From the NCBI GenBank assembly GCA_028688325.1, contig JAQTYI010000001.1, forward strand, positions 302,620 through 366,619: a DNA stretch of 64,000 nucleotides, in the 5' to 3' direction. Shown here one piece after another: positions 1 to 64,000 of this stretch; the first letter of the stretch is position 1, and each line of letters opens with the position of its first letter. The notes under the pieces are model-generated. The model saw only the letters and a list, made by a program, of their open reading frames with translations. It ran no database searches and was not told where the DNA came from. Source of the stretch: Candidatus Portnoybacteria bacterium. Lineage in GTDB: Bacteria > Patescibacteriota > Minisyncoccia > Portnoybacterales > GWB1-42-6. The position numbers were made by a program, and so were the translations under genes.

Positions 1-768
1 CAAGCTTTCCAAAATCTTATACGGCAGCCGATACGCGCCGACATCCGCGGCGGGCTTTAAGATGGATAAAAATAATGAGTCGGAAGAAAAATAAATCATC
101 ACCAAAACACTGGCGACGGCCAAGGGATAGCTTTGTTTTAAAATGTTTTTCCAAAGCGGCCAGTTAAAAGACAATTTCAACGGACAATACTTGTTAGCCC
201 ACCAAAAAATTAAAATAAAATTGACCAGGCCGCTGATGCTTAGGGCCGCCACAATGGCTAAAAAGCCGCACCCCGTATATATGAACCAAGCGACCAGCCC
301 CAATTGAACTAAGCGCCCAAGAACTTCCGCCGCCGCCACTTTATACATTTGCAGATATTTTTGGAATAAACCCATCAACACCTGAGTGTTGGCTAAAAAC
401 CAGAAGCCGGCCATACCTATTAAGATGCCCCAGCGCGCCTCATTGGAATATGGAAAAAACAGCGCCGCCAAAGGGGCCAGCGCGAAAATAAAAAGACCAC
501 TAAGTAGTCGTATGGTAAAAATATTGCTGGTGATGGTTTTTTCGTCGGCTCCCTGCTTTGATATCTCGCGCACCATCAGTTGATAAAGCCCCATATCCGC
601 CAACACCGCGAATATTCCGCCGAAAGTTAGCACGATTGAGTAGTCGCCCCAGGCGCTTTTGCTAAAATAACGAGTGATAAGGCCGATGGTGAATAGCGCC
701 AGCAAGGTGCCTGCAATTCTGGCCAATGCGGAAATTATTGTATTGGCGGCAATTTTTTTTACTAACAT
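1..768 (-). CDS. MOP-superfamily polysaccharide/lipid-II flippase-like membrane protein (Wzx/MurJ-like); 5' part only, runs off the window
   Basis: Minus-strand reading frame open from the ATG at 768 to the window edge. Translation is multi-transmembrane and flippase-like (MLVKKIAANTIISALARIAGTLLALF...). Absent from the ORF track because no stop falls inside the window. Confidence 0.55.
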   Translation of the reverse strand, partial: MLVKKIAANTIISALARIAGTLLALFTIGLITRYFSKSAWGDYSIVLTFGGIFAVLADMGLYQLMVREISKQGADEKTITSNIFTIRLLSGLFIFALAPLAALFFPYSNEARWGILIGMAGFWFLANTQVLMGLFQKYLQMYKVAAAEVLGRLVQLGLVAWFIYTGCGFLAIVAALSISGLVNFILIFWWANKYCPLKLSFNWPLWKNILKQSYPLAVASVLVMIYFSSDSLFLSILKPAADVGAYRLPYKILESL

Positions 769-784
769 AAAGCCGCTGTTTTTG

Positions 785-1240
785 TTATTTGGGAATTATT
801 TTAATGCGCCGCTCTTCACCAACCCCCTCCGACTCTGTTTTAACTCCCGGAATATCCATCAGGGTTGTATGAATTATCCGCCTCTCATATGCATTCATGG
901 GCGGTAAATAACAGAAAGCTCCATGCTCGGCCACTTGGCGCGCTAAATTTTTTGCTGAATCCTTCAGTGTATCCAAGCGTTCCTGTTGATAATTATTCAC
1001 ATCCACCGTTAGGCGAACGCCCTCAATAATCTTCTTGCCGGCTAAAAGCCGGGCTAATTGCTGCAGAGCCCTAAGATTATCACCATTGCGGCCGATTAAA
1101 TATCCGGCTTCTTGGCTTTCTATATTAGCCAAAATGCCGCCACCGAGCTCTTCCGACAGCGACACGCGGCCGTCGACACCCACAACGCCGATCAGTCCCT
1201 CGATGACTTCTTTAATTGCCGTCAGTTTTTCTTGTTCCAT
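785..1240 (-). CDS. jag: Jag/KhpB R3H-domain RNA-binding protein (SpoIIIJ-associated)
   Basis: KH/R3H-like translation (GYLIGRNGDNLRALQQLARL...ERRIIHTTL). Sits downstream of yidC in the conserved rpmH-rnpA-yidD-yidC-jag origin cluster. Confidence 0.8.
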   Translation of the reverse strand: MEQEKLTAIKEVIEGLIGVVGVDGRVSLSEELGGGILANIESQEAGYLIGRNGDNLRALQQLARLLAGKKIIEGVRLTVDVNNYQQERLDTLKDSAKNLARQVAEHGAFCYLPPMNAYERRIIHTTLMDIPGVKTESEGVGEERRIKIIPK

Positions 1241-1370
1241 GCCAGGAAGTAGAAATTCAACTATATTTAATTTATCAAGATAAGTTAAATATAGTTAATT
1301 CACTTGTTTTTATAATTTTTGCCAGACAGTTCAAATAAAAATAAACTGTTGAATTTTCACTTCCTGGCGT
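1238..1370. mobile_element. MITE copy a. Terminal inverted repeats CATGCCAGGAAGTAGAAATTC / GAATTTTCACTTCCTGGCG flank about 90 bp of AT-rich core
   Basis: 22-bp terminal inverted repeats read directly. The jag ATG abuts the left repeat. The right repeat encodes the last codons ARK and the TGA stop of yidC. Confidence 0.8.
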
Positions 1371-2073
1371 GTTTTTTAATTACAAAATATTGTTGTATCA
1401 CTCCGGCCAAGGTCGTCACCACCCAATAAAGAGTGAGCCCGGCCGGCAAGCGCCAGGCGATAAAAACGGTGAAAAGCGGCATAAAATAAAGCATTTGCTT
1501 GTTAAGGGCGGCGCTGAAATCCGAGCCCTGGCCGGCCGCTGGCGGCTGGAAGCGGACCATCATTTTTGATTGCCAGAAAGTGAAAGCGCCGGCTAAAATA
1601 GCCAGCGCCACATTGGCATTAGCCAAACTTATCAACCCCAAAAACATCGGGTCCACCTGGCCTGGACTTGCGACAAAAGAATAAAGGGCATTTAAACTTT
1701 CGGGTTTTAATCCATTCAAAAAAACTTGATACAGCGCGATAAGAATGGGCAACTGTATCAAAAGCGGCAAACAACCGGAGGCCGGGTTGATGTTGTTTTT
1801 TTTATACAACTCCATCAGGGCTTGGGATTGCTTCACTTTGTCGGTTGAATATTTATTCTGGAGTTCTTTTATTTGGGGGGCGAGCGCCCCCAGGGATTTT
1901 TGTGAAGTAATGGCTTTTTGGTTCAATGGATACAGTATCAAGCGGATGATGACGGTAAGTAAAATTATTGCCACACCAAAATCGTGCGGCGGTATCGCGT
2001 TATATAAAAAAATAAGTCCGTTGAACAACGGCCGGTAAAGCACCTCATTAAACGCTATAGTGATGATATTCAT
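1357..2073 (-). CDS. yidC: Membrane protein insertase YidC (short Oxa1-type). The start was moved to the internal ATG so yidD is not overlapped
   Basis: Translation MNIITIAFNEVLYRPLF...AWRLPAGLTLYWVVTT... with a conserved YidC C-terminal region. Operon context. Confidence 0.85.
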   Translation of the reverse strand: MNIITIAFNEVLYRPLFNGLIFLYNAIPPHDFGVAIILLTVIIRLILYPLNQKAITSQKSLGALAPQIKELQNKYSTDKVKQSQALMELYKKNNINPASGCLPLLIQLPILIALYQVFLNGLKPESLNALYSFVASPGQVDPMFLGLISLANANVALAILAGAFTFWQSKMMVRFQPPAAGQGSDFSAALNKQMLYFMPLFTVFIAWRLPAGLTLYWVVTTLAGVIQQYFVIKKHARK

Positions 2074-2078
2074 AGGTG

Positions 2079-2309
2079 TTAAAGTAGGGGATCGTAGCCG
2101 CCGGGATTGAACGGGTGGCAATGCTTGATTCTAAACAACCCCTTAAGAATGCCCTTTATAACGCCATACTTCCCGACCGCCTGTTTAGTATATTCGGAGC
2201 ATGAGGGATAAAAACGGCAAGTCGGCGTAGATTTTCTGAAAATTCCTTTGTCGGGAGAAAGGGTCCGCTGATATGCTTCTATTAAAGATATGATTGTTTT
2301 TTTAAACAT
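2079..2309 (-). CDS. yidD: Membrane protein insertion efficiency factor YidD
   Basis: 76 aa with [11 protein letters not shown]...[11 protein letters not shown], a YidD signature. Lies between rnpA and yidC. Confidence 0.85.
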
Positions 2310-2643
2310 AAAGATTGCCGCTTCTTAATAATCCCGTCAAAGATTCTTTCAGCCGGCCGTATTCAACCCCCAAGCTCTTCGTTTTAGCCACTAACACCAC
2401 ATCAAAACCCGGTTTGATGTTTTTTTGGTTGAGCCGGAGTATCTCGCTCATTTGCCGGCGCAAACGGTTCCTATCAACCGCTCTTTTGGCCACCTTAGCG
2501 CTCACCACTATGCCGAAACGCGAATACTTAAAAGAGTTGGGAATATATCTTAAAACTAAAAAACCGTCCTGCTTGTTTTTGCCACACCCGAACACACCAT
2601 CAAAATCCTTCTGCTTATTCAAACGATTAACTCGCGACAACAT
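2302..2643 (-). CDS. rnpA: RNase P protein component
   Basis: 113-aa basic protein (…[21 protein letters not shown]…) immediately downstream of rpmH. Confidence 0.85.
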
Positions 2644-2648
2644 AAAAA

Positions 2649-2783
2649 TTAGACGGTCAGTTTTTTTCTTTGTTTGCGGCGCCTCTTAGTTAAAACCCGG
2701 CGGCCATAAGAAGTCCTTTGGCGAACCAAAAAACCATGCGTCCTTTTTCTTTTTCTTTTTTTGGGCTGATAAGTAACACTCAT
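2649..2783 (-). CDS. rpmH: 50S ribosomal protein L34. Shorter than 60 aa, so missing from the ORF track
   Basis: Translated by hand: [44 protein letters not shown], a canonical L34. Canonical position upstream of rnpA. Confidence 0.9.
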
Positions 2784-2983
2784 AGAGAATTCTTTAGTGG
2801 TTAATTGTTTTTCAGTATACTATTTAAAAGCAGGGAAGTCAATTTAATTTTTCTTTGTTTTTATTATCCACAACCAATCCACAATTTATCAACAAAAACG
2901 CTCTTTTTTGTATTTTTTTAAATTTAGGGGTATGCTATAATCGTTAACAGAGGGAGGGAAAAAGCCGTTTTTAGCTATTTATT
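2784..2983. promoter_or_regulatory. rpmH-dnaA intergenic region holding DnaA boxes and a dnaA promoter (extended -10 TGCTATAAT at 2933-2941). Candidate oriC or dnaA control region
   Basis: Perfect DnaA box TTATCCACA at 2864-2872. Variants AATCCACAA at about 2877 and TTATCAACA at about 2886. AT-rich stretch upstream of the dnaA ATG. Confidence 0.6.
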
Positions 2984-4360
2984 ATGACTAATGAGCAACT
3001 TTGGCAAACCGCCCTCGGCGAAATTGAGCTTAATATTTCACGGGCCAATTTTATAACTTGGTTCCGCGATACTTTTATCTTTAAAAACAAAGAGGGCGTC
3101 GCCACGATCGGCGTCCCCAACGGCTTCAGTAAAGAATGGCTGGAAAATAAATATAACAAGCTTATTTTGCGGGCGATAAGAAATGTCTCCAGTGATATAA
3201 AAGAACTGAGGTTTATAATTGTCGCCGCATCCTCATCTGTTTCTTCGCCAACTGAACGAATAATAAAAACACCCGGGATAAAAGGAACCCCTGTCGGACA
3301 GGCGCAATCCTTCCAAGAATTAGAGATTGACAAGGACACAAATCTCAACCCCAAATATACTTTTAGTAATTTCATCGTCGGCTCATTCAATGAGCTGGCC
3401 CAGGCCGCGGCTAAGGCCGTGGTTAACAATCCCGGCGAGGCCTATAACCCTCTTTTCATCTATGGCGGCACGGGGCTGGGCAAGACACACCTATTGCAAG
3501 CGATAGGTAACGAAGTCATTGAAAAATACAAAAAGAAAAAAAGGGTCAAATATATCAGCTCGGAAAAATTCACCTCAGAGCTCGTCAGCTCCCTGCATAA
3601 CGGCAAAATCGAGGAATTCAAAGAAAACTACCGCCAAGTCGATATCCTGATTATCGACGACATCCAGTTCTTGTCCGGTAAAGAAAAAACCCAAGAAGAA
3701 TTTTTTCATACTTTCAATTTTTTATACCAAAAAAACAAACAAGTCATCTTAAGCTCCGACCGCTCACCCAAGGCCATCGCCACACTGGAGGAACGCCTGC
3801 GTTCGCGTTTTGAGGGTGGGATGATAACCGACATCTCCCAACCCGACATGGAAACCCGTTTGGCGATCCTGAAGTGCAAGACCATTGAGAAAAAAATAGT
3901 GATTCCCGACGAAATACTCGCTTATATCGCCGCCCATGTCCAAAAGAACATCCGAGAGCTTGAAGGCGCGCTAAATCGCATCATCGCCGCCAACCACACC
4001 ATCACCAGCAATCCCGACATGGCTGTGGTGGCAAAAATACTAAACGACATCATCAACGCGCCAAAAAAATTAACCAACCATAAAAACATAATCCAAGCTG
4101 TAGCGGAATTTTATGATATCAGCGCCGCCGACCTCATCCATCGCTGCCGCCGGAAAGAAGTGGTGGGCCCCCGTCAAGTGGCAATGTATTTGATGAGGGA
4201 AGAGCTGAAAAAATCATTTCCTTTTATTGGGGAAAAATTAGGCGGGCGCGATCACACCACGGTGATGTATGCCTGCGATAAATTAACCAAAGAAGTTGAG
4301 AAAAATGAAATGCTGCAGCAGGAATTAAACCTGATAAAGGAAAAAATTTACAGTAAATAG
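2984..4360 (+). CDS. dnaA: Chromosomal replication initiator DnaA
   Basis: Walker A GTGLGKTHLLQAIGN. Sensor and arginine-finger region IIDDIQFL. C-terminal DnaA-box-binding helix-turn-helix. Confidence 0.95.
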   Translation: MTNEQLWQTALGEIELNISRANFITWFRDTFIFKNKEGVATIGVPNGFSKEWLENKYNKLILRAIRNVSSDIKELRFIIVAASSSVSSPTERIIKTPGIKGTPVGQAQSFQELEIDKDTNLNPKYTFSNFIVGSFNELAQAAAKAVVNNPGEAYNPLFIYGGTGLGKTHLLQAIGNEVIEKYKKKKRVKYISSEKFTSELVSSLHNGKIEEFKENYRQVDILIIDDIQFLSGKEKTQEEFFHTFNFLYQKNKQVILSSDRSPKAIATLEERLRSRFEGGMITDISQPDMETRLAILKCKTIEKKIVIPDEILAYIAAHVQKNIRELEGALNRIIAANHTITSNPDMAVVAKILNDIINAPKKLTNHKNIIQAVAEFYDISAADLIHRCRRKEVVGPRQVAMYLMREELKKSFPFIGEKLGGRDHTTVMYACDKLTKEVEKNEMLQQELNLIKEKIYSK

Positions 4361-4600
4361 TTAATAAGATGTTTATAAGTATGTTGATATATGTGTTGGT
4401 ATATTAATGAATAATTAATTAACAAAAACCTGATATCTTTTTTTAAAAAAAGAAGTTAATAATTATTAAATAAATAACAAGTGCTTATAAACATTCAAGG
4501 TTTATTGATTCCTTATAACCGTATTGATAAAAAAAGTTTTTCCACAAAATAATCAACACCTAATAATAACAATTTTTTTATTAATTAAGTATTTAAGAGT
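4361..4600. promoter_or_regulatory. Very AT-rich dnaA-dnaN spacer. Candidate DNA unwinding element or second oriC module
   Basis: 240 bp at more than 80% A+T with degenerate DnaA-box-like TTTTCCACA (about 4536-4544). Classic oriC placement between dnaA and dnaN. Confidence 0.45.
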
Positions 4601-5701
4601 ATGAAAGTGATTTGTTTGCAGGAAAATTTAAAATTCATTTTGAATATCACCCAAAACATCATCGGGAGGAATTTGACATTGCCAATATTGAATAATGTTT
4701 TACTCCAAACGGAAAACGGGCGGCTAAAGATTTCTTCCACCAACCTGGAAGTCGGCATTAATACCTGGGTTTCAGGAAAAGTTGAAAAAAACGGGGTAAT
4801 AACTTGTCCGGCGAAAGTTCTAGCCAACTTTGTGAATAATCTGCCCAATAAAAAAGTGGAGTTGGAAGTAAAAAATAACACCTTAACCATAAAATGCGAG
4901 AATTATAAGGCCAATCTAAATGGTTTGCCGGCCGATGATTTTCCTATTATTCCCAAAATAGAGGAGGATCCACTAGTTGAATTGAAGAGTGGTGTTTTAC
5001 GAGATGCCTTGCTTAAGGTGGTGGGTGCAGCTTCTTTATCTGAGTCCCGGCCGGAGATAACCGGCATCTTGTTTAAATTCGATAAAAGGGAATTGAAATT
5101 GGCCGCCACAGATAGTTTTCGTTTGGCGGAAAAGATAATTTTTGAAACAAACAAGAAATCAGAGGATGTTAAATCACTAATTATTCCCCAAAAGACCGTT
5201 CAAGAAATAATCAGGGCGTTGGGCGAAAAAGAAACAGATGTGAGGATTTGTCTTAGCGCGAGCCAGATCTTATTTGATGGTGGAGATATACAAGTGATTT
5301 CTAGGTTGATAGACGGCCAATATCCGGACTATCAACAGATAATCCCTAAAAACTTTTCCACTCAAGCGACGATAGATAGGTCTGAATTATTAAGTATTAT
5401 AAAAGTGGCGGCGGTTTTTAGTAATAAAACAAACAGTATTAATTTTTCATTAAACAACAACGAACTCGAGGTTTTATCGCAAGACCCAGAATTGGGAGAA
5501 AATAAATCAAAAATCGCCGCCAAGATCCAAGGTAAAAAAATTGAAGCCAATTTTAATTACCGGTATTTATTGGACGGATTAGCTAATATTGGAACAAAAC
5601 AAGTTTTTTTAGGGCTGAATTCCGATTCTAGCCCAGCCATAATTAAGCCAATAGGTGATGAATCGTATGTTTATTTAATAATGCCGATAAAGGCGAATTA
5701 A
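4601..5701 (+). CDS. dnaN: DNA polymerase III beta sliding clamp
   Basis: 366 aa with typical clamp N-terminus MKVICLQENLKFILNITQNIIGRN. Directly downstream of dnaA. Confidence 0.95.
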   Translation: MKVICLQENLKFILNITQNIIGRNLTLPILNNVLLQTENGRLKISSTNLEVGINTWVSGKVEKNGVITCPAKVLANFVNNLPNKKVELEVKNNTLTIKCENYKANLNGLPADDFPIIPKIEEDPLVELKSGVLRDALLKVVGAASLSESRPEITGILFKFDKRELKLAATDSFRLAEKIIFETNKKSEDVKSLIIPQKTVQEIIRALGEKETDVRICLSASQILFDGGDIQVISRLIDGQYPDYQQIIPKNFSTQATIDRSELLSIIKVAAVFSNKTNSINFSLNNNELEVLSQDPELGENKSKIAAKIQGKKIEANFNYRYLLDGLANIGTKQVFLGLNSDSSPAIIKPIGDESYVYLIMPIKAN

Positions 5702-5705
5702 AAAA

Positions 5706-6002
5706 ATGTCTTGGACCTCTATTGCTTGGGTAATGCCCAAAAAAATTAAAACCTTGGGATTGGAGAAATTTTTTCAACTCAATGGCCTAAAAAATGAATG
5801 GGATGGTGTTTTGGAAAAAATCGCCGGCGGGGGGTTTAAAAATAAATCCAAACCAATCAATTTAAAAAACAATGTTTTAATGGTTGACTGTTTGAATTCC
5901 GTCTGGGCCAATGAATTAAAAATGCGCGAAGGCCGGATACTGGAAGAGATAAAAAAAAGGAATCTGCGGATAGGGGTGGAAAAAATAAGTTTTATTTCTT
6001 AA
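5706..6002 (+). CDS. DUF721/DciA-like protein (candidate ancestral replicative-helicase operator)
   Basis: 98 aa with the DUF721 hallmark VLMVDCLNSVWANELKMREGRILEEI...ISFI. Immediately after dnaN, as DciA commonly is. Confidence 0.55.
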   Translation: MSWTSIAWVMPKKIKTLGLEKFFQLNGLKNEWDGVLEKIAGGGFKNKSKPINLKNNVLMVDCLNSVWANELKMREGRILEEIKKRNLRIGVEKISFIS

Positions 6003-6042
6003 AAAACCGTCTTTTTCGGGAAACGATAAGCGTGCTACGAAT

Positions 6043-6075
6043 AAGGGGCGCTCCGCAAAATGCGGAGCGCCCCTT
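6043..6075. terminator. Bidirectional intrinsic terminator hairpin between convergent genes
   Basis: Perfect inverted repeat AAGGGGCGCTCCGC-AAAA-TGCGGAGCGCCCCTT flanked by A and T runs. Confidence 0.75.
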
Positions 6076-6101
6076 ATAATTAGTTTTGGTTAAAATAAAA
6101 A

Positions 6102-8666
6102 TTATCGGTTTATATATACAATTGCTTTTGCCTCTTGTCGGTTAAAGGCCTGGTCATATACCCGCGCGGAGATGGTTGCTTGACCGTTGGGGATATTATC
6201 TTGAATCAAGGCGTTTATTTGGTAGGGGGCGGACATTGTTGATCCAATGAAGTTATCATTTAGAAAAAAATCCACCTGCCTGGCGCCCAGGGGCGCGGCT
6301 ACATCCGCCTGGATGAATATTTTCGATTGGGTGATGGTTTGGTAATTTACAGGAGCTATCATGTTGATCTTTGGCAGATTGACGGGCGAGCGAGAATTAT
6401 TCTGAGATGGAATGGTTTGACTCGCAATATTAAGCCCGTGCGAAACAAGCCATCTTTGCGCCGCGGCCTCCCAATTCTTGTATTGCTCATCATTGGCGGG
6501 GCTGGTCGGCGCATCGCCTTGCGGATTATCTTTTTGCACATAATAAAGGACGGAGTGGGCGCCAGTGATGGTTTTTTCTTCTACTATATCGGGCGGGGTT
6601 TGGTCCGTGGCGAGAGCCCCTGAAATTTTATCTATCTTAATGGTTTGAGCTGACAAATAAGAGCCATTAAGCATTGATTTATTAGTTTGGATCGGGTCGG
6701 GTTTGATGAATTGTTCGATATTTTTGGGCAGGCAAAAAGCATTAGCCGTTGAATTATCGCAGTTGGTTTTAAGCTTATAGGCCTTTTTTATAAAGTCGTG
6801 CCACAGCGGCCCGGCCGCGGCCAGCCCCGCCCCAGCGCGGGACATTGGGTCGTTGTTATTATTGCCAACCCAAACCCCAACCACCAATGACGGGGTGTAG
6901 CCGAGCGTCCAAGCATCGCGGTATTTTTGAGTGGTGCCGGTTTTGGCGGCTACCGGCCTGTCGGGAAAATATAAAGCGGAATTGGCGCCAAAGACCGGGG
7001 TGCGGGCATTGTTGTCGGATAATACATCCGAGATCAAGCGCGTGGTCTGCGGCTCAAGCACTTTTTCCGGTTGGGGTTTGTATTCCTCTAAAATATTGCC
7101 ATCTTTGTCTTCTATGTTCAGGATCGCCGTTTTTTCATTCTTGGTTCCATCGGCGGCAAAAACACCGTAAGCCGCCACTTCGTCCAATAGCTTCACTTCG
7201 CCGCCGCCCAGCACCAGCGACAAGCCATAATAATTGTCGTTTAAGGAAGTGATTCCCATAGCTTTGGCGGTTTTTATAGTATCTTCAATTCCAGCCAGAT
7301 ACAGTATTTCCACGGAAGGTATATTGAGTGATTGCGCCAAAGCTTCACGCGCGGTCAATGGCCCGCGGAATTTATCGTCGTAGTTTCCGGGGTGGTAGCA
7401 ATCCAGACCATATTGATCCTTCTCCTGGCTCGCGTCAGCGGGGCAATTGGGGTTGAACTCGGTTGGGACATCAAAAAGCACGGTATCGGCCGTGTAGCCC
7501 TTTTTAAAGGCCGTGGCATAGGCGAAAGGTTTAAAAGATGAACCGGGTTGGCGGTCGCGGATGGTCACATTAACATTGCCGTCATGGGCCGTATCAAAAT
7601 AATCATAAGAGCCGACCATAGTCAAAATTTGGCCGGTTTTGGGATCTATGGCTGTTAGGGCGGCGTTTCGCGCACCATATTTTTTCCAGTTGCTTTTGGC
7701 GCCGTCGCTTATTATCTGCTCGGCTGCTTGCTGCAGGTCCCAGTCCAGAGTGGTGTAAACCTTCAGGCCTTGTTTTTCAACGGCGTCCTGGCCATATTTA
7801 TTTTCTATGTATTCTTTGATATACATTACAAAATGCGGCGCCTTGATGCCGTGGGGGGCGGTGGAAAAATTCAGTGGTTCTTTTTTAGCGGCGGCGGCCT
7901 CTTCTTGGGCGATGTATCCGGTTTTAACCATGCGGTCCAGGACATATTCCTGGCGCGCTTTCAATTCTTCTGGATGAGAGCCGTAGGGCGAGAGGCGAGA
8001 GGGGGATTGAGGCAGCGCGGCCAGGAGGGCGCTTTCGACCAACGATAGGTCTTTGGCCGATTTATTGAAAAATGTCTGGCTGGCTGCTTCGATGCCGTAG
8101 GCGTTTGAGCCGTAAGGAACCTGGTTAAGATAGAGCGCCAATATCTCATCTTTGCCATAGCGCCTTTCAAGTTCCAGCGCCAGCACCGCCTCTTTTATCT
8201 TGCGCGTCAGAGAATATTCGTTGGTCAGGATGGAATTTTTTATGAATTGCTGGGTAATGGTTGAGCCACCGCCCGCGCTCCGATTTCTGGTAATGACTCC
8301 CAATGCCGCTCTGGCGATGCCTTTGAAGTCCAGTCCGAAGTGATTGTAAAAATTAGCGTCTTCGGTCGCGATCGTGGCTTTTTTCAGGTAATCGGATATT
8401 TGGTCGATGTTCACTATGGTTCGCTTTTCTTCGCCATGGATGTCATAAAGCAACACCTTGCCGGTGCGATCGTAAATTTTAGTGGATTGCGTGATTTGCC
8501 GTTCGTTTATATTATCGGGATTTGGCAGGTCTTTGGCGAAATAAAGAAAAGCCGCCAAACCAAAAACAACCCCGCAGATAAAAAGCCAAAGAACGAGCTT
8601 TAACAGGGGGCGCAAAAAACCCCAAGAACTTTTCTTATGAAAACGATAAAAAATACTTTTGCCCAT
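6102..8666 (-). CDS. Bifunctional class A penicillin-binding protein (PBP1A-type glycosyltransferase/transpeptidase)
   Basis: GT51 motifs (TITQQFIKN, RKIKEAVLALELE, LNQVPYG). Transpeptidase SSFKP (SxxK) and KTGTT. N-terminal transmembrane anchor. 854 aa. Confidence 0.9.
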   Translation of the reverse strand: MGKSIFYRFHKKSSWGFLRPLLKLVLWLFICGVVFGLAAFLYFAKDLPNPDNINERQITQSTKIYDRTGKVLLYDIHGEEKRTIVNIDQISDYLKKATIATEDANFYNHFGLDFKGIARAALGVITRNRSAGGGSTITQQFIKNSILTNEYSLTRKIKEAVLALELERRYGKDEILALYLNQVPYGSNAYGIEAASQTFFNKSAKDLSLVESALLAALPQSPSRLSPYGSHPEELKARQEYVLDRMVKTGYIAQEEAAAAKKEPLNFSTAPHGIKAPHFVMYIKEYIENKYGQDAVEKQGLKVYTTLDWDLQQAAEQIISDGAKSNWKKYGARNAALTAIDPKTGQILTMVGSYDYFDTAHDGNVNVTIRDRQPGSSFKPFAYATAFKKGYTADTVLFDVPTEFNPNCPADASQEKDQYGLDCYHPGNYDDKFRGPLTAREALAQSLNIPSVEILYLAGIEDTIKTAKAMGITSLNDNYYGLSLVLGGGEVKLLDEVAAYGVFAADGTKNEKTAILNIEDKDGNILEEYKPQPEKVLEPQTTRLISDVLSDNNARTPVFGANSALYFPDRPVAAKTGTTQKYRDAWTLGYTPSLVVGVWVGNNNNDPMSRAGAGLAAAGPLWHDFIKKAYKLKTNCDNSTANAFCLPKNIEQFIKPDPIQTNKSMLNGSYLSAQTIKIDKISGALATDQTPPDIVEEKTITGAHSVLYYVQKDNPQGDAPTSPANDEQYKNWEAAAQRWLVSHGLNIASQTIPSQNNSRSPVNLPKINMIAPVNYQTITQSKIFIQADVAAPLGARQVDFFLNDNFIGSTMSAPYQINALIQDNIPNGQATISARVYDQAFNRQEAKAIVYINR

Positions 8667-8735
8667 TGCCGCTATTATGGCAAAAAACAGCCAGTTTTAC
8701 AAGATTTTGCGGCCAAATCTGTCTTTTCGCCAAAA

Positions 8736-8770
8736 CAAAAATCCCCGATGGCGGGGATTTTTGTTTTTTA
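8736..8770. terminator. Hairpin plus T-run terminator
   Basis: AAAAATCCCCGATGGCGGGGATTTTTGTTTTTT. Confidence 0.6.
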
Positions 8771-8779
8771 TTAAAATCA

Positions 8780-8953
8780 TCATTCTATTTCCTCGCCCTC
8801 TTCGATGCCGTCATCTATCAGGTCATCGTCATCCACATCCAGATCGCTTTCCGTTTCGGTCTCTTCCGCCGAGTCGTCCATTGGGTCATCGGATGGATCG
8901 CTCTTTTTGGGATTCATATCATCTTCTTCGGGGTAAAAAAATTGATTCGTCAT
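8780..8953 (-). CDS. Putative small, highly acidic protein (57 aa)
   Basis: Hand translation MTNQFFYPEEDDMNPKKSDPSDDPMDDSAEETETESDLDVDDDDLIDDGIEEGEEIE*. Below the ORF-track size cutoff. No recognisable family. Confidence 0.3.
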   Translation of the reverse strand: MTNQFFYPEEDDMNPKKSDPSDDPMDDSAEETETESDLDVDDDDLIDDGIEEGEEIE

Positions 8954-9264
8954 TTTTAAAATATTTAAAAATTATTTAAATATACATTCGACCTTTCCTT
9001 CATTGTCTTATTAAAAAAGATTAAAATCCTTCGCGGAGTTTACCCCGATGAACATCGGGGCTCAGGATGACAGAAATGCAAATAATATTTTTTCCGTGCC
9101 GTTATTTTATTTTATAAAGAAAGGGGTGTCAACCCCGTTAGAAGTTTTTTATCCACAGTTCCGAGTATTTAAGTTGAGCCGTAGGCGAAATCGCCCGCCT
9201 GGTTGGTTGATAATAAAATACGGCCGGACTTCTATACGGGGTCAAGCGCCGCGGTTGGGGATAT

Positions 9265-9738
9265 CTATCCTTTCAAGGAATGCGCGCAACAAACGGCTAT
9301 TGCCAGGGCGTCGGCCGCGTCGTCGGGCCGGGGAATCTCCTTTAAATTCAAGATCATTTTGACCATTTGCTGGATTTGGTTCTTTTCCGCCCGGCCGTAG
9401 CCGGTGAGCGCCCGTTTTATCTGCAGCGGCGTGTATTCATAAATTTTCAAACCCTGCTGGGCCGCGGCCAGCAAGATCACACCCCTTGCCTGGCTCACCT
9501 TGATGGCGGTGGTTTGGTTCTTAAAAAAGAAAAGCTCTTCCACTGCCATGATATCCGGCTTGTGCTTTTTGATGAATCTGGTCAGTTGCTTGTGCAAGTC
9601 ATCAAGCCGCGCGGCGGTGCTATCGCCCGTACTGGTCGTAAAGCAGTCATAGCATTTTATAGCTGCTTTCTTGTTTTTGTATTCTATAAGCCCGGCGCCG
9701 ATTCGCGCGGTGCCCGGGTCAATGCCCAAAATCATCAT
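9265..9738 (-). CDS. ruvC: Holliday junction resolvase RuvC
   Basis: MMILGIDPGTARIGAGLIEY..., an RNase H-fold RuvC N-terminus. Adjacent to yebC. Confidence 0.9.
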   Translation of the reverse strand: MMILGIDPGTARIGAGLIEYKNKKAAIKCYDCFTTSTGDSTAARLDDLHKQLTRFIKKHKPDIMAVEELFFFKNQTTAIKVSQARGVILLAAAQQGLKIYEYTPLQIKRALTGYGRAEKNQIQQMVKMILNLKEIPRPDDAADALAIAVCCAHSLKG

Positions 9739-10460
9739 AGATTTACATTGGAATAAATTTCATTCACATCGTCATTGTCATCCAGCGCTTCAAATAATTT
9801 TTCCAGCCGCTCTTTATCTTTGGGGTCGGCGATGGCCGTTTCGTTCTTGGGCGTCCAGACGAGCGAAGCATCGCCGGCCTTGATATTTTTTTCTTCCAGC
9901 GCCTTTCTGGTTTTTTCCAGCTCTTCGGGCTTGGTATAAATTTCTAGGGTTTCTCCATCCGGCCAGTTGATATCCTGTGCGCCCGCGTCGATGGCTGCTA
10001 ATTCCAGCTCGTCTTTTTTGGCGGGAGATGATTTTACGGCCAGCGATCCTTGGTGTTCGAACATCCAAAGCACAGAGCCGGGATTGGCCAACTTGCTGTT
10101 GTGCTCAGAAAGCAGATATTTGATCTCTGAGACCGTGCGGTTGTGGTTGTCGGTCGCGCCTTCAATGAGCAGGGCTGAGCCGCCCGGGCCATAGGCCTCA
10201 AGCAAAAATTCCTCGATTTTGGAGCCCTCAAGTTCGCCGGCGCCCTTAGCAATGGCTCGTTCGATATTTTCTATCGGCATATTCAAAGAACGCGCCGTGT
10301 CTATCAGGGTGCGCAGCGTGGGATTGCTTTCGGGATCCTTGCCTTTGGCGCGCGCAGCAACCGCGATCAGCCGCACCATTTTGCTGAAGATCTTGCCCTT
10401 TTTGGCGTCGGTGATGGCCTTTTTATGTTTGATTTGAGACCACTTGGAATGACCGGACAT
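9735..10460 (-). CDS. yebC: YebC/PmpR-family DNA-binding regulator
   Basis: MSGHSKWSQIKHKKAITDAKKGKIFSKMVR..., a YebC signature. 4-bp overlap with ruvC. Confidence 0.9.
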   Translation of the reverse strand: MSGHSKWSQIKHKKAITDAKKGKIFSKMVRLIAVAARAKGKDPESNPTLRTLIDTARSLNMPIENIERAIAKGAGELEGSKIEEFLLEAYGPGGSALLIEGATDNHNRTVSEIKYLLSEHNSKLANPGSVLWMFEHQGSLAVKSSPAKKDELELAAIDAGAQDINWPDGETLEIYTKPEELEKTRKALEEKNIKAGDASLVWTPKNETAIADPKDKERLEKLFEALDDNDDVNEIYSNVNL

Positions 10461-10469
10461 GTAACATTA

Positions 10470-10637
10470 TTGTCATTCCGAGCCCCATTAAAGAAACTTC
10501 GTTTCTTTAATGGGGTAAACTCCGCGAGGAATCTCGCGGGAGCGTAGCGACCCGCGCAACAAATCTGGCATTCGCCCGCTTCGCCGTAGCTTCAGCGAGG
10601 TGAGCCAGAGATCCTTCACTTCGTTCAGGATGACAAT
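10470..10637. repeat. Family-1 palindromic repeat (TTGTCATTCCGAGC ... TTCAGGATGACAA), intergenic copy
   Basis: Shares GTCATYC(Y)G...GGAAT/GGATGACA termini and internal hairpins with at least 12 other copies in the window. Confidence 0.8.
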
Positions 10638-10657
10638 TTTTTTAAATCGCCTTTATC

Positions 10658-12034
10658 TTAATCGTCCGGGCTTTCGATGTCAAATTGTTTTTGCCGGCGA
10701 AAATAGATCAATCCGCCGGCGGCCAAGGAGGATAAGGCGATAACCCCAGCCAAGGCCAAAATAGATTCTAAACTGGAATTACTTTTTAGCGGTTCGCCGG
10801 TCGCGGCAGCCAGATTATTATCGGTTAATGTGTCGGTAGGAGCGCCCTCGCCAAGTTGTGAAATATTATTTTCAGTCGAAACTTCCATTGTTGGGGATTT
10901 CCGGCTGATTGCTGTTTTATCCGGCGAGGGCGCTCCTACCTGAATAGCGACCGCTTCTTCAATGGCCATAATCTTATTGCTTGGCGCGCTGGCCAATAAA
11001 ACAACCTCATTTTTCTCAACGAAAGATTTTTTGTTGGTTTGCCCCGGCGTGGGTTGGTTGGTCCACAACCAACCGGAATCAAATTTGGCTACGGCCCGGC
11101 CTTGCTGGGATTTATCGTAGGTCACCGAGTGCACCACTTGGTCGTCCGGCCAAAGCAGCCGCACTTTATCGCCATCGTTGTTTAAAGCATTTTTATTGAA
11201 AGAAATAACTAAAAAACCATTGGCATCAATGGTTGTATCGGCGGGAATCACTTGTGGCGAGGTGGAATTGTCCGCGTCGTCGATCTGCCAGCCGGATAAG
11301 TTTATGGCGCTTGAGTCGGCATTGAATAATTCCACCCATTCTTTGGCGTTGTCTTCCGGCCAAGACAGAAATTCGTTGATAAAAACTTTTTGCGAATATT
11401 CATAGCTTGGCGCGGCTGGAGTTGGCGTCGGTGTGGCACTGCTTTCGGTAGGGGATGCGCTCGGCGCGGCGCTGGGAGTTGCTCCGTTAGTTAAAACGCT
11501 ATTTGTCTGTCCCGGCGTGCCGCCGTCTACCGAGCTTTCTTTAAGCGCCGCGCCGTCCCATTCCAATGATTTGCCATTGCCCGCTGCCCCCATATTTTTT
11601 TCATAGAACATAGAAGCCAGATCAGTTGTGCTTTTAGTGTTTATGATCTTTAGGGTGTCGGAAGTATTATTTAGCGACATCACGGTGTCTATAATTGTGC
11701 CGGAGTAATTTAGAAGAGAAGTTGCCAATGATAATGCGTCATCAGCCAAGAGGGCATATTCTCCCGGAAGCAAGATCAGTGAACCGCGACCTCCATTTTT
11801 GGAAACACTTAATAAGTGATTTGTTCCGTCGTAAAATCTTATATCAGGAGAAGATAGATCGGCGTTTAAAGAGCCGTTATTAAAAAGCTCTATCCATTCA
11901 ATCCCGCCTTTTGCCGGAGAATACATTACTTCATTGATAATAATTTCCGCTGACGCAATTTTCGGCACAATAAAAAAAGCAGCGAGTAAAATTGTCGTTG
12001 CGGTAAATATCTTTTTATTCAGGCGCCCCATCAA
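10658..12034 (-). CDS. Secreted, surface-anchored protein with two lamin-tail domains
   Basis: Signal peptide. Two INEVMYSP...EWIELFN / INEFLSWPEDNAKEWVELFN lamin-tail motifs. Ser/Thr/Pro-rich linker. C-terminal transmembrane segment. Confidence 0.7.
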   Translation of the reverse strand: MMGRLNKKIFTATTILLAAFFIVPKIASAEIIINEVMYSPAKGGIEWIELFNNGSLNADLSSPDIRFYDGTNHLLSVSKNGGRGSLILLPGEYALLADDALSLATSLLNYSGTIIDTVMSLNNTSDTLKIINTKSTTDLASMFYEKNMGAAGNGKSLEWDGAALKESSVDGGTPGQTNSVLTNGATPSAAPSASPTESSATPTPTPAAPSYEYSQKVFINEFLSWPEDNAKEWVELFNADSSAINLSGWQIDDADNSTSPQVIPADTTIDANGFLVISFNKNALNNDGDKVRLLWPDDQVVHSVTYDKSQQGRAVAKFDSGWLWTNQPTPGQTNKKSFVEKNEVVLLASAPSNKIMAIEEAVAIQVGAPSPDKTAISRKSPTMEVSTENNISQLGEGAPTDTLTDNNLAAATGEPLKSNSSLESILALAGVIALSSLAAGGLIYFRRQKQFDIESPDD

Positions 12035-12039
12035 TGATT

Positions 12040-12684
12040 TTACTTCAAATTTTTTAAATAATCGGAAGTTATTTCGGACAAAGACATAATTAGATTATTG
12101 GTCGGATAAAGTCCGTTTTTATCTTTGACTAAGCCGATGCAAAACATATTGGCGCGTTTGGCTCCCTCCATGCCGTTGATGCCGTCTTCAATGACCACGC
12201 AATCTTGCGGCGCAACGCCTATCTTTGAAGCGGCCAGTAAAAAGCTTTCCGGGTCCGGCTTACCATTGGCCACCATATCGCCGCTCACGACCGCGCTAAA
12301 ATAAGGAGTTATTTTTAATGCTTCAAGAACGGAATGCACATAATCCGAAGTTGATGCCGAAGCCAAAGCCAGGGGATATTTTTCTTCGTATAATCTTTTT
12401 ATCAAGTCGACTGAGCCGGGGATCTCGTCAACTCCTAAAGAGGCGAGTTTAGCCATTTCTCCCCATTTTTCTTTCATCAATCCGTCCAAATCATAAGCCG
12501 CGCCCTGTTGTTTTAGTAAAACATCAAAAAATTCCCCGGTTCTGACCCCGGAATATTTTCGGGTGAGTTCTTCCGGCGTGATATTTACGCCGAATCGGTT
12601 CAGTATTTTAGCTTCAACCGCAGCGTGGAGTTTTTGGGTGTCGGAGATAACCCCGTCCATGTCAAAAATGATTCCTTTTACCAT
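12040..12684 (-). CDS. HAD-IA family hydrolase (beta-phosphoglucomutase-like)
   Basis: N-terminal DxD motif IIFDMDGVISDT. HAD motifs II to IV. Confidence 0.8.
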   Translation of the reverse strand: MVKGIIFDMDGVISDTQKLHAAVEAKILNRFGVNITPEELTRKYSGVRTGEFFDVLLKQQGAAYDLDGLMKEKWGEMAKLASLGVDEIPGSVDLIKRLYEEKYPLALASASTSDYVHSVLEALKITPYFSAVVSGDMVANGKPDPESFLLAASKIGVAPQDCVVIEDGINGMEGAKRANMFCIGLVKDKNGLYPTNNLIMSLSEITSDYLKNLK

Positions 12685-12688
12685 AATA

Positions 12689-13228
12689 TTATAGCTGGGC
12701 CCTAACGCCCATATTTTTCAGATAATCCTGATGCGCCTGCAAAATTTTATCTTGCACCATTTGCGGCTGGGGAATCTGCTTGAAAGCGACAGCATCGGCT
12801 TGGCCCGCTATCTTGATTTCCGCGTCGCCATATTTAAGGAGAGAGGAAAATGGCCCGCTGGTGCGCGTGGTTACGCCCTGGATATTGTCTATACCGTAGG
12901 TCATAATCAAACGTTTAAAAAGCCCCATTTGCTGGATGTCGATGATTTTTTGGTTCGTCAAAACCCAAATATCCAGATACCAGTCCAGCCAGATCAGAAC
13001 GCCCCAGCAAAAGCATAAGAGCCAAAAGAGCCAGGCAAAATACCAGAATAATGTGGCGAATGCCTGCTGATTGGCCAAAGACAGGTCAAAAAACGCCAGC
13101 GCGAAAGCGATGAGCCACGGCACCAGAGCCAGCGCCACGGCTTTCAGCAGCGACACAATCATAAAAAACCAATGCCGCCGGGCGGTTAAGATTATTTGTT
13201 CGTTTGGGGCAAGAATGAATGCAGGCAT
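12689..13228 (-). CDS. Membrane protein with a bacterial PH domain (YdbS/YdbT-like)
   Basis: Two transmembrane segments, then GIDNIQGVTTRTSGPFSSLLKYGDAEIKIAGQ. Confidence 0.6.
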   Translation of the reverse strand: MPAFILAPNEQIILTARRHWFFMIVSLLKAVALALVPWLIAFALAFFDLSLANQQAFATLFWYFAWLFWLLCFCWGVLIWLDWYLDIWVLTNQKIIDIQQMGLFKRLIMTYGIDNIQGVTTRTSGPFSSLLKYGDAEIKIAGQADAVAFKQIPQPQMVQDKILQAHQDYLKNMGVRAQL

Positions 13229-13234
13229 ATTTAG

Positions 13235-13350
13235 GAAATGGCAAATGACTAATTTCCAATGACAAATAAAACCCCAAGCTTAAATGTCAAAAATTTATGA
13301 TTTGACATTCGGTCATTGGTCATTTATTTGTCATTAGTCATTGGGATTTC
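13235..13350. repeat. Family-4 AT-rich repeat array (AATGACAAAT, TTCCAATGAC and ATTGGTCATT dyads)
   Basis: Repeated GTCATT or AATGAC half-sites at roughly 7-11 bp spacing. The same motif architecture recurs at 21395-21530, 38650-38750 and 48893-48960. Confidence 0.6.
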
Positions 13351-13355
13351 GTCAT

Positions 13356-13562
13356 TTATAAGGTTTCCCACGGCATACCCGAAAAAATCCAGTAACCGAC
13401 AAAAATAAAAATCAAAGCCAAAACCGCGATAACGGCAATCGGCGTTTTATAATTTTGTCCCGGCATCTGATATTGGAACAAATGATAAACAACCGCGCCC
13501 AGGAATATGGTGGCGGTAAGCAAAATTATTAAGCCGATGAAGAGAGAAATAACAAAGAGCAT
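13356..13562 (-). CDS. Small two-transmembrane membrane protein
   Basis: 68 aa, strongly hydrophobic. Confidence 0.4.
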   Translation of the reverse strand: MLFVISLFIGLIILLTATIFLGAVVYHLFQYQMPGQNYKTPIAVIAVLALIFIFVGYWIFSGMPWETL

Positions 13563-13564
13563 AT

Positions 13565-13825
13565 TTATTGGTAAATGTCGTGGTCGCCGACAGAGTAAAA
13601 GTAGGCGGTTTTTCTATCGTTGGTTAATTCAAAAATAATCCTGTATTTTTGACCGACAGAAAAAGACAAAAAACCAGTTAGTCGGCCCTTGAGCTTGTGG
13701 GTTTTTAACTTCGGATCAAAGGGATTTTTTCGAAAAACAATTTCTTGTTTTTCGGCTACAATTTTTATTGTCGCGGGGACTTTTTTATACTCACGGGCAA
13801 ACTTTGAGCCATAAATTATGAGCAT
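13565..13825 (-). CDS. RelE/ParE-family type II toxin
   Basis: KLKGRLTGFLSFSVGQKYRIIFEL...VGDHDIY, a RelE/ParE fold signature. Directly downstream of the antitoxin gene. Confidence 0.7.
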   Translation of the reverse strand: MLIIYGSKFAREYKKVPATIKIVAEKQEIVFRKNPFDPKLKTHKLKGRLTGFLSFSVGQKYRIIFELTNDRKTAYFYSVGDHDIYQ

Positions 13826-13870
13826 TGATTTTAGCAGCCCACCGTGCCGCACTTCTAATTATCATTTATA

Positions 13871-14086
13871 TTATCTTAATTCTTTTAATGATTTTAAAGT
13901 TTTACCCTTGCCGGCGGCAATTTCTATGCGGCTGGCACTCAATTCTTTGAGAATTTTATCTTCTTGCCAGTTCCGCAGAAGATCGCGAAAAAATTCGCTG
14001 ACAGAAGAATAGTTGCTAGATTTTACGGCACTTTTTACGACCTTGGCCATTTGAGGGGGTAGGGAAATGTTGATTATTTTGCGCAT
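13871..14086 (-). CDS. ParD/CopG-like ribbon-helix-helix antitoxin
   Basis: MRKIINISLPPQMAKVV...SEFFRDLLRNWQE, ribbon-helix-helix plus ParD-like. Upstream partner of the RelE/ParE gene. Confidence 0.6.
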   Translation of the reverse strand: MRKIINISLPPQMAKVVKSAVKSSNYSSVSEFFRDLLRNWQEDKILKELSASRIEIAAGKGKTLKSLKELR

Positions 14087-14193
14087 AGATTTGTACAATA
14101 TTATGTGTAATACAATGTATTACAATATTATCAAGCCGTAATTTGTTTGTCAAGCCCCTGTATTTTTGATTTCAATTTTAATGAATATTCATT

Positions 14194-15204
14194 TTAAAAC
14201 AATTTCTCCTGTTGTTCGTCCGGATATTTCAGCCCTAAATGTTCATAGGCAAAACGGGTGGCCATGCGCCCGCGCGGGGTGCGGCCGATAAAGCCCAATT
14301 GCATTAGATACGGCTCGTAAACATCTTCGATCGTGTCTTGCTCTTCGTGAGTCGCGGCCGCCAGGGCTTGGAGGCCCACGGGTCCGCCGTCAAATTTTTC
14401 AATGATGAGGCGCAAAATTTGCCGGTCAACCGGCTCAAGGCCCAGTTTATCGATTTCCAGCATGGCCAGCGCCTGGGTGGCCAGCTTGGGATTTATTTCG
14501 CCGTTGCCTCGGACTTGCGCAAAATCGCGCACTCGTTTTAACAGTCGGTTGGCCACGCGTGGAGTTGAGCGGGCGGACTGGGCGATGATATCTATCGCGT
14601 CGGGTTGGGCGGCAATATTTAAAATTTTGGCCGAGCGCTTGATGATCTTGGCGATATCTTCCTGCTGGTAAAAATCCAGGCGGAAGGTAATGCCAAAGCG
14701 CGAGCGCAGGGGAGAGGAGATAAGCCCGGGCCGGGTGGTCGCAAAAACCAATGTAAATTTTGGCAGGTCTAATTGAAGTGTACGCGCGCTCGGCCCTTTG
14801 CCGATAACGATATCCAGCTTGAAATCTTCCATCGCCGGATAAAGCACTTCCTCAATGAGCTTGTTTAAGCGGTGCGCTTCGTCGATGAACAAAATATCTC
14901 CGTCGCTAAGATTCGTTAAGATAGAGCCGAGGTCTCCCACACGCTCAATGGCCGGGCCAGATGTCACTTTGATGCCCACGCCCATTTCTTTGGCGATGAT
15001 ATGGGCCAGGGTTGTTTTGCCAAGGCCGGCCGCGCCGCAAAGCAAAACATGCTCAATGGGCTCGTTTCGGCCCTTGGCGGCCGCGATCAAAATGCGCAAG
15101 TTTTCCTTGATCTTTTCTTGGCCCAGATATTCATCAAAACCCTGCGGCCGCAGGGTTAAGTCGGTTTCCGGGTCTTGTTCGTTTTGTAACGGTGATGTAA
15201 GCAT
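14194..15204 (-). CDS. ruvB: Holliday junction branch-migration helicase RuvB
   Basis: AAA+ Walker [16 protein letters not shown]. RuvB N and C domains. 336 aa. Confidence 0.95.
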
Positions 15205-15252
15205 AAATTGACTATGTAATACGGATTTTTACGGATATACGGATGATTTTTC

Positions 15253-15335
15253 CCCTCTTTTGTAAAGAGGGGTTAGGGGAGATTTAAAGCAGGGGTTCTA
15301 AATCCCTCCTAACCTCCCTTTACGGAAAGGGAGGA
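15253..15335. repeat. Family-2 GC-rich hairpin repeat (CCCCTCTTTTGTAAAGAGGGGTTAGGGGAG modules)
   Basis: Perfect hairpin CCCCTC-N9-GAGGGG followed by TTAGGGGAG. At least 11 copies in the window. Confidence 0.8.
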
Positions 15336-15645
15336 GAAAGCCCTTGACAAGCATTCCGTCCCGTGATAACATATCAAATCGTGTCCGAAAGCCCTCCTTC
15401 GCCCAGCCGCACAGCGGGGCTACGGGAGGACAAGCCCTTTTTAATTTGCAGGTGATGGGACCTTTTTTTATACTTGGTCTTGGCGGGGTTTTGTTTAAAT
15501 ATGTGGATGCCTTGGCTTTGGCTGGGACACTCCTTGGCGAAACTTTTAACCTTCCCCCCAGTGGGAAGATATTACCTGCAGATTAAAGAGGGGTTGTGGG
15601 GTTGGATTTAACTAACGGGGGTGTTCTTTAAGAAAGGAAGAGGAT

Positions 15646-15852
15646 ATGTTAAAAATATTGGAGCTTCCGGAAGAGACGCGGCGCTTATTCTTTTTTATGG
15701 TAGGAAATCGTCATTCCTTGAATCACGCTGACGCACTGGTGAGCGCGGCCGTTGAAGCCACTGGGCTTTCCGTCTCTGAAACTAAAAAGGTGCTGCTGGA
15801 ACTTTATCAGATTATTTTTGATCAGTATCTTGAGGAAATCAAGAAGGCCTGA
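15646..15852 (+). CDS. Hypothetical small protein flanked by family-2 repeats
   Basis: Shine-Dalgarno sequence GGAAGAGGA 6 nt before the ATG. 68 aa. No family recognised. Confidence 0.35.
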   Translation: MLKILELPEETRRLFFFMVGNRHSLNHADALVSAAVEATGLSVSETKKVLLELYQIIFDQYLEEIKKA

Positions 15853-15932
15853 GCTGTCTCTTCTGTTGGCGCTGAGCATAATGGGTTCGGCGCTTTTTTA
15901 TTTCCCAAAAATTTCAAAAGAAGCGGTTTTGT

Positions 15933-16033
15933 TCCCCTCTTTTGTAAAGAGGGGTTAGGGGAGATTTAGTGGATACAAGCGGTTAGAGTGTGTCCGCTTA
16001 AATTCACCCCAACCCCTCCTTTACAAAAGGAGG
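15933..16033. repeat. Family-2 repeat copy
   Basis: TTCCCCTCTTTTGTAAAGAGGGGTTAGGGGAGATTTAG ... CCCCTCCTTTACAAAAGGAGGG. Confidence 0.8.
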
Positions 16034-16063
16034 GAGTTATTTTCGTACCCTCATTATTTATAG

Positions 16064-17740
16064 CTATCGCTCTCCTACAATGCTATCCAGCTCCTCAAAA
16101 GTCGTCATTTTTTGCAGGATTTTGATGACCCCGTCCTGGTACATTGAAACGAATCCCTTCTTTTTGACAAGCTCAATGATTTCCGCGTGAGAAGGGGACT
16201 TGGTGATGAGTTTTTCAATCTCCGTGTCTACCGGAATTATTTCAAACACGCCCACCCGGCCTTTGTAGCCGGTGTTGTTGCACTTGGCACAGCCCTTGCC
16301 TCGCGACAATTTGAAGTTGCCGGAAAAATCCGGGATCTCGATGGTTTTTGGAAGCTCGCCCAGGACCTTTTTTATTTTAGCTTTTTCTTCGGCGGTCGGC
16401 TCATAATCCTCGTGGCAGAATTTGCAGATGCGCCGCAACAAGCGCTGGGCCAGCATATCTATCAGCGCGGAAGAGAGAGAGGTTGGATTGGCGCCCATAT
16501 CGATGAAGCGGGGAATGGCGCCGGCCGCGTCATTGGTGTGAAGCGTTGAAAAAACAATGTGGCCGGTGAGCGCCGCCTGAATGGCGATCTCGGCGGTTTC
16601 TTTGTCGCGGATTTCACCGACTAAAATAACATCCGGATCTTGGCGCAAAATAGCGCGGAGCCCGGCCGCGAAGGTGTAGCCCTCTTCGGTTTCAACCTGG
16701 GTTTGGGTCACACCGTCCAAATGATATTCAATCGGATCTTCCAAAGTAATAATTTTAAGTTCCGGGTTGGTGACTTCTTTTAAAAAAGCATAAAGAGCCG
16801 TGGTTTTACCGGAGCCAGTGGGGCCGGTGGTAACGATCATGCCATTGGGCTTTTGAATTTCTTTGATCAAAAAATCGTAAGCGTCCTGGCGCAAGCCCAG
16901 ATCTTTGATATTGAGATTGATGCTTTTTGGGTTTAATAGACGCATCACCACATTTTCTCCGTTGGGCCCGGGAATCACTGAAACGCGCACTTCCACCTCC
17001 ATATCGCTCAACTTGATGGTGAAACGGCCGTCCTGCGCTTTGTCGCGCACATTAAGCACCATGCCCGACAACAATTTCAGGCGCGAGATTATCAGCGCGT
17101 AGGTTTTGGGAGATAAAAAAACCACATCGTGCAAAATGCCGTCGATGCGGTAGCGGAAAAGTGCGCCTTTGTCTTTTGATTCCAAGTGGATGTCGGAAGC
17201 GTCATTTTGCATGGCGCCGGCGATGGCGATTTCCAGAACGCCGGTGGCCGTGTCTTGCGGCGCGGTCTCTATTTTCTTTTTCACATCTTCCAGGGATTTG
17301 AGCTCTTCCTGGAGTTTTTGCAGCGACTCGGCGGAAATTTCCACCTGTCCTGTGATGTTTTTGCCTTTTTGTTTGGTGGTTTTGTAGCGGTCAAAGGCCT
17401 GTTCCAAGCTGTGTTTTGAAGCAATAAACAATTGGCAGGTAAAATTACGGCCAAGCTCCTCCAATATTTTTTTGGCGGCGGGATTTTGCGGGTCGGCCAG
17501 GGCGATTTTAAGTTCTTTGTCCGTCTGGCGCATAACAACGATTTGCCCGGCGCGCGCGTCTTTTTCGGGGATTAAAAAAAGAGCGTCAGAGTCAATGGGA
17601 ATGGCCGTGAGATTAACATAGGTAAGTTCGAGTTGATCGGCCAAAAGTTCAGCCCGAGTTTCCTCTTCTTGGTGCCGGACCTCGCTCAATTTTTGTTCCA
17701 GCTTTTCTTCCAAAGCCGGCTTTTTTGGCGTTTTGGGCAT
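16064..17740 (-). CDS. Type IV pilus / type II secretion assembly ATPase (PilB/GspE family)
   Basis: Walker A GPTGSGKTTALYA. Asp box, His box and C-terminal Zn tetracysteine (CKFC...CAKC). Confidence 0.9.
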   Translation of the reverse strand: MPKTPKKPALEEKLEQKLSEVRHQEEETRAELLADQLELTYVNLTAIPIDSDALFLIPEKDARAGQIVVMRQTDKELKIALADPQNPAAKKILEELGRNFTCQLFIASKHSLEQAFDRYKTTKQKGKNITGQVEISAESLQKLQEELKSLEDVKKKIETAPQDTATGVLEIAIAGAMQNDASDIHLESKDKGALFRYRIDGILHDVVFLSPKTYALIISRLKLLSGMVLNVRDKAQDGRFTIKLSDMEVEVRVSVIPGPNGENVVMRLLNPKSINLNIKDLGLRQDAYDFLIKEIQKPNGMIVTTGPTGSGKTTALYAFLKEVTNPELKIITLEDPIEYHLDGVTQTQVETEEGYTFAAGLRAILRQDPDVILVGEIRDKETAEIAIQAALTGHIVFSTLHTNDAAGAIPRFIDMGANPTSLSSALIDMLAQRLLRRICKFCHEDYEPTAEEKAKIKKVLGELPKTIEIPDFSGNFKLSRGKGCAKCNNTGYKGRVGVFEIIPVDTEIEKLITKSPSHAEIIELVKKKGFVSMYQDGVIKILQKMTTFEELDSIVGER

Positions 17741-17754
17741 AAATAATTTGCCTC

Positions 17755-17850
17755 TTCCCCTTAGTCGTGAGGGAGATGGAGAGGGGGTGATGAAATTTTA
17801 CAACATCACTTTACCCCGGCCCTCTCCTTAATTGAGGAGAGGGGAAAAAA
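17755..17850. repeat. Family-2-related GC-rich hairpin repeat
   Basis: CCCTCTCCTTAATTGAGGAGAGGG and related stems. Confidence 0.6.
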
Positions 17851-17875
17851 TCAATAATTCTGCCTCAATTTTAAA

Positions 17876-18997
17876 TCAAGAAAGTGAATTTAGCAATACG
17901 GCTATTTTTTCCTTGGCATCTTTGGCGGCCATACCGGCCATTTTTACCAACAGGCGGTCGTTTTTAACGGAACCGCCGATCTCCAGGCATAGTTTTTGCA
18001 GATGCTCGGCTCTCTTGCTTTGTGCCAAGATATAAGTAGAGCCGTTATCGTCGGGCCACAAAATTATGGCCAGGTTGATTGAAGGAAAGAGGTCGTAGAT
18101 TTCGTCCAGAACGAACGGCAGGTCTTTGGCCGAAGTGCCGGTGGCGATAAAATCTTCGCGCTGGGCGAATATCCAGGCGATCTTTTCCCGATCGTCAAAT
18201 TCCAGGCGGCCCAAGAGCCGGCCCCAAAGCTTTAAGCAATTGAGCGGTTTGGTTTTGTATAGATTTTTAACGATGGTTTCTTGTTCCGCTCCCTTGATTA
18301 TCAAAAGCGACGCCAAATTCAGCGCTTGGGGAGTGGTTCGGGAATTTTGCCAGCTGTGCGTTTTAACGATGAGCCCCGCCAGCAGGAGCGTAGCAATATT
18401 GGCATCAATCGAATTTGGCGCGAGTCCCTCGATAAGTCCGACAACAATTTCCGCGCAGGCCGCGGCCGTCGGCTCGACCAAGTTCACTTCGCCGAAATAT
18501 TCATTGCCCGCCTTGCAATCGATGTTCAGGATGGATTTGTTGAAAAAAAGTTCGGTGTTGCTGTTAAAAATATCGCCCAGCGATTCCAGGTCCGGCGCGT
18601 CGATGACGATTATCAGGTCGTAGTAGAACGGGCCCGGTTCCAGCTTGATATCGCGCTGTTCTATTTTTTGCGGCGTGGCCAAAAATATTTTCAAGACGCT
18701 GCCTTCCGCTTCGTAGCGCAAGCGAGAAATCTTATTTTGGCTGGTATCCACGGAAATAACAAAATCGCGCAAAGAGGTCAGTTTATTTCTCAAGGCATCG
18801 ATGCCAGGCAGAAAGGCCAGCTTGTCCGGCGCGGCTTCCTGAGAGGCGAGTTCAACTTTTTTGCCGAGTTTTTTGAGAGTCGCTTCCAGCGCCAGAGCCG
18901 AGCCCAAAGAGTCGGCATTCAACGACTCAGGCAGAGCAATCAGGATATTTTTACTTTTCTGGATGAGGTCGATGGCTTGTTGAAGGGGGGTGAGCAT
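17876..18997 (-). CDS. DHH-family phosphoesterase (NrnA-like)
   Basis: NrnA-like N-terminus NILIALPESLNADSLGSALAL. DHH/DHHA1 architecture. 373 aa. Confidence 0.7.
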   Translation of the reverse strand: MLTPLQQAIDLIQKSKNILIALPESLNADSLGSALALEATLKKLGKKVELASQEAAPDKLAFLPGIDALRNKLTSLRDFVISVDTSQNKISRLRYEAEGSVLKIFLATPQKIEQRDIKLEPGPFYYDLIIVIDAPDLESLGDIFNSNTELFFNKSILNIDCKAGNEYFGEVNLVEPTAAACAEIVVGLIEGLAPNSIDANIATLLLAGLIVKTHSWQNSRTTPQALNLASLLIIKGAEQETIVKNLYKTKPLNCLKLWGRLLGRLEFDDREKIAWIFAQREDFIATGTSAKDLPFVLDEIYDLFPSINLAIILWPDDNGSTYILAQSKRAEHLQKLCLEIGGSVKNDRLLVKMAGMAAKDAKEKIAVLLNSLS

Positions 18998-19132
18998 ACC
19001 GGGTAGTAGAAATTTGACTTAATAATTAATTCCTGGATGGTTTATTAATTTCTATGCATTTACCGAGGTTGTAATAATTTGGCAGAATCTACATATAAAA
19101 AATAACCAGTCAAATTTTCACTACCCGGCATG
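18995..19132. mobile_element. MITE copy b
   Basis: Terminal inverted repeats CATACCGGGTAGTAGAAATTTGAC / GTCAAATTTTCACTACCCGGCATG. The left repeat abuts the DHH start codon. Confidence 0.8.
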
Positions 19133-19187
19133 GTTTTCACTAAAGCGTTATGTCAATTTATCGCATCGGTAAAGTTAGGTCAAGGTC

Positions 19188-19215
19188 TTGACAAAATGCG
19201 TATATTTGGTATAAT
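19188..19215 (+). promoter_or_regulatory. Strong sigma-70-type promoter (TTGACA-16-TGGTATAAT) upstream of the lipoprotein pair
   Basis: Consensus -35 hexamer and an extended -10 element read directly. Confidence 0.6.
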
Positions 19216-19307
19216 ACAATATATATAATTTTGGCTTATTGTAGCTAAAAAAATCGGTTAGCAGCTTAAAAATATTTTATAACATTTCCCGAAAGGAGGG
19301 GTTGGTG

Positions 19308-19973
19308 ATGAAGCTGAAAACAAGGGAGGAACTGGCGGGAGCTTTGGTAGGTATCGGGGCCGCCGTCATAATCGTGATGGCAATCGTGCTATCGGGCTGC
19401 GGCGCTCCGCGGCATGTCGCGCAAATGGAAATTTCGCGCAATGCGGCGGTGAATAACCAACAAATGCGGGCCGGAAGTTTGTTCTTGGATGTCAATCCGC
19501 ATACCTGCACCTGGGTGGTGGATCGCATCTATCGCGGTTATCTTCCTCGCGAGCAAGCGATTGGCAATGTGAACGGGCTGACGGTGTTTTATAACGACTA
19601 TCTCTACAAGATAGAATTAACAAACGCCGTCACCTATAACCAAGAGAATGGTTCGCTTGCTCCGAATGTCGCTCGGGTTATTTTAGAACCAGACACTACT
19701 TACACGGTGGTGCGTTATGTGGGCTCGGGACAATGGATATTTCATCGGGATTATAATTTGCAAATTCTCTATTTCAGTACGGATTCCAATGCTGCTCGCC
19801 AGTATTGGACAAATAAGTTCGGGGCGTCGGAATTCGCCAATATTGTAAGTATTGCTGTTGGCAGCGAAACGCCGTCTTTCAGTTCCCTGGATTTGCATTT
19901 TCAGGTTAGCGGCACAGAAATTGGCAGAAAAATTGTCGGTTCGGCGGTGGAAATTGTCGGAAGAGGGAGGTAG
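19308..19973 (+). CDS. Lipoprotein, function unknown
   Basis: Shine-Dalgarno sequence AAAGGAGG. Signal peptide with lipobox LSGC. Higher GC than the neighbouring sequence. Confidence 0.6.
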   Translation: MKLKTREELAGALVGIGAAVIIVMAIVLSGCGAPRHVAQMEISRNAAVNNQQMRAGSLFLDVNPHTCTWVVDRIYRGYLPREQAIGNVNGLTVFYNDYLYKIELTNAVTYNQENGSLAPNVARVILEPDTTYTVVRYVGSGQWIFHRDYNLQILYFSTDSNAARQYWTNKFGASEFANIVSIAVGSETPSFSSLDLHFQVSGTEIGRKIVGSAVEIVGRGR

Positions 19974-19975
19974 CT

Positions 19976-20422
19976 ATGAAAAAAATCGTTTTTTGCCTTC
20001 TGGCCGGCCTGTTTATCGCGGGTTGCACCACAGTTCACTATGTGCGCGATTTGCGCCAGTTTCCAACCTATAGGTTGGGGCTGGTGCAAATTGACTGGAT
20101 GGATCCGAATCTCCGCGTAGACATTTGGATAAATTCCCGGCCGCCCGACAACCCGTCTTTCACTCTTTTGCCGGGATGGCAAAAGGAATGGGAGGCAAGA
20201 TCCGATGAAGAGGTCTCGGTCTACGCGAAAGCGTGGATATGGGACAAGGGTCGGAAGCTGGTTGTGGGGGAAACGAAGAACCCTATATGCGTTGCGGTCT
20301 CCAAAGCGCGCAACTGGGATGGCTATGGCTGGCAGATATGGTTGGGCGCTTCGGACTTCGGTCTGGAAAACAACCGTTTTATCGCCAATCAGACCTTCGA
20401 TTTTCGCTATTTCATTTGGTAG
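19976..20422 (+). CDS. Lipoprotein, function unknown
   Basis: Signal peptide with lipobox IAGC. Translationally coupled to the upstream lipoprotein gene. Confidence 0.6.
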   Translation: MKKIVFCLLAGLFIAGCTTVHYVRDLRQFPTYRLGLVQIDWMDPNLRVDIWINSRPPDNPSFTLLPGWQKEWEARSDEEVSVYAKAWIWDKGRKLVVGETKNPICVAVSKARNWDGYGWQIWLGASDFGLENNRFIANQTFDFRYFIW

Positions 20423-20443
20423 AAGCAGCCGTTCTTTATTTAG

Positions 20444-20481
20444 GCGCCGGGCCGGAACAATAAGTTCCTGCCCGGTTTTTT
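20444..20481 (+). terminator. Intrinsic terminator
   Basis: GCCGGGCCGGAAC-AATAA-GTTCCTGCCCGG, then TTTTTTTATTT. Confidence 0.65.
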
Positions 20482-20591
20482 TATTTGTTCACGAATAAAA
20501 ATGCTATACTATATAATAAAAGATATGTCGTTTAAATGTCAGTTAAAGCGTTGCACCCCCCTTGTAAAGGGGGGTGAGGGGGGTTAAAATC

Positions 20592-20873
20592 ATGTTTACG
20601 CAAGCTATAAAATTTATTCCTTACAATAAAAATTTAAGCGATAAAGCCGGTAAGTTAAGAAGCCATATGACAGCCGCCGAAAAGAAGTTGTGGTTCAATT
20701 TTCTGCGCGGATACAGATATCGGTTCGTCCGTCAAAAAGTCGTCGCGAACTATATTCTCGATTTTTATTGCCAAAAATTAAAATTGGGCGTTGAAATTGA
20801 CGGAGATTCGCATATTGGAGATAGCAATGAAGTTACGCAAATCATTGATGGGAAGGTAAACGAACAAATATAA
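20592..20873 (+). CDS. DUF559 endonuclease-domain protein (Vsr/restriction-endonuclease-like fold)
   Basis: AEKKLWFNFLRG...YRFVRQKVV...YILDFYCQKLKLGVEIDGDSH. Flanked on both sides by family-2 repeats. Confidence 0.6.
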   Translation: MFTQAIKFIPYNKNLSDKAGKLRSHMTAAEKKLWFNFLRGYRYRFVRQKVVANYILDFYCQKLKLGVEIDGDSHIGDSNEVTQIIDGKVNEQI

Positions 20874-20909
20874 CCCCCAGCCCCCCTTTGCGCAAGGGGG
20901 CCAAAAAAT

Positions 20910-21413
20910 ATGGATTTTATCACAAAAAACGCCGGCGAAACCCAATTGCTATCCGGTAAAATTTTAAAAGAATTAATGGCGCAACGGCGCCGCGTGGCGA
21001 GCGAAGCGAGTTTTACTCGGGGTGCGCTGGTTTTGGCGTTGCAAGGCGAGCTTGGCGCTGGTAAGACGACTTTTATCCAGGGTTTGGCGCAAGCACTGGG
21101 CATAAAAGAAAAGATATTGAGCCCGACATTCGTGATAATGAAACATTTTAAAATAGCGGCTAGCGACTGGCGCCCCTCGACTTCGCTCGGGGTAAAATTT
21201 AAGAATTTTTACCACATGGATTGTTATCGTCTGGAGGGCGGTAAGGACTTGGAAGCTTTTAATTTTAAAGAAATTTTAAAGAACAAAAATAACTTAGTGG
21301 TCATCGAATGGGCCGAACGCGTAAAAGATATCTTGCCCGAAGATACGATCTGGCTGGAATTTGAACACGGAGGAGAAGATATACGGAAAATCCTAATGAC
21401 TAATGACAAATGA
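20910..21413 (+). CDS. tsaE: tRNA threonylcarbamoyladenosine biosynthesis ATPase TsaE
   Basis: P-loop GELGAGKTTFIQG, SPTFV and HMDCYRL motifs. Carries an in-frame PSTSLG mini-repeat insertion. Confidence 0.8.
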   Translation: MDFITKNAGETQLLSGKILKELMAQRRRVASEASFTRGALVLALQGELGAGKTTFIQGLAQALGIKEKILSPTFVIMKHFKIAASDWRPSTSLGVKFKNFYHMDCYRLEGGKDLEAFNFKEILKNKNNLVVIEWAERVKDILPEDTIWLEFEHGGEDIRKILMTNDK

Positions 21414-21530
21414 CAAATCAATGTCAAAGCTCAGAATCCAAAAGAATTAATTTTTGACATTTGGATTTGGGATTTGATTGGTCATTGGAAATTGGTCATT
21501 TGAAAGTTAAGATAAGATGGGATTATAAAA
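21395..21530. repeat. Family-4 AT-rich repeat array upstream of polA
   Basis: AATGACAAATGACAAAT ... TTGGTCATTGGAAATTGGTCATTTG. Confidence 0.6.
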
Positions 21531-21546
21531 ACAGATTAATTAGTAA

Positions 21547-23883
21547 ATGCTCAAAAAACCTGAACAGAAAACCCTGGTTCTTATAGATGGCCACGCTTTG
21601 GTCCATCGCGCCTATCACGCCTTGCCGCCGTTAAATACGGGCAAAGGGGAATTGGTGAACGCGGTTTTCGGGTTTTCTTCGATTTTGTTGAGGGTGCTGA
21701 AAGATTTGTCGCCCGACTATATCGCGGCGACTTTCGATTTGCCCGGCCCGACTTTCCGGCACAAGGAATTTGAGGAATATAAGGCCACGCGTGTCAAAGC
21801 GCCCGATGAGCTCTACGCGCAGATCAAACGCGTGAAAGATGTTTTGGCGGCTTTCAATGTTCCGGTTTTTGAAAAAGCGGGCTATGAGGCCGACGATCTT
21901 TTGGGAACGATCGTACACCAACTAAGAACTAACCTCTCGACTGCGCTCGGGATAAAAAAACATCAACTAAAAACCGTTATCGTGACGGGGGACCTTGATA
22001 CTCTGCAGTTGGTTGATAAAAACACCAGCATTTACACTCTGAAAAAAGGCGTGAAAGACACGATGGTGTATGGCGAGGCGGAGGTCAAAGAGAGGTTCGG
22101 CGGTCTTTTGCCCGAACAAATGAACGACTATAAGGGGCTGAAGGGCGACCCATCCGACAATATTCCGGGCGTGCCGGGAATTGGCGACAAGACCGCGATA
22201 CAGCTGTTGAAAGAATATGGGAATTTGGAAAATTTATATAAGCAGATAGAAAAACAAATAGGCAACCCTTCGACTTCCCTCGATAAATCTCGGGATAAAC
22301 CGCTCAGGGTAAATTCCAAAAAGCTTTTGGAAAAGCTTTTGGAATTTAAAGAACAGGCGATGTTCAGCAAATATCTGGCCACCATCAAACAGGACGCGCC
22401 GATAAAATTCAAGTTGAAGGACGCGCTGACGCGGGATTTTAACAAAGATGAGGTTGTGAAAATTTTCAAGGACCTGGGTTTTTATTCGCTGGTTAACCGT
22501 TTGCCGGAATTCGACAAAAATGGGCAAATTAAAAAAGCCGAGCCGATAAAATCGGCCGAAACAAAGAAGAAAGACAACTCTCAGCTGCCGATGGATCTAG
22601 CGCCCAGCGTTGCCGAAAAAATAGAGCAGGCGCGCGAGCAAGGCGTTTTGTCGGAGAAGGTCTATCAGTTGGAAAAGGATCTGGCGCCGATCATCGCGCA
22701 AATGGAAAAAAACGGCATTAAACTCGATATCGCGTATCTGAAAAAGCTCAGCCAGCGTGTTGACGGCGAGCTGGCATCGCTGGAAAAGGAGATCGTGGAA
22801 TTGGCCGGCGAAGAATTTAATGTTAATTCGCCCCAACAATTATCCCAGATATTATTTGTTAAGCTTGGTTTGCAGGTGAAGGGCTTGAAAAAGACGCCCG
22901 GCAAAGTGATTTCCACCGCGGCCTCGGAATTGGAAAAAATGCGCGGCCAGCATAAAATTATTGATTTGATAATCAGATACCGGGAGCTGGCTAAGCTGAA
23001 AAATACCTATATTGACGCCTTGCCGCTGTTGGTGGCGCCCGATGGCCGCTTGCACACAAGCTATGATTCTTTAGGCACGACCACGGGGCGTCTGTCTTCC
23101 AAAAATCCCAATCTGCAGAATATTCCCATTCGCACTGAGCTTGGCAATGAGATACGCAAGGCGTTCGTGGCAGCCGACGGCTGTAAACTCTTGTCAGCCG
23201 ATTATTCGCAAATTGAACTGCGCGTGGTGGCGCATCTGGCCAACGACAAGGAAATGATAAGGGTTTTCAAAGAGGGCAAGGATATTCATACCGCCACGGC
23301 CGCGGAGGTTCTGGGAATCAAAGAATTGGAAGTGGATAAAGACAGCCGGCGCATGGCCAAAGTTTTAAATTTTGGCGTCATCTACGGCATGAGCATTCAT
23401 GGGTTTGCGCAAGCGGCCGGGGTTGATGTGGCGCGCGCCAAGGAATTTATCAAAAAATATTTTGCCGAGTTTGCCGGCGTGGCCAGATTCATAGAAAAGA
23501 CCAAAAAAAATGCGGCGCACGATTTGTTTGTGCAAACGCTTTTTGGCCGCAAGCGCCTCATTCCGGAAATAAATTCTTCCGCCTGGAATCTGCGCCAAGC
23601 CGCCGAGCGCATGGCGATAAATATGCCGGTTCAGGGTACGGCCGCGGATCTGTTAAAAATGGCGATGGTGAGCATAGCCAAGAGCGAATGGCTTATGGCC
23701 AATAGCAAGATGTTGCTTCAGGTGCACGATGAATTGATTTTTGAAGTGGCGGACGACAAAGTCAAAAAAACGGCGGAAGAAATTAAGAAAATAATGGAAA
23801 ACATTTATCAACTGTCCGTGCCGCTGGCGGTGGATATCGAGGCGGGGGATAATTGGGGAGAACTCGTCCGTTTAATTTTTTAA
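21547..23883 (+). CDS. polA: DNA polymerase I (5'-3' exonuclease plus polymerase domains)
   Basis: 5'-nuclease N-terminus. Polymerase motifs A (DYSQIELR), B (RRMAKVLNFGVIYG) and C (VHDELIFE). 778 aa. Two in-frame mini-repeat insertions (…LSTALGIKKH…, …STSLDKSRDK…). Confidence 0.95.
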   Translation: MLKKPEQKTLVLIDGHALVHRAYHALPPLNTGKGELVNAVFGFSSILLRVLKDLSPDYIAATFDLPGPTFRHKEFEEYKATRVKAPDELYAQIKRVKDVLAAFNVPVFEKAGYEADDLLGTIVHQLRTNLSTALGIKKHQLKTVIVTGDLDTLQLVDKNTSIYTLKKGVKDTMVYGEAEVKERFGGLLPEQMNDYKGLKGDPSDNIPGVPGIGDKTAIQLLKEYGNLENLYKQIEKQIGNPSTSLDKSRDKPLRVNSKKLLEKLLEFKEQAMFSKYLATIKQDAPIKFKLKDALTRDFNKDEVVKIFKDLGFYSLVNRLPEFDKNGQIKKAEPIKSAETKKKDNSQLPMDLAPSVAEKIEQAREQGVLSEKVYQLEKDLAPIIAQMEKNGIKLDIAYLKKLSQRVDGELASLEKEIVELAGEEFNVNSPQQLSQILFVKLGLQVKGLKKTPGKVISTAASELEKMRGQHKIIDLIIRYRELAKLKNTYIDALPLLVAPDGRLHTSYDSLGTTTGRLSSKNPNLQNIPIRTELGNEIRKAFVAADGCKLLSADYSQIELRVVAHLANDKEMIRVFKEGKDIHTATAAEVLGIKELEVDKDSRRMAKVLNFGVIYGMSIHGFAQAAGVDVARAKEFIKKYFAEFAGVARFIEKTKKNAAHDLFVQTLFGRKRLIPEINSSAWNLRQAAERMAINMPVQGTAADLLKMAMVSIAKSEWLMANSKMLLQVHDELIFEVADDKVKKTAEEIKKIMENIYQLSVPLAVDIEAGDNWGELVRLIF

Positions 23884-23897
23884 GAATAATTTTTAGT

Positions 23898-24932
23898 ATG
23901 AAACGATTCTTACCTATAATTTTACTGATAATATTGCTGGGCATTGGCGGCTATTATATTTCCCGCAGCCATGGGAATGTGATAGATATTTCTGGCAATC
24001 AATCCGGCGCCAAGACCGCTTCCTTGGAAGAAGAAGCAAAGTTGCCCGTAAGCCCCATCAGCGGCTTGCCCTGTGCCAACGCGCAAAGCCGGCCCATTGC
24101 CGTAATGCTGGCGGGCGACGCTGTGACGCGGCCGTTGTCGGGCCTGTCGGAGGCAGACCTGGTTTTTAATATGCCGGTCATCACCGACAGTATGACGCGC
24201 TTGTTGGCGGTTTTTGTTTGCAATTCGCCAAAAGAGATCGGTTCGGTGCGTTCAACTCGTCACGATTTTATTCCTCTGGCTATGGGATTGAACGCTATTT
24301 TGGCCCATTGGGGCGGCTCGCATTTTGCTTTGGATAAACTGGACAAAGGAATTATGGATAATATTGATGCGTTGAAAAATACCGATAATGCATATTTTCG
24401 CAAATCGGGGATTGCTTCGCCCCATAACGGATTTACCTCATACGGCCGCTTGCTTGATGCGGCCAGGCAGTTGGGTTACCGCCTGGATGGAAAATTCAGC
24501 GGCTATTTGCATTTACCGGAATCCGCGTTATCCGCAACCGGCGAAGCCAAAATATTGGCGATTGGCTATCCGGGCGCCTTTGAGGTTAAATATGCTTATG
24601 ACCCGGCCAGTAATTCTTATTTGCGCTGGCGGGGCGGTCTTAAAGAAGTGGACAGAAACAATAGTCAGCAGGTAGCGGCTAAAAATGTGGCGGTGATGAT
24701 TGCCGAATCGCATCAGATCGAAGGGCAATACAACGATGTGGCGGTCGAGGGCTCGGGCAAGGCGCAAATTTACCGCAACGGGGAAGAAATCTTGGGTACC
24801 TGGAAAAAAAGCGCGGCAAGCCAAGATAGCAAATTATATTTCTACGACAACGCCGGCAATGAAATAAAATTCGTTCCCGGCCAGATCTGGATCGAGGTGG
24901 TACAGACGAATCAGGCGATAACTTACAAATAA
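23898..24932 (+). CDS. DUF3048 (YerB-like) secreted or lipid-anchored protein
   Basis: N-terminal transmembrane or signal segment. RPIAVMLAGD...ADLVFNMPV resembles DUF3048. Confidence 0.55.
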   Translation: MKRFLPIILLIILLGIGGYYISRSHGNVIDISGNQSGAKTASLEEEAKLPVSPISGLPCANAQSRPIAVMLAGDAVTRPLSGLSEADLVFNMPVITDSMTRLLAVFVCNSPKEIGSVRSTRHDFIPLAMGLNAILAHWGGSHFALDKLDKGIMDNIDALKNTDNAYFRKSGIASPHNGFTSYGRLLDAARQLGYRLDGKFSGYLHLPESALSATGEAKILAIGYPGAFEVKYAYDPASNSYLRWRGGLKEVDRNNSQQVAAKNVAVMIAESHQIEGQYNDVAVEGSGKAQIYRNGEEILGTWKKSAASQDSKLYFYDNAGNEIKFVPGQIWIEVVQTNQAITYK

Positions 24933-25095
24933 ATAATCGCTCGGACTTCCTTTCTGAAAACATAAAATTTCCCCAGCCAGGAAATTTTATTCGCTCAGTT
25001 TTATTCGCTCTCCGCCCCGGGCGGAACCATGCCCGCTCACAAAACTGAGCGTTTCAGAAAGTAAATCCTCGCTCCCGGTCTAATTAAAATTTTAT

Positions 25096-26091
25096 ATGGT
25101 TTTCTTCTTTTACGGCGTGGACGGCTATCGCATCCGCCAAAAAACCAACAGCGTGATAGAGGGCTACAAAGCCAAACATAAAAGCGGCCTTAATTTCGGC
25201 CGGTTTGATTTTGGCGAGCCGGAAACACTTGATAGATTCAAAAACTTTATTGATTCCTACTCGATGTTTGCGGAAAAAAAACTGGCTATCGCCGAAAATC
25301 TGTTCACGGCGGGAAAAGATATTCGGGAGAAGTTTTTAGAGTATCTAAAAAAGAGCGATGTTTCAAAAAACGACGATAAATTCTTGGTTGTGGCGCAGGA
25401 ACTGGCGCCGGCGGAAGACAAGCGAAGCAAGCAAAAATATGTTCTGAAAAACAGCCAAGAATTGTTTAAAGCACTAGTAAATAAAAATATAAAATCAGAG
25501 GAGTTTGACTATCTGGCCGGCGCCAAGTTAGAAGCGTGGATAAAAAAAGAAGCCGAATTGGCCGGCGCCAAGATAAGCGCGGGGGCCGTCAAAAAGCTGG
25601 CCATATTTGTCGGCCCCGATCTTTGGCAAATGAAAAATGAGACAGATAAATTAGTTTCTTTTGCCAACGGGGAGACAATTAACGAAGCAATGATCGAGGA
25701 GTTGGTTAAGGCCAGAATAGAAAACGATATTTTCAAGACCATCGACGCTTTGGCCCAGCGCAACAAGCAGGCGGCTTTAACTTTTTTGCACCGCCATTTG
25801 GCCGAGGGGGAGTCGGAAATTTATCTGCTTTCTATGCTGGTTTATCAATTCCGTAATTTGCTGCTGGTTAAAAGCGAGATTGAACGCGGGATGCAATTTC
25901 AGGCCCTGGCTAAGACCATAAAAATGCATCCGTTCGTGCTGCGCAAAAGTTTTGAGCAAGGCAGAGGGTTTACTTTGCAGGCGCTTAAAAAGATCTACGA
26001 GCGGCTGTTGGAACTTGATTGTGCCATCAAATCCGGCCGCATCGAACCGCAGGTAGCGTTGGATCTGGTGGTGGGGGAGATTGCAGGATAG
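25096..26091 (+). CDS. holA: DNA polymerase III delta subunit
   Basis: HolA N-terminal pattern MVFFFYGVDGYRI. 331 aa. Confidence 0.75.
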   Translation: MVFFFYGVDGYRIRQKTNSVIEGYKAKHKSGLNFGRFDFGEPETLDRFKNFIDSYSMFAEKKLAIAENLFTAGKDIREKFLEYLKKSDVSKNDDKFLVVAQELAPAEDKRSKQKYVLKNSQELFKALVNKNIKSEEFDYLAGAKLEAWIKKEAELAGAKISAGAVKKLAIFVGPDLWQMKNETDKLVSFANGETINEAMIEELVKARIENDIFKTIDALAQRNKQAALTFLHRHLAEGESEIYLLSMLVYQFRNLLLVKSEIERGMQFQALAKTIKMHPFVLRKSFEQGRGFTLQALKKIYERLLELDCAIKSGRIEPQVALDLVVGEIAG

Positions 26092-26160
26092 TTTTTAACT
26101 AAATTTTTACTTTATTTCTATACTATTGACAAGGGTATCAAAAGCGTCAATAATTCAATT

Positions 26161-26490
26161 ATGAGTATGATAAAAATGGTTAAAGATTGGCTTATAAGGG
26201 CTCTTTGGGGTAAAAATGTAATTCCTAGGGGCCTATTTGATTTGGGCCAGTATTTTAGGGGATTTGGCCCTATTGTTTTTAGGCACGAAAAAGGAGAAGA
26301 CGGCTCTATTATTGCTATCAGCACTAATTTTAGATACGGATCCATAGTGACATCTGGTAGGGACGAAAAAGAGTTAGACAAGAATATTAAGGACGCGATA
26401 TTAACTTCTTTTAAGGTGCCGTCTTCTTATGCAAAAGAAGCTAAAATTATAAGAACGGACGAAAAGAAAAAAGAGTATGCCCTCGCGTAG
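26161..26490 (+). CDS. hicB: HicB-like antitoxin (UPF0150 / RNase H-like fold)
   Basis: PIVFRHEKGEDGSIIAISTNFRYGSIVTSGRDEKELDKNIKDAIL. Low-GC pair with the hicA-like gene. Confidence 0.5.
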   Translation: MSMIKMVKDWLIRALWGKNVIPRGLFDLGQYFRGFGPIVFRHEKGEDGSIIAISTNFRYGSIVTSGRDEKELDKNIKDAILTSFKVPSSYAKEAKIIRTDEKKKEYALA

Positions 26491-26722
26491 CGAATTACCG
26501 GGTGAGATTAAAAGAAAAAAATTTATTAGAGCGCTTATACGGCTTGGTTTCGAAATTGATAAAGGCGGTGGAGATGGTAGCCATTACTTGGCAATTTGGA
26601 GAAAAACTCAAAAATCAGTCACTATTCAATGTAAATTGAGAAAAGATGTCTTGTATTACTTGCTTAAAGAAATTGAATCGTATACTGGTTTAACCTGGGA
26701 TGATATAAAAAAGGAACTATAA
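26477..26722 (+). CDS. hicA: HicA-like mRNA interferase toxin
   Basis: KRKKFIRALIRLGFEIDKGGGDGSHYLAIWRK, the HicA GSH motif. 81 aa. Confidence 0.6.
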   Translation: MPSRSELPGEIKRKKFIRALIRLGFEIDKGGGDGSHYLAIWRKTQKSVTIQCKLRKDVLYYLLKEIESYTGLTWDDIKKEL

Positions 26723-26724
26723 AA

Positions 26725-26752
26725 CCCCCGCTTTTGGCGGGGGTTTTTCGTC
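26725..26752. terminator. Bidirectional terminator
   Basis: AAACCCCCGC-TTTTG-GCGGGGGTTTTT between hicA (+) and rpsT (-). Confidence 0.75.
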
Positions 26753-26769
26753 CGGATCTACAAAGTAAA

Positions 26770-27027
26770 TTACTTGTTCAGCGCTTTCATCAGTCGGGAT
26801 TTTTTCCGAGCAGCGGCGTTCTTTTTAATAACGCCTCGTTTGGCCGCTTTATCGATGGCCTGATAAGCAACGGAAATCATTTTTTTAGCTTCGTCTTTCT
26901 TGCCGGCCAGCATCAATTTGCTGATTTGTTTGAGTGCGTCTTTCATTGTCTTTTGCCGCTTCACATTCAAAACGCGGCGTCTCTTGGCCTTGCGCAGTTC
27001 TTTCTTGGCTGATTCTTTGATTGGCAT
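26770..27027 (-). CDS. rpsT: 30S ribosomal protein S20
   Basis: MPIKESAKKELRKAKRRRVLNVKRQ... The 5' extension in the ORF track is a translation of the MITE terminal repeat. Confidence 0.85.
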   Translation of the reverse strand: MPIKESAKKELRKAKRRRVLNVKRQKTMKDALKQISKLMLAGKKDEAKKMISVAYQAIDKAAKRGVIKKNAAARKKSRLMKALNK

Positions 27028-27161
27028 ACCAGGTAGTAGAAATTCGGCTATATTCATAAATCCAGCGGATCTAATCAATCTTACCGATTTCTATGGTTTT
27101 ATAAAATTTTGTCAGACAATGATAATTTAGCTAAACAGCCGAATTTTCACTACCTGGCATG
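27025..27161. mobile_element. MITE copy c1
   Basis: CATACCAGGTAGTAGAAATTCGGC ... GCCGAATTTTCACTACCTGGCATG. The left repeat donates or abuts the rpsT ATG. Confidence 0.8.
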
Positions 27162-27240
27162 GTTTGGTTGTTGATTTATAATTATTTGTTTTCGGTTCAG
27201 AGGTTGAATAGAATATAGCAGATAAATTACTTTTTGGCAA

Positions 27241-27310
27241 GCCAGGAAGTGAAAATTCGGCAGTGACTTAATTTGCCGCCATGGCGGCAGCCGAATTTCT
27301 ACTTCCTGGC
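27241..27310. mobile_element. Mini-MITE copy c2 (two terminal repeats around a 26-bp palindromic core)
   Basis: GCCAGGAAGTGAAAATTCGGCAG / GCCGAATTTCTACTTCCTGGC. The right repeat encodes the last codons ARK and the TAG stop of uvrB. Confidence 0.75.
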
Positions 27311-29453
27311 AAGTTTTTTTAATTTGTCTATTTCTTCTTTCAGCCGCATGGACTCATCAAATTGCAGATTGCGGTTGGCCAGGTCCATTTTAAATTGCAG
27401 TTCGCGGATATATTCTTTGAGATAGTTCGTGTCCTCCGAAGCTTTAGCGAAGGAGGATCTGCCGGTTTTCACTTCCGCCAGAACTTCCACAATGCTTGCT
27501 CGAATATCCTTAGTTATGGCTTGTGGCGAGATGCGATGTTTTTTATTGTATTCTTCCTGTGTCTGGCGGCGGCGGTTGGTTTCATTGATGGCGCGGCGCA
27601 TCGATTGGGTTACCTTATCTGCATACAAGATTGCCTGGCCATCAAGGTGGCGCGAAGCGCGACCGATGGTCTGGATAAGAGTGGTTTCATTGCGCAAAAA
27701 TCCCTCTTTGTCCGCGTCCAGAATCGCCACGAGCGAAACTTCGGGCAAGTCCAGCCCTTCGCGCAAAAGATTTATGCCGACCAACACATCAAATTCTCCT
27801 TGGCGCAATTTTTTCAAGATTTCCGGCCTCTCCAGCGTCTTGACCTCTGAGTGCAGGTAAGCCGTCTTGATCTTTTCTTCTGTCAGATATTCGGCCAGAT
27901 CCTCGGCCATTCTTTTGGTGAGAGTCGTTACCAGCACCCGCTGTTTTTTTGCCACGCGTTTTTTGATCTCTTTAATGAGATCGGGGATCTGGTTCTGGCT
28001 GGGGCGGACATCGATTTTCGGGTCCAAAAGCCCCGTCGGACGGATGAGTTGTTCAATCACATATTTATTTGTCATCCCGGGTCACCCGCCTCGCCCGACG
28101 AGCGTGCGAGTCGAGGCGGGTGACCCGGGATCCAGATTTGGAAATTTGGGCCTGGATTCCCGCTTCCAGTTTACCCCGCACTTGATGCGGGGCGGGAATG
28201 ACAGAAGAGAAAGGTTTACAATTCACGGCTTGTGTTTTGGCGGTCTCGTATTTCCCCGGCGTGGCGGAGGTATAAATAACCTGGCTTATCTTTTTTTCAA
28301 ATTCCGGGAATTTCAGCGGCCGGTTATCCAGGGCGCTGGGCAAGCGGAAGCCAAAATCAATGAGCGTTTGTTTGCGCGAACGGTCGCCTTCATACATCGC
28401 GCCGATCTGGGGCACGCTCATATGCGACTCATCAATTATCATCAAGAAATCATTCGGATAATAATCCAGCAGGGTGGAGGGGGCGGTGCCGCCTTGGCGC
28501 AGTTCCAGGTGCCGGGAATAATTTTCAATGCCGTGGCAATAGCCGACTTCTTTTAACATTTCCAAATCATAATTGGTGCGCCGGCTCAGGCGCTCGGCTT
28601 CCAAACTTTTGCCATCTTTCCCCAATCTTTTTAATTGTTCGTCCAGTTCGGCACGGATGTTGGCGATGGACGCGTCTATTTTTTTCTGCGGCGAAACCCA
28701 AAATTTCGCCGGATATATCCTGGCGGAATTTATTTGCTCATCTTGTCCGGCAAAGATGTCTTTTAAGGATCGCAGGGGCTTTGCGCTGATGCGGGTTATT
28801 TTATGGGCTTCAAATTCGGCCTTAATTGTCAACTCGCCCGTGGCCAGCCATATCTCAACGATGTTGCCGCGCACCCGGTATGTGCTGCGTTTAAAATCAA
28901 TATCGGAGCGAGTATATTGCAATGCGGCCAGCTGGCGCAAAAAAACTTGCCGGGAAATTTCTTGGCCTTGTTTTATCTCCACGCTCAATCCCTGATAGTC
29001 ACCGGGCGAGCCGATGTTGTAGATGCAGGAAACCGACGCCACCACGATAGCGTCTTCGCGCGTCAGCAAAGATTGCGTGGCGGCATGGCGCAGCCGGTCC
29101 AGCTCCTCGTTTATCTTGGCGTCTTTTTGTATGTAGGTGTCAGTGGTGGGAATATATGCTTCCGGCTGGTAGTAGTCATAATAGGAGACGAAATAGTTTA
29201 CGGAATTATTTGGAAAGAATTCTTTGAATTCCTGGTATAATTGCGCGGCCAAGGTTTTGTTGTGAGAAATTATCAGCGTGGGCTTTTGCACTTTTTCAAT
29301 GACATTGGCCATAGTGAAAGTTTTGCCGCTGCCGGTCACGCCCAAAAGCACCTGGTGCTTGGCGCCGGCGTTCAGATTTTTGACTAATTTATTTATGGCG
29401 TTCGGCTGGTCGCCTGTCGGCTTGTATGGGGCGTGGATTTTGAATTGCGGCAT
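27299..29453 (-). CDS. uvrB: Excinuclease ABC subunit B (UvrB). Reading frame broken by a roughly 140-bp family-1 repeat at about 28068-28207, leaving two overlapping ORFs (27299-28075 and 28065-29453). Possible pseudogene or sequencing frameshift
   Basis: N-terminal ORF has helicase motifs [10 protein letters not shown] and DESH plus the beta-hairpin region. C-terminal ORF resumes at [13 protein letters not shown] and ends with the UvrB C-terminal coiled coil. The N-terminal ORF reads through the repeat and stops in a different frame. Confidence 0.8.
28068..28207. repeat. Family-1 repeat inserted inside uvrB
   Basis: TTGTCATCCCGGGTCACCCGCC...CCCGCACTTGATGCGGGGCGGGAATGACAGAAG. About 140 bp, not a multiple of three. 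Confidence 0.8.
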
Positions 29454-29501
29454 AACGATTGAAAAAAGGGGGACGGTAGAGTAATATTAAATCAATGCTT
29501 T

Positions 29502-29554
29502 GATGTCCGACATCCCGAATATTAATGCATTTTAATTTTTGGATGTCGGACATC
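29502..29554. promoter_or_regulatory. Two copies of a perfect 13-bp palindrome GATGTC-N-GACATC (centres 40 bp apart) in the divergent uvrB/ruvA promoter region. Candidate operator
   Basis: GATGTCCGACATC at 29502-29514 and GATGTCGGACATC at 29542-29554. Each is the reverse complement of the other. Confidence 0.5.
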
Positions 29555-29567
29555 ACAAAATTGAATT

Positions 29568-30149
29568 ATGATCTCATCCCTTGAGGGCAAAATCACTCTG
29601 TGCGCGGAAAAACATATAATTTTGGAGGCCAACGGCATCGGCTATAAGATTTGGTGTTCTGAAAAAACACTCTCCAAATTACCACAAATCGGCGAGACAG
29701 TAAAGCTGTTCACATACCTGTCCGTCAAAGAAACCAGCTGGGACCTGTTCGGGTTTCTGGCTTTTGACGAGCTGGAATTTTTTGAACTGCTTATTTCCAT
29801 TTCCGGCATCGGTCCCAAGACCGCCGCCAATATTTTATCCGTGGCCACGGCGGAGGATTTGCAAGAGGCCATCGTTCTGGGCGACGAAACTATCTTGAGC
29901 CGGGTCTCGGGCATCGGCAAGAAGGTGGCGCAAAAAATTGTCATTGAGCTAAAATCCAAGGTCAAAAAATTATCCAAAGGTTCGGGAGATAAATTCCGCG
30001 TGGCCGATGATATCGAAATAATCGATGCTTTGGTGGCGATGGGGTATAAGGTCTACGAAGCGCGGGAAGCGTTAAAATCCGTGCCGATGGAAGTTAAAGG
30101 CGTGGAAAACAAAATAAGGGAAACGCTGAAAAGATTGGGGAAGCGATAA
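29568..30149 (+). CDS. ruvA: Holliday junction DNA helicase subunit RuvA
   Basis: MISSLEGKI...GIGYKI. Helix-hairpin-helix motifs GIGPKTAANIL / VSGIGKKVAQKIV. 193 aa. Confidence 0.9.
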   Translation: MISSLEGKITLCAEKHIILEANGIGYKIWCSEKTLSKLPQIGETVKLFTYLSVKETSWDLFGFLAFDELEFFELLISISGIGPKTAANILSVATAEDLQEAIVLGDETILSRVSGIGKKVAQKIVIELKSKVKKLSKGSGDKFRVADDIEIIDALVAMGYKVYEAREALKSVPMEVKGVENKIRETLKRLGKR

Positions 30150-30158
30150 CGCATTTTT

Positions 30159-31343
30159 ATGGATAAACAAACTTGGAATAAATTTGTTTTAGAAAATGGT
30201 GGTAGCTTTTTGCAATCCTGGGAATGGGGCGAATTTCAAGAAAACATTGGCAGGCGTGTTTTTAGGTTTTTGCATTGTCATCCCGAATTTATTTCGGGAT
30301 CTGATTCAGAGGCCCTGAAACAAGTTCAGGGCGACAAAGGGGGCTGGCGAGCTCAATTCATTGCTAACAAACTACCTGGTGTTAATAAATTTTATTGGCA
30401 TTGTCCGCGCGGGCCGGTTTTGGCCAATGGCGATGAGCAAATGGCAAATAGCCAAATACGGAAAATCATAGACGCGGTTAAAAAATCAGCGGATAAAAAA
30501 GTTATATTTTTTCGTTTTGGGCCCGAGTGGCCTCTTGATTGTCATTCCGGGCTTGACCCGGAATCCAGATCTGGATCCCGCATCGAGTGCGGGATGACAG
30601 AAAAGGATTTAAAAAATATTGGCTTCAAGCAGCTATCATACGATATCGAGCCCTCACAAACGCAAATTTTAGATATTTCAAAAACCGAAGACGAATTGTT
30701 GGCGCAGATGCACGAAAAATGGCGCTACAATATCCGCCTGGCGCAGAAGAAGGGTGTGCAGATAAAATTCACGCAGTCAGAGTGCGTGAATTTTGAGTAT
30801 TATTTTGAGGAATTTTATCGGCTGGTGAGCCAAGGCACTTCGGAGCGCAACAATATCAAGCATCATCCGAAAGAATATTATAGAAAGCAGTTGAAAATTG
30901 GCGCTAAATCTCCCCTGACCCCTCTTTACGAAAGAGGGGAAGACCCTCCTTTTGTAAAGGAGGGCGAGGGAGGATTTAGAGAAACATTATTTGTGGCCGA
31001 ATATGAAGGCAAGGTTATTGCGGCAAATATTGTCGTGATCTTTGGCAATCGCGCCACTTATCTTCACGGCGCCACAAGCAGCGAGCATCGCGAAGTTATG
31101 GCGCCGCATCTTTTGCAATGGGAGCAGATAAAATATGCCAAAGCGCAGGGCTGTTCGGAATACGATTTCTGGGGAGTTGTGAACGAACACACCTTGGACA
31201 GACGCGGCAAATCCTGGGAGGGCTTCACTCGCTTCAAAAAGGGCTTTGGCGGTAAAGAAGCGAATTACATCGGTTATTGGGATTATCCATTTGACAAGAA
31301 GTGGTATTCGTTATATAGATTAGTGCAAAAGTTTAGGAGATAA
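30159..31343 (+). CDS. FemAB-family peptidoglycan bridge aminoacyltransferase-like protein, carrying two in-frame repeat insertions
   Basis: FemAB N-terminus (WNKFVLENGGSFLQSWEWGEFQ). Family-1 insert translated as DCHSGLDPESRSGSRIECGMTEKD. Family-2 insert translated as SPLTPLYERGEDPPFVKEGEGGFRE. Confidence 0.7.
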   Translation: MDKQTWNKFVLENGGSFLQSWEWGEFQENIGRRVFRFLHCHPEFISGSDSEALKQVQGDKGGWRAQFIANKLPGVNKFYWHCPRGPVLANGDEQMANSQIRKIIDAVKKSADKKVIFFRFGPEWPLDCHSGLDPESRSGSRIECGMTEKDLKNIGFKQLSYDIEPSQTQILDISKTEDELLAQMHEKWRYNIRLAQKKGVQIKFTQSECVNFEYYFEEFYRLVSQGTSERNNIKHHPKEYYRKQLKIGAKSPLTPLYERGEDPPFVKEGEGGFRETLFVAEYEGKVIAANIVVIFGNRATYLHGATSSEHREVMAPHLLQWEQIKYAKAQGCSEYDFWGVVNEHTLDRRGKSWEGFTRFKKGFGGKEANYIGYWDYPFDKKWYSLYRLVQKFRR

Positions 31344-31353
31344 TTCGCATGGT

Positions 31354-31474
31354 TTGTCATCCCGGGCTTGACCCGGGATCCAGAGCTTGTCCCCGCGAAA
31401 GCGGGGATCCATTGGGCCTGGATTCCCGCTTCCAGCTTACCCCGCACTTGATGCGGGTCGGGAATGATAGAAGT
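31354..31474. repeat. Family-1 repeat, intergenic
   Basis: TTGTCATCCCGGGCTTGACCCGGGATCCAG ... GGATTCCCGCTTCCAG...CGGGAATGATAGAAG. Confidence 0.8.
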
Positions 31475-31510
31475 ATATAATTTTATTGCAAAGGGTTAGG
31501 GGATAAAAAA

Positions 31511-32296
31511 ATGAGTGATTTTGAAGAAAAAATTCAAGAGTTATTAAAATTAAAAGGTTTGGATTTTGTTCAGGGTCTTTTGAAGATAGAAGAAGATCGC
31601 TTTAATAAGGAATTTTTAAAGGGTTCTGTATACGAAGAAATAAATGCTGATTTTGGGCTTTTCCCTCCCTTAAAAATTTATCCAGTTTATTTTTTGGGCA
31701 ACATAGCAAGACCGGAGAATAAAAGAGTTTTTATAGGAATAAATCCTGGTTATGATAGAAGCAATTCTTTGGAACAGAAATTTTTAGAAGAAAGAGGCTG
31801 TTTTGATGGCTATTGTAATATTTTTGGAGATTTTTTAAGAAAAAAACACAAAGGGCTTTCCTCTAAATATTTTTCTAATATAGCAGGTTTTTTAAAGCGT
31901 TTTTACGAATTAGACGAAATAAATAATTGGACTTGGTTTCAGGATAATATTATAAATTTGGATTTCATTCCTTATCATTCAAAAAATGCCGCCGGTATAA
32001 GAATAAATAATATCGAGAAGTTCAGAAAAGTGTATTTTCAGATATTATTAAAATTTTTAGAACATATTAATCCGCGTGACTATATTTTTGTAAATGGATT
32101 CCCAACTTTTGAAGGATATTTCCAAAATGATATTTTTATTAAAGCTATACAATTTAAAAAGGTGGATAATTTTTGGATAGGGAATATTGGCAGATTTAAA
32201 TTTATAGGATTGCCGTTTTTAACTCAAGTATCTGGTGGCAAGGATAATTTAGTAAATAATATTCGTAGATATTTAGCAGATGAAGCAACTTCTTAA
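31511..32296 (+). CDS. Hypothetical protein with low-GC coding sequence
   Basis: 261-aa ORF, markedly more AT-rich than its neighbours. No motif recognised. Confidence 0.45.
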   Translation: MSDFEEKIQELLKLKGLDFVQGLLKIEEDRFNKEFLKGSVYEEINADFGLFPPLKIYPVYFLGNIARPENKRVFIGINPGYDRSNSLEQKFLEERGCFDGYCNIFGDFLRKKHKGLSSKYFSNIAGFLKRFYELDEINNWTWFQDNIINLDFIPYHSKNAAGIRINNIEKFRKVYFQILLKFLEHINPRDYIFVNGFPTFEGYFQNDIFIKAIQFKKVDNFWIGNIGRFKFIGLPFLTQVSGGKDNLVNNIRRYLADEATS

Positions 32297-33779
32297 AAAA
32301 CTGATTCCCGACAGGATGCTGAGCATCTATCATTTCAAATTGGCGCTTTTGGGGGCGCTGGTTTTTGGTTTCCCGAGTAGGAAATTGAGGGTTATTGGCG
32401 TGACGGGAACAAAAGGGAAGTCGACCGTGGTGATGTTGGCGGGGAAGATATTGCAGGAGAATATAACCTCACCCCAACCCTCTCCTTCAAAAGGAGAGGG
32501 GGAAGTTTTTAACCCCCCAACCCCCCTTTGCGTAAGGGGGGATGAAAACGGGGATTTTTGTGAAAGCGGGCAAGCCGAATTTGCCCCCCTTGTAAAGGGG
32601 GGCGCAGGGGGGTTAAAAAATGTCGGATGGATCTCTTCGCTCACGATAAACGACGGGAAAAATGAAACGATGAACCCCTATCATATGACGATGCCAGGCA
32701 GGTTTTTTATTCAAAAGACGCTGGCGCAGATGATAAAAAACGGCTGCGAATACGCGCTGGTTGAAGTGACCAGCGAAGGAATAAAACAGCACCGGCATCG
32801 CTTCATCAACTGGGCGGGCGCGGCGTTCACTAACCTCGCGGCTGAGCATTTGGAAGCGCACGGCGGGTTTGAAAATTACAGAAAAGCCAAAGAGAAACTA
32901 TTTGCCGCCGCGGCAAAAAATGAAGATAGTTTCGGGGTGTATAACCTGGATGATGAAAATGTCGGTGAGTTTTTGAAGTATGGGATCGCAAGAAAAATTG
33001 GATACGGAATTCTTAACCCCCCAACCCCCCTTTGCGTAAGGGGGGATGAAAACGGGGATTTTTGTGAAAGCGGGCAAGCCGAATTTATCGTAAAGGGGGG
33101 CGAAGAGGGGTTAAAGAATTTACGAATTTCCAATATTCAATTATCTGGCAGTGGCTCGGAATTTGTCATCAACGGCGTGGAATTTAAAACCAAATTCTTG
33201 GGTGAGTTCAATATTTATAACTGCGCCGCCGCCGCGGCTATCGGGCAGGTCTGCGGCGTGCCGCTAAAAGTTGCGGCGCAGGCGCTCGCAAAGATAAAAT
33301 CTATTCCGGGTCGATTGGAAATAATTGATGAGGGTCAGGATTTTACGGTCGTGGTTGATCTGGCGCACACGCCGGATTCTTTTGAACAAGTTTTCAGATT
33401 GTTCGGAGAGTTGAAGCAAAATAAAATCATCTCGGTTTTCGGCGCGGCCGGCGGCGGGCGCGATAAATGGAAGCGGCCGGAACTTGGCAGAATCGCCTCG
33501 GCTTATTCGGACCAGGTTTTTATTACCAATGAAGACCCGTATGAGGAGGACCCTCTTAAAATAGCGGATGAAATATTGGCCGGGTGCGATAAGAGTAAAA
33601 CCGACATAATCTTGGACCGCCGGCAGGCCATTGCCCGCGCCTTGTCTTTGGCGCGCAAGGGTGATATAGTTTTAATCCTCGGTAAAGGAACGGAACAAAC
33701 GATGGTTGCCAGCGATAAAAAATATGATTGGGATGACAGAAGGGTCGTTCGCGAGGAATTGAAAAAAATAGTTCATTAA
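32280..33779 (+). CDS. murE: Mur ligase family protein (MurE-like UDP-MurNAc-tripeptide synthetase) with two in-frame copies of a roughly 100-bp GC-rich repeat
   Basis: P-loop VIGVTGTKGKSTV. DLAHTPDS. C-terminal SVFGAAGGGRDKWKRPELGRIA...ITNEDPYEEDP. Both inserts translate to the identical stretch NPPTPLCVRGDENGDFCESGQAEF. Confidence 0.7.
   Translation: MKQLLKKLIPDRMLSIYHFKLALLGALVFGFPSRKLRVIGVTGTKGKSTVVMLAGKILQENITSPQPSPSKGEGEVFNPPTPLCVRGDENGDFCESGQAEFAPLVKGGAGGLKNVGWISSLTINDGKNETMNPYHMTMPGRFFIQKTLAQMIKNGCEYALVEVTSEGIKQHRHRFINWAGAAFTNLAAEHLEAHGGFENYRKAKEKLFAAAAKNEDSFGVYNLDDENVGEFLKYGIARKIGYGILNPPTPLCVRGDENGDFCESGQAEFIVKGGEEGLKNLRISNIQLSGSGSEFVINGVEFKTKFLGEFNIYNCAAAAAIGQVCGVPLKVAAQALAKIKSIPGRLEIIDEGQDFTVVVDLAHTPDSFEQVFRLFGELKQNKIISVFGAAGGGRDKWKRPELGRIASAYSDQVFITNEDPYEEDPLKIADEILAGCDKSKTDIILDRRQAIARALSLARKGDIVLILGKGTEQTMVASDKKYDWDDRRVVREELKKIVH
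32470..32630. repeat. Family-2b GC-rich repeat inside murE (copy 1)
   Basis: CCCCCCAACCCCCCTTTGCGTAAGGGGGGATGAAAACGGGGATTTTTGTGAAAGCGGGCAAGCCGAATTT... identical over about 70 nt to the copy at 33015-33115. Confidence 0.8.
33015..33115. repeat. Family-2b repeat inside murE (copy 2)
   Basis: Same sequence as copy 1. Confidence 0.8.
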
Positions 33780-33790
33780 AATAAAACCCC

Positions 33791-33941
33791 GCAGAGGGCG
33801 GAGAAACCAGGCGATGGCAGCCAAGATGGGCTCATAACCCATCTTTGACGAGGCGATGTTGGCGTTAATTCATCCGGCGCCAATTACTTTTGTATGTTAA
33901 TTCGTTTCTCGTTGCGGGTTCGATTCCCGTCCGCCCTCTGC
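33791..33941 (+). ncRNA. tRNA-like structured RNA. Canonical T-arm plus 7-bp acceptor (extendable to a 12-bp terminal helix), a CAU 'anticodon-like' hairpin, and a roughly 70-nt extra segment. Possible intron-containing or insertion-bearing tRNA(Met/Ile2-CAU), or a tRNA-like attachment site
   Basis: 5' GCAGAGGGCGGA pairs perfectly with 3' TCCGCCCTCTGC. T-arm GCGGG-TTCGATT-CCCGT. Hairpin GATGGG-CTCATAA-CCCATC. No canonical D-arm or spacing could be fitted. Confidence 0.35.
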
Positions 33942-34044
33942 TCCTAAATAACGCCTCGAGCGATTCTGCCGGGGCTTTTTATTTCCGATCTTCGCTTGGG
34001 TTTTAATTTAAATGCTTCAGTATAATAGTATACTGAAGCATTTT

Positions 34045-34083
34045 TGGGATCAATAAAAAAGCCCCGATGAGGTTCCATCGGGG
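34045..34083 (-). terminator. Intrinsic terminator downstream of the reverse transcriptase gene
   Basis: CCCCGATG-AGGTTC-CATCGGGG followed on the minus strand by a T-run. Confidence 0.6.
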
Positions 34084-34085
34084 TG

Positions 34086-35039
34086 TTAATTTTGCAGTTG
34101 TTTGTTTATTTGTTTTTTGATTTTTGGCGGGCAATCAATGTCTTGTCTTTTTTTCAAATAGCCGAGCAGAGGGGTTAAGAGCTGGTTAGATATCTTTTTC
34201 TCAATGCCCATGGCGTAGGCGATAATGCCAAAGACCTGTTTTTCGGAAACGGAATTATCCATTTTTGCCCGGCCGATCATTCCGCGAAACCGCCTTATTT
34301 TTTTAGGCGGAATTTTAGGTTTTTTATCAACGATATTTATTCCTGTAATGCGCAAGGCGCCTTTTTTTATTGAACCATAGCGGGTTTTTTCGGGATTGAT
34401 CTTGAATCCAGCTTCTTCCAGCTTCTTGGCGATAATATTCTCAAAGCTTTTTGGTATTTTGACGCTGGAACTGAAAGTCAAGTCATCCACATAACGCGAA
34501 TAGCGCAATCGATGTTCAGCCACCTTCTGGTTGCTAAAAGATAAGTCAATATTCAGCAGATTTGTGGCTCCCAGAAGAGCATTAAATATGGCCAATGAGG
34601 TTGGCGCTCCTTGCGGAAGTTGGTTGCGGAAGGTGGTTAATTTGGTTAGAATCTTGGCCAGTTGCGGCGAAGCGTTCATTATTCTGAAAAACCAGTAAAC
34701 CATTTTATCGTCAACGGTCGGATAAGCGTTCTTTATGTCGATAGTAATAAGGTATTTGCTTTGTTTGTGGACAAGGGCGTTAGTCCGAGCGGATTTTTTG
34801 GCTATTCCGCCATGCGCTTGAGACGGGATGCAAAAAGGCAATTCTTTTAACAAGATTCGCTGAATTTTTTTCAGCGGTTCTTCGGGTGCCGCAATCTCGC
34901 GCTTACTGCCGTCTGATTTTTTCTTGTACCAGACACGATAATGGCTCTTAATGTTTTGTGACAACATTAGTAATTCCGTAGTGTCGAGATCGAACATTTT
35001 AGAAAAATTCTCTAAAGAAATTTTATTTTTCTTTTTCAT
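34086..35039 (-). CDS. Reverse transcriptase, retron-type (317 aa)
   Basis: Reverse transcriptase motifs: A (ITIDIKNAYPTVD), B' (LPQGAPTSLAIFNALL), C (YSRYVDDLTFSS, the YxDD box), D (GFKINPEKT) and an ITG/VTG-like segment (LRITGINIV). Strong Shine-Dalgarno sequence AAGGAGG. Compact retron size. Confidence 0.75.
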   Translation of the reverse strand: MKKKNKISLENFSKMFDLDTTELLMLSQNIKSHYRVWYKKKSDGSKREIAAPEEPLKKIQRILLKELPFCIPSQAHGGIAKKSARTNALVHKQSKYLITIDIKNAYPTVDDKMVYWFFRIMNASPQLAKILTKLTTFRNQLPQGAPTSLAIFNALLGATNLLNIDLSFSNQKVAEHRLRYSRYVDDLTFSSSVKIPKSFENIIAKKLEEAGFKINPEKTRYGSIKKGALRITGINIVDKKPKIPPKKIRRFRGMIGRAKMDNSVSEKQVFGIIAYAMGIEKKISNQLLTPLLGYLKKRQDIDCPPKIKKQINKQLQN

Positions 35040-35045
35040 TTGTTC

Positions 35046-35294
35046 CTCCTTGATAAATGAAAAAACGCGGACGGGCTTCCATGACCCATACTGGGCATGT
35101 GAAGAGAAGCATGGTGAGGTGTCTTTTGGCCGCGATAGCGCAGGGGCTCGTCGCCGGAGCGATAGCGGGCAAAAGACATCTGGGCACGCGTATTGTTACA
35201 TACGCAGAGCTTAATGGTAAGTCAAACTTCTTTCCGCCAGATGCTGGCAGGCCGATGGCTCGCAGAGCCACCTAAGTCAAGCCCGTCCGCGTTT
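35046..35294 (-). ncRNA. Candidate retron msr/msd non-coding RNA locus bounded by perfect 16-bp inverted repeats (a1/a2)
   Basis: AAACGCGGACGGGCTT at 35063-35078 is the exact reverse complement of 35279-35294. The intervening roughly 200 nt is GC-rich with several hairpins. It ends 24 nt before the reverse transcriptase ATG. The ORFs the track places here (35023..35271, 35057..35275) look non-coding. Confidence 0.55.
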
Positions 35295-35398
35295 ATTGTT
35301 AAGGTGCTAAACAAAGATAATTGATAGTAGCTATTTTTATTAAGGAAGTCAAGAAATAAAAAACCCCGCGCTTGATGTTGATGCGCGGGGTCGAGTTT

Positions 35399-35782
35399 CT
35401 AATGCGTGTTGATTATTTCGCCGGCCATTTGCGTGGCTTCGGCGAGAAGCTTTTTGGGAATATCGTCTATCCCGAAGCCATCGCTGTTGGGCGAGGTATA
35501 GATGACTTGCGGGCCCTTGCCGTAATCGGCGAAGGTGATAACAATATCTAGCACGGAAAGGGTGGCGGATTTTTCTCGACAGGACTCCATGATAAGCCGA
35601 ATCTTTTTGTTATGGAGCCGCAGAGAAAGAATATCGCCGCCTTTTTTGTCAAATTCCCTGAACTGGCGAATGGCCTCCGGGCTTATATGGCCGGCTCCTT
35701 CGCCATCGCAATTAGGGCACCGGCCGACTCGTTGGCTGGGATACCGATAACCGCACTTGAGGCAGAACCTATCTTTGCTCAT
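35399..35782 (-). CDS. Zinc-ribbon protein with an acidic C-terminal domain, possibly TOPRIM- or NYN-like. Candidate retron-associated effector
   Basis: CLKC...CPNC zinc ribbon at the N-terminus. C-terminal IRLIMESCRE...LDIVITFADYGKG...SPNSDGFGIDDI with conserved acidic residues. Immediately upstream of the retron locus on the same strand. Confidence 0.4.
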   Translation of the reverse strand: MSKDRFCLKCGYRYPSQRVGRCPNCDGEGAGHISPEAIRQFREFDKKGGDILSLRLHNKKIRLIMESCREKSATLSVLDIVITFADYGKGPQVIYTSPNSDGFGIDDIPKKLLAEATQMAGEIINTH

Positions 35783-35909
35783 AAGACCCTCCTTGTGGGT
35801 GGTATGGGTAGCTGATAAGAACTATATCTGATAGTTATATTATATCAAAACGCTATGAATATGTCAATAGTAGCGCTAAAATACCGGAAAGTGTATAATA
35901 TATCGGTAT

Positions 35910-36221
35910 GCCAGGTAGTAGAAATTCGACAGCGATTATGTTCTATTATGTTTATATTTTAGAGAGTTTAAAGAATAAGGAATTGTATGTCGGTTACACG
36001 GGTGATTTAAACAAGAGAATAAAAGAACATAATCGCGGATTGGTTTTTTCTACAAAACCATATCTGCCTTGGCTAATTATATTTTACGAGGCCTATAGGA
36101 GCGAAAAAGACGCCAGAAGGAGAGAGGCGTATTTAAAGACCAGCCAAGGCAGCAGATTGTTAAAAAGAATGCTTAAAGAATATTTTTATAATAAAGAATA
36201 AGTCGAATTTTCACTACCTGG
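35910..36221. mobile_element. Autonomous-looking member of the MITE family: terminal inverted repeats enclosing a GIY-YIG nuclease gene
   Basis: Left repeat GCCAGGTAGTAGAAATTCGACAGCG. Right repeat GTCGAATTTTCACTACCTGG. The same repeats as the non-coding MITE copies. Confidence 0.75.
35938..36201 (+). CDS. Small GIY-YIG nuclease family protein (87 aa) carried inside the repeat-flanked element
   Basis: MFYYVYILESLKNKELYVGYTGDLNKRIKEHNRG...R...AYLKT...LLKRML. GIY...YVG and catalytic R/E/N spacing. Confidence 0.75.
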   Translation: MFYYVYILESLKNKELYVGYTGDLNKRIKEHNRGLVFSTKPYLPWLIIFYEAYRSEKDARRREAYLKTSQGSRLLKRMLKEYFYNKE

Positions 36222-36348
36222 AATGAAAAACTACGCTTCAGCCAGGGCGGGAAGGGGCAAAACGACCTATCGCACGCCGAGCGTATTTAAATATCAGAAG
36301 TGCCGGAAGGTGGAGAAAATTAAAATGGTTAATAAAAATATTAAACAA

Positions 36349-36486
36349 TTGTCATCCCGGGCCTGACCCGGGATCCAGGCCCTGAAGCCCAACCGTCGCT
36401 AAAGCTTTGGCGAGGCAAGCAAGTTCAGGGCGACAAAAAACCTGGATTCTCCCCGCACTTGATGCGGGGCGGGAATGACAAAATGA
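36349..36486. repeat. Family-1 repeat ending inside the annotated 5' end of the next gene
   Basis: TTGTCATCCCGGGCCTGACCCGGGATCCAGG ... CCCCGCACTTGATGCGGGGCGGGAATGACAAAATGACAA. Confidence 0.8.
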
Positions 36487-37871
36487 CAATCATGAAACTA
36501 CATTTTCACGGCGGGGCGGAGGCGGTAACAGGCGTCAATTATCTGCTGGAAACCGGGAAATCAAAGATTTTGGTTGATTGCGGTTTGTTCCAGGGGCCGA
36601 AGGAGTTGGAAGCCAGGAACTCAAAGCCATTCGAGTACGATGCCAAAACCATCGACGCGGTGATAATCACGCACTCGCATCTTGATCATGTTGGCCGCTT
36701 GCCCCAGCTCATCGACGCGGGATTTCGCGGCAAGATATTTGCCACGCCTCCGGCGGTTAATTTCACGCGCCTTATTTTGGAAGACAGTGTGCGGGTTTTG
36801 GCGGAAAAAGCCCAGCATGCGGGAGTCGTGCCGATGTTTTCCCAAGAAGAAGTCAACCAGGTGATGAGCCAGTTTGTGCCGGTTGATTATTATAAAAAAA
36901 CCAAAGCCGCGGAAGATATTGAATTTACATATCATAACGCGGGTCATATTCTGGGCTCGGCCATCGTTGAGCTTGACTCCGAAGGAAAGAAAATAGTTTT
37001 TTCCGGTGACTTGGGTCATCCGCCCGCGCCATTGTTGCGCGCGCCGGATTATTTAATCTGCGCCGATTATGTGCTGGTGGAGTCAACTTATGGCGACCGA
37101 AACCACGAATCGCCGGAAGAAGGCGAAGAAAGAATAGAGAATGTCATCGAGGACACCATTTCCAAGGGCGGCGTCTTGATGATTCCCAGCTTTGCCATGG
37201 AACGCACCCAACAGCTGCTTTATCATATAAATGACCTGATCGAACACAAGCGCATTCCGAGGATACCTGTTTATATTGATAGCCCCTTGGCTACGCATAT
37301 CACTGAAGTTTATAAAAAATATCCGCAATACTATAACAAAGAGGCGGCTTCCGAGATTGACTCGGGCGATGATGTTTTTAATTTTCCAGGACTGCGTTTC
37401 ACTCTTTCTTCCAAGGAATCAAAAGAAATAAATGATTCGCCGTCTCCCAAAGTTATCATCGCGGGGTCGGGCATGAGCAACGGCGGCCGCATCGTGCATC
37501 ATGAAGTGCGGTATCTGAGCGACCCGAAAAACACCTTACTGATGGTGGGCTATCAGGCCGAAGGTACGCTGGGCCGGCGCATCGCCGACGGGCAGAAAAG
37601 GGTTGTTGTTCTGGATCAGGAAGTGGAGGTGCGGGCAAAAGTGGAAAAAATTTCCGGCTACTCGGCGCACGCCGACCAGTTTTATCTGATGGACTGGATA
37701 AAGAGTTTCAAAAAAATCGCTTGCGGCGATGGCAGCGGCAAGCATAAATTGACGAAAGTTTTTGTGGTGCAAGGCGAAGCCAAACCGGCCGCGGCTCTGG
37801 CCAGTTTGATCCGCGATGAGCTTGGCATTACTACGGAGGTGCCAAAGCTCGGTGAAACGGTTGAGCTTTGA
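36483..37871 (+). CDS. Beta-CASP metallo-beta-lactamase-fold ribonuclease (RNase J / CPSF-like)
   Basis: HxHxDH motif (ITHSHLDHVGRLPQL). Beta-CASP motifs. C-terminal RMBL-like region. The start was trimmed to the ATG after the repeat. Confidence 0.75.
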   Translation: MTIMKLHFHGGAEAVTGVNYLLETGKSKILVDCGLFQGPKELEARNSKPFEYDAKTIDAVIITHSHLDHVGRLPQLIDAGFRGKIFATPPAVNFTRLILEDSVRVLAEKAQHAGVVPMFSQEEVNQVMSQFVPVDYYKKTKAAEDIEFTYHNAGHILGSAIVELDSEGKKIVFSGDLGHPPAPLLRAPDYLICADYVLVESTYGDRNHESPEEGEERIENVIEDTISKGGVLMIPSFAMERTQQLLYHINDLIEHKRIPRIPVYIDSPLATHITEVYKKYPQYYNKEAASEIDSGDDVFNFPGLRFTLSSKESKEINDSPSPKVIIAGSGMSNGGRIVHHEVRYLSDPKNTLLMVGYQAEGTLGRRIADGQKRVVVLDQEVEVRAKVEKISGYSAHADQFYLMDWIKSFKKIACGDGSGKHKLTKVFVVQGEAKPAAALASLIRDELGITTEVPKLGETVEL

Positions 37872-37911
37872 TGGACTTAACCGTGTTTTTAAATTAAAAT
37901 AACATTATTAT

Positions 37912-38042
37912 GCCAGGCAGTGAAAATTCGGCAGTTTATACGGATTATCATTGGTTGGTAAAGATAGATAAAACTATAGAGTTTGGCATCATTAATTAAG
38001 TTCGTTGAATTTAATTAATATAGCCGAATTTCTACTGCCCGG
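37912..38042. mobile_element. MITE copy e (inverted orientation)
   Basis: GCCAGGCAGTGAAAATTCGGCAG ... GCCGAATTTCTACTGCCCGG, then T and the ATG of the downstream gene. Confidence 0.8.
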
Positions 38043-38043
38043 T

Positions 38044-38649
38044 ATGGAAGAAATAGCCAAAAGCCATTTGAAATACAAGATCTGCGTTTCGGGCGCGGCG
38101 CGCACGGATTGTTGCTCCGAAGATGCAATGGATAAGACCAAGGAATTGGGGCGCGAGATAGTGCGCCAGAACGGCATTGTGGTCACCGGCGCCACCACGG
38201 GGGCTCCCTACTGGGCGGCCATTGGCGCCAAAGAAGAGGGCGGTATTTCCATCGGATTCTCGCCCGCGTCTTCCGAGGCCGCGCATGTAAAAACATACCA
38301 CCTGCCCATAGATTATTTTGATATGATTGTTTACACGGGCTTTGAATATTCCGGCCGCAATTTGATATTGACCCGGGCGGCCGATGCGGTGGTCTTTGTC
38401 TGCGGGCGGCTGGGCACGCTGAATGAATTCACCATCGCCTTTGAAGATAAAAAGCCCATTGGCGTTCTGACGGGCACCGGCGGCATGGCCGACGAGATAA
38501 AAGAAATAGTGGCCAAAGGAAACCGCGGTCCGGGAAAAATCGTTTATAACGACAATCCGAAAGTTTTGGTGGAAAAAGTTATAGAAATGATAAAAAAAGA
38601 AAAGGACATCGAGGTTGAGTTTGGAACGGGCAAAGGAGGGGGAGAATAA
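38044..38649 (+). CDS. TIGR00725/LOG-like Rossmann-fold protein
   Basis: KICVSGAAR...GIVVTGATTG...GGISIGF...VVFVCGRLGTLNEF. The start codon abuts the MITE repeat. The extension the track places upstream is a translation of that repeat. Confidence 0.6.
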   Translation: MEEIAKSHLKYKICVSGAARTDCCSEDAMDKTKELGREIVRQNGIVVTGATTGAPYWAAIGAKEEGGISIGFSPASSEAAHVKTYHLPIDYFDMIVYTGFEYSGRNLILTRAADAVVFVCGRLGTLNEFTIAFEDKKPIGVLTGTGGMADEIKEIVAKGNRGPGKIVYNDNPKVLVEKVIEMIKKEKDIEVEFGTGKGGGE

Positions 38650-38750
38650 AAATAAATATCAAATGTCAAATTTCCAATGACTAAAAAATCCCGCAGAGCG
38701 GGATAGGATTGAAAATTGGTCATTGGGATTTGGAAATTTTTGAGAGGGGG
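38650..38750. repeat. Family-4 dyad repeat (TTTCCAATGAC ... GTCATTGGGATTTGGAAA) with a central GC hairpin
   Basis: Inverted CCAATGAC / GTCATTGG arms around TCCCGCAGAGCGGGA. Confidence 0.6.
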
Positions 38751-39013
38751 TGAGCAGTATGGCAGAAGAAAAATTGATAGGAAAAATTACCCATTATTTC
38801 GGCAATATAGGAGTTGGCATCATCGGGCTGACGGATTCTTTCCGCGTGGGCGACAGGATTCGCGTTAAGGGTTCGACCACGGATTTTGAGCAGGCGGTTA
38901 ATTCTATGCAAGTTGACCGCAAGGATATCAGTGAAGCCAAATCGGGCGATGAGGTCGGCGTAAAATTGGAGCAAAAGGTCAAAGAAGGCGATAAGGTGTA
39001 TAAGATTTTGTAA
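38750..39013 (+). CDS. Hypothetical small protein (beta-barrel-like)
   Basis: 87-aa ORF (…GKITHYFGNIGVGIIGLTDSFRVGDRIRVKG…). No family recognised. Confidence 0.4.
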   Translation: MSSMAEEKLIGKITHYFGNIGVGIIGLTDSFRVGDRIRVKGSTTDFEQAVNSMQVDRKDISEAKSGDEVGVKLEQKVKEGDKVYKIL

Positions 39014-39016
39014 AAA

Positions 39017-39280
39017 ATGGAAGAGCAGAATCCAAATCAAATACGGGCCAAAGCGGAAGATAAGCTGGTCATTTCTTCCAAAAAAAAGTGGCTGTGGCTG
39101 GGAATTTTGGTGGCGGCGGTGAACCCGGTCTTTGCCGGGCTCATTATGGGCGCGGTTTATTTGAGCGAACCGGAATTGCGCAAAGAAGGCCGCATCATCG
39201 CGGCAATCGCCATCTTATGGGGCGCGGCGCTGTTTTATTTTATCAGCAAGAACTTAACGATAAATCCTTTTTCTCTGTAG
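39017..39280 (+). CDS. Small membrane protein
   Basis: Two predicted transmembrane helices. Coupled to the downstream permease. Confidence 0.4.
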   Translation: MEEQNPNQIRAKAEDKLVISSKKKWLWLGILVAAVNPVFAGLIMGAVYLSEPELRKEGRIIAAIAILWGAALFYFISKNLTINPFSL

Positions 39281-39305
39281 TTTGCTCTCGCGCCTAATTT
39301 TGAAT

Positions 39306-40463
39306 ATGTCGAAAATTTTAAAAAATTACCGATTTTTTTGCGCGGTCGCCGTTTTGACAGGAACCATTATCGGCGCGGGAACTTTCGGCCTTCCGTTCGT
39401 TATGGCGCAAGCCGGGTTCGGCCTGGGCCTTTTTTATTTGATAATTTTAACGGGTGTTGTCATTTTGATACATCTTTCTTACGGCGAAGTTGTTTTGCGC
39501 ACGCAGCATCCCCACCGGCTCGTGGGCTACGCGGAAAAATATCTGGGGCGCGGGGCCAAGATATTCGCCACTATTGTGGCGCTTTTTGAATATTACGGTT
39601 CTCTTTTGGCTTATATCATTTTGGGAGGAGAATTTTTACGGATAATCTTGAGCCGGTTCTTCGGCGGTTCGGAAACCCTTTGGGTGCTGGTATTTTTCGC
39701 CTTAGGGATGCTGGCTGTGCTTTTCGGCCTGAAATTCATTTCTGGCAGTGAGCTGATAATGACCTTGATATTTGTCGGCACGATGGGCCTGCTTGTTTTT
39801 AAGGGCTGGCCGCTTATTAACGCGAATAATTTTTCCGGCTTTAACGGGTCAAACTGGCTCTTACCCTACGGCGTGATGCTTTTTGCCCTGGCCGGCTCGG
39901 TGGCCGTGCCGGAAATGCGCCAGATCCTGCGAGGCCAGGAAAAAAATCTGAAAACGGCGATTTTTTACGGAACCGTAATTTCAGCGGTATTTTATCTTAT
40001 TTTTGTCTGGGCGGTGGTCGGAATTTCCGGCGCCGCCACCAGCGAGGAAGCAATTTCTGGGTTGGTGCCGCATCTTGGCGCCTGGGTTATTCAGATCGGC
40101 GCGATATTCGGCCTGCTGGCCGTTTACACTTCCTTCATAGTGGTTGGCCATAGCTTAAGGAATATTTATCGCGACGATTATCATTTAAGCGAGTGGCCGG
40201 CCTTTTTCTTGACTTGCGCCATACCTTTGACGGCATATTTGGCCGGGATTAAAAGCTTTATTTTTGTCATCGGCTTTGTGGGTGCGATAATGGCGGGATT
40301 GGACGGCATTTTGACGATGGCTATTTATATCAAAGCCAAAAAAAATGGCGACCGTTGGCCCGAATACAGCTTATCCGGCGCCAAGACACTGGGGCTCTTT
40401 CTGATTTTTATTTTTACCCTGGGAATTATCGTTAATCTTATTTCTTTCTTAACAAGCAGATGA
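39306..40463 (+). CDS. Amino-acid permease (aromatic or hydroxy amino acid HAAAP/APC-like transporter)
   Basis: About 11 transmembrane segments. N-terminal GTIIGAGTFGLPFVMAQAGF, typical of Trp/Tyr permease-like transporters. Confidence 0.6.
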   Translation: MSKILKNYRFFCAVAVLTGTIIGAGTFGLPFVMAQAGFGLGLFYLIILTGVVILIHLSYGEVVLRTQHPHRLVGYAEKYLGRGAKIFATIVALFEYYGSLLAYIILGGEFLRIILSRFFGGSETLWVLVFFALGMLAVLFGLKFISGSELIMTLIFVGTMGLLVFKGWPLINANNFSGFNGSNWLLPYGVMLFALAGSVAVPEMRQILRGQEKNLKTAIFYGTVISAVFYLIFVWAVVGISGAATSEEAISGLVPHLGAWVIQIGAIFGLLAVYTSFIVVGHSLRNIYRDDYHLSEWPAFFLTCAIPLTAYLAGIKSFIFVIGFVGAIMAGLDGILTMAIYIKAKKNGDRWPEYSLSGAKTLGLFLIFIFTLGIIVNLISFLTSR

Positions 40464-41842
40464 CCTGGTTGATAAAAATTGAAAAAGCGCTGTTTTATTT
40501 TTTCACTTTCGCTTTTTTTTGGCAGTTGCGCCTGGTTTGGCAACCATTCGGCGGCGCGTTCAATGAGTGGGCTTCCGTTTATCTTTACGCCACAGATATC
40601 ATCATCGTGGCGATTTTATTTTTATGGGCTGTCAGGATTTTAAAAGATGGCATCAAAATAAAATGTGGCCGGCCGGAAATATTCTTGAGCGTATTTTTAA
40701 TGATTGTCGGCGCTTCGGTTGTTTTTGCCCAGAATAAATTATTGGCCGGTTACGGGTTTTTAAAATTGCTGGAAATGTCCGCGTTGTTTCTTTATGTCAA
40801 GCATAATTTTTCCGTGCTTTACGGCTTGAAAAGTTTCTGGCGTTGGTTCATTGCCGGAGCGGCATTGAATAGCGCGGTGGCGATAAACCAGTTTTTTGCC
40901 CAAAAAAGCTTGGGCTTGAAAATTTTTGCTGAAAGCCCGTTGGCGTCAAATATCGACGGCGTGGCGAAAATTATCGTCAACGGGGCCAAAATAATGCGCG
41001 CCTATGGCTTGGTGCCGCATCCCAATATTTTGGCGGCGATCTTAATGGCGGCAATTTTTGGAATGGCGTGGCTGTGGCTGAAACAATACAATGAGTGTCA
41101 TCATGGGTCGAGCTCGGGATCCAGGTCTTGGATTCCCGTTTTCACGGGAATGACAAAGAGAGCTGATTGTTTTTTGTCCGCATCGATTTTCATTTTTTTG
41201 TTATCCGCCCTTTTTTTCACCTTTTCCCGCGGCGTAACTATTGTCGGATTTGCGGCGCTTGCGGCCTGGTTGATTTTTGTCTGGCTGAAAAATAAAGAAT
41301 ACAGGAAGCCGATTTTGGGTATTTTTTTGCTATTTGCTATTTGCTATTCGCTATTGGCTATTATCTGCCGGCCTTATGTTTCTGCGCGCTACGATGCCGG
41401 CGCGCTATCTGGAAGCCAGGCCGTCAATTTAAGATACTTTTACAACCAGGAAGCGCTGACGATGATAGAAAAAAATCCCTTCCTGGGAGTTGGGCAGGGA
41501 AATTTTGTCTGGGCGCTGACTCGTTCGGATATTGCCAATTTTGAGCCGTGGATGGCTCAGCCCGTGCACAATATTTATTTGCTTATCGCTTCAGAAACCG
41601 GCCCGTTGGGCTTGCTTGCATTTTTGCTGTTTTTATTCTTTACTATAAGGGCCGCGTGGAAATATCGACATAATTTGTCGGAAAGTCATTTGCTGTTTAT
41701 TGTCGGCGCATTGCTGCTCATTGGACTTTTCGACCATTTTTTGTGGGATTTGCAGCAAGGGCAAATTTTGTTCTGGCTGGTGCTGGGAATTTTAGCGAGC
41801 TTTAGTTTAAATGATCAAGTAGAGTCGAGCCCTCGTAGTTGA
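40460..41842 (+). CDS. O-antigen ligase (WaaL/Wzy_C) family membrane protein with an in-frame family-1 repeat insertion. The 3' end overlaps the tRNA-Arg gene
   Basis: Multi-transmembrane protein with HNIYLLIASETGPLGLLAFLLF, a Wzy_C signature. Insert translated as ECHHGSSSGSRSWIPVFTGMTKRAD. Confidence 0.7.
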   Translation: MTWLIKIEKALFYFFTFAFFWQLRLVWQPFGGAFNEWASVYLYATDIIIVAILFLWAVRILKDGIKIKCGRPEIFLSVFLMIVGASVVFAQNKLLAGYGFLKLLEMSALFLYVKHNFSVLYGLKSFWRWFIAGAALNSAVAINQFFAQKSLGLKIFAESPLASNIDGVAKIIVNGAKIMRAYGLVPHPNILAAILMAAIFGMAWLWLKQYNECHHGSSSGSRSWIPVFTGMTKRADCFLSASIFIFLLSALFFTFSRGVTIVGFAALAAWLIFVWLKNKEYRKPILGIFLLFAICYSLLAIICRPYVSARYDAGALSGSQAVNLRYFYNQEALTMIEKNPFLGVGQGNFVWALTRSDIANFEPWMAQPVHNIYLLIASETGPLGLLAFLLFLFFTIRAAWKYRHNLSESHLLFIVGALLLIGLFDHFLWDLQQGQILFWLVLGILASFSLNDQVESSPRS

Positions 41843-41903
41843 ATGGATCCAATATCTCCCTCCGAAGGAGAAGCTGCAGGTTCGATTCCTGCCGAGGGCA
41901 CCA
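41829..41903 (+). tRNA. tRNA-Arg (anticodon CCG), CCA encoded
   Basis: Manual fold: acceptor GCCCTCG/CGAGGGC. D-arm GTTG-AATGGATC-CAAT. Anticodon arm TCTCC-CTCCGAA-GGAGA. T-arm GCAGG-TTCGATT-CCTGC. Discriminator A, then CCA. Confidence 0.85.
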
Positions 41904-42004
41904 GAATAAACCCTGTCTTTACATATTTCTCGCGAGAGATACAATTATTATGCAAGAGTAACTAATTAGTTCTTCTCTAAGGGCTCTTAATAAGGAGGTG
42001 GAGA

Positions 42005-42496
42005 ATGAGGCATTTTGAGGGGCATGTCGACAAATCGGCGATTGTTCTTAAGGATGTTTTTCCGGGAAGCGATTTGGTGATTTCTTCACCGTTCGAATTC
42101 AGCGGCAAGCGGTCTGGTGTCTATATCGAGGGCGCACCCGAGCATGTGGAAATAGTTTTCGGCAAGCTAACGGAACTGCTGGGCGCCTACATCGACGAGA
42201 AAATGTTCGGTCGTTGGATCGCGGCGACGCCGCCCGAAGATGATCTGCCTCGCGCAATCCTGCACTATGAGGCCTCGGCTAATTTTGAAAAAATGCGCCT
42301 GCTGAATTTCGTTTTTCGGGAACAGCTGGCGAAGATCTGTAATTTTCATCTGTCGGAGATTTCCGTTCTGCTGGTTCGGGCTGAGGGCAGGGAAATTGAC
42401 AAGAGGTGGGTTGCCTTGCCGGCCGGTTTTCCGAATGGGAGCGTCAGGCTGCCTGAGATAAAAAAAGAAGAAACAGAGAGGAATTCTTTTCATTAA
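42005..42496 (+). CDS. Hypothetical protein
   Basis: Strong Shine-Dalgarno sequence AAGGAGGTGGAG. 163 aa. GC-rich. No family recognised. Confidence 0.5.
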   Translation: MRHFEGHVDKSAIVLKDVFPGSDLVISSPFEFSGKRSGVYIEGAPEHVEIVFGKLTELLGAYIDEKMFGRWIAATPPEDDLPRAILHYEASANFEKMRLLNFVFREQLAKICNFHLSEISVLLVRAEGREIDKRWVALPAGFPNGSVRLPEIKKEETERNSFH

Positions 42497-42497
42497 G

Positions 42498-42546
42498 AAA
42501 TCCCCAACGCGATAAGCGTTGGGGATTTATTTTTCAGAGATTTGTG
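42498..42546 (+). terminator. Intrinsic terminator
   Basis: AAATCCCCAACGC-GATAA-GCGTTGGGGATTT followed by TTTTTC. Confidence 0.75.
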
Positions 42547-42606
42547 GTAAAATCTAATCAATAAATGAGGCAAGGAGGGCTTAGGCCTTTTTTAATTTAT
42601 TCTTTT

Positions 42607-43926
42607 ATGTCTTTTATCGCTGATTTCCATATCCATTCCAAATATTCCCGCGCCACATCCAAAGATATGGATCTGGAAACTCTGGATAAGTGGGCGCGCA
42701 TCAAAGGGGTTGATATCCTGGGAACGGGGGACTTCACCCATCCGGCGTGGCTTAAAGAATTAAAGAGCAAGCTGGAACCGGTTGAGCCGGGCCTTTTTAA
42801 ATTGCGTAAAGTCAATAAAATAAAACTGAATAACGGTTGGCATCTGCCGAATGATAATGCCGAAAGTTTCGGTGTGCGATTTTTATTGACCAGCGAGATA
42901 AGCTGCATCTATAAAAAACGAGGCAAGACGCGCAAGGTGCATGTGTTGGTTTTTGCGCCGAGCTTTGCGGCGGTGGAAAAGATCAACGCGCATTTGGGCT
43001 GGATAGGCAACTTGAAAGCCGACGGCCGGCCTATTCTGGGGCTCGACGCTAAAGAGCTGGCCAAAATCGTCTTGAATATTTCGCCGGAAGCGATGATAGT
43101 GCCGGCGCATATCTGGACCCCGCATTTTTCGGTTTTTGGTTCCGAGTCGGGCTTTAATTCTTTGAAGGATTGTTTTGATGAATACGCTCGCCATATCTAC
43201 GCGCTGGAAACCGGGTTGTCCAGCGACCCGGCCATGAACTGGCGCTTGTCTGATTTAGACAATATTTCTTTGATTTCCAATTCCGATTCTCATAGCCCTC
43301 ATCGCATAGGCCGGGAAGCGAATATTTTTGAGGGTAAGATCGAGGGCTACAAACCCATTATGGAAGCGTTGCGCCTGGGCGTCAAAGCGCCTTCGTCAGT
43401 CAAAAACCGCCTGGCCAAAACTATCGAGTTTTTTCCCGAAGAAGGAAAATATCACTATGACGGCCATCGCAACTGCAAAATATCTTTTTCGCCGGAAGAA
43501 ACAAAAAAACACAAAGGCATCTGCCCTGTCTGCAAAAAGAAACTGACTATCGGCGTGTTAAGCCGCGTCTATTCTCTGGCGGATAGGCCCATCGGCGGCC
43601 AGCCCGCGCGGGTCGTGCCGTTCACCTGTTTGATACCGCTTGAAGAGATCATCGCCGACAATTTCGGCGTGGGCACAGGCACAAAAAAAGTGGACACGAC
43701 TTACCAGGAACTGATAAATAGATTCGGCAATGAATTTAAGATTTTGACCGAGTTGCCGAAAGAAGAATTGTTAAGAGCGGCCAAGCCCGAAGTGGCCGAG
43801 GCCATCATGCGCGTGCGGGAGGGGAAGGTTAAAATCCATCCGGGCTACGACGGCGAATACGGCAAGGTGGAAATTTATAACGAAGAAGAGCGGAAGCATC
43901 TTAACAAACAAAAAACGCTGTTTTAA
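42607..43926 (+). CDS. PHP-domain endonuclease Q (EndoQ / TIGR00375-like) with a C-terminal zinc finger
   Basis: N-terminal PHP motif FIADFHIHSKYSRATS. Central His/Asp metal ligands. CPVCKKK zinc ribbon. Confidence 0.55.
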   Translation: MSFIADFHIHSKYSRATSKDMDLETLDKWARIKGVDILGTGDFTHPAWLKELKSKLEPVEPGLFKLRKVNKIKLNNGWHLPNDNAESFGVRFLLTSEISCIYKKRGKTRKVHVLVFAPSFAAVEKINAHLGWIGNLKADGRPILGLDAKELAKIVLNISPEAMIVPAHIWTPHFSVFGSESGFNSLKDCFDEYARHIYALETGLSSDPAMNWRLSDLDNISLISNSDSHSPHRIGREANIFEGKIEGYKPIMEALRLGVKAPSSVKNRLAKTIEFFPEEGKYHYDGHRNCKISFSPEETKKHKGICPVCKKKLTIGVLSRVYSLADRPIGGQPARVVPFTCLIPLEEIIADNFGVGTGTKKVDTTYQELINRFGNEFKILTELPKEELLRAAKPEVAEAIMRVREGKVKIHPGYDGEYGKVEIYNEEERKHLNKQKTLF

Positions 43927-43929
43927 TGA

Positions 43930-44010
43930 CTATTTGCCCCTCCCTTTTTAAAGGGAGGTTGGGAGGGATTTAAATCCACCCCCACCCCTCCTTTAAAAAG
44001 GAGGGAGAAA
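43930..44010. repeat. Family-2 repeat
   Basis: CCCCTCCCTTTTTAAAGGGAGGTTGGGAGGGATTTAAATCCACCCCCACCCCTCCTTTAAAAAGGAGGGAG. Confidence 0.8.
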
Positions 44011-44097
44011 ATAAATAAGTTTTATTTAGTCATTGTTCTTGACTCCCCATTTTAACGGTAATATTATTAAAATAAGATAATCATTAACCATAAACCT

Positions 44098-44181
44098 ATG
44101 TCTACAACAGCGTGGGTTTGGACCATAGTGGTCGTGCTGGTGGTTGTCGGCCTCATTTGGTGGTGGGTGGCGTCCAAGTAA
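44098..44181 (+). CDS. Possible 27-aa single-transmembrane peptide
   Basis: Hand-translated MSTTAWVWTIVVVLVVVGLIWWWVASK*. A short hairpin plus T-run follows. Confidence 0.25.
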   Translation: MSTTAWVWTIVVVLVVVGLIWWWVASK

Positions 44182-44313
44182 AATAGAATAGAGCGTCTGA
44201 GTTCAATGCTCCGATCGGCAAAATATTGGTGCGATATTTTTGGTAAGTCAAAATACTCCCGCGAGGAGTTTTTTTGTTTGCAAAAATGGTAAAATGTGCC
44301 ATATTTAAACCAT

Positions 44314-44441
44314 GCCAGGTGGTGAAAATTTGACGCTTTAATTATAAATATGCGAGTATCTGGTAATATAAAAAGTAGGGAATAATACAAGGATTAATAA
44401 TTTTTTAATGAGTAATTCTTGGTCAAATTTCTACTACCTGG
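44314..44441. mobile_element. MITE copy f
   Basis: GCCAGGTGGTGAAAATTTGACGC ... GTCAAATTTCTACTACCTGG, then T and the ATG of the downstream gene. Confidence 0.8.
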
Positions 44442-44442
44442 T

Positions 44443-45558
44443 ATGAAAAAACAGGTAAAAGCGCTGGTTTTGCTCTCGGGCGGCTTGGATTCTATCCTGG
44501 CCGTCAAATTGTTATTGGAGCAGGGAATCATTGTTGAGGCGGTGAATTTTCGCACTAATTTTTGCGGGCCGAGCAAGGCGCGCCTCGCCGCAAAAATGCT
44601 CGGAGTAAACTTAAGAGAGGTGAATATCAGGAAAGATTTTTTGCCCATTTTGAAACACCCCAGGCACGGCTACGGCACGGGCTTGAATCCTTGCATCGAT
44701 TGCCACGCTTTGATGCTGAAAAAAGCCGGGGAAATTATGCGTGCGGAGGGATTTGATTTCATTGCCACGGGCGAGGTGCTGGGCGAGCGGCCAATGAGCC
44801 AACATAAAAAGGCCTTGGATATTGTGGCTAAAGACGCGGATATTGTCGGCTATCTTTTGCGGCCGCTGTCGGCTAAATTGCTTGAGCCGACCATCGCGGA
44901 GAATGAAGGGGTGGTGGATAGGGAAAGATTATTGAATATTTCCGGCCGGAGCCGCAAAATACAGATGGCACTGGCCGAGCAATACGGCATCAAAGAATAT
45001 CCGACCCCTGCCGGCGGCTGCGCGCTGACGCAAAAGGGTTTTGCGGACCGCTTGCGCGAGCTGATGGCCAACAAGTCGGATTTTAATTCAGACGATGTGG
45101 ATCTGGTGGCGATAGGGCGGCATTTTTGGGTCGCCGTTTCTTGTCATCCCGGACTTGATCCGGGATCCAGTATCTCGAATGAAGACATGGATTCCCGCTT
45201 TCCCTCCTTCGCCTGCGGCTTTGGAAGGGCGCGGCGCGGGAATGACAGAAGAGAGAGCGGTGTCCAAATTATTCTCGGCCGCAACCAGGAAGAAAATAAT
45301 ATTTTAGAAAACATAGCCGGGCAAGGTGATATTTTGGTTGCGCCGGATAATTTTGTCGGACCTCTGGCTTTGGTCCGCGGCGCTACTTTTTGTCATCCTG
45401 AACTTGGTTCAGGATCTCAAGACAAGGGATCCCGAAACGAGTTCGGGATGACAGAAAAAGATATAATTGACAAAGCCAAGGAATTAATCTTGCAATTTTC
45501 GCCCAAAGCGAAGGACTTGGGAAAAGAGGATTTAAGGTTTAAGATTAAATTAATATGA
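44443..45558 (+). CDS. PP-loop ATP pyrophosphatase (ThiI/MnmA-like tRNA sulfurtransferase family) with two in-frame family-1 repeat insertions
   Basis: SGGLDS PP-loop. NPCIDCH. ATGEVLGERPMSQ. Inserts translated as CHPGLDPGS...GNDRRE and CHPELGSGSQDKGSRNEFGMTEKD. Confidence 0.55.
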   Translation: MKKQVKALVLLSGGLDSILAVKLLLEQGIIVEAVNFRTNFCGPSKARLAAKMLGVNLREVNIRKDFLPILKHPRHGYGTGLNPCIDCHALMLKKAGEIMRAEGFDFIATGEVLGERPMSQHKKALDIVAKDADIVGYLLRPLSAKLLEPTIAENEGVVDRERLLNISGRSRKIQMALAEQYGIKEYPTPAGGCALTQKGFADRLRELMANKSDFNSDDVDLVAIGRHFWVAVSCHPGLDPGSSISNEDMDSRFPSFACGFGRARRGNDRRESGVQIILGRNQEENNILENIAGQGDILVAPDNFVGPLALVRGATFCHPELGSGSQDKGSRNEFGMTEKDIIDKAKELILQFSPKAKDLGKEDLRFKIKLI

Positions 45559-47270
45559 TAAATCAAAGTATCTCAAAAATCTTCTACCAGATCTCCGAAT
45601 ACTATGCCATGGATGATGTGGCGTTCAAACCGCAGGCCTACGAGCGGGCCGCGCGGGTTATTGAAGGCGTGGAAGACGATCTGGCGGATATCTATGAAAA
45701 AGGCGGAGTAAAATCGTTGATGGCCATTGAAGGCGTTGGCCAAGGTCTGGCGGAGAAGATCGAAGAATTTATCAAAACGGGGAAGATAAAAGAATATGAA
45801 AAACTGAAAAAGGCCTGTCCGGTGGATTTGGAACATTTAACGCTTGTTCAGGGGCTGGGGCCAAAGTCCGTAAAGGTTTTGTATGAAAAATTACGCGTAA
45901 AAACTTTGCAAGACCTGGAAAAAGTGGCCAGGGCAGGCAAGATCGCCAAATTGCCGCGTTTTGGCAAAAAGACCCAGGATAATATTTTACGGGGTTTGGA
46001 ATATGTCAAAGGCGGCCAGGGGCGCGTTTTGCTGGGAGATATTTTGCCGCTGGCGAGAAAATTTGAGGCGCGCTTAGCGGGGATTAAAGGCGTTAGCGCG
46101 GCGGTTGCGGCCGGGTCCATCAGGCGGCGCAAAGAGACCGTGGGTGACATCGATGTTTTAGCCATCACAGATGATTCCGCCAAGGCCATGGATTATTTTT
46201 GCAATATCCCCGAAGTGGAAAAGATTCTGGCCAAAGGCGAGAACAAATCATCCGTCAGATTGCACAACGGCCTGAATGCCGATTTTTTGGTCGTGCCCGA
46301 AGAATCGTTCGGCGCGGCGCTGCAATATTTTACCGGCAATAAAGACCACAATATTGAGCTGCGCAAGATTGCGGAAAGCAAAAAGTATAAGCTGAATGAG
46401 TATGGACTATTTCACGGCAAAAAGTCCGTTGCCGGAAAGACTGAGAAAGAGATTTATGAAAAATTGGGCCTGGAATATATCGAGCCGGAGATGCGCGAAA
46501 ACACGGGCGAAATAGAGGCCGCGCGAGAAGGTAATCTACCAAATTTAGTGAAATACGAAGATGTAAAAGGCGATTTGCAGATGCATTCAACTTGGTCCGA
46601 CGGCTCTTTCTCTATTCTGGAAATGGCCGAAGCGGCTAAAAAATTGGGCCGCGAATATATTGCCATAACGGACCACGCCGGCTATCTGGCCATCGCCGGC
46701 GGAATGAAAGAAAAAAAGCTGTTAAAATATATGGCCGAGATTGAGAAGGCGGACAAAAAAATATCAGGCATAAAAATTCTGAAGGGCGCGGAAGTGGATA
46801 TAAATAAAGACGGGGGATTGGAAATAAAAGATGAGGTGCTGGCAAAGTTGGATATAGTGCTCGCTTCCATCCACGACAATTTCAAGATGGATAAAGAGGC
46901 AATGACAAAAAGGGTCTGCCGCGCGATGGCCAATCCCCATATGGATATCTGGGCGCATCCTTCCGGCCGGGTGCTGGGCCGGCGCGAGGGCTACGAAGTT
47001 GATTGGAATATTGTTTTCAAGCAGGCGGTAAAAACCGGCACGGCGATTGAAATCAACGCTTATCCGGAGCGGTTGGATTTGACCTGGCAGAATGTTAAGC
47101 GGGCTATTGCTATGGGCGTTAAACTTTCCATCGGCACAGATGCTCACGATGCCGGACACCTGGGATATTTGGAATTGGGCGCATCAGTGGCGCGCCGCGG
47201 CTGGTGTGAAAAAAAAGATATTATAAATTGCTTAAGTTGGGAGGACTTGCTTAATTTTTTGAACAAATAA
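45555..47270 (+). CDS. DNA polymerase X family protein with a C-terminal PHP domain
   Basis: Helix-hairpin-helix motifs (GVGQGLAEKI, GLGPKSVKVL). Nucleotidyltransferase GSIRRRKETVGDIDVL. PHP histidines (LQMHSTWSDG, ITDHAG). Confidence 0.9.
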   Translation: MINQSISKIFYQISEYYAMDDVAFKPQAYERAARVIEGVEDDLADIYEKGGVKSLMAIEGVGQGLAEKIEEFIKTGKIKEYEKLKKACPVDLEHLTLVQGLGPKSVKVLYEKLRVKTLQDLEKVARAGKIAKLPRFGKKTQDNILRGLEYVKGGQGRVLLGDILPLARKFEARLAGIKGVSAAVAAGSIRRRKETVGDIDVLAITDDSAKAMDYFCNIPEVEKILAKGENKSSVRLHNGLNADFLVVPEESFGAALQYFTGNKDHNIELRKIAESKKYKLNEYGLFHGKKSVAGKTEKEIYEKLGLEYIEPEMRENTGEIEAAREGNLPNLVKYEDVKGDLQMHSTWSDGSFSILEMAEAAKKLGREYIAITDHAGYLAIAGGMKEKKLLKYMAEIEKADKKISGIKILKGAEVDINKDGGLEIKDEVLAKLDIVLASIHDNFKMDKEAMTKRVCRAMANPHMDIWAHPSGRVLGRREGYEVDWNIVFKQAVKTGTAIEINAYPERLDLTWQNVKRAIAMGVKLSIGTDAHDAGHLGYLELGASVARRGWCEKKDIINCLSWEDLLNFLNK

Positions 47271-47752
47271 TGAAGAGATTTTTTATTTGGCGAAAGACGA
47301 CCGGAGCGGTGATTTTTTACCGTTCTGCCGGCGGGAAAATAGAATATTTGCTTTTGAGGCACAGGCGCTATTGGGGTTTCCCTAAGGGTGGGACGGAAAA
47401 AGAGGAAACGGAATTGGCCGCGGCCAGGCGCGAGATAAAAGAAGAGACAAATCTTAGTGATATAGTTTTTATTTCCGGCTTCAAGATCAAGAAAAAACTT
47501 TTATACCGGGGCACGCAGAATTCCCGCAAAGCGGAACAGCGCGGGCGGGTGGTTTTCACGGAAATGGTTTTTTTCCTGGCGCAAAGCAGGAGCAAGAACG
47601 CCAAGATCTCCAGCGAGCATCTGGGCTTTGCTTGGCTGGATTTTGAAACGGCTAAAAAACGGCTGACAGAATCGGGCAATAATCATAAGGTTCTGATCGA
47701 GGCCGATAAATTTTTACGCGCCTATCCGGTAAAAAATAAAAAACAAGGGTGA
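47270..47752 (+). CDS. NUDIX hydrolase
   Basis: Nudix box GFPKGGTEKEETELAAARREIKEETNL. Confidence 0.85.
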   Translation: MKRFFIWRKTTGAVIFYRSAGGKIEYLLLRHRRYWGFPKGGTEKEETELAAARREIKEETNLSDIVFISGFKIKKKLLYRGTQNSRKAEQRGRVVFTEMVFFLAQSRSKNAKISSEHLGFAWLDFETAKKRLTESGNNHKVLIEADKFLRAYPVKNKKQG

Positions 47753-47831
47753 TAGCGGCGAAAATAAAATTATTGAAAAAAGAGTGAGGGAAGATTGAAA
47801 ATGGGAGAGCGGCAAATCTTCAAACATAAAT

Positions 47832-47894
47832 TTGTCATCCCGCATTTGATGCGGGATCCAGGCCCCGGATTCCCGTTTTCACGGGAATGACAGG
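47832..47894. repeat. Family-1 repeat (short form)
   Basis: TTTGTCATCCCGCATTTGATGCGGGATCCAGGCCCCGGATTCCCGTTTTCACGGGAATGACAGG. Confidence 0.8.
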
Positions 47895-47904
47895 ACGCAT
47901 CTTT

Positions 47905-48294
47905 ATGAAAAAATTCTTTAATTATTGGCTGCCGGTAATTTTCTGGGCCGGCGTTATTTTTTATTTGTCCGGTGTTTCCGGGCTGGCTTCCAATATGACG
48001 GTTTTTTGGGATGTGTTCTGGCGCAAGCTTTTCCATGCCGGAGAATTCGGCTTGTTGAATCTGTTGCTTTGGCGCGTGCTTTATTATGGCGAGAATGTCA
48101 GTTTCAAAAAAGCGCTGCTCCGGTCTTTGCTTTTGACTGTACTTTACGCCGCTTCCGATGAATTTCACCAGTATTTCGTGCCCTTGCGCGAAGCGCGCTG
48201 GAAAGATGTGATGCAGGATTGCCTGGGGGCGCTGGCGGTGAGTTTTGTTTTATTGCTGTCTAAATATAAAAATATTTTGACACCTCATAAATAG
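47905..48294 (+). CDS. VanZ-family membrane protein
   Basis: Four transmembrane segments with YAASDEFHQYFVPLREARWKDV, a VanZ signature. The start was placed at the MKKFFNYW ATG. Confidence 0.65.
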   Translation: MKKFFNYWLPVIFWAGVIFYLSGVSGLASNMTVFWDVFWRKLFHAGEFGLLNLLLWRVLYYGENVSFKKALLRSLLLTVLYAASDEFHQYFVPLREARWKDVMQDCLGALAVSFVLLLSKYKNILTPHK

Positions 48295-48298
48295 TGGT

Positions 48299-48490
48299 TG
48301 TCATCCCGCACTTGCCTTGCCCTTCTATAGCTTTTAGCGAAGGAGGGATCGGGATCCAGGTCCTAAACTAAATCCCTCCCAACCTCCCTTTACGGAAAGG
48401 GAGGGGTAAGATTAAATCCACCTCACCCCTCCTTTTATAAAGGAGGGAGTTCCTCCCTTTGAAAAAGGGAGGTTAGGAGGGAGTTTAAAT
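48299..48490. repeat. Composite family-1 plus family-2 repeat block
   Basis: TTGTCATCCCGCACTTG...GGGATCCAGG followed by three family-2 hairpins (CCTCCCTTTACGGAAAGGGAGG and others). Confidence 0.8.
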
Positions 48491-48493
48491 AAT

Positions 48494-48525
48494 AAAAAAA
48501 ACCGCGTATGAAGCGGTTTTTTTAA
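48494..48525. terminator. Terminator of the infC-rpmI-rplT operon (bidirectional hairpin)
   Basis: AAAAAAAACCGCGTATGAAGCGGTTTTTTT. Confidence 0.75.
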
Positions 48526-48531
48526 GTTCAA

Positions 48532-48879
48532 TTATTTTCTCGCCATCTCCACTATTTCCTTGAAGGCCTGCGGTTGCATTTGGGCCAGCTGCGACAGGAC
48601 CTTTCGGTCGAGCCCCACCTTCTTTTTGGTCAGTCCTTCGATGAACCGGCTGTAGGTCATGCCCAGTTCGCGCGTGGCCGCGTTTATCTGCAAGTTCCAC
48701 AAGCGGCGGGCGTTGCGTTTCTTTTTGCGCCGGTCCACATAAGCGTGAACCAAAGCGTGCTTGACCGCGTCTTTGGCTGTGCGGTAACGTTTGGAGCGGC
48801 CCCACATATATCCTTTGGCCAGCTTGAATATCTTCCTTCTTTTTTTCTTGGCGCCGACGGCGCGTTTTACTCTTGCCAT
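48532..48879 (-). CDS. rplT: 50S ribosomal protein L20
   Basis: MARVKRAVGAKKKRRKIFKLAKGY..., a canonical L20. Confidence 0.95.
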   Translation of the reverse strand: MARVKRAVGAKKKRRKIFKLAKGYMWGRSKRYRTAKDAVKHALVHAYVDRRKKKRNARRLWNLQINAATRELGMTYSRFIEGLTKKKVGLDRKVLSQLAQMQPQAFKEIVEMARK

Positions 48880-48892
48880 ATTTTTAGTTTAT

Positions 48893-48960
48893 CAATTTCG
48901 AATCTCAATTTTCAATCATTGGTCATTGGAAATTGGTAATTGGAAATTTGGGTTAAGTAT
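48893..48960. repeat. Family-4 repeat in the rpmI-rplT spacer
   Basis: ATCATTGGTCATTGGAAATTGGTAATTGGAAATTTGG. Confidence 0.6.
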
Positions 48961-48961
48961 A

Positions 48962-49153
48962 TTATCTTTCCAGTATCCTTTTGAAAACATCGGTCTGGCC
49001 TTTAGCCATGCTGCGCAGGCCTCGTTTTTGGCGCGACTGATCGCCCGTCTGTTTGGCGTTAAAATGGTTTTGGCGGCTCGGCCGGAAAAGCACTTTGCCC
49101 TTCTTGGTCAGCTTCAATCTTTTGGTCGCCATTTTTATTGTCTTGGTGCTCAT
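48962..49153 (-). CDS. rpmI: 50S ribosomal protein L35
   Basis: MATKRLKLTKKGKVLFR...., an L35 signature. Lies between infC and rplT. Confidence 0.85.
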   Translation of the reverse strand: MSTKTIKMATKRLKLTKKGKVLFRPSRQNHFNAKQTGDQSRQKRGLRSMAKGQTDVFKRILER

Positions 49154-49262
49154 AAATTTATTTTCCTTTGTCCCGTTAGAAATTACTGGATACGCCTTCT
49201 GGCTTTTAATAAATTATTTTAGCTATATAGTATATTTTTGCAATAAGTTTACGGGATAATTT

Positions 49263-49799
49263 TTAACGGGATTTGCTGATTAACATATAAAATCCTCTGG
49301 GTTCTTTGGTGATGGGCTGGTCGATGATCGTCGGAATCTGGATATAATTTTTAAAATCTTCCAATTTTTCTTTGGCGAGGTGGCCGAAGGCCTTTTCTCG
49401 TCCCCGCAAAACTATGGAGATTCTGGCGCGGTCGCCCTTTTCCAAGAATTTCTGCGTTTGGGCCGCTTTCATTTCCAGGTCGTGTTTGGCGATATTGAAG
49501 CTCAGCCGGATATTTTTAATTTCAACCTTATGGGTCTTGGTCATCTCCTTGGCTTTCTTTTCTTTCTGGTACAGGAATTTGCCGTAGTCGATTATCTTGC
49601 AGACCGGCGGAACGGCTTTGTCCGTTATCTCCACCAGGTCCAGCCCCCGATCATACGCCAGGGCCAGCGCGTCGGCGGTTTTCATCACGCCAAGCTGCAC
49701 TCCTTTTTCATCAACCACGCGAACTTCCGCCGCACGGATGAAACCGTTGATGCGATTCTGTGGCTGCCTCGGCTGGTTAAAAAATGGTTTTCTTATCAA
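49263..49799 (-). CDS. infC: Translation initiation factor IF-3
   Basis: INGFIRAAEVRVVDEKG...VCKIIDYGKF..., IF3 N and C domains. Confidence 0.9.
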   Translation of the reverse strand: MIRKPFFNQPRQPQNRINGFIRAAEVRVVDEKGVQLGVMKTADALALAYDRGLDLVEITDKAVPPVCKIIDYGKFLYQKEKKAKEMTKTHKVEIKNIRLSFNIAKHDLEMKAAQTQKFLEKGDRARISIVLRGREKAFGHLAKEKLEDFKNYIQIPTIIDQPITKEPRGFYMLISKSR

Positions 49800-50065
49800 G
49801 GTTTGGGGTTAGTGATTAAATGATTTGCCAGTTGTTTTTTCAAAAATTTTCTGCCCGATCCGCTTTTGAGGAATTTTTCTCTGCCCAGTGCATCAAATTT
49901 ATTCAAATATAATTCCGCGTATATCAATTCCCAGTTATCCTTCTTGCTCGTATACGGGGATTTTTTATATTTATGTTCTTGCAGTCGTTGCTTTAGATTC
50001 GAAGTAAAACCAATATACCAGCTTTTATCATTTTGGTTTTCAAGAATATATACAACGTAATGCAT
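49796..50065 (-). CDS. Small GIY-YIG nuclease family protein (second copy) lodged between the tmRNA 3' end and infC
   Basis: MHYVVYILENQNDKSWYIGFTSNLKQRLQEHKYKK... Start-stop overlap ATGA with infC. Confidence 0.7.
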   Translation of the reverse strand: MHYVVYILENQNDKSWYIGFTSNLKQRLQEHKYKKSPYTSKKDNWELIYAELYLNKFDALGREKFLKSGSGRKFLKKQLANHLITNPKP

Positions 50066-50222
50066 ATTTGACGAAGTTTTACGGGCCGTGGCCCGTGGCG
50101 GGCTTTACGGGCTGCGCCGCGTGATCATGAGCGAAATTAATGATGTTGCCCCGTAAAATAATTTGCTGACGCAAATTACCACGGGGCGCGTTAAATCCTT
50201 CGCTTCGCTCATGATTTTACGC

Positions 50223-50610
50223 GGTGGAGACGGGGAGATTGAACTCCCGTCCAAAAAATATTCTTAAAATACATCTACAAACTTAGCCTGATTTATTTGA
50301 TGGGATCTGAAGCTGTGAATCAGGCAAAAACGTTTCAGACCCTATCCGGTAATTTTTCAATCGCATCCCCCGGAAAGGATACTATCTATTCCGAAAAGAT
50401 TACACCCGGGCTCTGCCTATCGGAAGTCGTCAGGCCGGATGGGTTTTGGGCTATTTTATTAGGCCAGAACCGGAGCATAAGAAGGCGCGAACGCATTCTT
50501 GATGCCTGTCATAAAGTTGACATTTGTTTGTTTGCTGAAAGTTTATCGAGATTTTAGCACACTCGGTTTGCGTATTTTTAAGGACATTTGATGTCGAAAC
50601 TTGCGCCCCC
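50223..50610 (-). ncRNA. ssrA: tmRNA (ssrA), standard one-piece form
   Basis: Minus-strand 5' end GGGGGCGCAAGTTTCGACA, a tRNA-like 5' domain. 3' end GGACGGGAGTTCAATCTCCCCGTCTCCACC, a T-arm plus acceptor that pairs with the 5' end. Internal tag reading frame ...NAFAPSYAPVLA followed by TAATAA. Adjacent to smpB. Confidence 0.65.
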
Positions 50611-50735
50611 CTTCGTTCCGCTTCTTGCCTCGACTCGCCGTCAAGGTGAGGCGGGCGCTCGCTCGGGGTAAACCCCAAGAAGCAAGAAATGAAGCAAAGG
50701 CGAACGCAACTTAATTCAAATTGTAAAAAATAGCA

Positions 50736-50814
50736 TTGTCATCCTGAACCGCCAGTGGGCGGTGAAGGATCTATAGATTCTTCAGTCGCTATGCTCCCTC
50801 AGAATGACAGAAGG
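50736..50814. repeat. Family-1 repeat
   Basis: TTGTCATCCTGAACCGCCAGTGGGCGGTGAAGGATC ... CAGAATGACAGAAGG. Confidence 0.75.
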
Positions 50815-50822
50815 AGCAGATA

Positions 50823-51275
50823 TTATTCAATTTTTCCTCTCACCGCCCGCCGGATGCGCCGGTCCGATTCGCGCTTGCCGATGATATCCCGTTTGTCGAT
50901 GGTCCTTTTGCCGCGGCCCAGGGCGAACTCCAACTTGATTTTACCCGATTTATTATAAACCCGAATAGGCACCAAAGTCAACCCGGTCTGCTTCGTTGAG
51001 CCGATAAGCGAGCGGATCTCGTTCTTATGGAGCAGAAGCTTGCGCGAGCGGGTGGGGCTGTAGTCGGCCGGGACATTGCCCGCTTGGTAGGGGGCGATAG
51101 TGGCGTTTAACAGCCACGCTTCTTCGCCCTTGATGACCACAAAAACCCCTTGGAGCGAAATATGGCCCCCGCGCACGGATTTGACTTCTTGGCCGCTCAA
51201 AACCAGCCCTGCTTCGTAGGTTTCCAAAAAAGCGTAGTCATAGCTGGCTTGCCGGTTGAAAGCGTAGTCGGACAT
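50823..51275 (-). CDS. smpB: SsrA-binding protein SmpB
   Basis: ...IAPYQ...RKLLLHKNEI...TLVPIRVY...KIKLEFALGRGKR..DKR..., an SmpB signature. The ATG abuts the MITE repeat. Confidence 0.9.
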   Translation of the reverse strand: MSDYAFNRQASYDYAFLETYEAGLVLSGQEVKSVRGGHISLQGVFVVIKGEEAWLLNATIAPYQAGNVPADYSPTRSRKLLLHKNEIRSLIGSTKQTGLTLVPIRVYNKSGKIKLEFALGRGKRTIDKRDIIGKRESDRRIRRAVRGKIE

Positions 51276-51408
51276 ACCGGGTAGTGAAAATTTGATATAT
51301 TAATTATTGTTCTATGCACTTGCCAAGTAGTATAAATTTCGGAGGGTATTGAACTATAGTATGCGCTGATATAAGGGATACCCAATCGAATTTCTACTAC
51401 CCGGCATA
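51273..51408. mobile_element. MITE copy g
   Basis: CATACCGGGTAGTGAAAATTTGATAT ... ATCGAATTTCTACTACCCGGCAT. Confidence 0.8.
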
Positions 51409-51416
51409 TTAAGTTT

Positions 51417-51545
51417 ACCCCGTAGTAGAACTTCGATTCGTGTGATTTAATAAGATTTATTAACTTATTTACCTGCCATAATTTGTTTGGCTACTCTTAT
51501 TCTAACCGAAAAACATAAAATATCGAAGTTTCACTACGGGGTTTT
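51417..51545. mobile_element. MITE copy h (divergent subfamily, CCCCG instead of CCGGG termini)
   Basis: ACCCCGTAGTAGAACTTCGAT ... ATCGAAGTTTCACTACGGGGT. Both arms carry the same divergent terminus, so the two ends stay complementary. Confidence 0.7.
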
Positions 51546-51607
51546 ACTTTATCACGATTATTGGCTAAACTAAAGGCAGAGAAAGCGTTTTTAAATCTAT
51601 ATTTTTT

Positions 51608-51812
51608 TTGTCATTCCCGCCTGCTTCGCCAAAGCTCCAGCGAGGCGAGCAAAAGCGGGATCCAGGCCCTATTTGAATTGTCATCCCGCACTTGATGCGG
51701 GATCCAGGTCTTTAAAGTTGTCATCCTGAGCGAAGCGAAGGATCTCTGGCGAATGCCAGATTAGTTGCCCGCATACGCGGGAGATTCCTCGTTGCACTCG
51801 GAATGACAAAGA
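51608..51812. repeat. Three tandem family-1 repeat units upstream of argS
   Basis: TTGTCATTCCCGCC...GGGATCCAGG / TTGTCATCCCGCACTTGATGCGGGATCCAGG / TTGTCATCCTGAGCGAAGCGAAGGATC...GGAATGACAAAG. Confidence 0.8.
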
Positions 51813-51819
51813 ATGATTT

Positions 51820-53442
51820 ATGATCCGTTCCCAAATCCAAAAACTCCTCAACCTTCCCGACGCCGCGATCGACCGGCCGGAAAATCCCGGCTTTGGCGAC
51901 TATTCCACCAACGCGGTTTTGAAATTGGCAAAAAAAGAAGGCAAAAATCCGATGATTTTAGCGCAAGCGTTGGTTCAAAAAATATTGGTGTCTGACACCC
52001 ATATATTTTCCAAAATTGAAGTTGCTTCGCCCGGGTTCATCAATTTCACGCTGTCCAACGAATTTTTCCGCCAACAGGTGGCGGAAATTTTAAAAGCCAA
52101 AGAAAATTACGGCGCAATAAATATCGGCGAAAATAAAAAAGTGCAGGTGGAATTCATTTCCGCCAACCCCACGGGCCCGTTAACGCTGGGCAACGGCCGG
52201 GGCGGATTTTTCGGCGATGTGCTGGCCAATGTGCTGGCGCGCGCCGGTTTTGATGTTAAACGGGAATATTTTGTCAACGACGCGGGTTATCAGGTGGAAG
52301 TGCTGGGTCATTCCGTGCTCAAAGATGAGCAGGCGCAATACAAAGGCGAGTATATCGATAAATTGAACAAAAAATTCATTTGCTGGCTCTGTTCCAAAGA
52401 TCCAAAAAAAGTCGGCCAAAAAGCCGCCAAATATATTTTGGCAAAAATGCTCCAGCCCACCATCAAAGACAGGATGAAAATAAAATTCGATGAATGGGTT
52501 TCGGAAAACTCGTTGCGGCTGTCGGGTGAAACGGATGAAGTTTTGCAAATGCTCAAAGCCAAGAACTTAACCTACGAACAAGACGGCGCCGTGTGGTTTA
52601 AGTCCACCCAATTTGGCGACGATAAAGATCGCGTGCTGATAACTTCCGCCAAAGACGGCAAAAGCGCCGCCGCCACCTACCTTTTGCCGGACGCCGCTTA
52701 TCATTACAAAAAATTCGTCAAAGATAAATTCGATAAAGTCATCAATGTTTGGGGCGCGGATCACCACGGCTATATTTTGCGTTTGCAGGCCGTCAAAAAA
52801 GCCCTGGATATGCCGGGGGAGCTGGAAGTCGTTATCATGCAGCTGGTGCGGCTGATGGTCAAAGGCCAGGAAGTTAAAATGTCCAAGCGCTTGGGGACAT
52901 ATATAACCCTGGATGAATTGCTGGAAGAAATTCCGCTGGATGTGGCGCGATTTTTCTTTTTGATGCGCGCGCCCAACACCCATATGGACTTTGACCTGGA
53001 CCTGGCCAAGGAACAGTCGCAAAAAAATCCGGTCTATTATGTCCAATACGCCTACGCGCGGATCTGCAGTATTCTACGAAAAGCATCGGAAAGTGGTTTC
53101 CCTCCTTCAGGAGGGGTTAGGGGAGATGTTGTATCCGACTATAAGCTACAAGCTAACAGCTATCAGCTACTCTCCCATCCATCAGAATTGGCATTAATCA
53201 AACAACTCATCCGCCTGCCAGAAATCATCGCCGACACCGCCACCGACTATGGTGTCCATCGCCTGCCCCAATACTCCATGGATCTTGTTCGCAGTTTTCA
53301 TAAATTCTACGAGGACTGTAAGGTTATAGATGAGACAAATAAAGATTTAACTGTTGCCCGCTTAGCATTATGCGAGGCGACCAGAATAACCCTCAAGAAT
53401 ACTTTAGACTTGATGGGAATAAGCGCGCCAGAAAAGATGTAA
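51820..53442 (+). CDS. argS: Arginine--tRNA ligase with an in-frame family-2 repeat insertion
   Basis: N-terminal Add-1 domain. HIGH region (SANPTGPLTLGNGRG). KMSKS-like MSKRLG. Anticodon-binding DALR domain. Insert translated as SGFPPSGGVRGDVVSDYKLQANSYQLL. Confidence 0.9.
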   Translation: MIRSQIQKLLNLPDAAIDRPENPGFGDYSTNAVLKLAKKEGKNPMILAQALVQKILVSDTHIFSKIEVASPGFINFTLSNEFFRQQVAEILKAKENYGAINIGENKKVQVEFISANPTGPLTLGNGRGGFFGDVLANVLARAGFDVKREYFVNDAGYQVEVLGHSVLKDEQAQYKGEYIDKLNKKFICWLCSKDPKKVGQKAAKYILAKMLQPTIKDRMKIKFDEWVSENSLRLSGETDEVLQMLKAKNLTYEQDGAVWFKSTQFGDDKDRVLITSAKDGKSAAATYLLPDAAYHYKKFVKDKFDKVINVWGADHHGYILRLQAVKKALDMPGELEVVIMQLVRLMVKGQEVKMSKRLGTYITLDELLEEIPLDVARFFFLMRAPNTHMDFDLDLAKEQSQKNPVYYVQYAYARICSILRKASESGFPPSGGVRGDVVSDYKLQANSYQLLSHPSELALIKQLIRLPEIIADTATDYGVHRLPQYSMDLVRSFHKFYEDCKVIDETNKDLTVARLALCEATRITLKNTLDLMGISAPEKM

Positions 53443-54485
53443 TGGGTGATTATACAATACAATTTTTATTGAATATTATGTCAAAAATCAAAGAATTGTT
53501 AGCGGGTAAAAATGATCAAATCGACTACGAAAAAATAGTTAATGAATACCCCTGGATAATAAAGAAAGGGCAGAATTGTATTTTAAGCCCGGATAGCGAT
53601 GGTTTGTTATGCGGATTATTTATGTCGTCATATTTGGGATGGAAGATAAAAGGGTTTTACGACGGTAAGGTTATGCTGTTAGATAAAAAAACCTCTGTTA
53701 AAGATTGTATTTTTTTAGATATGGAAATTTTTAGAGAAGAGATAAAGAGTGTTGGGCATCATATGGTGCAATTTAATAAAAAGAAAAAGCCCAGCAATTG
53801 GGATAATTTTAAAAATTGTATTCAGGCGAATAATTTAAGAAACTACGATGGCTATAATGATTTTCGTCTAAAATATCCCTTGGCCACAATTCATTTATTA
53901 ATGGGAATAGTTGGTTCAAAAATAAAATTGACGATTCCAAAAACTGCAATTTGTCCACTGCTTTATGTCGATGGCGTGTTTAAAAATTTATTTAGCTATC
54001 CTGAGAACTGCATTGATTGGTTAAGATATCTGAAAGCAGATTTGAGCGCCAACAAATTGAACGATATATTTTTTAACGAACATTATTCTGTTTATGATTT
54101 AATGCTTGCCTTGAAGGATTTTTTCACAAGGATTGACGAAATAAGCGACGGTCGAGGGAGAAATGATAAAATAAAAATTTCTGATTCAAAAGGAAACCCA
54201 ATCAATATTATTAAAAAAGATGATGTTTATGAAATTGATAAAGAAGAAAGTAAAAAGGCGATCATCTTTTTAGAAATTTTGTCGAAGTTAACTAAGTGGG
54301 GATATGATAAAAATGATTGGCAATGGAATAATTTAAAACTTTATCGTTTCAATAAAAGCAGTATTCAGCCAAGTAATAGAAATTTTGAAGAAATGATAAA
54401 AAACAATCCGCTGTCTTGGGCTATGACCAGCGGATTGGCGATAGAATATACCTTAGAAGATAAGAAAAATGCTCTATTAAAATAA
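53442..54485 (+). CDS. Hypothetical low-GC protein (347 aa) with a DHH-like acidic motif series. Possible nuclease partner of the adjacent methyltransferase
   Basis: ATG overlaps the argS stop (TAATG). ILSPDSDGLL...IFLDMEIF...VGHHMV resembles DHH motifs I to III, but spacing is atypical and the third motif has Gly in place of the usual Asp. Clearly lower GC than the flanking genes. Confidence 0.4.
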   Translation: MGDYTIQFLLNIMSKIKELLAGKNDQIDYEKIVNEYPWIIKKGQNCILSPDSDGLLCGLFMSSYLGWKIKGFYDGKVMLLDKKTSVKDCIFLDMEIFREEIKSVGHHMVQFNKKKKPSNWDNFKNCIQANNLRNYDGYNDFRLKYPLATIHLLMGIVGSKIKLTIPKTAICPLLYVDGVFKNLFSYPENCIDWLRYLKADLSANKLNDIFFNEHYSVYDLMLALKDFFTRIDEISDGRGRNDKIKISDSKGNPINIIKKDDVYEIDKEESKKAIIFLEILSKLTKWGYDKNDWQWNNLKLYRFNKSSIQPSNRNFEEMIKNNPLSWAMTSGLAIEYTLEDKKNALLK

Positions 54486-55925
54486 TGTTTTATTGAATAC
54501 ACCTTCTTCTTTTAGGCGTTTTTTTGCCAATTCACAGTATTCAGTTGATGTATCTATTCCAATGTAATTTCTATTTAATTGAATAGCAGCCAAGGCGGTT
54601 GTGCCGCTTCCAATAAATGGGTCTAAAACAACGCCATTTTCCGGGCAGAAGCATTGGATAAAGTCGAGGGGAAGTTTATCGGGAAATGTTGCCGGATGCT
54701 GGTGTTTAAGGCGAGTGCCATCTCCCGCCGTCAGATATTCCCAAATGGTGCCGCGACATTTAGTTGGGTTAATAGTGATCGGCCGAGTGGCAATCCTCAC
54801 GCCATTAGTAAGGCGAGTGCCTCCGCCGGTCAATGTTTTACCGCCGTGTTTTGAGGGAATTTTCAGGGGTTCCTTATTAAAGTATCGCGGCCTCTCTCCT
54901 TTTAGAAAAATCGGCATATATTCATGGTCAACGCGAAATCGTTTATTCCACCAGGCGCCCTCTGCGCCGTATTTTCTGTAAATAACCGTTTCGAATAATT
55001 TAAAGCCGGCATTATCAACCCAGTCCACTATTGTTTTAAACGAGGTTAGCGATTTGCCGAAGTTTTTTGTTTGATCCTGAATAACCATGGCGGCAATGCC
55101 GCCTTCTTTTAATACGCGATATATTTCTTTACCGGTAGCATGTAAATCAAAAGTAAATCCATTATATTTTCTGATTCCGTCATAGGGCGGGGAGGTGACA
55201 ACTAAATCAATTGAGTTATCAGGGATTTTTTTTAGTTCCGCAACTGAATCGCCACAAATAATTTTATTTAGAGGCAGCGCCCCATATTTTTTTGTTTCCT
55301 TTTGCGGCAATAACTCTTCTGCTTGTAGCTCCTTTTCGTTTTTTATTATATCTATAACAATACCTTGTATAGAAATTTCTCTGCCTTTCTTAATTATTAT
55401 TGGTTCAATGGTTTTGTTTGCCGGCTGTAAACGGATATACCCTTTTTCTTTATAGTATTTTTTTAGTGTTGCTTCACAACTATCTATAAGGGCTACTACT
55501 TTTTGTCCATTTTCGGCTGTTTTTTGTTGTCGCACTAAAACAATATCCCCGTCGTTTATATTCTCATCAATCATGCTGTTGCCAATTACACGAAGAGCAT
55601 AGACCTCCGATGACGGGGGAACCTTACTTTTTGGGATAGCGATCGTTTCTCTTTCTTGAATTGCCTCAATCGGCTGACCAGCCGCGATTTGTCCTAGTAG
55701 AGGTACTCTGACTAAGTGGGACGGTTCTGATATTGAAATCCCTCTTGCGCGTCCAGGAATTTTTTCTATGTATCCTTTATTTAGGAGCATATCAAAATGT
55801 TCGTGCGCAGTCGACGGAGAGATTCTAACTCGGCGAGCTATTTCTCGTTCTGTTGGGGCTACGCCATTTTTTAGTATGGCTTTATTTATAAGGTCTTTAA
55901 TTTGTTTTTGCCTTGGGGTAAGCAT
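54477..55925 (-). CDS. Fusion protein: complete LexA (winged helix-turn-helix plus S24 autopeptidase) joined to a C-terminal DNA amino-methyltransferase (N6-adenine/N4-cytosine, SPPY type)
   Basis: LexA helix-turn-helix MLTPRQKQIKDLINKAILKNGVAPTEREIARRV. Ala-Gly cleavage site IAAGQP. Catalytic Ser (VIGNSM) and Lys (EATLKKY). Then a linker. Methyltransferase motif IV DLVVTSPPY and motif I DPFIGSGTT. Confidence 0.75.
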   Translation of the reverse strand: MLTPRQKQIKDLINKAILKNGVAPTEREIARRVRISPSTAHEHFDMLLNKGYIEKIPGRARGISISEPSHLVRVPLLGQIAAGQPIEAIQERETIAIPKSKVPPSSEVYALRVIGNSMIDENINDGDIVLVRQQKTAENGQKVVALIDSCEATLKKYYKEKGYIRLQPANKTIEPIIIKKGREISIQGIVIDIIKNEKELQAEELLPQKETKKYGALPLNKIICGDSVAELKKIPDNSIDLVVTSPPYDGIRKYNGFTFDLHATGKEIYRVLKEGGIAAMVIQDQTKNFGKSLTSFKTIVDWVDNAGFKLFETVIYRKYGAEGAWWNKRFRVDHEYMPIFLKGERPRYFNKEPLKIPSKHGGKTLTGGGTRLTNGVRIATRPITINPTKCRGTIWEYLTAGDGTRLKHQHPATFPDKLPLDFIQCFCPENGVVLDPFIGSGTTALAAIQLNRNYIGIDTSTEYCELAKKRLKEEGVFNKTLF

Positions 55926-56095
55926 ATATATATTATACTATGTATACCCGAGCAAAACCCGAGCAGTTATCCACAGGAGAAGTATTGACAGTTTTTTATA
56001 CAGGTCTATACTTGAGTTGATAGAGTAGCTTAACAGACTAACAACTTTTCCTTTAAATCAGAGATTTTAATCAATAATTTATTAAATTAACTACC

Positions 56096-56353
56096 ATGAT
56101 TGAAGAAAATAATATTATAAACAAAGACATTTCCGAGCTTAACAAGCGATTGGGAGTAGTTATATCACTTCTTCTGCGTATGACACCAAGTGATAGGCCG
56201 AGTAGAAGCTTGAAGGAGCAGGTAGGGATTTTAGATGATCTTGGTATTCGTCCTCGCGATATAGCCGAAATCTTAGGTCGAACCCAGCCGCATATTAACA
56301 AAGAGCTAGTCGGGCTTCGTAGAGAAAAGCACAAAAAACATGAGCAAAAGTAA
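56096..56353 (+). CDS. Small helix-turn-helix protein, sigma-70 region-4-like (paralog A of six)
   Basis: ...LGVVISLLLRM...GIRPRDIAEILGRTQPHINKELVGLRR. Confidence 0.5.
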   Translation: MIEENNIINKDISELNKRLGVVISLLLRMTPSDRPSRSLKEQVGILDDLGIRPRDIAEILGRTQPHINKELVGLRREKHKKHEQK

Positions 56354-56588
56354 AAAGAATAAGCTATTTATTGATAAAGACTTGTCGCTTGCGCGCCTGG
56401 ATGCATTACTGGTCCTCTTAAGTGAACTATTATGTCAGCTTTCGAAAGATAAAGCATCTGCGAAAGGCGCTAGAGAAAAATCGGCTGTAATTCTTGTGTC
56501 TGGCGGAATGACGCAGGAGCGAGCCGCCAAAGTATTAGGTATGCAGAAAAAAACAGTCGTTGAAGCAATTAAAAATATAAAAATATGA
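56340..56588 (+). CDS. Small helix-turn-helix protein, sigma-70 region-4-like (paralog B)
   Basis: LARLDALLVLLSELL...GMTQERAAKVLGMQKKTVVEAIKNIK. Overlaps paralog A by 14 nt. Confidence 0.5.
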   Translation: MSKSKKNKLFIDKDLSLARLDALLVLLSELLCQLSKDKASAKGAREKSAVILVSGGMTQERAAKVLGMQKKTVVEAIKNIKI

Positions 56589-56809
56589 AAGACAAAAATC
56601 AAGATTTATTTGAACAAGTCTCAAAAAAGTTGAGTGCCCTAATAGCACTTTCGTTTATTGAAGATGTTTCAAAGATGACAAATGAAAAGGGCGTAGAAGT
56701 GCTTAACCGCTTTGGGTTAAGCAATCAAGATATCGCGAATATTATAGGCACCACTAAAAAAACAGTCGAGGTATTAAAAAGTCGTATTAAAAATAAAAAA
56801 ATAAAATAA
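56585..56809 (+). CDS. Small helix-turn-helix protein, sigma-70 region-4-like (paralog C)
   Basis: LSALIALSFI...GLSNQDIANIIGTTKKTVEVLKSRIKNKK, the closest of the six to the sigma region 4.2 consensus. Confidence 0.55.
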   Translation: MKDKNQDLFEQVSKKLSALIALSFIEDVSKMTNEKGVEVLNRFGLSNQDIANIIGTTKKTVEVLKSRIKNKKIK

Positions 56810-56810
56810 T

Positions 56811-57014
56811 ATGGATAATAAAATTATTAACGAGCTTAAAAATTTAAATGAGGTCGTAAAAGACTTATTTATATTTCTTATGTGTAGAGAGGGATTTGGT
56901 CAAAAGGAAATCAGAACTGTCTTTGGAAAAATAGATTGTGCAAGGATAACGAAAATTGCCTCGGGTATTAAAAAGGTTGCTGCGCAGAAAATTAAAAATG
57001 ATAAGAAAAAATAA
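56811..57014 (+). CDS. Small helix-turn-helix protein, sigma-70 region-4-like (paralog D)
   Basis: LNEVVKDLFIFLMCREGFGQKEIRTVFGKIDCARITKIASGIKK. Confidence 0.5.
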   Translation: MDNKIINELKNLNEVVKDLFIFLMCREGFGQKEIRTVFGKIDCARITKIASGIKKVAAQKIKNDKKK

Positions 57015-57015
57015 T

Positions 57016-57204
57016 ATGGCAAAAACAATTGGTAGACATCCCTTGGATAGAAAATTAAATAGAATTATTTATTTGCTTGAATCTCTTCTTGCTTTAGAGT
57101 TTAACCGAACCAATCTTGATCGTAATAAAATTCGTGCTCGTTTAAGTATTGATAAAGCAAAAGTAAATAAAATACTGGATGGTATCAAAAGATCGAATAA
57201 TTAA
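57016..57204 (+). CDS. Small helix-turn-helix protein (paralog E). Start moved to the ATG just after the stop of paralog D
   Basis: MAKTIGRHPLDRKLNRIIYLLESLLALEFNRTNLDRNKIRARLSIDKAKVNKILDGIKRS. Confidence 0.45.
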   Translation: MAKTIGRHPLDRKLNRIIYLLESLLALEFNRTNLDRNKIRARLSIDKAKVNKILDGIKRSNN

Positions 57205-57216
57205 AATAATGAAAAT

Positions 57217-57378
57217 ATGGACAAAAAAATAATAAAACTGCTTGAAGACATTAAAAAACTCATGATTCTTAATCTTGTTGAGCGCGGTATACAGGCGAGC
57301 GCCGTTGCTGGCATACTAAAAGTTACCAAGGGAACACTTAGTAAGATGGTGCCAGCTAGAAAGATTAAGAAGGGTTAA
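57217..57378 (+). CDS. Small helix-turn-helix protein (paralog F, 53 aa, below the ORF-track cutoff)
   Basis: Hand-translated MDKKIIKLLEDIKKLMILNLVERGIQASAVAGILKVTKGTLSKMVPARKIKKG*. Confidence 0.4.
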   Translation: MDKKIIKLLEDIKKLMILNLVERGIQASAVAGILKVTKGTLSKMVPARKIKKG

Positions 57379-57381
57379 TTT

Positions 57382-58248
57382 ATGTTTCATTCTCCAGTTA
57401 GGGTCACAGATACGCTTTCTAATTATAATGATCAGCTTGCAACAGCTGCGAAAATTTTAGGTCGCTCTAAAGTGAGAAGGCGAATTTTCGAGGCAATTTA
57501 TAGAGGTAAGAAAGAAATAAAGACTATTAAAGAGCTTATGAGATTTACTGGATATTCTCAAACTCATATTCTAAAAGAAGGTGGCAAGATGGATGGATTC
57601 TTGATCGAAAAAATTTCCAATGGATATAGAAAAAGAAAAGAATTTTCGCCGAGATATAGAGACATTATTGAGCTAGTAAAAAATAAGAAAAAATTAGAAA
57701 AATTATCAACTAAAACGCATCCAAAAACCGCTGTTAATATAGGGCGAGTCTCTGTCTCTTTTCCTATCTCGGCTCAAAATGCTCATTATATTACCATCGA
57801 CGATATAGGATCTTTTTCAAAGGTGAGGGGGGCGTTGGCAGGTTCTCCTGTTAAGGGTCTCAGGGAGAACGAAATCAAAGATCTTTTTAAAAGGATTCTG
57901 AAAGAAAAGGGGACATTTAAAGATTGGGGTGGAGAAAAAAGCGATTTATTTTCAACTCGATTAATTTTAAAATCGAAGCGTTTAAGATGTGCCATTGCTT
58001 TTAAAGGAAGAGGAACTAAAGGAAAACTAGTTCCTGCTAAAATGGGAAAGAATGGTGATCAAATTACTAGACTTTTTGATGAGCCAGCGGATTTATATCT
58101 AATTGTTTATAATGGACAGATTGATTCTTCAATAGTATCTCAAATGCAGGCCTTCGCTGTCGTTAAGGCGATTAGTGGCCAGACGGTTTATTATGGTGTA
58201 ATTGATGGGGCAGACTTGAGCCTAATTTTTGCTGCATATAAACAATAA
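57382..58248 (+). CDS. Winged-helix DNA-binding protein with a C-terminal domain of unknown fold (possible restriction-endonuclease-like domain)
   Basis: N-terminal helix-turn-helix RRRIFEAIYRGKKEIKTIKELMRFTGYSQTHILKE. C-terminal ...GGEKSDLF...RCAIAFKGRGTKGKLVPAKMGKNGDQITRL...DLYLIVYNGQ. Last gene of the low-GC island. Confidence 0.4.
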   Translation: MFHSPVRVTDTLSNYNDQLATAAKILGRSKVRRRIFEAIYRGKKEIKTIKELMRFTGYSQTHILKEGGKMDGFLIEKISNGYRKRKEFSPRYRDIIELVKNKKKLEKLSTKTHPKTAVNIGRVSVSFPISAQNAHYITIDDIGSFSKVRGALAGSPVKGLRENEIKDLFKRILKEKGTFKDWGGEKSDLFSTRLILKSKRLRCAIAFKGRGTKGKLVPAKMGKNGDQITRLFDEPADLYLIVYNGQIDSSIVSQMQAFAVVKAISGQTVYYGVIDGADLSLIFAAYKQ

Positions 58249-58315
58249 TGAAAATTAACTAGTATGGAAATCTATCGAAGTCTGACATCGGTAAATCGCT
58301 TGATTTTATTAAACC

Positions 58316-58915
58316 ATGGACCAAACTCAAAAGGATAAATTGCTTTTGGCGATAAAGGAGGAAGTTATCGCTTGCCAAAAATGCGGGTTGTATAAGAGTC
58401 GGGTTTTGCCAGTGGTGGGGCAGGGGAATCATGATGCGCAGGTTATGTTCATCGGCGAGGCGCCGGGGGCCAATGAGGCCAAAACAGGCGTGCCGTTTTG
58501 CGGCAGCGCCGGCAAGATTTTGGATCAGCTGCTGGCCTCGGTCGGCATCAAGCGGGAAGAGGTGTATATCGCCAATATCCTGAAAGACCGGCCGCCGGGC
58601 AACCGCGAGCCGGCGCCGGATGAGATTGCTGCCTGCACGCCGTATCTTTTGCGCCAGATCGCGATAATCAATCCCAAGATCATCGCCACGCTGGGAAACT
58701 ACTCAACGCATTTCATCCTGGATAAATTCGGGGTGCCGGAAAGCCAGAAGGGCATCAGCCAGCTGCGGGGCCGGAAATTTGCGGTTCAAGATCCTCAAAA
58801 CCAGAATTCTTACACCATCATTCCATTATTTCATCCCGCCGTCGCCGTCTACGACAACAGCAAGCTGGACACCCTGAAGCAAGATTTCAAAATCATCAAA
58901 GAGCATTTAAAATAA
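58316..58915 (+). CDS. Uracil-DNA glycosylase, family 4
   Basis: CQKCGLYKSRVLPVVGQGNHDAQVMFIGEAPGANE...PFCGSAG and HPAVAVYDN motifs. Confidence 0.85.
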   Translation: MDQTQKDKLLLAIKEEVIACQKCGLYKSRVLPVVGQGNHDAQVMFIGEAPGANEAKTGVPFCGSAGKILDQLLASVGIKREEVYIANILKDRPPGNREPAPDEIAACTPYLLRQIAIINPKIIATLGNYSTHFILDKFGVPESQKGISQLRGRKFAVQDPQNQNSYTIIPLFHPAVAVYDNSKLDTLKQDFKIIKEHLK

Positions 58916-58945
58916 CATCCTTACAAACTTGAGAATGTAAGGATG
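58913..58945. repeat. 33-bp hairpin and terminator unit (AACATCCTTACAAACTTGAGAATGTAAGGATGT). First of two direct copies that bracket the arsR-like gene
   Basis: Perfect stem CATCCTTACA / TGTAAGGATG. A near-identical copy lies at 59249-59281. Confidence 0.7.
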
Positions 58946-58962
58946 TGGTATATAATGAAAGT

Positions 58963-59250
58963 ATGAGAAAATTGAAGACCGCAAAACAAATGGAGCGGCA
59001 CTTGAAGGGAATGGCGAACCATTACCGGATAGAGATATTGTTTTCGATCGCCGCTCAAGACGGGATCACTTTGGAGGAGATAGTGAGAACTCTTGGCGCG
59101 AACGAGAAAACGATAGGCGAGCACACCCGGCGGCTTTTCCAGGCGGGGCTGATAGATAAAAAATACAAGGGAAAATTCGTGGAGCATAAATTGTCGCCCT
59201 ATGGAAAAACATTCGTCCGATTCTTGGATTCATTCCGCGCCACACAATAA
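58963..59250 (+). CDS. ArsR/SmtB-family winged-helix transcriptional regulator
   Basis: HYRIEILFSIAAQDGITLEEIVRTLGANEKTIGEHTRRLFQAGLI. Confidence 0.65.
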   Translation: MRKLKTAKQMERHLKGMANHYRIEILFSIAAQDGITLEEIVRTLGANEKTIGEHTRRLFQAGLIDKKYKGKFVEHKLSPYGKTFVRFLDSFRATQ

Positions 59251-59281
59251 CATCCTTACAAACTTGAGAATGTTGGGATGT
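59249..59281. repeat. Second copy of the 33-bp hairpin unit, followed by a T-run (terminator)
   Basis: AACATCCTTACAAACTTGAGAATGTTGGGATGTTTTTTTAT. Confidence 0.7.
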
Positions 59282-59355
59282 TTTTTTATCGCAAAATATT
59301 TTGACCCGAAATTGCTTTTCGGCTAAGATATGGGGGTTAAAAGCAGATAATATAT

Positions 59356-60495
59356 ATGGAACCATTGGCGTCAAAAATCAGGCCCAAGAGCTTGGAGGAA
59401 TTCGTGGGGCAGGAGCATCTGGTGGGGGAAGGCAAACCCCTCAATGTTGCGATAAAGAGAAAGCATCTTTTTTCGTTCATCTTATGGGGCCCGCCGGGCA
59501 CCGGCAAAACGACCCTGGCGAAAATTTACGCCAGGAGTTTGAACGCCAAAATATATGAGCTCTCCGCGGTTTCGGCCGGCAAAGCGGATATCAAAAAAAT
59601 CCTGGATGAAAGAAGCTTTATGGGTATTCCCCGGGTGCTGTTTCTGGACGAGATACACCGCTTCAACAAGTCCCAGCAGGATTTTTTGCTGCCGTATGTT
59701 GAGCGGGGTGATATAACCCTGATTGGAGCAACAACCGAAAATCCGAGTTTTGAGGTCATCGCGCCCCTGCTTTCCCGATGCAGGGTTTTTGTTTTAAATG
59801 AGCTGACGAATGAGAATATGGCGACGATCATCAAGCGGACCGGTTTTAAAATGGATAAAAAAGCGCAGGACTGGTTAATTGCCATGGCCAATGGAGATGC
59901 ACGCCAGGCCATCACGATGCTGGAAAACACCGGCCAGCTTTATAAAAAGATCACCGTTGAAAATTTAAAAAACACGCTGCAGTCAAAGTTTTTAAGATAC
60001 GATAAGGTTGGCGAAGAACATTACAATACGATTTCCGCGTTCATCAAAAGCATGCGGGCGAGCCAGCTCGACGCGGCACTGTATTATCTGGCGCGTATGC
60101 AAGAATCCGGCGAAGACCCAAAATTCATCGCGCGGAGAATGGTGGTTTTTGCTTCCGAAGACATTGGCCTGGCCCAGCCCACGGCGCTGGTGGTGGCCAA
60201 TGATGTTTTTCGAGCCGTTGAAACCATCGGAGCGCCGGAATGTTTTATTAATTTGGCGCATGGCACGGCTTTTTTGTGCCTGTGTAAAAAAGACCGCAGC
60301 GCCTATGACGCTTACCAGGAAGCGAAGGCGGATGTTAAAAAATTCGGCAATTTGCCTATTCCCCTGAATGTGCGCAACGCCGTGACTAAATTGATGAAGG
60401 AGCTGAATTACGGCAAGGGCTACGAAAAATATTCCAAAGAATCTTTTTTGCCGGAAAAGTTGAAAGGGAAAAAATACCTGGAAAATCAGCCCTAA
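59356..60495 (+). CDS. rarA: Replication-associated recombination protein A (RarA/MgsA AAA+ ATPase)
   Basis: Walker A WGPPGTGKTTLAKIYA. Walker B LFLDEIHRFNKSQQD. Sensor and arginine-finger regions. C-terminal MgsA domain. Confidence 0.85.
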   Translation: MEPLASKIRPKSLEEFVGQEHLVGEGKPLNVAIKRKHLFSFILWGPPGTGKTTLAKIYARSLNAKIYELSAVSAGKADIKKILDERSFMGIPRVLFLDEIHRFNKSQQDFLLPYVERGDITLIGATTENPSFEVIAPLLSRCRVFVLNELTNENMATIIKRTGFKMDKKAQDWLIAMANGDARQAITMLENTGQLYKKITVENLKNTLQSKFLRYDKVGEEHYNTISAFIKSMRASQLDAALYYLARMQESGEDPKFIARRMVVFASEDIGLAQPTALVVANDVFRAVETIGAPECFINLAHGTAFLCLCKKDRSAYDAYQEAKADVKKFGNLPIPLNVRNAVTKLMKELNYGKGYEKYSKESFLPEKLKGKKYLENQP

Positions 60496-60560
60496 CCTTA
60501 TTCTATTGTTCTTGAGAGCATTAGAATAAGGATTTTACCTTTGGTTTTTCACTAATTAAA

Positions 60561-60600
60561 AGAGCCCGATGCGTTGTTTTGCATCGGGCTCTTGTTTTTT
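60561..60600. terminator. Bidirectional terminator
   Basis: AGAGCCCGATGC-GTTGTTTT-GCATCGGGCTCT followed by TTGTTTTTT. Confidence 0.75.
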
Positions 60601-60619
60601 ATGGAATCGCAGTGATTAT

Positions 60620-61336
60620 TTAATAGAACCGGATTCGGGGCGGAAGGCCTTTGGGTTGGCAGCCGGGGACTGTGTCAATGAACTCGATTTCGTCGGGGAT
60701 TGCATGGTGGTTCAGGGTTAATTTTTCCAAGTAGGCGCGTACTTTTTTTCTGGTCAAAAGTCGATCTATTGCTCGCAAAACTTGTTTATCGCGGATATCC
60801 TTATAATATTTGGATTGGCGGAACGGATTTCGGTCGCGGCGGTCGTAGACCGACACATACCAGAAGACCAAATGATGGCCGATTTGGATATCGGCATACG
60901 CCGGCCCGTCTTCATGACACTTAAAATTAAAAAGCCGTATAAAGTCGACCGGAATACGCAAACTGCCTGGCCAGCTTGACGGCGTGAACCAGGGTAAGTT
61001 CGGCCTTTCAACCGATTTGATAAAGGTCGACAATTCATCTTTTCGGGCAACCAGATATTCATCGGCGACAGCCAGACATAAGACATCTTCCAGTAGGGCC
61101 TTGGGTGTCGGGCGATGCTTTAGCTTGTGAATGATGGGAACATCCAGCAAGCGGATATTCGCCCCGGTTGTGTTCTGGGAAAAATCGCCATTTGGTTTTT
61201 TGGTAAAAACAAAAGAGTGCATCGTAAAGCCATCGCGCCCGACCTCCACGGATCCCCAGGCGCTCTCTTTTTCTTTTCCCAGAAACAAGTGAGATAGCCG
61301 CAAAGCGTCCACTTTTATCCAGATTCTTTTTTTCAT
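60620..61336 (-). CDS. Hypothetical protein (239 aa with the start placed at MKKRIWIKV). The longer ORF in the track probably over-extends into the ileS promoter region
   Basis: No family recognised. The upstream extension translates to low-complexity sequence and overlaps an AT-rich divergent promoter region. Confidence 0.4.
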   Translation of the reverse strand: MKKRIWIKVDALRLSHLFLGKEKESAWGSVEVGRDGFTMHSFVFTKKPNGDFSQNTTGANIRLLDVPIIHKLKHRPTPKALLEDVLCLAVADEYLVARKDELSTFIKSVERPNLPWFTPSSWPGSLRIPVDFIRLFNFKCHEDGPAYADIQIGHHLVFWYVSVYDRRDRNPFRQSKYYKDIRDKQVLRAIDRLLTRKKVRAYLEKLTLNHHAIPDEIEFIDTVPGCQPKGLPPRIRFY

Positions 61337-61472
61337 ATGCCGACCTCCTTTTTGGGCTTGTTTGTTAGGAACATTCCATTGTTTCCCATAATGAAGTATT
61401 AAAGCAGATTGCCAGTTTTTAGTCAATAGCGGGGATTTACTTTTAAGCCATTTTCGGCTAATATATGAGGGT

Positions 61473-64000
61473 ATGAATTTACCGCAAATTGAGGAAAATT
61501 TACTCAAAGTTTGGCGCAAGAAAAAGATATTTGCCAAGAGCTTAAAGAAAAACAAAGGGCGTGAGCGTTTTATCTTTTTTGAGGGTCCGCCGACCGCCAA
61601 CGGCCGGCCCGGCATCCACCATGTGGAGGCCCGCGCTTTTAAGGATGTTTTGCCCCGCTACAAAACCATGCGGGGATTTTTGGTGGACAGAAAAGCCGGC
61701 TTTGACACGCATGGTTTGCCCGTGGAAATTCAGGTGGAAAAAGAGCTGGGGCTCAAAAGCAAAAAAGACATTGAAAAATACGGCTTGGTCAAATTCAACA
61801 AGATGTGCCGCGAGAGCGTTTGGAAATATAAGGCCGAGTGGGAAAAGATCACCGAGCGCATCGCTTTCTGGGTGGACATGAAAGAAGCGTATGTCACTTA
61901 TGAAAATGATTACATCGAAAGCGTTTGGTGGATAGTGAAGCAAATCTGGGAGAAAGGACTGCTTTATAAAGATTATAAAGTGGTTCCGTATTGCCCGCGC
62001 TGCGGGACCCCGCTGTCTTCCCACGAAGTGGCGCAGGGCTATAAAGCCGTCAAAGAAAAATCCATTTATTTCAAGTTGCCGCTCAAGGCCGAGCCGGGTT
62101 CTTTCTTTTTGGTTTGGACCACGACTCCCTGGACTTTGCCGGCCAATGTCGCCATCGCGATCGGGGAAAATATCACCTATGTTAAAGTGAAAGTCGGCGA
62201 AGAAAAATATATTCTGGCCAAAGACAGACTATTTGTTCTAAATGAGGAATACGAGATCGAGGGCGAATTTCTGGGTGGCACACTGATCGGTCGGGAATAC
62301 GACGCGCTTTATGAAATGAAACTGGAAAAGCCGGGGTATCGGGTTATCAGCGCGGAATTTGTTTCGGTGCAGGACGGCACAGGCATCGTGCATATCGCGC
62401 CGGCTTTTGGCGTGGAAGATATGGAAGCGGGCCGGGCCAATGATCTGCCGGTTTTAATGACCGTGGATGAAGCGGGAAATTTCAAGGAAGAGGTGGCGCA
62501 ATGGGAGGGCCAATTCGTTAAAGACGCGGATCCGGAAATTGTCGCGGACTTGAAAAAGCGCAAACTTTTATACAAAGAAGAAATGTATGAGCACGAGTAT
62601 CCTTTTTGCTGGCGGTGCTCAACACCTTTGCTTTATTACGCCAAGACATCCTGGTTCATCAAGATGACGGCATTGAAAGATCAGCTTTTGGCCAACAATG
62701 AACTCATCAATTGGACGCCCGATTATCTAAAGCACGGGCGCTTTGGCGAATGGCTAAAAGAAGTTAAGGACTGGACGCTGTCTCGCGACCGGTTCTGGGG
62801 AACGCCTTTGCCGATCTGGGAATGCGACAAATGTCAGGAAATCAAGGTTGTGGGCAGCGTCAAAGAATTCAGCAAAAAACTGAAAGATCTGCACAAGCCC
62901 TATATTGATGAGGTGGTTTTTGAGTGTTCAAAATGCGCCGGCACGATGCACCGCACTCCGGAAGTGATGGATGTGTGGTTTGATTCGGGCACCATGCCGT
63001 TTGCGCAGTGGCACTACCCGTTTGAAAATAAAAATAAGATCGACGAAGGCGAAGCTTTTCCGGCCGAATTTATCTGCGAAGCCATCGACCAGACCCGCGG
63101 CTGGTTTTACACGCTGCTGGCCATTTCCACGCTGCTGGGCAAAGGGCCGGCGTATAAAAATGTGATTTCCCTGGGTCATGTTTTGGACGCCAAGGGGCTC
63201 AAGATGAGCAAGTCGAAAGGCAATATTGTTGAGCCGATGACCATCATCAACGAATTTGGTGCGGACACCGCAAGGTGGTATTTGTATACCGTTAATCAGG
63301 CCGGCGACCCCAAGCGTTTTGATATCAAGGATATTAAGGATAAATACAACCGGTTTTTCGGCACGCTCTATAACACCTTCATTTTCTTTAAGACCTACAC
63401 CGACAAGACATTCAAGCCGCAAAAATCGTTTACCGCCAAAAATATTTTGGATAAGTGGATTTTATCTTTATTGAATTCTCTGATAATCGAGGTTTCAGAC
63501 AGCTTGGATAAATATGATGTGGTGGCTGCCGCTCGCGCCATCGAGGGTTTTGTGGGCGAGCTTTCCAATTGGTTTGTGCGCCGCTCGCGCCGCAGGTTCC
63601 AGAAACCGGAAACCAAGAGCGAAAAGAACGAAGCGGCGCAAACCTTGTATATCGTTTTGCTGACTCTGGCGAAACTTTGCGCGCCGTTCATTCCGTTTTT
63701 GAGCGAGGAAATATATTTGGGCCTGAAAAAATCCAAGATGGCCGAATCCGTGCATCTTTGCGACTGGCCGGAAGCGGATAAAAAACTCGTGAACAAATCT
63801 CTGGAAGAAAAAATGGCACAGGCCCGTGCCATAGTGGTTTTGGCCTTGGCCCAGCGGGCCTCGGCGGGATTGAAAGTTCGCCAGCCGCTGGCATCGCTGA
63901 AAGTAAAAAGCAAGAATGATAAACTGAAAGCCGACAAGGAATTGCTGGAAATAATTAAGGACGAGGTCAATATCAAAGAAGTACTTTTTGATGAAACGAT
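61473..64000 (+). CDS. ileS: Isoleucine--tRNA ligase (5' roughly 840 codons; runs off the window)
   Basis: HIGH motif PPTANGRPGIHH. CP1 editing domain. KMSKS motif (LKMSKSKGN) at about 63200. No stop before the window end, so it is absent from the ORF track. Confidence 0.9.
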   Translation, partial: MNLPQIEENLLKVWRKKKIFAKSLKKNKGRERFIFFEGPPTANGRPGIHHVEARAFKDVLPRYKTMRGFLVDRKAGFDTHGLPVEIQVEKELGLKSKKDIEKYGLVKFNKMCRESVWKYKAEWEKITERIAFWVDMKEAYVTYENDYIESVWWIVKQIWEKGLLYKDYKVVPYCPRCGTPLSSHEVAQGYKAVKEKSIYFKLPLKAEPGSFFLVWTTTPWTLPANVAIAIGENITYVKVKVGEEKYILAKDRLFVLNEEYEIEGEFLGGTLIGREYDALYEMKLEKPGYRVISAEFVSVQDGTGIVHIAPAFGVEDMEAGRANDLPVLMTVDEAGNFKEEVAQWEGQFVKDADPEIVADLKKRKLLYKEEMYEHEYPFCWRCSTPLLYYAKTSWFIKMTALKDQLLANNELINWTPDYLKHGRFGEWLKEVKDWTLSRDRFWGTPLPIWECDKCQEIKVVGSVKEFSKKLKDLHKPYIDEVVFECSKCAGTMHRTPEVMDVWFDSGTMPFAQWHYPFENKNKIDEGEAFPAEFICEAIDQTRGWFYTLLAISTLLGKGPAYKNVISLGHVLDAKGLKMSKSKGNIVEPMTIINEFGADTARWYLYTVNQAGDPKRFDIKDIKDKYNRFFGTLYNTFIFFKTYTDKTFKPQKSFTAKNILDKWILSLLNSLIIEVSDSLDKYDVVAAARAIEGFVGELSNWFVRRSRRRFQKPETKSEKNEAAQTLYIVLLTLAKLCAPFIPFLSEEIYLGLKKSKMAESVHLCDWPEADKKLVNKSLEEKMAQARAIVVLALAQRASAGLKVRQPLASLKVKSKNDKLKADKELLEIIKDEVNIKEVLFDET

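What the first reader, a model, noticed from the sequence alone, without database searches (positions are those of the whole stretch)
30539..30980. Short palindromic repeats inserted in frame into essential genes (RPE-like phenomenon)
At least three repeat families are translated as part of long, otherwise conserved ORFs without breaking the frame. (1) Family 1 (GTCATCCCG-hairpin-CGGGATCCAG...GGATTCCCG-hairpin-CGGGAATGACA) inside the FemAB-like gene, the WaaL-like gene (41105-41160) and twice in the ThiI-like gene (45141-45252, 45400-45454). (2) Family 2/2b (CCCCTC-N9-GAGGGG-TTAGGGGAG) inside the FemAB-like gene (30910-30980), twice in murE (32470-32630 and 33015-33115, identical over about 70 nt) and in argS (53095-53175). 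(3) A PSTSLG mini-repeat (CCTCGACTNCGCTCGGG) in tsaE and twice in polA. This is the same behaviour as Rickettsia palindromic elements, which add peptide segments to proteins. It would be notable in a streamlined CPR-type genome.
Basis: seen in the sequence. Interest (0 to 1): 0.8.

Follow-up and report, generated by a model that had tools for sequence, protein, structure and literature searches.

The report
Hairpin repeats translated inside essential genes
In this Portnoybacteria (CPR) genome, small hairpin-forming selfish DNA repeats sit in frame inside at least eight housekeeping genes and add floppy loops to the proteins; this is the behaviour already known from Rickettsia palindromic elements, and one of the repeat families is the same one.

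Summary
The window comes from a Candidatus Portnoybacteria MAG (789-kb contig). It holds 13 repeat-derived inserts in 8 genes: femAB x3, murE x2, wzy x1, thiI-like x2, argS x1, tsaE x1, polA x2 and uvrB x1. Twelve keep the reading frame. Orthologues have the same sites empty or filled with other repeats. AlphaFold models of FemAB and MurE put pLDDT<50 exactly on the inserts. Family 1 is not CPR-specific. It matches the published Ssn-related motif (SRM; NTS/dRS3; "CGTC-REP" superfamily, which includes Rickettsia RPE-4 and RPE-6). It occurs in many phyla and is flanked by small GIY-YIG (Ssn) nuclease genes. Family 2 hairpins flank DUF559 endonuclease genes, here and in 59 metagenome loci. New points: orthologous in-gene copies are 92-100% identical in DNA while the host gene is about 72% identical, with third codon positions near 50%. 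Compensatory stem changes occur. uvrB is split into two ORFs by a nested +37-nt insertion into a resident in-frame element, whose terminal ATG restarts translation. Verdict: a real feature, and a new member of a known kind (intragenic REP/RPE). Its density is unusually high in this window, and the DUF559 pairing may be undescribed.

The parts
30159..31343 (+). femAB-family gene (394 aa) carrying three inserts
   Evidence: Pfam FemAB E=1e-40. The AF2 model matches FemX structures. Orthologues without inserts are 320-337 aa.
30276..30344 (.). Insert 1 in FemAB (aa 40-62): F1 variant TGTCATCCCGAA..TTCGGGATC + GCCCTGAAACAAGTTCAGGGC
   Evidence: Absent in L001, L002 and L129; present in L004, L127 and L128 at 85-91% nt identity. 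pLDDT<50 at residues 42-59.
30540..30599 (.). Insert 2 in FemAB (aa 128-147, CHSGLDPESRSGSRIECGMT): 60-nt F1/SRM dimer
   Evidence: Same codon position in 6 species, at 92-100% nt identity against 66-78% for the rest of the gene. Matches the SRM pattern. DNA fold z=-5.2. pLDDT<50 at residues 127-144.
30905..30978 (.). Insert 3 in FemAB (aa 251-274): F2 dimer, with outer stem TAAATCTCCCC/GGGAGGATTTA and two CCCCTC/GAGGGG-type hairpins
   Evidence: 95% complementary to the intergenic F2 copies at 15250 and 15932 (I5/I6). The site is empty in L001 and L129. Fold z=-6.1. pLDDT<50 at residues 251-270.
32460..32624 (.). F2 composite insert 1 in murE (aa 61-115)
   Evidence: Alignment to PDB MurE leaves about 50 extra residues. 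The site is empty in most orthologues. pLDDT<50 at residues 63-112.
33012..33122 (.). F2 composite insert 2 in murE (aa 245-281); 77 nt are 99% identical to insert 1
   Evidence: D15. The site is empty or differently filled in orthologues. pLDDT<50 at residues 247-276.
41096..41155 (.). 60-nt F1 dimer in the Wzy_C/O-antigen-ligase-like gene (CHHGSSSGSRSWIPVFTGMT); the left hairpin is decayed
   Evidence: The site is empty in L001 and carries other F1-type peptides in L002 and L004. Fold z is only -2.1.
45142..45247 (.). F1 element with internal cargo in the thiI-like gene (aa 241-279)
   Evidence: Matches the SRM pattern. Absent in most of the 12 homologues aligned.
45391..45453 (.). 63-nt F1 dimer in the thiI-like gene (CHPELGSGSQDKGSRNEFGMT)
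   Evidence: Fold z=-6.9. Absent in homologues.
53096..53131 (+). Single F2 unit (CCCTCCTTCAGGAGGGGTTAGGGGAGAT) in the DALR domain of argS
   Evidence: PDB ArgRS alignments are gapped over 'fppsggvrg'.
21159..21200 (+). PSTSLG-type mini-insert in tsaE
   Evidence: Motif at 21175. The site is empty in L005 and differently filled in L002.
21925..21966 (+). PSTSLG-type mini-insert 1 in polA (NLSTALGIKK)
   Evidence: the site is empty in L001 and L005.
22264..22320 (+). PSTSLG-type mini-insert 2 in polA (NPSTSLDKSRDKPLRVNS)
   Evidence: the site is empty in L001 and L002, and a shorter version is present in L005.
28070..28203 (.). 134-nt F1 element with three nested expansions that splits uvrB
   Evidence: One search gives the frames, the TAA stop and the overlapping ATG. 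One search compares DNA with the intact 61-nt orthologous element of L211: differences of +24, +12 and +37 nt. RNA fold -82 kcal/mol, z=-7.5.
28065..29453 (-). uvrB N-terminal ORF (462 aa; the last ~55 aa are encoded by the element)
   Evidence: Residues 3-407 align to B. caldotenax UvrB 4-404. Annotated as a separate protein in two NCBI assemblies.
27299..28075 (-). uvrB C-terminal ORF (258 aa), starting at the ATG of the element's terminal ATGACA
   Evidence: Residues 6-253 align to UvrB 407-655. Pfam Helicase_C and UvrB.
31355..31469 (.). Intergenic F1 element. Other intergenic F1 copies: 10471-10635, 36350-36480, 47833-47892, 50737-50809 and 51609-51808.
15250..15334 (.). Intergenic F2 dimer. 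Other intergenic F2 copies: 15932-16036, 43933-44010 and 48369-48486.
20549..20908 (+). F2 unit - DUF559 endonuclease ORF (20592-20873, C-terminally truncated) - inverted F2 unit
   Evidence: Pfam DUF559 E=8e-16. Sequence. The same architecture occurs in L094 and across 59 metagenome loci.
35907..36229 (+). Small GIY-YIG (Ssn-like) ORF 35938-36201 flanked by inverted F3 repeats; an F1/SRM element lies 150 nt downstream
   Evidence: Pfam GIY-YIG E=2e-16. 41% identical to the SRM-flanked GIY-YIG genes of L015 and L107. Sequence.
49796..50065 (-). Second small GIY-YIG ORF (89 aa)
   Evidence: Pfam GIY-YIG E=3e-15.

Best explanation
The inserts are copies of small, non-autonomous, hairpin-forming repeat elements of the REP/MITE type. 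They landed inside genes and survived only where they add a tolerated, translated surface loop.

**Family 1.** It is built from inverted pairs of a ~29-nt unit (TGTCAT-CCCGnn-CTTGA-nnCGGG-ATCCAG). This is the published Ssn-related motif (NTS/dRS3/CGTC-REP, the superfamily that holds Rickettsia RPE-4 and RPE-6).

**Family 2.** It is built from inverted pairs of a ~37-nt unit (C-rich/G-rich hairpin plus a GGGGAG tail).

**Autonomous counterparts (shown).** Each family has one: a tiny endonuclease gene flanked by the same units. For family 1 it is a GIY-YIG Ssn-type gene; for family 2 it is a DUF559 (Vsr-like PD-(D/E)xK) gene.

**Spread (inferred).** These nucleases, acting on single-stranded hairpin DNA, are presumed to be responsible for the spread of the units.

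**Selection filter (shown by pattern).**
- Insertions that shift the frame, carry a stop or hit folded regions are lost.
- For a 60-nt family 1 dimer only phase 0 is stop-free, so every such insert reads Cys-His...Gly-Met-Thr.
- The same few loops are therefore hit or retained again and again in different lineages. An example is the linker between the two helicase domains of UvrB.

**After fixation (shown; cause inferred).** The in-gene copies stay intact as DNA elements. Orthologous copies are far more conserved at synonymous positions than their host genes, and stems change by compensatory pairs.

**Nested insertion (shown).** Elements also insert into the loops of resident elements. In uvrB a +37-nt nested insertion broke the frame. 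The result is two overlapping ORFs (stop TAA, restart at the element's own ATG) that together still encode a complete UvrB.
For: **Insert status**
- Sites are empty or filled in FemAB, MurE, Wzy and UvrB, TsaE and PolA, the ThiI-like protein and ArgS against PDB.

**Loops**
- AF2 pLDDT<50 only at residues 42-59, 127-144 and 251-270 of FemAB. The core matches FemX.
- In MurE it falls only at residues 63-112 and 247-276.

**Family identity**
- The SRM pattern gives 7 hits against 0.2 in shuffles.
- The exact 20-nt core occurs in at least 120 stretches from many phyla, Rickettsiales included.
- Stem covariation: N1:N9 pair in 138/139, N2:N8 in 132/139, loop positions in 2/139.

**Nuclease partners**
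- L015 holds an SRM-GIY-YIG-SRM unit. L107, L043 and L115 are similar.
- The window has two GIY-YIG ORFs.
- F2-DUF559-F2 occurs in the window, in L094 and in 59 loci. Hairpins lie upstream in 34 and downstream in 25 of these, against 1/45 and 3/45 in controls.

**Phase filter**
-.

**DNA-level conservation**
- FemAB insert 2 is 92-100% identical against 66-78% for the rest of the gene. Third positions are 85-100% against about 50% (Fisher p=2e-17).
- Compensatory changes: CCCGCA/TGCGGG to CCCACA/TGTGGG, and CCAGATCTGG against CCAGGCCTGG.
- The locus-specific variant is unique in each locus.

**uvrB**
-.

**Generality**
- In-frame SRMs occur in Moranbacteria PPDK-like and MiaA genes and in a deltaproteobacterial oxidase.

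**Literature**
- PMC11893778; PMC3733652; PMC10969869.
Against: - No transposition activity has ever been shown for Ssn or DUF559 proteins, and no target-site duplication could be seen at filled against empty sites. The mobility mechanism is therefore inferred.
- No GIY-YIG gene directly flanked by family 1 units lies in this window. The window's GIY-YIG genes are flanked by a different repeat (F3) or by none.
- The DUF559 copy is truncated.
- Translation through the inserts is inferred from frame conservation, not observed.
- The strong conservation of in-gene copies could reflect gene conversion rather than selection. An intergenic F1 copy inside a 99-100% identical block shows 5 differences in 131 nt, more than its flanks.
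- Some in-gene copies (wzy, murE insert 2) are structurally decayed.
- The PSTSLG family rests on very short motifs.
Confidence: 0.8

Rival explanations
1. The in-gene elements are not merely tolerated junk. They are host-selected DNA (or RNA) sites. One possibility is recognition sites of Ssn/DUF559 nucleases that control recombination or uptake of single-stranded DNA, as proposed for NTS in Neisseria. Another is structured pause sites. On this reading the genes carry two overlapping codes.
For: - Synonymous positions inside orthologous inserts are 85-100% identical, against about 50% in the host gene, across six species.
- The loop sequence CTTGA is conserved across phyla.
- A locus-specific variant is inherited vertically.
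- Stem changes are compensatory.
- NTS/Ssn modulate transformation in Neisseria (PMC11893778).
Against: - Many orthologues lack the inserts altogether and keep the gene.
- Some copies decay.
- Occupancy differs between close relatives.
- Conservation may serve the element's own propagation, or result from gene conversion, rather than host benefit.
Confidence: 0.3
2. The repeat segments are not translated. They are removed from the mRNA, or skipped by the ribosome (translational bypassing, as in phage T4 gene 60 or the 'byp' elements of Magnusiomyces mitochondria).
For: - The elements are strong hairpins inside coding sequence.
- One copy (uvrB) is out of frame.
Against: - 12 of 13 inserts are multiples of three and stop-free, and nested insertions are also multiples of three (24 nt in L128). 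Neither constraint would apply if the segments were skipped.
- Only the stop-free phase is ever used.
- No matching take-off and landing codons flank the uvrB element.
- Rfam finds no intron or ribozyme.
Confidence: 0.03
3. The in-frame continuity, or the uvrB frameshift, is an assembly or sequencing artefact at repeats.
For: - Repeats break assemblies; the L130 contig ends inside uvrB.
- The uvrB frame could be restored by a 1-nt change within CCCGGG.
Against: - The same inserts occur at the same codons in independent assemblies from different samples and species.
- The uvrB N-fragment is identical in two NCBI assemblies.
- Both arms of the nested hairpin are perfectly complementary (CCCGGG on each side), and the +37-nt difference from L211 is a whole nested palindrome, not a homopolymer slip.
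Confidence: 0.03
4. uvrB in this genome is a decaying pseudogene, rather than a functional two-piece gene.
For: - NCBI calls only the N fragment as a protein.
- Relatives all keep a single ORF.
Against: - There is no other stop or frameshift.
- Both halves are about 70-80% identical to relatives and cover UvrB residues 4-404 and 407-655 without loss.
- The break lies at the inter-domain linker.
- The stop and the start overlap (ATGACAAATAA), as in translationally coupled genes.
Confidence: 0.25

Closest known systems
Rickettsia palindromic elements (RPE; Ogata et al. 2000, as summarised in PMC10969869 and PMC3733652)
   Same: - Palindromic repeats inserted in frame into unrelated housekeeping genes, uvrB, polA-type and tRNA-related genes among them.
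- They add 20-50 aa segments compatible with the fold.
- Copies occur both intergenically and in genes.
- RPE-4 and RPE-6 belong to the same CGTC-tagged REP superfamily as family 1.
   Different: - The host is a CPR/Patescibacteria lineage, not an alphaproteobacterial endosymbiont.
- Units are shorter (29-37 nt units, 60-165 nt composites) than RPE-1 (~150 bp).
- At NCBIfam the inserts hit no family.
- A second, unrelated family (F2) behaves the same way.
- The density in this window is higher: 8 of about 50 genes.
Ssn-related motifs / NTS / dRS3 and SsnA GIY-YIG ssDNA nucleases (Chenal et al. 2025, PMC11893778)
   Same: - Family 1 units match the SRM search pattern.
- They have the same head (GTCAT), an 8-9-bp stem with covariation, a 5-nt loop and an ATCCAG tail.
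- Inverted pairs flank small single-domain GIY-YIG genes (L015, L107).
- They are enriched in symbiont-like small genomes.
   Different: - In N. meningitidis only 2% of NTS are inside genes. Here 7 of 12 intact units lie in coding sequence.
- CPR is not mentioned in that paper's main text.
- No nuclease assay exists for this lineage.
CGTC- and GTAG-tagged REPs with intragenic copies (Di Nocera et al. 2013, PMC3733652)
   Same: - Head-to-head dimers.
- Intragenic copies encoding 20-30 aa, concentrated in repair, replication and tRNA genes.
- The same site is hit in related species.
   Different: - That survey found CGTC repeats in five phyla, none of them CPR.
- It concluded that no dedicated enzyme was known.
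- It did not report nucleotide-level conservation of orthologous intragenic copies, or gene fission.
REP/REPIN-RAYT systems and classical bacterial MITEs (Correia, ERIC, BOX)
   Same: - Non-autonomous inverted-repeat elements with a single-copy enzyme gene flanked by the same repeats.
- Occasional in-frame fusions.
   Different: - No GTAG head and no Y1 transposase (RAYT) was seen in the window.
- The partner genes are GIY-YIG and DUF559 nucleases.
- No target-site duplication was detected.
Translational-bypass 'byp' elements of yeast mitochondria and T4 gene 60 (own knowledge)
   Same: GC-rich hairpin elements inserted inside protein-coding genes.
   Different: Those elements are out of frame or stop-containing and are skipped by the ribosome. 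Here the frame and the absence of stops are conserved, so read-through translation is the simpler explanation.

Membership tests
Ssn-related motif (SRM / NTS-like hairpin; Chenal 2025) | Matches the degenerate pattern HGTCWYN(0-2)YYVSBRHN(0-5)WNVSBRGN(0-2)RNCYNB, enriched over dinucleotide shuffles | tested here: met
   7 hits in 64 kb against a mean of 0.2 in 100 shuffles. Two of the hits are inside femAB and the thiI-like gene.
Ssn-related motif (SRM / NTS-like hairpin; Chenal 2025) | Hairpin with an oriented conserved head; the stem is maintained by covariation | tested here: met
   In 139 copies from many phyla, unconstrained stem positions pair in 138/139 and 132/139, and loop positions in 2/139.
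Ssn-related motif (SRM / NTS-like hairpin; Chenal 2025) | Flanks a small single-domain GIY-YIG (cd10448) gene: the NTS-ssnA-NTS architecture | tested here: met
   Met in other genomes: L015 3594-3954, and L107, L043 and L115. In the window the two GIY-YIG ORFs have SRMs within 0.15-2 kb but are not directly flanked. cd10448 membership itself was not tested.
Ssn-related motif (SRM / NTS-like hairpin; Chenal 2025) | Cleaved as single-stranded DNA by the cognate Ssn nuclease | not testable with these tools
   Needs purified protein and oligonucleotide assays.
Rickettsia palindromic elements (RPE) | Palindromic repeat inserted in frame in ORFs, adding a peptide segment at a structurally permissive site | tested here: met
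   12 in-frame inserts. Sites are empty in orthologues. AF2 gives low-confidence loops at the inserts.
Rickettsia palindromic elements (RPE) | Sequence or peptide similarity to the defined RPE families | tested here: inconclusive
   At NCBIfam, E<=1, the inserts hit no family; I did not confirm that the release holds RPE-domain models. The link rests on the literature: RPE-4/-6 = CGTC REPs = dRS3. The exact family 1 core is also present in Rickettsiales MAGs L107 and L116. No R. conorii sequence was compared directly.
MITE (miniature inverted-repeat transposable element) | Terminal inverted repeats, small size, multiple copies | tested here: met
   TGTCAT...ATGACA termini; 60-200 nt; at least 12 copies in 64 kb.
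MITE (miniature inverted-repeat transposable element) | Target-site duplication and a cognate transposase | tested here: inconclusive
   No duplication is visible at filled against empty sites, but the flanks are too diverged to be sure. No DDE or Y1 transposase domain was hit among the ~48 window ORFs (all the long ones, some short ones) scanned at Pfam.
REP/REPIN-RAYT | GTAG head and an associated IS200/IS605-like Y1 transposase | tested here: not met
   The head is (T/C)GTC, not GTAG. No Y1_Tnp hit in the window.
DUF559-associated hairpin repeats (proposed here for family 2) | C-rich/G-rich hairpins immediately flanking DUF559 genes on both sides | tested here: met
   Window 20549-20908 and L094. 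In 59 loci, hairpins lie upstream in 34, downstream in 25 and on both sides in 19. Controls give 1/45, 3/45 and 0/45.

The most novel reading that the evidence does not exclude
The in-gene hairpin elements are live, sequence-constrained nuclease recognition sites rather than inert passengers. Family 1 copies inside essential genes would remain targets of Ssn-type GIY-YIG ssDNA nucleases. Family 2 with DUF559 would be a second, so far undescribed nuclease-hairpin pair of the same logic (PD-(D/E)xK instead of GIY-YIG). On this reading CPR housekeeping genes carry an overlapping DNA-level code that is conserved more strongly than their own synonymous sites. Nested insertion into such sites can split genes (uvrB) into functional two-piece genes that use the element's ATG.
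Probability: 0.3. Interest if true: 0.75.

Novelty: new member of a known kind. Interest (0 to 1): 0.5.

Why it matters
[quoted passage not shown] There it affects a large share of core genes in a ~0.8-Mb genome: cell-wall, tRNA-modification, aminoacylation, replication and repair genes.
- **Annotation.** Unrecognised inserts inflate protein lengths, create spurious "novel" segments and split genes.
- **Test cases.** The window links three literatures (RPE, CGTC-REP/dRS3, Ssn nucleases) on one set of loci, and it offers natural test cases:
  - orthologous in-gene copies whose DNA is conserved far beyond the host gene's synonymous sites;
  - a candidate second nuclease-repeat pair (DUF559 with C/G-rich hairpins);
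  - a UvrB split at its inter-domain linker by a nested insertion.
- **What these make testable.** Whether these repeats are mobilised by their small nucleases, and whether they are maintained for the element or for the host.

Tried and rejected
- **Rfam.** A gathering-threshold scan of the window found only tmRNA and one tRNA, so no known RNA family covers the repeats.
- **RPE-domain models.** At NCBIfam, E<=1, the inserts hit no family.
- **Literature.** Searches for CPR or Patescibacteria together with palindromic, MITE or in-frame terms, and for the typical peptides (AFAGMT, IPAKAGI and others), found nothing relevant in the held library. The TIGR-Tas preprint that came up is unrelated.
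- **Target-site duplications.** A search at filled against empty sites was inconclusive because the flanks are diverged.
- **Pre-adaptation to translation.** Rejected. Open frames total 29 against 30.7 expected from shuffles; genic copies are simply the stop-free subset.
- **Recombination tracts ending at repeats.** The 99-100% identical block shared with L130 starts about 195 nt from the murE repeat, and repeat density makes the proximity insignificant.
- **uvrB in the closest relative.** L130 could not inform, because its contig ends inside the gene.
- **Family 2 counting.** My regular expression for family 2 units failed, so family 2 counts are manual.
- **Splicing, intein and bypass readings.** Considered and rejected on frame and stop conservation.
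Full report
**Source and host genes.** The FemAB protein of the window is 100% identical to a protein of a Candidatus Portnoybacteria MAG on a 788,852-bp contig (record GCA_028710785.1). Pfam and NCBIfam confirm the host genes:
- femAB, 30159-31343
- murE, 32280-33779
- a Wzy_C/O-antigen-ligase-like gene, 40460-41842
- a thiI/MnmA-like gene, 44419-45558
- argS, 51820-53442
- polA, 21547-23883
- tsaE, 20910-21413 (named from its position and its alignment with the Pfam-annotated TsaE genes of L002 and L005)
- uvrB, in two pieces

.

Family 1 (F1) is an inverted pair of about 29-nt units: TGTCAT, an 8-9-bp stem, the loop CTTGA, and the tail ATCCAG. Together they give TGTCAT...ATGACA palindromes of 60-200 nt.

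Family 2 (F2) is an inverted pair of about 37-nt units: a C-rich/G-rich hairpin plus TTAGGGGAGATTTA.

A third, very short PSTSLG-type motif occurs in tsaE and twice in polA.

One is a third insert in femAB (30276-30344). The other is an F1 element (28070-28203) lying exactly between two ORFs that are the N- and C-terminal parts of uvrB. In total I count 13 inserts in 8 genes, and 12 keep the frame without stops.

**They are insertions in permissive loops.**
- Thirty FemAB orthologues (40-78% identical) have each of the three sites either empty (proteins of 320-337 aa), filled with the same element, or filled with a different repeat-derived peptide (DNA).
- The same holds for:
  - MurE, which has three variable sites;
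  - Wzy;
  - TsaE and PolA;
  - the ThiI-like protein;
  - ArgS, compared with solved structures.
- In UvrB the linker SATPGKYE...EQLIRPTGL is 25-26 aa at baseline but 29-97 aa in most relatives. It often carries SVIPAKAGIQ..GSRVKHGMTNKY, an F1 dimer.
- The AlphaFold2 model of FemAB (pLDDT 78.5) has pLDDT<50 only at residues 42-59, 127-144 and 251-270, which are the three inserts. Its core matches FemX crystal structures.
- The MurE model has pLDDT<50 only at residues 63-112 and 247-276, which are the two inserts.

**What family 1 is.** These came from:
- Alpha-, Beta-, Gamma- and Deltaproteobacteria
- Coxiellaceae
- Rickettsiales
- SAR324
- Nitrospira
- Chloroflexi
- Rhodothermales
- many CPR classes

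All showed the same dimer architecture. In the 139 copies, the two unconstrained outer positions of the N9 pair in 138 and 132 cases, using at least 8 pair types. The next position pairs in 2 cases, and the loop is CTTGA in 87.

In several loci the unit directly flanks a 95-aa GIY-YIG ORF: L015 3594-3954 (Pfam E=9e-17) and L107, L043 and L115. This is the system published by Chenal et al. 2025 (PMC11893778):
- NTS is CGTCATTCCCGCGMAVGCGGGAATCYRG.
- It is generalised as Ssn-related motifs (SRM).
- SRMs are bound and cut as single-stranded DNA by SsnA, a small GIY-YIG nuclease whose gene is typically flanked by the motif.

Their degenerate SRM pattern hits 7 F1 units in the window, against 0.2 in shuffles. 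Di Nocera et al. 2013 (PMC3733652) had placed dRS3 and Rickettsia conorii RPE-4 and RPE-6 in one CGTC-tagged REP superfamily. They listed intragenic copies in uvrA, uvrB, polA, recBCD and tRNA-synthetase genes of several phyla. At NCBIfam the inserts hit no family, so similarity to RPE-1-type elements is not shown.

**What family 2 is.**
- At 20549-20908, two inverted F2 units flank a DUF559 (Vsr-like PD-(D/E)xK) ORF. Its Pfam E-value is 8e-16 and it is C-terminally truncated.
- A deltaproteobacterial DUF559 gene (L094) is flanked by CCCCTCTCCAC...GTGGAGAGGGG hairpins.
- I fetched 59 DUF559 loci from metagenomes. A GC-rich perfect hairpin of this C-stem/G-stem type lies within 130 nt upstream in 34, downstream in 25 and on both sides in 19. 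Control windows 400-530 nt away give 1/45, 3/45 and 0/45.
- I found no paper describing this pairing in the held library.

The window also has two small GIY-YIG ORFs. One of them, 35938-36201, is flanked by the inverted repeats of a third family, F3. F3 otherwise occurs as about 140-nt copies.

**Why the peptides look constant.** In a 60-nt F1 dimer, phase 1 runs into the TGA of the terminal ATGACA. Phase 2 runs into the TGA of the loop CTTGA. Only phase 0 (TGT CAT ... ATG ACA) is open. This explains why all five in-frame F1 inserts read CH...GMT or a derivative. The elements as a whole are not enriched in open frames: 29 observed against 30.7 expected from shuffles. Genic copies have 1-4 open frames and intergenic copies 0-2. 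This is what a selection filter predicts, not design.

**Conservation at the DNA level.**
- FemAB insert 2 sits at the same codon in six species.
- Pairwise identity is 92-100% inside the 60 nt, with third codon positions at 85-100%. The rest of the gene is 66-78% identical, with third positions at 42-60%. Fisher p is 2e-17 for the window against five others.
- Changes that do occur keep pairing. CCCGCA/TGCGGG becomes CCCACA/TGTGGG in L128. The central CCAGGCCTGG is CCAGATCTGG in the window.
- The TTCCGGG...CCCGGAA stem variant of this copy is unique in the window. In each related locus it occurs only at this site. That argues for vertical inheritance of this copy rather than overwriting by the commonest variant.
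- Insert 1 (85-91%) and an F2 insert shared by L002 and L004 (92%) behave alike.
- There are caveats. The wzy copy and murE insert 2 are structurally decayed. An intergenic F1 copy inside a 99-100% identical block shows 5 differences in 131 nt. Gene conversion therefore remains a rival to purifying selection.

**uvrB.**
- The N ORF (residues 3-407) aligns to B. caldotenax UvrB 4-404. The C ORF (residues 6-253) aligns to 407-655. Nothing is missing, and the break is at the linker between the two helicase domains.
- The N ORF reads through the element and stops at a TAA just after it. The C ORF starts at the ATG of the terminal ATGACA, 8 nt upstream of that TAA.
- A relative (L211) has a 61-nt in-frame F1 dimer at the same junction. 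The window copy differs by +24 nt in the left loop, +12 nt in the spacer and +37 nt in the right loop. The +37 nt is a complete nested palindrome, and only it is not a multiple of three.
- The N fragment is annotated identically in two NCBI assemblies.
- I judge a real split most likely. Whether the two pieces function cannot be decided here.
- Nested in-frame insertion is also seen in L128, where 24 nt sit inside insert 1.

**Generality.** In the fetched loci, in-frame SRMs lie inside a PPDK_N-domain protein and inside MiaA of Moranbacteria, and inside a deltaproteobacterial amine oxidase. In the window, 7 of 12 intact F1 units and 8 of 19 F2 units are in coding sequence. Chenal et al. report 2% for NTS in N. 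meningitidis.

**Verdict.** The phenomenon is a new member of a known kind: intragenic REP/RPE, of the SRM superfamily.

These points go beyond the literature I could search:
- the occurrence in CPR and its density there
- the nucleotide-level conservation of orthologous in-gene copies
- the DUF559-hairpin pairing
- the nested-insertion split of uvrB

The mobility mechanism (nuclease-mediated, single-stranded) is inferred, not shown.

Noticed in passing
window 1238-1375, 18995-19136, 27025-27165, 27238-27317, 35907-36229, 37909-38050, 44311-44445, 51273-51412: A third repeat family (F3): about 140-nt elements with terminal inverted repeats CATGCCAGGTAGTAGAAATTCGAC. One long copy carries a GIY-YIG ORF (35938-36201). 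The outer CAT/ATG of the repeat coincides with the start codon of real genes at 1240(-), 18997(-), 27027(-, rpsT), 38044(+), 44443(+, thiI-like) and 51275(-, smpB). The element therefore either targets ATG or supplies the 5' leader and start of neighbouring genes.
   Followed up: partly
window 20549-20908; loci L094, L131-L210: DUF559 (Vsr-like) endonuclease genes are flanked by C-rich/G-rich hairpins of the family 2 type far more often than control positions: 34/59 and 25/59 against 1/45 and 3/45. I found no description of this pairing in the held literature.
   Followed up: yes
window about 32817-37789 against L130 about 4040-9030: A 5-kb block is 99-100% identical to the closest relative's contig, while the flanks are 78-88% identical. 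The block holds the 3' two-thirds of murE, the RT gene, GIY-YIG/F3, an intergenic F1 and the RNase J-like gene. This indicates recent recombination or transfer between lineages. The boundaries are near repeats but not at them.
   Followed up: partly
window 34086-35039 (-): A reverse-transcriptase gene (RVT_1, 317 aa) lies downstream of murE and is conserved in position in L127 and L130. Its type (DGR, retron or group II) was not determined.
   Followed up: no
window 54477-55925 (-): A single 482-aa ORF combines a LexA DNA-binding domain, Peptidase_S24 and an N6_N4 DNA methyltransferase domain. This is an unusual fusion.
   Followed up: no
window 49796-51275: smpB (50823-51275, -), tmRNA (50222-50610, -) and a small GIY-YIG gene (49796-50065, -) are adjacent. 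The GIY-YIG gene lies directly 3' of the tmRNA gene.
   Followed up: no
window 13236-13372, 21387-21516, 38654-38754, 48918-48957: Intergenic arrays of AATGAC/ATTGGTCATT-type short repeats form long imperfect palindromes (D13, D14, I1, I14). Their nature is unknown.
   Followed up: no
window 56560-57240: An AT-rich stretch has a 40-nt motif (ATTAAAAAT..AATAATATGG) repeated about every 200 nt, each ending on an ATG. It looks like an array of small paralogous ORFs with a shared upstream signal.
   Followed up: no
locus L128 about 3130-3160 (femAB insert 1); locus L211 (uvrB linker): Nested elements occur in other genomes too. L128 has a 24-nt hairpin inserted in frame into the loop of the resident F1 hairpin. 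L211's uvrB carries a second repeat type (ANRPLRRSFSEANKSP) next to the F1 dimer.
   Followed up: partly
window 32280-33779 and orthologues (alignment A2): MurE in this lineage lacks the usual N-terminal Mur ligase domain. It begins with a conserved hydrophobic helix (MKKLLKKxIP..YHWKLALLGALVYGFPS).
   Followed up: no

Follow-up and report, generated by a model that had tools for sequence, protein, structure and literature searches.

A family of tRNA-like RNAs with a CAU anticodon-like loop and a sealed acceptor-like helix downstream of murE in Portnoybacteria-like Patescibacteria

The sequence studied here lies in a 64,000-nucleotide stretch of DNA from a Candidatus Portnoybacteria bacterium, hereafter called the window. 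A murE gene is followed on the same strand by a 151-nt RNA element and an intrinsic-terminator-like hairpin, and a complete retron adjoins the element convergently (Table 1). The original prediction had flagged the element as an aberrant tRNA-like gene beside a retron island. Both parts of this description were apt: the T loop, the GG of the D-like loop and the 7-nt loop containing CAU are conserved, no detector calls a tRNA, and the neighbour is a retron, which has an msr-msd RNA of its own.

Table 1. Positions of murE, the tRNA-like RNA, its structural parts and the downstream hairpin in the window.
Feature	Position	Strand	Remarks
murE, gene upstream of the RNA	32280-33779	+	TIGR01085, 345.6 bits (cutoff 257.3)
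Whole tRNA-like RNA	33791-33941	+	151 nt, from the 5′ strand through the 3′ strand of P1
Terminal helix P1, 5′ strand	33791-33802	+	GCAGAGGGCGGA, purine-rich; 12 contiguous bp with 33930-33941
D-like hairpin	33810-33822	+	GGC-GAUGGCA-GCC; 7 nt past P1
Anticodon-like hairpin	33823-33845	+	AAGAUGGG-CUCAUAA-CCCAUCUU; loop 33831-33837
Giant variable arm	33847-33913	+	about 67 nt; basal stem GACGAG/CUCGUU; pyrimidine-rich 3′ strand
Inner hairpin of the giant variable arm	33859-33883	+	
T arm	33914-33930	+	4-bp stem CGGG/CCCG plus G·U; loop UUCGAUU
Terminal helix P1, 3′ strand	33930-33941	+	TCCGCCCTCTGC, pyrimidine-rich; pairs with 33791-33802
Intrinsic-terminator-like hairpin and U run	33953-33984	+	read off the sequence; would end the transcript

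The minimum free energy of the element is -67 kcal/mol, compared with -47.2 ± 4.0 kcal/mol for 200 dinucleotide shuffles (z = -4.94), none of which matched the native value. The fold is a five-helix cloverleaf supported by covariation. The terminal helix P1 comprises 12 perfect base pairs, and its 5′ strand is separated from the T arm by approximately 112 nt, both in line with the original description. The T arm was likewise placed correctly; it consists of four Watson-Crick pairs and a terminal G·U, the U of which is also used in the 12th pair of P1. Similarly, the CUCAUAA loop was located as expected, but its stem extends over 8 bp rather than 6. A D arm had been thought impossible to draw with canonical spacing; a D-like hairpin is present, although its distance of 7 nt from the terminal helix, instead of 2 nt, is indeed non-canonical. 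The direct GTTAATTC repeats reported to bracket positions 33843-33913 do not do so, as both copies (33864-33871 and 33896-33903) reside inside the long arm; an 8-mer repeat of this kind also arises in 11% of shuffles of the element's sequence. No CCA is encoded 3′ of P1 in any register, either in the window copy or in the relatives' copies examined. In addition, GAGAAAC (33801-33807) and GUUUCUC (33904-33910) form a candidate pseudoknot in the window copy, for which relatives showed only partial counterparts by eye.

Neither ARAGORN nor Rfam (at gathering thresholds and at E ≤ 10) called positions 33791-33941 a tRNA, and no family member received a tRNA call from either, whereas ordinary tRNAs at the same loci are called by these detectors. 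The proposed check against tRNA models (ARAGORN, Rfam 15) gave no tRNA call, yet the RNA is structured, conserved and tRNA-like. The T arm (33915-33929) gave a weak Rfam tmRNA match of 15 nt and 9.7 bits.

The RNA is one member of a previously uncatalogued family without an entry in Rfam 15, and we found no description of it in the literature on tRNA-like RNAs, RtcB and Patescibacteria/CPR. The family comprises 13 distinct members from Portnoybacteria-like Patescibacteria, a group of ultra-small (CPR) bacteria, nearly all located shortly 3′ of murE; their loci are denoted by L numbers. Against the covariance models R1 and R2 the window copy scored 162 and 117.5 bits, respectively. In the alignment of the 13 members including the window copy (A7), 92% of the cells pair, compared with 69% in shuffles and 36-52% with slid partners, and 28 of 36 pairs show two-sided change; none of 500 shuffles attained any of the measures. 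Covariation was observed in all six helices, and the 39 G·U cells fix the plus strand.

At the level of the single elements, P1 is 10-14 bp long in all members, counting one internal mismatch each in L300 and L005, and all nine of its modelled pairs vary on both sides. The linker to the D-like hairpin measures 6-9 nt in most members. The D-like stem (3-5 bp, 3/3 pairs covarying) carries a 6-8-nt loop in which the first G is invariant and the second is present in 12 of the 13. The anticodon-like stem consists of 6-8 bp. CAU and the two loop-proximal G-C pairs are found in 13/13, C32 and U33 in 12/13, A37 in 12/13 and A38 in 11/13. A loop of 7 nt that has U33 and a purine in position 37, CUCAUAA in the window copy, is kept in 12/13. 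The exceptions to the loop consensus are an 8-nt loop, CUCAUCGA, in L306/L307 and C33 in L302. Helices 4 and 5 of the variable arm change on both sides in four of six and seven of seven pairs, respectively. The base of this arm is conserved and its distal part differs among members; it spans 60-85 nt in members bearing one and is absent from L001 and L003. The T loop reads UUC(G/A)A-N-U in 12/13 members, with the equivalent of the G53:C61 pair in 12/12, and is lost in one lineage. The arm-less L001 RNA (85 nt) shares the 4-bp T stem and the long P1, and has a 6-nt linker. The RNA is carried by lineages whose MurE proteins are only about 60-68% identical, and its distribution among close relatives is patchy.

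Several searches yielded candidates that were set aside. The matches listed for the pattern GGCTCATAMCC-N{60,90}-GGTTCGANTCC in metagenome and viral contigs were mostly tandem tRNA arrays, with one true member, L084, among them. On viral contigs, a stricter two-gap pattern brought up nothing but phage tRNA clusters, and a home-made helix descriptor proved far too permissive. Weak covariance-model matches were rejected on account of a different two-domain architecture (L218 and L225), the lack of a T loop (L009) or their identity as ordinary tRNAs (L018, L015 and L035); L071 is possibly the 3′ end of a tmRNA, judging from its ...CGCTCCA terminus.

Regarding the genomic context, the distance between the murE stop codon and the RNA is 11 nt in the window and 3-4 nt in L002 and L004, the two overlap in L321, and a gap of 3-48 nt is seen wherever the RNA directly follows murE. 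A GC hairpin with a U run is found 3′ of the RNA in 10 of the 11 members examined. Most likely, the RNA is carried as the 3′ end of the murE transcript. The exception to the terminator is L302, where the RNA begins 37 nt past archease and rtcB begins 13 nt past the RNA. In L302-304 the RNA has archease on one side and an archaeal-type rtcB on the other, and in L003 it comes immediately after archease; these genes flank it in only two of about twelve lineages. Neither gene was found within the 64-kb window, and L007 and L323 contain archease and rtcB at the same locus without the RNA. In relatives, Fic/RhuM or PIN_12 genes occupy the variable slot beside the RNA. The region is a variable hotspot, and therefore the neighbours may be coincidental. 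In most loci murE and the RNA are preceded by a femAB gene, and L306/L307 contain two tandem femAB-murE-RNA modules. In L307 the second RNA copy is 3′ of another ORF and not directly of murE. Conversely, no femAB was found in the 4 kb fetched upstream of murE in L302, where the RNA is present, and L305, L308 and L322 contain femAB-murE without the RNA. The sequence TAGTWCTTTAAAAT, considered as an upstream promoter motif, turned out to be conserved C-terminal coding sequence of murE. Pairing of the CUCAUAA loop with the start region (UUAUGAG) of the adjoining 127-aa ORF is not kept in L321, and we therefore treat this complementarity as chance.

A complete retron is found convergently beside the RNA in three lineages, and the 12-bp terminal inverted repeat, the small hairpins and the one long hairpin superficially resemble retron RNAs. 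This would be compatible with the RNA being the msr-msd template and primer of the adjoining reverse transcriptase (RT). However, the RT has its own msr-msd RNA upstream of it (about 35066-35292, minus strand), flanked by 14-nt a1/a2 repeats and conserved in the window and in L306. Moreover, the tRNA-like RNA lies on the opposite strand, convergent with the RT, and in most family members no RT is nearby. The probability of the msr-msd reading is practically nil, and the RT's own msr-msd refutes it for practical purposes.

Our best explanation, held tentatively and with a little less than even confidence, is that the RNA is a stable, structured and non-chargeable mimic of tRNA(fMet/Met) that acts as a decoy, a sentinel or sensor, or an adaptor. 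We infer such a function in a neighbourhood marked by RNA damage and conflict. The murE transcript would end with the RNA, whose own intrinsic terminator would stop transcription; in one related clade the RNA would be produced from within a murE-archease-RNA-rtcB operon. The sealed acceptor-like helix of 10-14 bp stacks on the 4-bp T stem with its canonical UUCGAUU loop, on which the conserved GG of the D-like hairpin could dock to create a tRNA elbow. Elbow and stack might then permit tRNA-processing and tRNA-binding enzymes to excise the RNA from the mRNA and to stabilise it, leaving the CAU arm as the putative working end. Given that the acceptor is paired past any known length, that no CCA is encoded and that the D region is non-canonical, the RNA is most likely non-decoding. 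For factors binding or cleaving the anticodon arm of tRNA(fMet/Met), it could serve as decoy or sentinel; alternatively, it could be an adaptor for RtcB-Archease, the repair ligase encoded next to it in relatives. The term non-chargeable is unproven, since RNase P cleavage within P1 could yield an acceptor of 7-9 bp to which CCA could be added, a cleavage for which YrlA of M. smegmatis offers a precedent (PMC4201824). Likewise, YrlA exemplifies a tRNA mimic without a free CCA end that is encoded beside rtcB (PMC4201824), and irregular allo-tRNAs near toxin-antitoxin genes are non-functional in translation (PMC5389517).

It is conceivable, but quite unlikely, that the RNA is a dedicated partner of the archaeal-type RtcB-Archease system, either as a sentinel built on the initiator anticodon arm or as an RNA whose own maturation depends on RtcB. 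As a sentinel, its cleavage and re-ligation would report or buffer an attack by anticodon nucleases; maturation would involve end-joining or circularisation by RtcB across the sealed terminal helix. By analogy, the pair would be a Ro-independent counterpart of YrlA and RtcB, and lineages of the window type would have kept the RNA after the ligase genes were lost or relocated.

A serious rival, although we consider it unlikely, is that the RNA works on the ribosome as an irregular tRNA akin to tRNA-Sec and the allo-tRNAs. RNase P cleavage and 3′ trimming would shorten P1 to an acceptor of 8 or 9 bp above the 4-bp T stem (8/4, 9/4), to which CCA would be added before charging by MetRS via the CAU or by SerRS via the long arm. 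The short L001 RNA aligns end to end with Rfam tRNA-Sec in the 9/4 register (29.1 bits, E = 3e-4); however, this score is below the gathering threshold of 47 bits, and the window copy gave no match. The 4-bp T stem, the long anticodon stem and the long variable arm are traits of allo-tRNAs and tRNA-Sec, and a 7-nt loop with U33, CAU and A37 is found in 12/13 members, but an 8-nt loop occurs in one lineage and C33 in another, and a third has lost the T loop. In some 8/4 tRNAs the acceptor and D stems are separated by an additional loop (PMC5389517), and a paper on aptamer-tagged allo-tRNAs reports that variants with an added hairpin were active in translation. By contrast, P1 is paired and covaries past 9 bp in 13/13 members, the D hairpin is unlike the 5-6-bp stem with tetraloop of those tRNAs, and the occurrence in close relatives is patchy. 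The giant variable arm is about threefold longer than those of known class II tRNAs. Another possibility, modelled on the non-proteinogenic tRNA-Gly of Staphylococcus, is a dedicated aminoacyl carrier that works off the ribosome: after processing and charging, it would pass its amino acid to the FemAB-family transferase encoded in the same cluster, which builds peptidoglycan side chains. The femAB genes upstream of murE and the RNA in most loci and the two tandem modules of L306/L307 are in line with this, and the 4-bp T stem together with the mismatched 49:65-equivalent pair would be expected to weaken EF-Tu binding. Yet P1 is sealed, with neither a free 3′ end nor a CCA encoded, the region fetched upstream of murE in the RNA-bearing L302 contains no femAB, three loci have femAB-murE alone, and to our knowledge methionine is not a cross-bridge residue, which renders the carrier very unlikely.

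The RNA could also be a cis-acting element of the 3′-UTR or intercistronic region of the murE (or archease/rtcB) message without any function in trans, its tRNA-shaped fold serving as a processing or punctuation site or as a block to exonucleases. It abuts or overlaps the murE stop codon, which leaves no space for a promoter of its own, it is wedged between archease and rtcB in L302, and a terminator follows it in nearly all members examined. However, the terminator hairpin alone could protect the 3′ end, punctuation requires neither an invariant CAU with its closing G-C pairs nor a large covarying arm, and the second copy in L307 is placed behind a different ORF; we consider a purely cis-acting role decidedly improbable. 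The original prediction had offered, as one option, a tRNA(Met/Ile2) with an unusual intron or insertion. If spliced, the long arm of such a pre-tRNA would be excised by an endonuclease and the exons rejoined by RtcB-Archease. The genes flanking the RNA in L302-304 and the freely differing distal part of the arm fit this idea, but the long arm is conserved and both its helices, including the basal ones, covary as parts of the RNA. Furthermore, inspection of the folds revealed no 3-4-3 bulge-helix-bulge motif at the arm base, where the two strands of the window copy have bulges of 2 nt and 1 nt, respectively, and L002 has a 1×4 internal loop. Rfam detected no self-cleaving ribozyme in the window RNA at E ≤ 10, the 64-kb window is devoid of rtcB and archease, and the relatives without the arm (L001 and L003) are still non-canonical and still not called as tRNAs. 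Excision of the arm as an intron is thus highly improbable. The second earlier suggestion, a 3′ fragment or decayed tRNA gene left as an attachment site by integration of the retron island, is barely credible and close to refuted. Variable genes (the retron, small ORFs, or archease/rtcB) do lie directly downstream. Nevertheless, every arm is conserved among the relatives, not merely the T arm and acceptor, all helices being under purifying selection, with compensatory changes, in lineages whose MurE proteins are so divergent, and the RNA occupies the equivalent position in relatives where no retron or other island exists. Moreover, no copy of its 3′ end was found past the island (33700-36600), and a Pfam scan of the six neighbouring ORFs revealed no integrase.

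Few tRNA mimics are known, and tmRNA, YrlA, viral tRNA-like ends and allo-tRNAs have each exposed distinct biology. The family described here covaries, is confined to a CPR lineage in which RNA biology has hardly been explored, and is missed by present tRNA and Rfam annotation pipelines. It copies the anticodon arm of initiator tRNA yet seals the acceptor end, and it is set in femAB-murE cell-wall and archease-rtcB RNA-repair operons, repeatedly beside defence elements. If the RNA were a decoy or sentinel, it would represent a new way of guarding initiator tRNA; if it were chargeable, the structural limits of functional tRNAs would stretch to a variable arm of 60-85 nt.

With canonical tRNAs the family shares the UUCRANY T loop with G53:C61, the GG of the D loop and, in 12/13 members, an anticodon loop of 7 nt that keeps U33 and a purine in position 37. 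It departs from them in the lengths of its parts: canonical tRNAs have a 7-bp acceptor and a 5-bp T stem, in contrast to a P1 of 10-14 bp on a T stem of 4 bp, a 2-nt linker to a 3-4-bp D stem, in contrast to 6-9 nt in most members, and a variable region of 4-21 nt, in contrast to the arm of about 67 nt in the window copy. Closer in design are tRNA-Sec and the allo-tRNAs with their 8/4, 9/3 and 9/4 cloverleaves (Mukai et al. 2017, PMC5389517), in which a lengthened acceptor above a T stem shortened to 4 bp is accompanied by a long anticodon stem and variable arm. Some of their relatives have an extra loop between acceptor and D stem, and some adjoin conflict genes and are inactive in translation (PMC5389517). 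Their acceptor-T branch measures 12-13 bp (8/4, 9/3, 8/5, 9/4), a length that the RNA, with its 4-bp T stem, could attain only by cleavage inside P1. However, the terminal helix of the RNA is sealed and 10-14 bp long, their D stem has 5-6 bp with a tetraloop as opposed to 3-5 bp with a 6-8-nt GG loop, and the variable arm of the RNA spans 60-85 nt. The anticodon of tRNA-Sec is UCA and not the CAU that all 13 members present on an initiator-type stem, and the hosts are Clostridia, Proteobacteria and Acidobacteria rather than Patescibacteria. The Rfam model RF01852 (tRNA-Sec, threshold 47 bits) did not match the window at E ≤ 10 and scored L302 at 15.1 bits, beside the 29.1 bits of L001.

The RNA lacks what defines a tmRNA, namely a tRNA-like domain without an anticodon arm joined to a tag reading frame and pseudoknots, and a complete tmRNA is encoded elsewhere in the window (50222-50610, 112.8 bits). 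YrlA (Chen et al. 2014, PMC4201824), a Y RNA of bacteria that contains a tRNA-like domain, resembles our RNA in mimicking a tRNA, in its conserved D and T arms and in lacking a free CCA end; it is often encoded beside rtcB in RNA-repair operons, and RNase P cleaves at least one member (PMC4201824). In YrlA, however, the order is permuted: the 5′ and 3′ ends pair into the Ro-binding stem on the anticodon side, the T arm comes before the D arm and a loop caps the acceptor stem (PMC4201824), whereas our RNA keeps the tRNA order of D, anticodon, variable and T arms, closes its ends at the acceptor side and has a true CAU loop. It also differs in lacking an Rfam match, and neither the ten window ORFs scanned with Pfam nor the genes called in the fetched loci of relatives received a Ro60/TROVE-type annotation.

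Two further examples of extra tRNA-like genes that stand apart from normal translation are tRNA-Other of Bacillus cereus, cited in PMC5389517, and the cell-wall tRNA-Gly of Staphylococcus. The Staphylococcus tRNA is tied to peptidoglycan transferases of the Fem type. The Fem link recalls the femAB genes near our RNA, but both are ordinary-sized, chargeable cloverleaves, whereas the RNA is twice as long and its acceptor is sealed. From initiator tRNA (tRNA-fMet) it differs by the absence of the 1:72 mismatch, of the 7/5 acceptor-T branch and of CCA, by its non-canonical D region and giant variable arm, and by escaping tRNA models. Nonetheless, the sequence GGG-CUCAUAA-CCC, which matches the anticodon arm of the E. 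coli initiator tRNA, is identical in the window copy, L002, L300 and L321.

The tRNA-like RNA (33791-33941 (+)) has a minimum-energy fold with five helices in a cloverleaf (-67 kcal/mol), whereas its shuffles yielded a mean of -47.2 +/- 4.0 kcal/mol (z = -4.94; 0/200 as stable). The terminal helix (P1), the T arm and the CUCAUAA hairpin put forward in the original prediction are all present in the sequence. Although no D-arm with canonical spacing could be drawn in that prediction, a D-like hairpin exists, 7 nt from the terminal helix, and the direct repeats thought to bracket an insertion (GTTAATTC, copies at 33864 and 33896) are located inside the long variable arm and do not flank it; an 8-mer repeat of this kind occurs by chance in 11% of the shuffles. 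In addition, GAGAAAC (33801-33807), which spans the end of P1 and the linker, could pair without mismatch with GUUUCUC (33904-33910) on the variable arm's 3' side, giving a possible pseudoknot or alternative fold. The counterparts in relatives are purine-rich linkers and pyrimidine-rich arm strands, which by eye match only partially.

The window derives from a Portnoybacteria-like member of Patescibacteria. Loci around MurE orthologues were collected, and two covariance models were built and run against them, which revealed 13 distinct family members: type A (the RNA of the window, the same as that of L299, and those of L002, L300, L306/L307a and L321), type B (L004, L084, L307b, L320), short forms (L001, L003) and divergent forms (L302-304, L005). 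The census rests on these protein-anchored loci; pattern scans of large collections mostly matched tandem tRNA arrays. Searching the literature on tRNA-like, RtcB, Patescibacteria and CPR RNAs, we found no publication describing this family. In the family alignment A7, standard pairs occupy 92% of the cells versus 69% in column shuffles and 36-52% with slid partners, and 28/36 pairs are changed on both sides, figures that are somewhat inflated since the alignment is model-guided and fitted to the model. None of the measures was attained by any shuffle (0/500). Both-side changes were observed in P1 (9/9), the D stem (3/3), the anticodon stem (3/6), the T stem (2/5) and the variable-arm helices (4/6 and 7/7). 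Independent single-sequence folds of members display the same architecture, and the 39 G.U cells assign the RNA to the + strand.

P1, with its purine-rich 5' strand, measures 10-14 bp in 13/13 members if a single internal mismatch is included for L300 and L005. After four Watson-Crick pairs, the T stem continues with a mismatch, a G.U or an extra base, and the T loop reads UUC(G/A)A-N-U in 12/13. In the D-like loop one G is invariant (13/13) and the following G nearly so (12/13). Likewise, C-A-U in the anticodon loop and the two loop-proximal G-C pairs of its stem are present in 13/13 members, C32 and U33 in 12/13, and A37 in 12/13. Four members (window, L002, L300, L321) carry the arm GGG-CUCAUAA-CCC, which is the anticodon arm of bacterial initiator tRNA. 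The variable arm is conserved at its base, varies freely in its distal part and is absent from L001 (85 nt) and L003. Taken together, these sequence comparisons show a conserved tRNA-shaped fold with a strongly constrained initiator-type CAU arm and a sealed, extended acceptor-like helix.

Features of the window around the tRNA-like RNA and other RNA genes
Feature	Position	Strand	Remark
Protein of femAB-murE slot	31511-32296	+	261 aa, no family match
P1	33791-33802 pairs with 33930-33941	+	perfect 12 bp
D-like hairpin	33810-33822	+	7 nt 3' of P1
Anticodon-like hairpin	33823-33845	+	loop CUCAUAA
T arm	33914-33930	+	GCGGG-UUCGAUU-CCCGU
Terminator of tRNA-like RNA	33953-33984	+	GC hairpin and U run
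Terminator of RT	34061-34083		
Complete retron	34086-35292	-	RT and own msr-msd RNA
Retron RT	34086-35039	-	best PADLOC profiles RT_VI, RT_II-A
msr-msd RNA	about 35066-35292	-	upstream of RT, same strand
Zinc-ribbon protein	35399-35782	-	127 aa, CxxC...CxxC, weak DUF7129 match
beta-CASP nuclease	36459-37871	+	resembles archaeal aCPSF1 / type VII Cas14, under both cutoffs
SLOG (LDcluster4) protein	38005-38649	+	downstream of beta-CASP nuclease
tRNA-Arg(CCG)	41829-41903	+	ordinary tRNA
tmRNA	50222-50610	-	standard one-piece, 112.8 bits

Where murE directly precedes the RNA, the latter starts 3-48 nt past the stop codon, and in L321 the final murE codons and the 5' strand of P1 overlap. As this leaves no space for a promoter of its own, the murE message most likely carries the RNA as its 3' end. 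A GC hairpin with a U run follows in 10/11 members listed. Three related loci (L302-304) show the order murE-archease-RNA-rtcB, with archease 37 nt 5' and an archaeal-type rtcB 13 nt 3' of the RNA, and in L003 it immediately follows archease. Gene order places the RNA at the tail of murE or archease messages, followed by a terminator of its own. The loci L007 and L323 contain murE-archease-rtcB and lack the RNA; in L323 MurE and archease form one fused 568-aa protein (P0114). The linkage of murE to archease and archaeal-type rtcB recurs in several relatives (L302 4001-7467, L007 6001-9066, L323 5001-8224) and connects a cell-wall ligase with the cofactor of an RNA ligase. Neither rtcB nor archease was found in the 64-kb window.

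The syntenic order is ruvA-femAB-(variable slot)-murE-RNA-(variable slot)-beta-CASP nuclease-SLOG-permease, and L306/L307 contain two tandem femAB-murE-RNA modules, one per RNA type (A, B). In relatives the femAB-murE slot holds PIN_12 (L306), RhuM/Fic (L300) or DUF6941 (L321) and looks like a second hotspot of conflict-type genes. Nearly all relatives retain the beta-CASP and SLOG pair downstream, whether they carry the RNA or not. The window (32622-37779) and L299 (3843-9021) are 98% identical over 3' murE, the RNA, the retron and a GIY-YIG ORF into the beta-CASP gene, whereas identity drops to 78-83% in the flanking ruvA, femAB and 5' murE, which suggests that this tract was recently recombined or transferred.

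A convergent RT adjoins the RNA in three lineages (window/L299, L306/L307, L321), and most members have no adjoining RT. Between the window and L306, RTs (66%) and MurE proteins (65%) are equally conserved, indicating that the neighbourhood is old. The msr-msd RNA, typical of its kind and likewise conserved in L306, lies between 14-nt inverted repeats (ACGCGGACGGGCTT / AAGCCCGTCCGCGT) and has no Rfam match. In L300 (6036-6440 (-)) and L002 (5199-5633 (-)), two loci without the retron, homologues of the zinc-ribbon protein (47-52% identical) are encoded directly 3' of the RNA. Its gene recurs in convergent orientation next to the RNA and is not a retron gene; the retron therefore appears to have inserted between two syntenic neighbours. 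A second small family, with members of 117 aa (L002) and 119 aa (L321), shows a similar pattern. Between the terminators of the RNA and the RT is a perfect palindrome of 34 nt (AAATGCTTCAGTATAATAGTATACTGAAGCATTT, 34010-34043).

With regard to function, the elbow would be recognised by tRNA-processing or tRNA-binding proteins, and the RNA thereby excised or stabilised, while the CAU arm would serve as the functional surface. The RNA would then not decode but mimic tRNA, serving as a decoy, a sentinel or an adaptor, a reading that we favour tentatively, at somewhat below an even chance. An irregular, chargeable tRNA seems unlikely. ARAGORN called only tRNA-Arg at 41829 in the window and nothing at 33791-33941; Rfam 15 at gathering thresholds reported only tRNA-Arg and the tmRNA, and in a permissive scan of 33700-34100 the RNA matched nothing but the 15-nt T arm of the tmRNA model. 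Ordinary tRNA-type genes of this genome are thus detected normally. As a canonical tRNA, the element fails tRNA models and 7/5 geometry. Its position at message ends would also suit a purely cis-acting 3' element, which we consider rather improbable, and still less probable is an aminoacyl carrier for FemAB, encoded in the same syntenic block.

A pre-tRNA spliced by RtcB, encoded beside the RNA in L302-304, is very improbable. The earlier notion of an intron or insertion is not supported, since the inspected folds lack a bulge-helix-bulge and the arm helices covary; arm-less relatives are still non-canonical, and the Rfam scan of 33700-34100 gave no ribozyme match. A remnant, proposed before as an attachment site, is hardly credible: all arms are conserved, the RNA occurs without the island, no flanking repeat was found, and none of the six neighbouring ORFs scanned encodes an integrase. 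That it is the RNA of the adjacent retron is next to impossible, as the RT has its own msr-msd RNA and the retron is thus complete by itself.

Two viral contigs contain a ~155-nt element (L225 11105-11259 (+), L218 10933-11087 (-)) with a GGCUCAUAACC hairpin and a UCGG-UUCGACU-CCGA T arm in a two-domain layout. It matches our covariance model R2 weakly (24.5-24.9 bits), is called neither by ARAGORN nor by Rfam, and may represent a separate tRNA-like RNA carried by phages.

Among known systems, tRNA-Sec and allo-tRNAs share traits with the RNA: their acceptor is lengthened, their T stem has 4 bp, their anticodon stem and arm are long, an extra loop occurs 5' of the D stem, and some copies are located near toxin-antitoxin genes and translation-inactive (PMC5389517). 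The short form L001 aligns end-to-end with Rfam tRNA-Sec in the 9/4 register, at 29.1 bits (threshold 47). However, the RNA differs from these in its D arm, its sealed helix of 10-14 bp, the length of its arm and its CAU anticodon. Likewise, YrlA is a tRNA mimic without a CCA end that is linked to rtcB, but compared with our RNA its order is circularly permuted, and it is tied to Ro60 (PMC4201824).

Follow-up and report, generated by a model that had tools for sequence, protein, structure and literature searches.

Introduction

Retrons are regarded as defence systems built from three parts, and few defence systems are believed to occur in bacteria of the candidate phyla radiation (CPR). The locus described here raises the question of whether a member of the Portnoybacteria carries a retron and, if so, which of its genes belong to it. 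The locus lies in a 64-kb window, i.e., the whole stretch of DNA analysed, taken from a 789-kb contig; within this genome, the searches for an effector and for additional copies covered this window. The initial annotation proposed a retron-like unit at 35046-35782, with a reverse transcriptase (RT), a structured RNA, and a zinc-ribbon gene as a possible effector. That span has to be redrawn: it takes in the zinc-ribbon gene as well as the ncRNA, but the RT itself falls outside it. Our analysis indicates that the locus is very probably a stand-alone, or orphan, retron cassette in the order promoter, ncRNA, RT, and terminator, that it represents a new, apparently CPR-restricted clade, and that it has no effector in cis. 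The features of the locus are collected in Table 1.

Table 1. Features of the retron locus and its immediate neighbours (window positions).
Feature	Position	Strand	Remarks
tRNA-like RNA, 151 nt	33791-33941	+	Downstream of Mur ligase, with its 3' end towards the retron; judged outside the retron
Intrinsic terminator hairpin	34062-34083	-	Past the RT stop codon; followed by CUUUUUUAUU
Retron-type RT, 317 aa	34086-35039	-	ORF, HMM, and motif evidence
RT-gene ribosome-binding site, AAGGAGG	35045-35051	-	5 nt ahead of the ATG; read from the sequence
Retron ncRNA (msr-msd type), 232 nt	35063-35294	-	Fold z-score, 19 homologous loci, covariation
Closing stem, 3' arm, AAGCCCGUCCGCGUUU on the RNA	35063-35078	-	Perfect repeat and covariation
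Small 3' hairpin	35080-35099	-	Just 5' of the 3' arm; minimum free energy (MFE) prediction only
Long msd-type stem-loop, base UGUCUUUUG/CAAAAGACA	35120-35178	-	GC-rich apical part; MFE helices
msr stem-loop 2, CUGCCAG-CAU-CUGGCGG	35234-35250	-	Sequence highly conserved
msr stem-loop 1, 8 bp	35254-35272	-	Sequence variable, pairing conserved
Candidate branching (priming) G	35278	-	Directly past the 5' arm; read from the sequence
Closing stem, 5' arm, AAACGCGGACGGGCUU on the RNA	35279-35294	-	Perfect complement of 35063-35078
Putative sigma-70-like retron promoter	35324-35352	-	9/12 consensus matches
Elements of this promoter	35352-35347 and 35329-35324	-	-35 TTGACT, 17-nt spacer, -10 TACTAT
Zinc-ribbon orphan protein, 127 aa, CxxC...CxxC	35399-35782	-	Judged outside the retron

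The Reverse Transcriptase

The RT ORF matches Pfam RVT_1 at 6.8e-16, and Pfam identifies no additional domain. The initial annotation had described a compact RT with a YxDD box and a VTG-like segment, and both are present, as YVDD (residues 183-186) and ITG (I231-T232-G233), along with NAxxH (N87-A-L-V-H91). The NAxxH motif between RT2 and RT3 and the VTG triplet in RT7 are signatures of retron RTs (PMC7736814). Across the 23-member family to which the window RT belongs, NAxxH, YVDD, and (I/V)TG show little or no variation, with N87, H91, T232, and G233 the same in every member.

All of the PADLOC retron RT models match the window RT. The top models are RT_VI (6.8e-58, 194 bits, 8-277 of 279 model positions) and RT_II-A (6.2e-53); the RT_Ec107-like model, at 3e-40, is not among them. 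Over the RT family, the best two E-values are 6.8e-58 and 1.9e-57, and the preference for RT_VI over RT_II-A is marginal. Since RT_II-A scores nearly equal those of RT_VI, the retron type is not separable by these HMMs. The NCBIfam model retron_St85_RT matches at 1.2e-45. The nearest solved chains are those of retron RTs, Ec86 at 1e-35 (residues 8-295), then Kva2, Ec67, Ec78, and Ec83; the best non-retron solved RTs are Drt2 (6e-7) and group II (6e-6). That is, when the RT class was checked, retron HMMs and retron structures were the best matches, and the protein is of neither the diversity-generating retroelement (DGR) nor the group II type.

The family stands apart from other RTs. Identity to proteins outside the 23 members is at most 36%, and a search of phages and plasmids for close relatives found none (identity at most 38%). 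The identified hosts are all Patescibacteria, namely Portnoybacteria and Saccharibacteria.

Cassette Layout and Expression Signals

The putative retron promoter lies directly past the terminator of the upstream gene, and sequence inspection places a TTGAC..TAnnAT promoter at the equivalent spot 5' of the ncRNA in related loci. The RT-proximal repeat arm lies 23 nt ahead of the RT ATG. The G+C content is about 42% in the RT gene, about 50% in the flanks, and 57% in the enclosed ncRNA segment. Two further signals were considered and rejected. Direct repeats at 33778-33792 and 35355-35369, as candidate attachment sites, overlap terminator sequences (U-tract plus GC stem) and are uninformative. 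Pairing of the 5' leader with the RT ribosome-binding site, examined in the window only, gives a duplex of -5.6 kcal/mol (p = 0.57 against shuffled leaders).

The ncRNA and Its Fold

The segment ahead of the RT gene is bounded by an exact inverted repeat of 16 bp, AAACGCGGACGGGCTT at 35063-35078 and AAGCCCGTCCGCGTTT at 35279-35294, extending to 19 nt at 95%. When the surrounding 4 kb was shuffled 300 times, the best perfect inverted repeat with arms 50-400 nt apart measured 13 bp; thus, the observed repeat is beyond chance. Folding was compared with that of shuffled sequences, giving z = -5.9 for a 271-nt segment and z = -6.7 for the 232 nt of the element itself, with the closing stem in the MFE structure. 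These results uphold the initial view of exact repeats around some 230 nt of GC-rich, hairpin-dense sequence, and the suggested fold check revealed an a1/a2-dependent structure. Rfam contains no family that matches the window ncRNA.

The same RNA was found 5' of the RT in 19 distinct Patescibacteria loci. All 19 RNAs fold with z-scores from -4.5 to -10, closing stem included, and sequence conservation in the ncRNA tracks base pairing rather than reading frame. Covariation was scored over 30 pairs, comprising the closing stem and the two msr hairpins. In these, 97.0% of the alignment cells are paired, versus 33-46% with a slid partner, and 19 pairs have changed on both sides, versus 3-7 in the slid controls; the observed value was reached in 0 of 500 shuffles. 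The helixes contribute differently. The closing stem has changes on both sides at 9 of its 15 aligned pairs, and stem-loop 1 at 7 of its 8, with 94% of cells paired. Stem-loop 2 is 98.5% paired. It includes a U-G pair at columns 65/79 in 18 of the 19 RNAs. A total of 45 G-U or U-G cells would become A-C mismatches if read on the opposite strand; these pairs, including columns 65/79, place the ncRNA on the same strand as the RT. Thus, the proposed msr-msd layout ahead of the RT gains direct support, in that the closing stem and both msr hairpins have been kept by compensatory changes.

The msd part was judged by per-sequence folds, as the MAFFT alignment was out of structural register there and RNAalifold gave no pairs. 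By these single-sequence folds, each of the 19 homologues has a long msd-type stem with a U-run/A-run core and differing flanks. This stem-loop is presumed, from the predicted fold, to be the template for msDNA. A basal helix around the msd (AGAAGU/GCUUCU, 35226-35231 with 35105-35110) can readily be recognized in the window and the AT-rich subclade; it is not evident across the Portnoybacteria-like loci and was not counted as a part.

The reach of the RNA family was assessed with a model of the msr part, R1. No ncRNA was found by R1 in the Saccharibacteria RT loci L001, L165, L166, L087, and L088, and no match was found in 86 loci of other retron-like RTs. In the Saccharibacteria subclade L001/L165, the RT is present and the ncRNA is not detectable within 4 kb. 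Taken together, the RT and ncRNA are well supported as a retron family, one that appears, from the sequences compared, to be confined to CPR genomes.

The Candidate Branch Nucleotide

A branching G was part of the initial annotation. On the minus strand, G35278 does follow the 5' arm; as a family trait the assignment is weakened, for the base after the closing stem (column 17) is G in 11 of the 19 members and A in the other 8. The A-type members lack an unpaired G ahead of stem-loop 1, and the nearest invariant G is 4 nt inside the closing stem. The family makes it possible to ask if branching demands a G.

Genomic Contexts and the Zinc-Ribbon Neighbour

The retron family occupies at least seven unrelated gene contexts, and no neighbour is common to all of them. 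The window represents the first, between an RNase J gene with a small gene and a Mur ligase gene. In the others the RT is flanked by the ribosomal genes S10 and L3; MraY and an amidohydrolase; a PolB-exonuclease and PD-(D/E)XK; UPF0102 and FolD; NYN and HAD; and VTT and CNNM.

The tripartite arrangement expected of a retron would be completed if the 127-aa zinc-ribbon protein were a toxin or nuclease effector restrained by the RT-msDNA. Its gene is immediately upstream of the retron on the same strand, and a homologue is present in five of the nine Portnoybacteria-like retron loci (the window, L171, L172, L083, and L089); a possible sixth case is L082, where the upstream 87-aa ORF is similar to the C-terminal part of P0129. 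The zinc-ribbon family is lineage-restricted and very rare, with 3 proteins in 5.8 billion clusters and 7 in 1.84 billion representatives, and the C-terminal half of the protein varies between relatives, as is often the case in effector modules.

Against the effector role stand the transcription signals and the distribution of the gene. It has a perfect promoter of its own (TTGACA-17-TATAAT, 35867-35839, minus strand), and a terminator hairpin with a U-tract at 35358-35390 separates it from the retron promoter, which makes it a separate transcription unit. The slot between RNase J and Mur ligase holds a homologue but no retron in L173/L174, L175, and L176/L177, and in L176/L177 a primase-like gene occupies the retron's place. 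Conversely, the retron lacks the zinc-ribbon gene in every context but this slot, i.e., in at least six. Searches of Pfam, PADLOC, and PDB sequences gave no match to the protein apart from the zinc ribbon, so that the TOPRIM- or NYN-like C-terminal domain proposed at the outset has to be dropped; a PIN fold or any other nuclease or toxin fold was likewise not detectable. With no neighbour shared over the contexts, and the zinc-ribbon gene seen without the retron, it follows that there is no specifically associated effector. The tripartite reading is thus improbable, and the zinc-ribbon gene is judged, from these comparisons, to be only a resident, independently transcribed neighbour.

Every retron locus of the Portnoybacteria-like subclade has a small gene just 5' of the retron on the same strand, and given this constancy a lineage-specific functional link may exist. 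The upstream place is taken by unrelated small proteins in L167, L084, and L170. Remote kinship between the zinc-ribbon family and the L167 and L084 proteins, which are 119-147 aa long, was considered and rejected (hhalign probability 0.3%).

The tRNA-Like RNA

The locus had also been seen as an island integrated at a tRNA-like gene. One half of that view holds: the interval that separates the zinc-ribbon gene from the 3' end of the tRNA-like RNA varies among relatives, being empty or filled by the retron or by a primase-like gene. The RNA itself is not a canonical tRNA. It has a T-arm and a CAU loop, and the element is 151-180 nt long, with a stem of about 12 bp and an insert of 60-110 nt; ARAGORN and Rfam made no tRNA call for it in the window or in eight homologous loci. 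As a retron component it was rejected, as L175-L177 have it but lack the retron.

Other Readings of the RT and ncRNA

Type VI retrons carry a small ORF within their structured transcript (bioRxiv 10.1101/2025.10.22.683967). By analogy, the ncRNA might be a hybrid RNA that doubles as the message for a small toxic protein, with msDNA relieving the repression of its translation. RT_VI is indeed the best single HMM, and an 82-aa, GTG-started ORF overlaps the window ncRNA. RT_II-A, however, is nearly as good a model, and the canonical type VI order is ncRNA-SP-HTH-RT, whereas here the short RNA-to-RT gap holds no HTH gene. Moreover, the ORFs within the ncRNA have no ATG and no ribosome-binding site and are missing from AT-rich homologues, e.g., L002, and the ncRNA is conserved by pairing, as described above. 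We regard a type VI-like system as very unlikely.

The odds are vanishingly small that the locus is a DGR, with the RNA as mutagenic template repeat, or a group II intron remnant: CPR genomes are rich in DGRs, and the RT does adjoin a structured, GC-rich non-coding segment, but the check for a template/variable-repeat pair, a sensitive blastn of the 281 nt at 35040-35320 against the whole window, gave palindromic self-matches only and no second copy, even degenerate; the group II maturase model TIGR04416 reaches 26 bits where its cutoff is 300; the non-retron solved RTs are weak matches; and Rfam gives no match to an intron RNA family.

Proposed Mechanism and Role

For the stand-alone cassette, we propose the following sequence of events. 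The promoter would drive a single minus-strand transcript that runs through the ncRNA and the RT gene to the hairpin past the RT stop codon. The RNA would close via the 16-bp a1/a2 stem, presenting the two msr hairpins and the long msd hairpin. By analogy with studied retrons, the RT would bind the msr hairpins and use as primer a 2'-OH at the closing-stem junction, that of G35278 or another nearby purine. It would then copy the msd part into multicopy single-stranded DNA, which would stay RT-bound; msDNA synthesis by this retron is predicted on the same analogy.

In our view, the most likely role is that the RT-msDNA complex would be the phage-sensing half of a defence system, with the output encoded at another place in the genome. 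The next most likely is a role independent of any toxin. A more radical form of the proposal is that the clade is effector-less altogether, a 1.3-kb promoter-ncRNA-RT cassette repeatedly moved into housekeeping neighbourhoods of reduced episymbiont genomes; we consider this rather doubtful. Part of the same proposal, and put forward just as tentatively, is that about half of the members prime from an adenosine instead of the canonical guanosine. If the clade were effector-less, the msDNA-RT complex would itself be the product, e.g., a decoy for phage recombination or nuclease proteins or a participant in a host nucleic-acid process.

Significance

Within the literature library searched, no title or abstract joins "retron" with "Patescibacteria". 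The family is compact, with 19 homologous ncRNAs, a structure backed by covariation, a minimal two-part architecture, and very small host genomes. It offers a tractable set for studying the function of orphan retrons, a question left by Mestre et al. 2020 (PMC7736814). The small RT/ncRNA pairs, of about 300 aa and 230 nt, are also candidates for screening as msDNA producers for genome-editing tools.

Comparison with Known Retrons

Type VI retrons (Retron-Vpa2, Retron-Eco12, and Retron-Sen3) are linked to the CPR family by RT_VI being the top RT HMM. They differ in having a small-protein toxin ORF and an HTH gene between ncRNA and RT, both absent here.

With Retron-Eco1 (Ec86, type II-A), the family shares the RT fold and motifs and an ncRNA 5' of the RT; in both, this RNA has an a1/a2 stem with a purine at its junction, msr hairpins, and a long msd hairpin. 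In contrast, Ec86 has a nucleoside deoxyribosyltransferase-like effector, and there is no such gene here; sequence identity is low, and the junction G is not conserved in the CPR family.

A close parallel in organization is found in the stand-alone msr-msd-RT cassettes reported in branches of RT clades 2 and 11 (PMC7736814). The CPR family is distinct from these orphans in forming a separate RT group, in its Patescibacteria hosts, and in having its own ncRNA family. It is like those of clade 2 (the Retron-Eco5/Ec107 branch) and clade 11 in that an ncRNA is followed by an RT on one strand with no specific protein cluster. The same question is also posed by both, namely, whether such retrons work with an effector in trans or have a different function.

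A Retron Reverse Transcriptase

Judged from its sequence, the RT encoded in the window is a retron RT, as the initial annotation had proposed. It has the NAxxH motif (N87-H91), YVDD, and, at the position of the VTG triplet, ITG (residues 231-233); NAxxH and the VTG triplet are named as retron signatures by Mestre et al. (PMC7736814). In a PADLOC search, all retron RT models matched the protein and no other model did, the top ones being RT_VI (6.8e-58; 194 bits, full length), RT_II-A (6.2e-53), and RT_III-A. The best E-values over the 23 family RTs, 6.8e-58 for VI vs. 1.9e-57 for II-A, are practically equal, so that the retron type is not assignable from the RT models. The NCBIfam model retron_St85_RT matches at 1.2e-45, under its cutoff, and the group II maturase model, whose cutoff is 300 bits, reaches only 26. 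The solved structures closest to the RT-family profile are retron RTs, with Ec86 (1e-35) followed by Kva2, Ec67, Ec78, and Ec83; marginal matches were obtained to Drt2 (6e-7) and to a group II maturase (6e-6).

Searching 5.8 billion protein clusters with the RT returned an identical protein that is annotated in a MAG of Candidatus Portnoybacteria, and 22 relatives at 47-70% identity, beyond which identity falls sharply to ≤36% (generic retron RTs). The hosts named for this close family are Patescibacteria and Saccharibacteria, and phage and plasmid records contain no relative above 38% identity. Family loci came from collections of genomes and metagenomes and from look-ups of the exact proteins. 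In a Saccharibacteria subclade (~53% identity; loci L001, L165, L166, L087, and L088), the RT gene is separated by 33 nt from a preceding VTT-domain gene and by 66 nt from a following CNNM gene, with no ncRNA detected within 4 kb; the L088 RT reading frame is interrupted.

A Conserved, Structured RNA Precedes the RT Gene

Reading both strands confirmed the described layout of RT gene, repeats, structured segment, and zinc-ribbon ORF. The perfect 16-bp inverted repeat upstream of the RT gene, on the same strand, exceeds the longest repeat of its kind (13 bp) that arose when the surrounding 4 kb were shuffled 300 times. It encloses 232 nt with 57% G+C, vs. ~42% in the RT gene, and the RT ATG follows the RT-proximal arm after 23 nt, in which AAGGAGG occurs. 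The folding of the segment is much stronger than that of dinucleotide shuffles (z = -5.9 to -6.7), and both arms, i.e., a1 and a2, are paired in the minimum-energy structure.

An inverted repeat of 14-17 bp lies at an equal distance upstream of the RT in 19 distinct loci. Its sequence changes between loci yet stays complementary, e.g., TGTCCTGACAGGCTT, CATAAGGCAGGCTT, and GACACGGACAGGCTT. RNAalifold, applied to an alignment of the 19 RNAs, gives a closing stem of 15 pairs and two hairpins of 8 and 7 pairs. Double-sided changes occur in 19 of these 30 pairs, vs. 3-7 when the partners are slid, and standard pairs fill 97.0% of cells, vs. 33-46% with the 3′ partner slid by 1-3 columns; none of 500 shuffles equalled the observed covariation values. 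G-U or U-G occupies 45 cells, one pair being U-G in 18 of the 19 sequences. Since such cells are A-C mismatches on the opposite strand, the RNA shares the strand of the RT. All 19 RNAs have folding z between -4.5 and -10, and in single-sequence folds each has a long msd-type stem-loop whose core is a U-run/A-run and whose flanks vary; the alignment is out of register there. Thus, the RNA is conserved and structured. Rfam has no matching family for the RNA of the window and eight related loci. A covariance model of the msr part found the RNA in the RT family only; the 86 loci searched for other retron-like RTs gave no match.

On the RNA strand, a G (35278) directly follows the 5′ arm, as in the textbook retron junction. 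In the family, in contrast, this base is G in only 11 of the 19 members and A in the other 8, and the A-type members have no unpaired G ahead of the first hairpin. The base varies together with the one opposite it, just 5′ of the 3′ arm (alignment columns 17 and 365; 35278 and 35079), G/G at 11 loci and A/A at the remaining 8, a split that tracks two subclades. This paired change may bear on the priming nucleotide and the first templated base.

The Zinc-Ribbon Neighbor

The initial annotation gave the zinc-ribbon protein a TOPRIM- or NYN-like C-terminal domain and a possible role as effector. Domain searches returned weak zinc-ribbon matches and nothing beyond, and neither of these folds, nor PIN, is supported, the predicted model being of moderate confidence. 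Relatives number three in the 5.8 billion clusters and seven in a profile search of 1.84 billion representatives. They have in common an N-terminal zinc ribbon and a helix (…PxDIRxFxxLDKxGG…) and differ in the C-terminal part; some are just 70-78 aa.

It is unlikely that this protein is the retron effector, a reading that keeps a low probability as a lineage-specific association. Next to the retron there is indeed a zinc-ribbon homologue in the window, L171, L172, L083, and L089, and an 87-aa ORF at L082 resembles the C-terminal part of the family protein P0129. The same RNase J ... Mur ligase slot, however, holds the zinc-ribbon gene without a retron at L173/L174 (then a bidirectional terminator and a Mur ligase gene), at L175 (then the tRNA-like RNA and Mur ligase), and at L176/L177, where an 881-aa or split DnaG-zinc-ribbon/Toprim_2 protein and a 116-aa gene take the retron's place. 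At the zinc-ribbon position, a protein of 119-147 aa that is not related to it is encoded at L167 and L084 (hhalign probability 0.3%) and yet another at L170, and further retrons stand without the gene (Table). Each gene occurs without the other; retron and zinc-ribbon gene are therefore distributed independently, and the latter has its own predicted promoter and terminator. Shared synteny best accounts for their being neighbors in the window.

Features of the retron region, and retrons of the family without a zinc-ribbon gene
Feature	Position	Strand	Remarks
RT ORF, 317 aa	34086-35039	minus	Pfam RVT_1, 6.8e-16
RT gene terminator	34083-34062	minus	predicted
Closing stem, 3′ arm	35063-35078		AAACGCGGACGGGCTT
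Closing stem, 5′ arm	35279-35294		AAGCCCGTCCGCGTTT
Retron promoter	35352-35324	minus	TTGACT-17 nt-TACTAT; sequence match, predicted
Zinc-ribbon gene terminator	35358-35390	minus	hairpin and U-tract; gene end at 35399
Zinc-ribbon ORF, 127 aa	35399-35782	minus	CxxC...CxxC
Zinc-ribbon gene promoter	35867-35839	minus	consensus TTGACA-17-TATAAT; predicted
tRNA-like RNA, 151 nt	33791-33941	plus	directly after Mur ligase gene
tmRNA	50222-50610		
GIY-YIG ORF, 97 aa	35908-36201	plus	Pfam 2.1e-16
Retron, L161	3638-5142		Patescibacteria MAG; ncRNA-RT cassette between rpsJ (S10) and rplC (L3), ribosomal protein cluster
Retron, L002			between MraY and amidohydrolase
Retron, L003, L163, L168			PolB-type exonuclease / PD-(D/E)XK-like gene
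Retron, L169, L094			between UPF0102 and FolD
Retron, L090			after NYN gene

Insertion Contexts

The many insertion contexts, an RT gene lower in G+C than its flanks, and a variable slot suggest, at the sequence level, that the retron cassette moved horizontally. The slot that separates the zinc-ribbon gene from the 3′ end of the tRNA-like RNA is empty at L175, is occupied by the retron at 8 loci besides the window, and is filled differently at L176/L177, which suggests an insertion hotspot. Of the proposed island beside a tRNA-like gene, the variable content among relatives stands; no integrase is present.

The tRNA-like RNA itself has a canonical T-arm (GCGGG-UUCGAUU-CCCGU), a closing stem of ~12 bp, an 8-bp arm with loop CUCAUAA (CAU "anticodon"), and a variable insert of 60-110 nt; neither ARAGORN nor Rfam recognizes it, and the real tmRNA lies elsewhere. 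Its conservation extends over 8 aligned loci, where some of the changes are compensatory, and a partial copy lies at the L172 contig end; it is present in the retron-less L175-L177 and absent from L173.

Other local elements were noted. Two copies of a ~115-nt palindromic GC-rich repeat (32506-32621, 33010-33119; 77-nt core 99% identical) lie in the Mur ligase ORF (32280-33779), read in frame as NPPTPLCVRGDENGDFCESGQAEF... inserts. A second palindromic miniature-repeat family, TGTCATCCCGGGC...GCGGGAATGACA, occurs inside a FemAB-like ORF (30159-31343), in intergenic sequence, and overlapping an RNase J-like gene start (30539-30599, 31354-31472, 36349-36483). A 23-nt inverted repeat, 87% complementary (35908-35930/36202-36224), brackets the GIY-YIG ORF; the unit, 35908-36224, looks like a small self-contained cassette and was not found in related loci. 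On the 386-kb contig L082, two paralogous Mur ligase genes (468-1817 and 4224-5540) lie on either side of the retron region, both in opposite orientation to the RT.

A Two-Part Cassette and Its Relation to Known Retrons

The predicted retron promoter begins five nt past the zinc-ribbon gene terminator and is followed by a ~22-nt leader and the 5′ arm. Related loci have an equivalent succession of terminator and promoter ahead of the RNA regardless of the upstream gene. The sequence evidence defines a putative autonomous cassette of ~1.3 kb, consisting of promoter, msr-msd RNA, RT, and terminator. It belongs to a retron clade that is restricted to CPR and lacks a fixed partner gene in cis. By analogy with known retrons, the RT would bind the msr hairpins, a 2′-OH at the closing-stem junction would prime, and the RT would copy the msd hairpin into msDNA.

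Other classes were considered for the RT/RNA pair. Type VI retrons have the order ncRNA, small toxin ORF, HTH, RT, whereas here the RNA abuts the RT start, no HTH gene is present, and the RNA contains no conserved ORF that has both a start codon and a ribosome-binding site. A diversity-generating retroelement is rejected, as a sensitive blastn search with 35040-35320 over all 64 kb gave self-matches only, i.e., no adenine-variable second template copy. The RT scores and the lack of intron RNA matches exclude a group II intron.

No title or abstract in a literature search had both "retron" and "Patescibacteria", and Patescibacteria are also absent from the main text of the 2026 SPIRE retron survey. 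What appears to be new is the clade of the RT, its family of ncRNAs, the lineage of the hosts, and a junction nucleotide that is not conserved; the retron kind and the two-part architecture are known. Stand-alone msr-msd-RT cassettes, likewise of ncRNA and RT, are recorded in branches of RT clades 2 and 11, for which both trans effectors and another working mode have been considered (PMC7736814).
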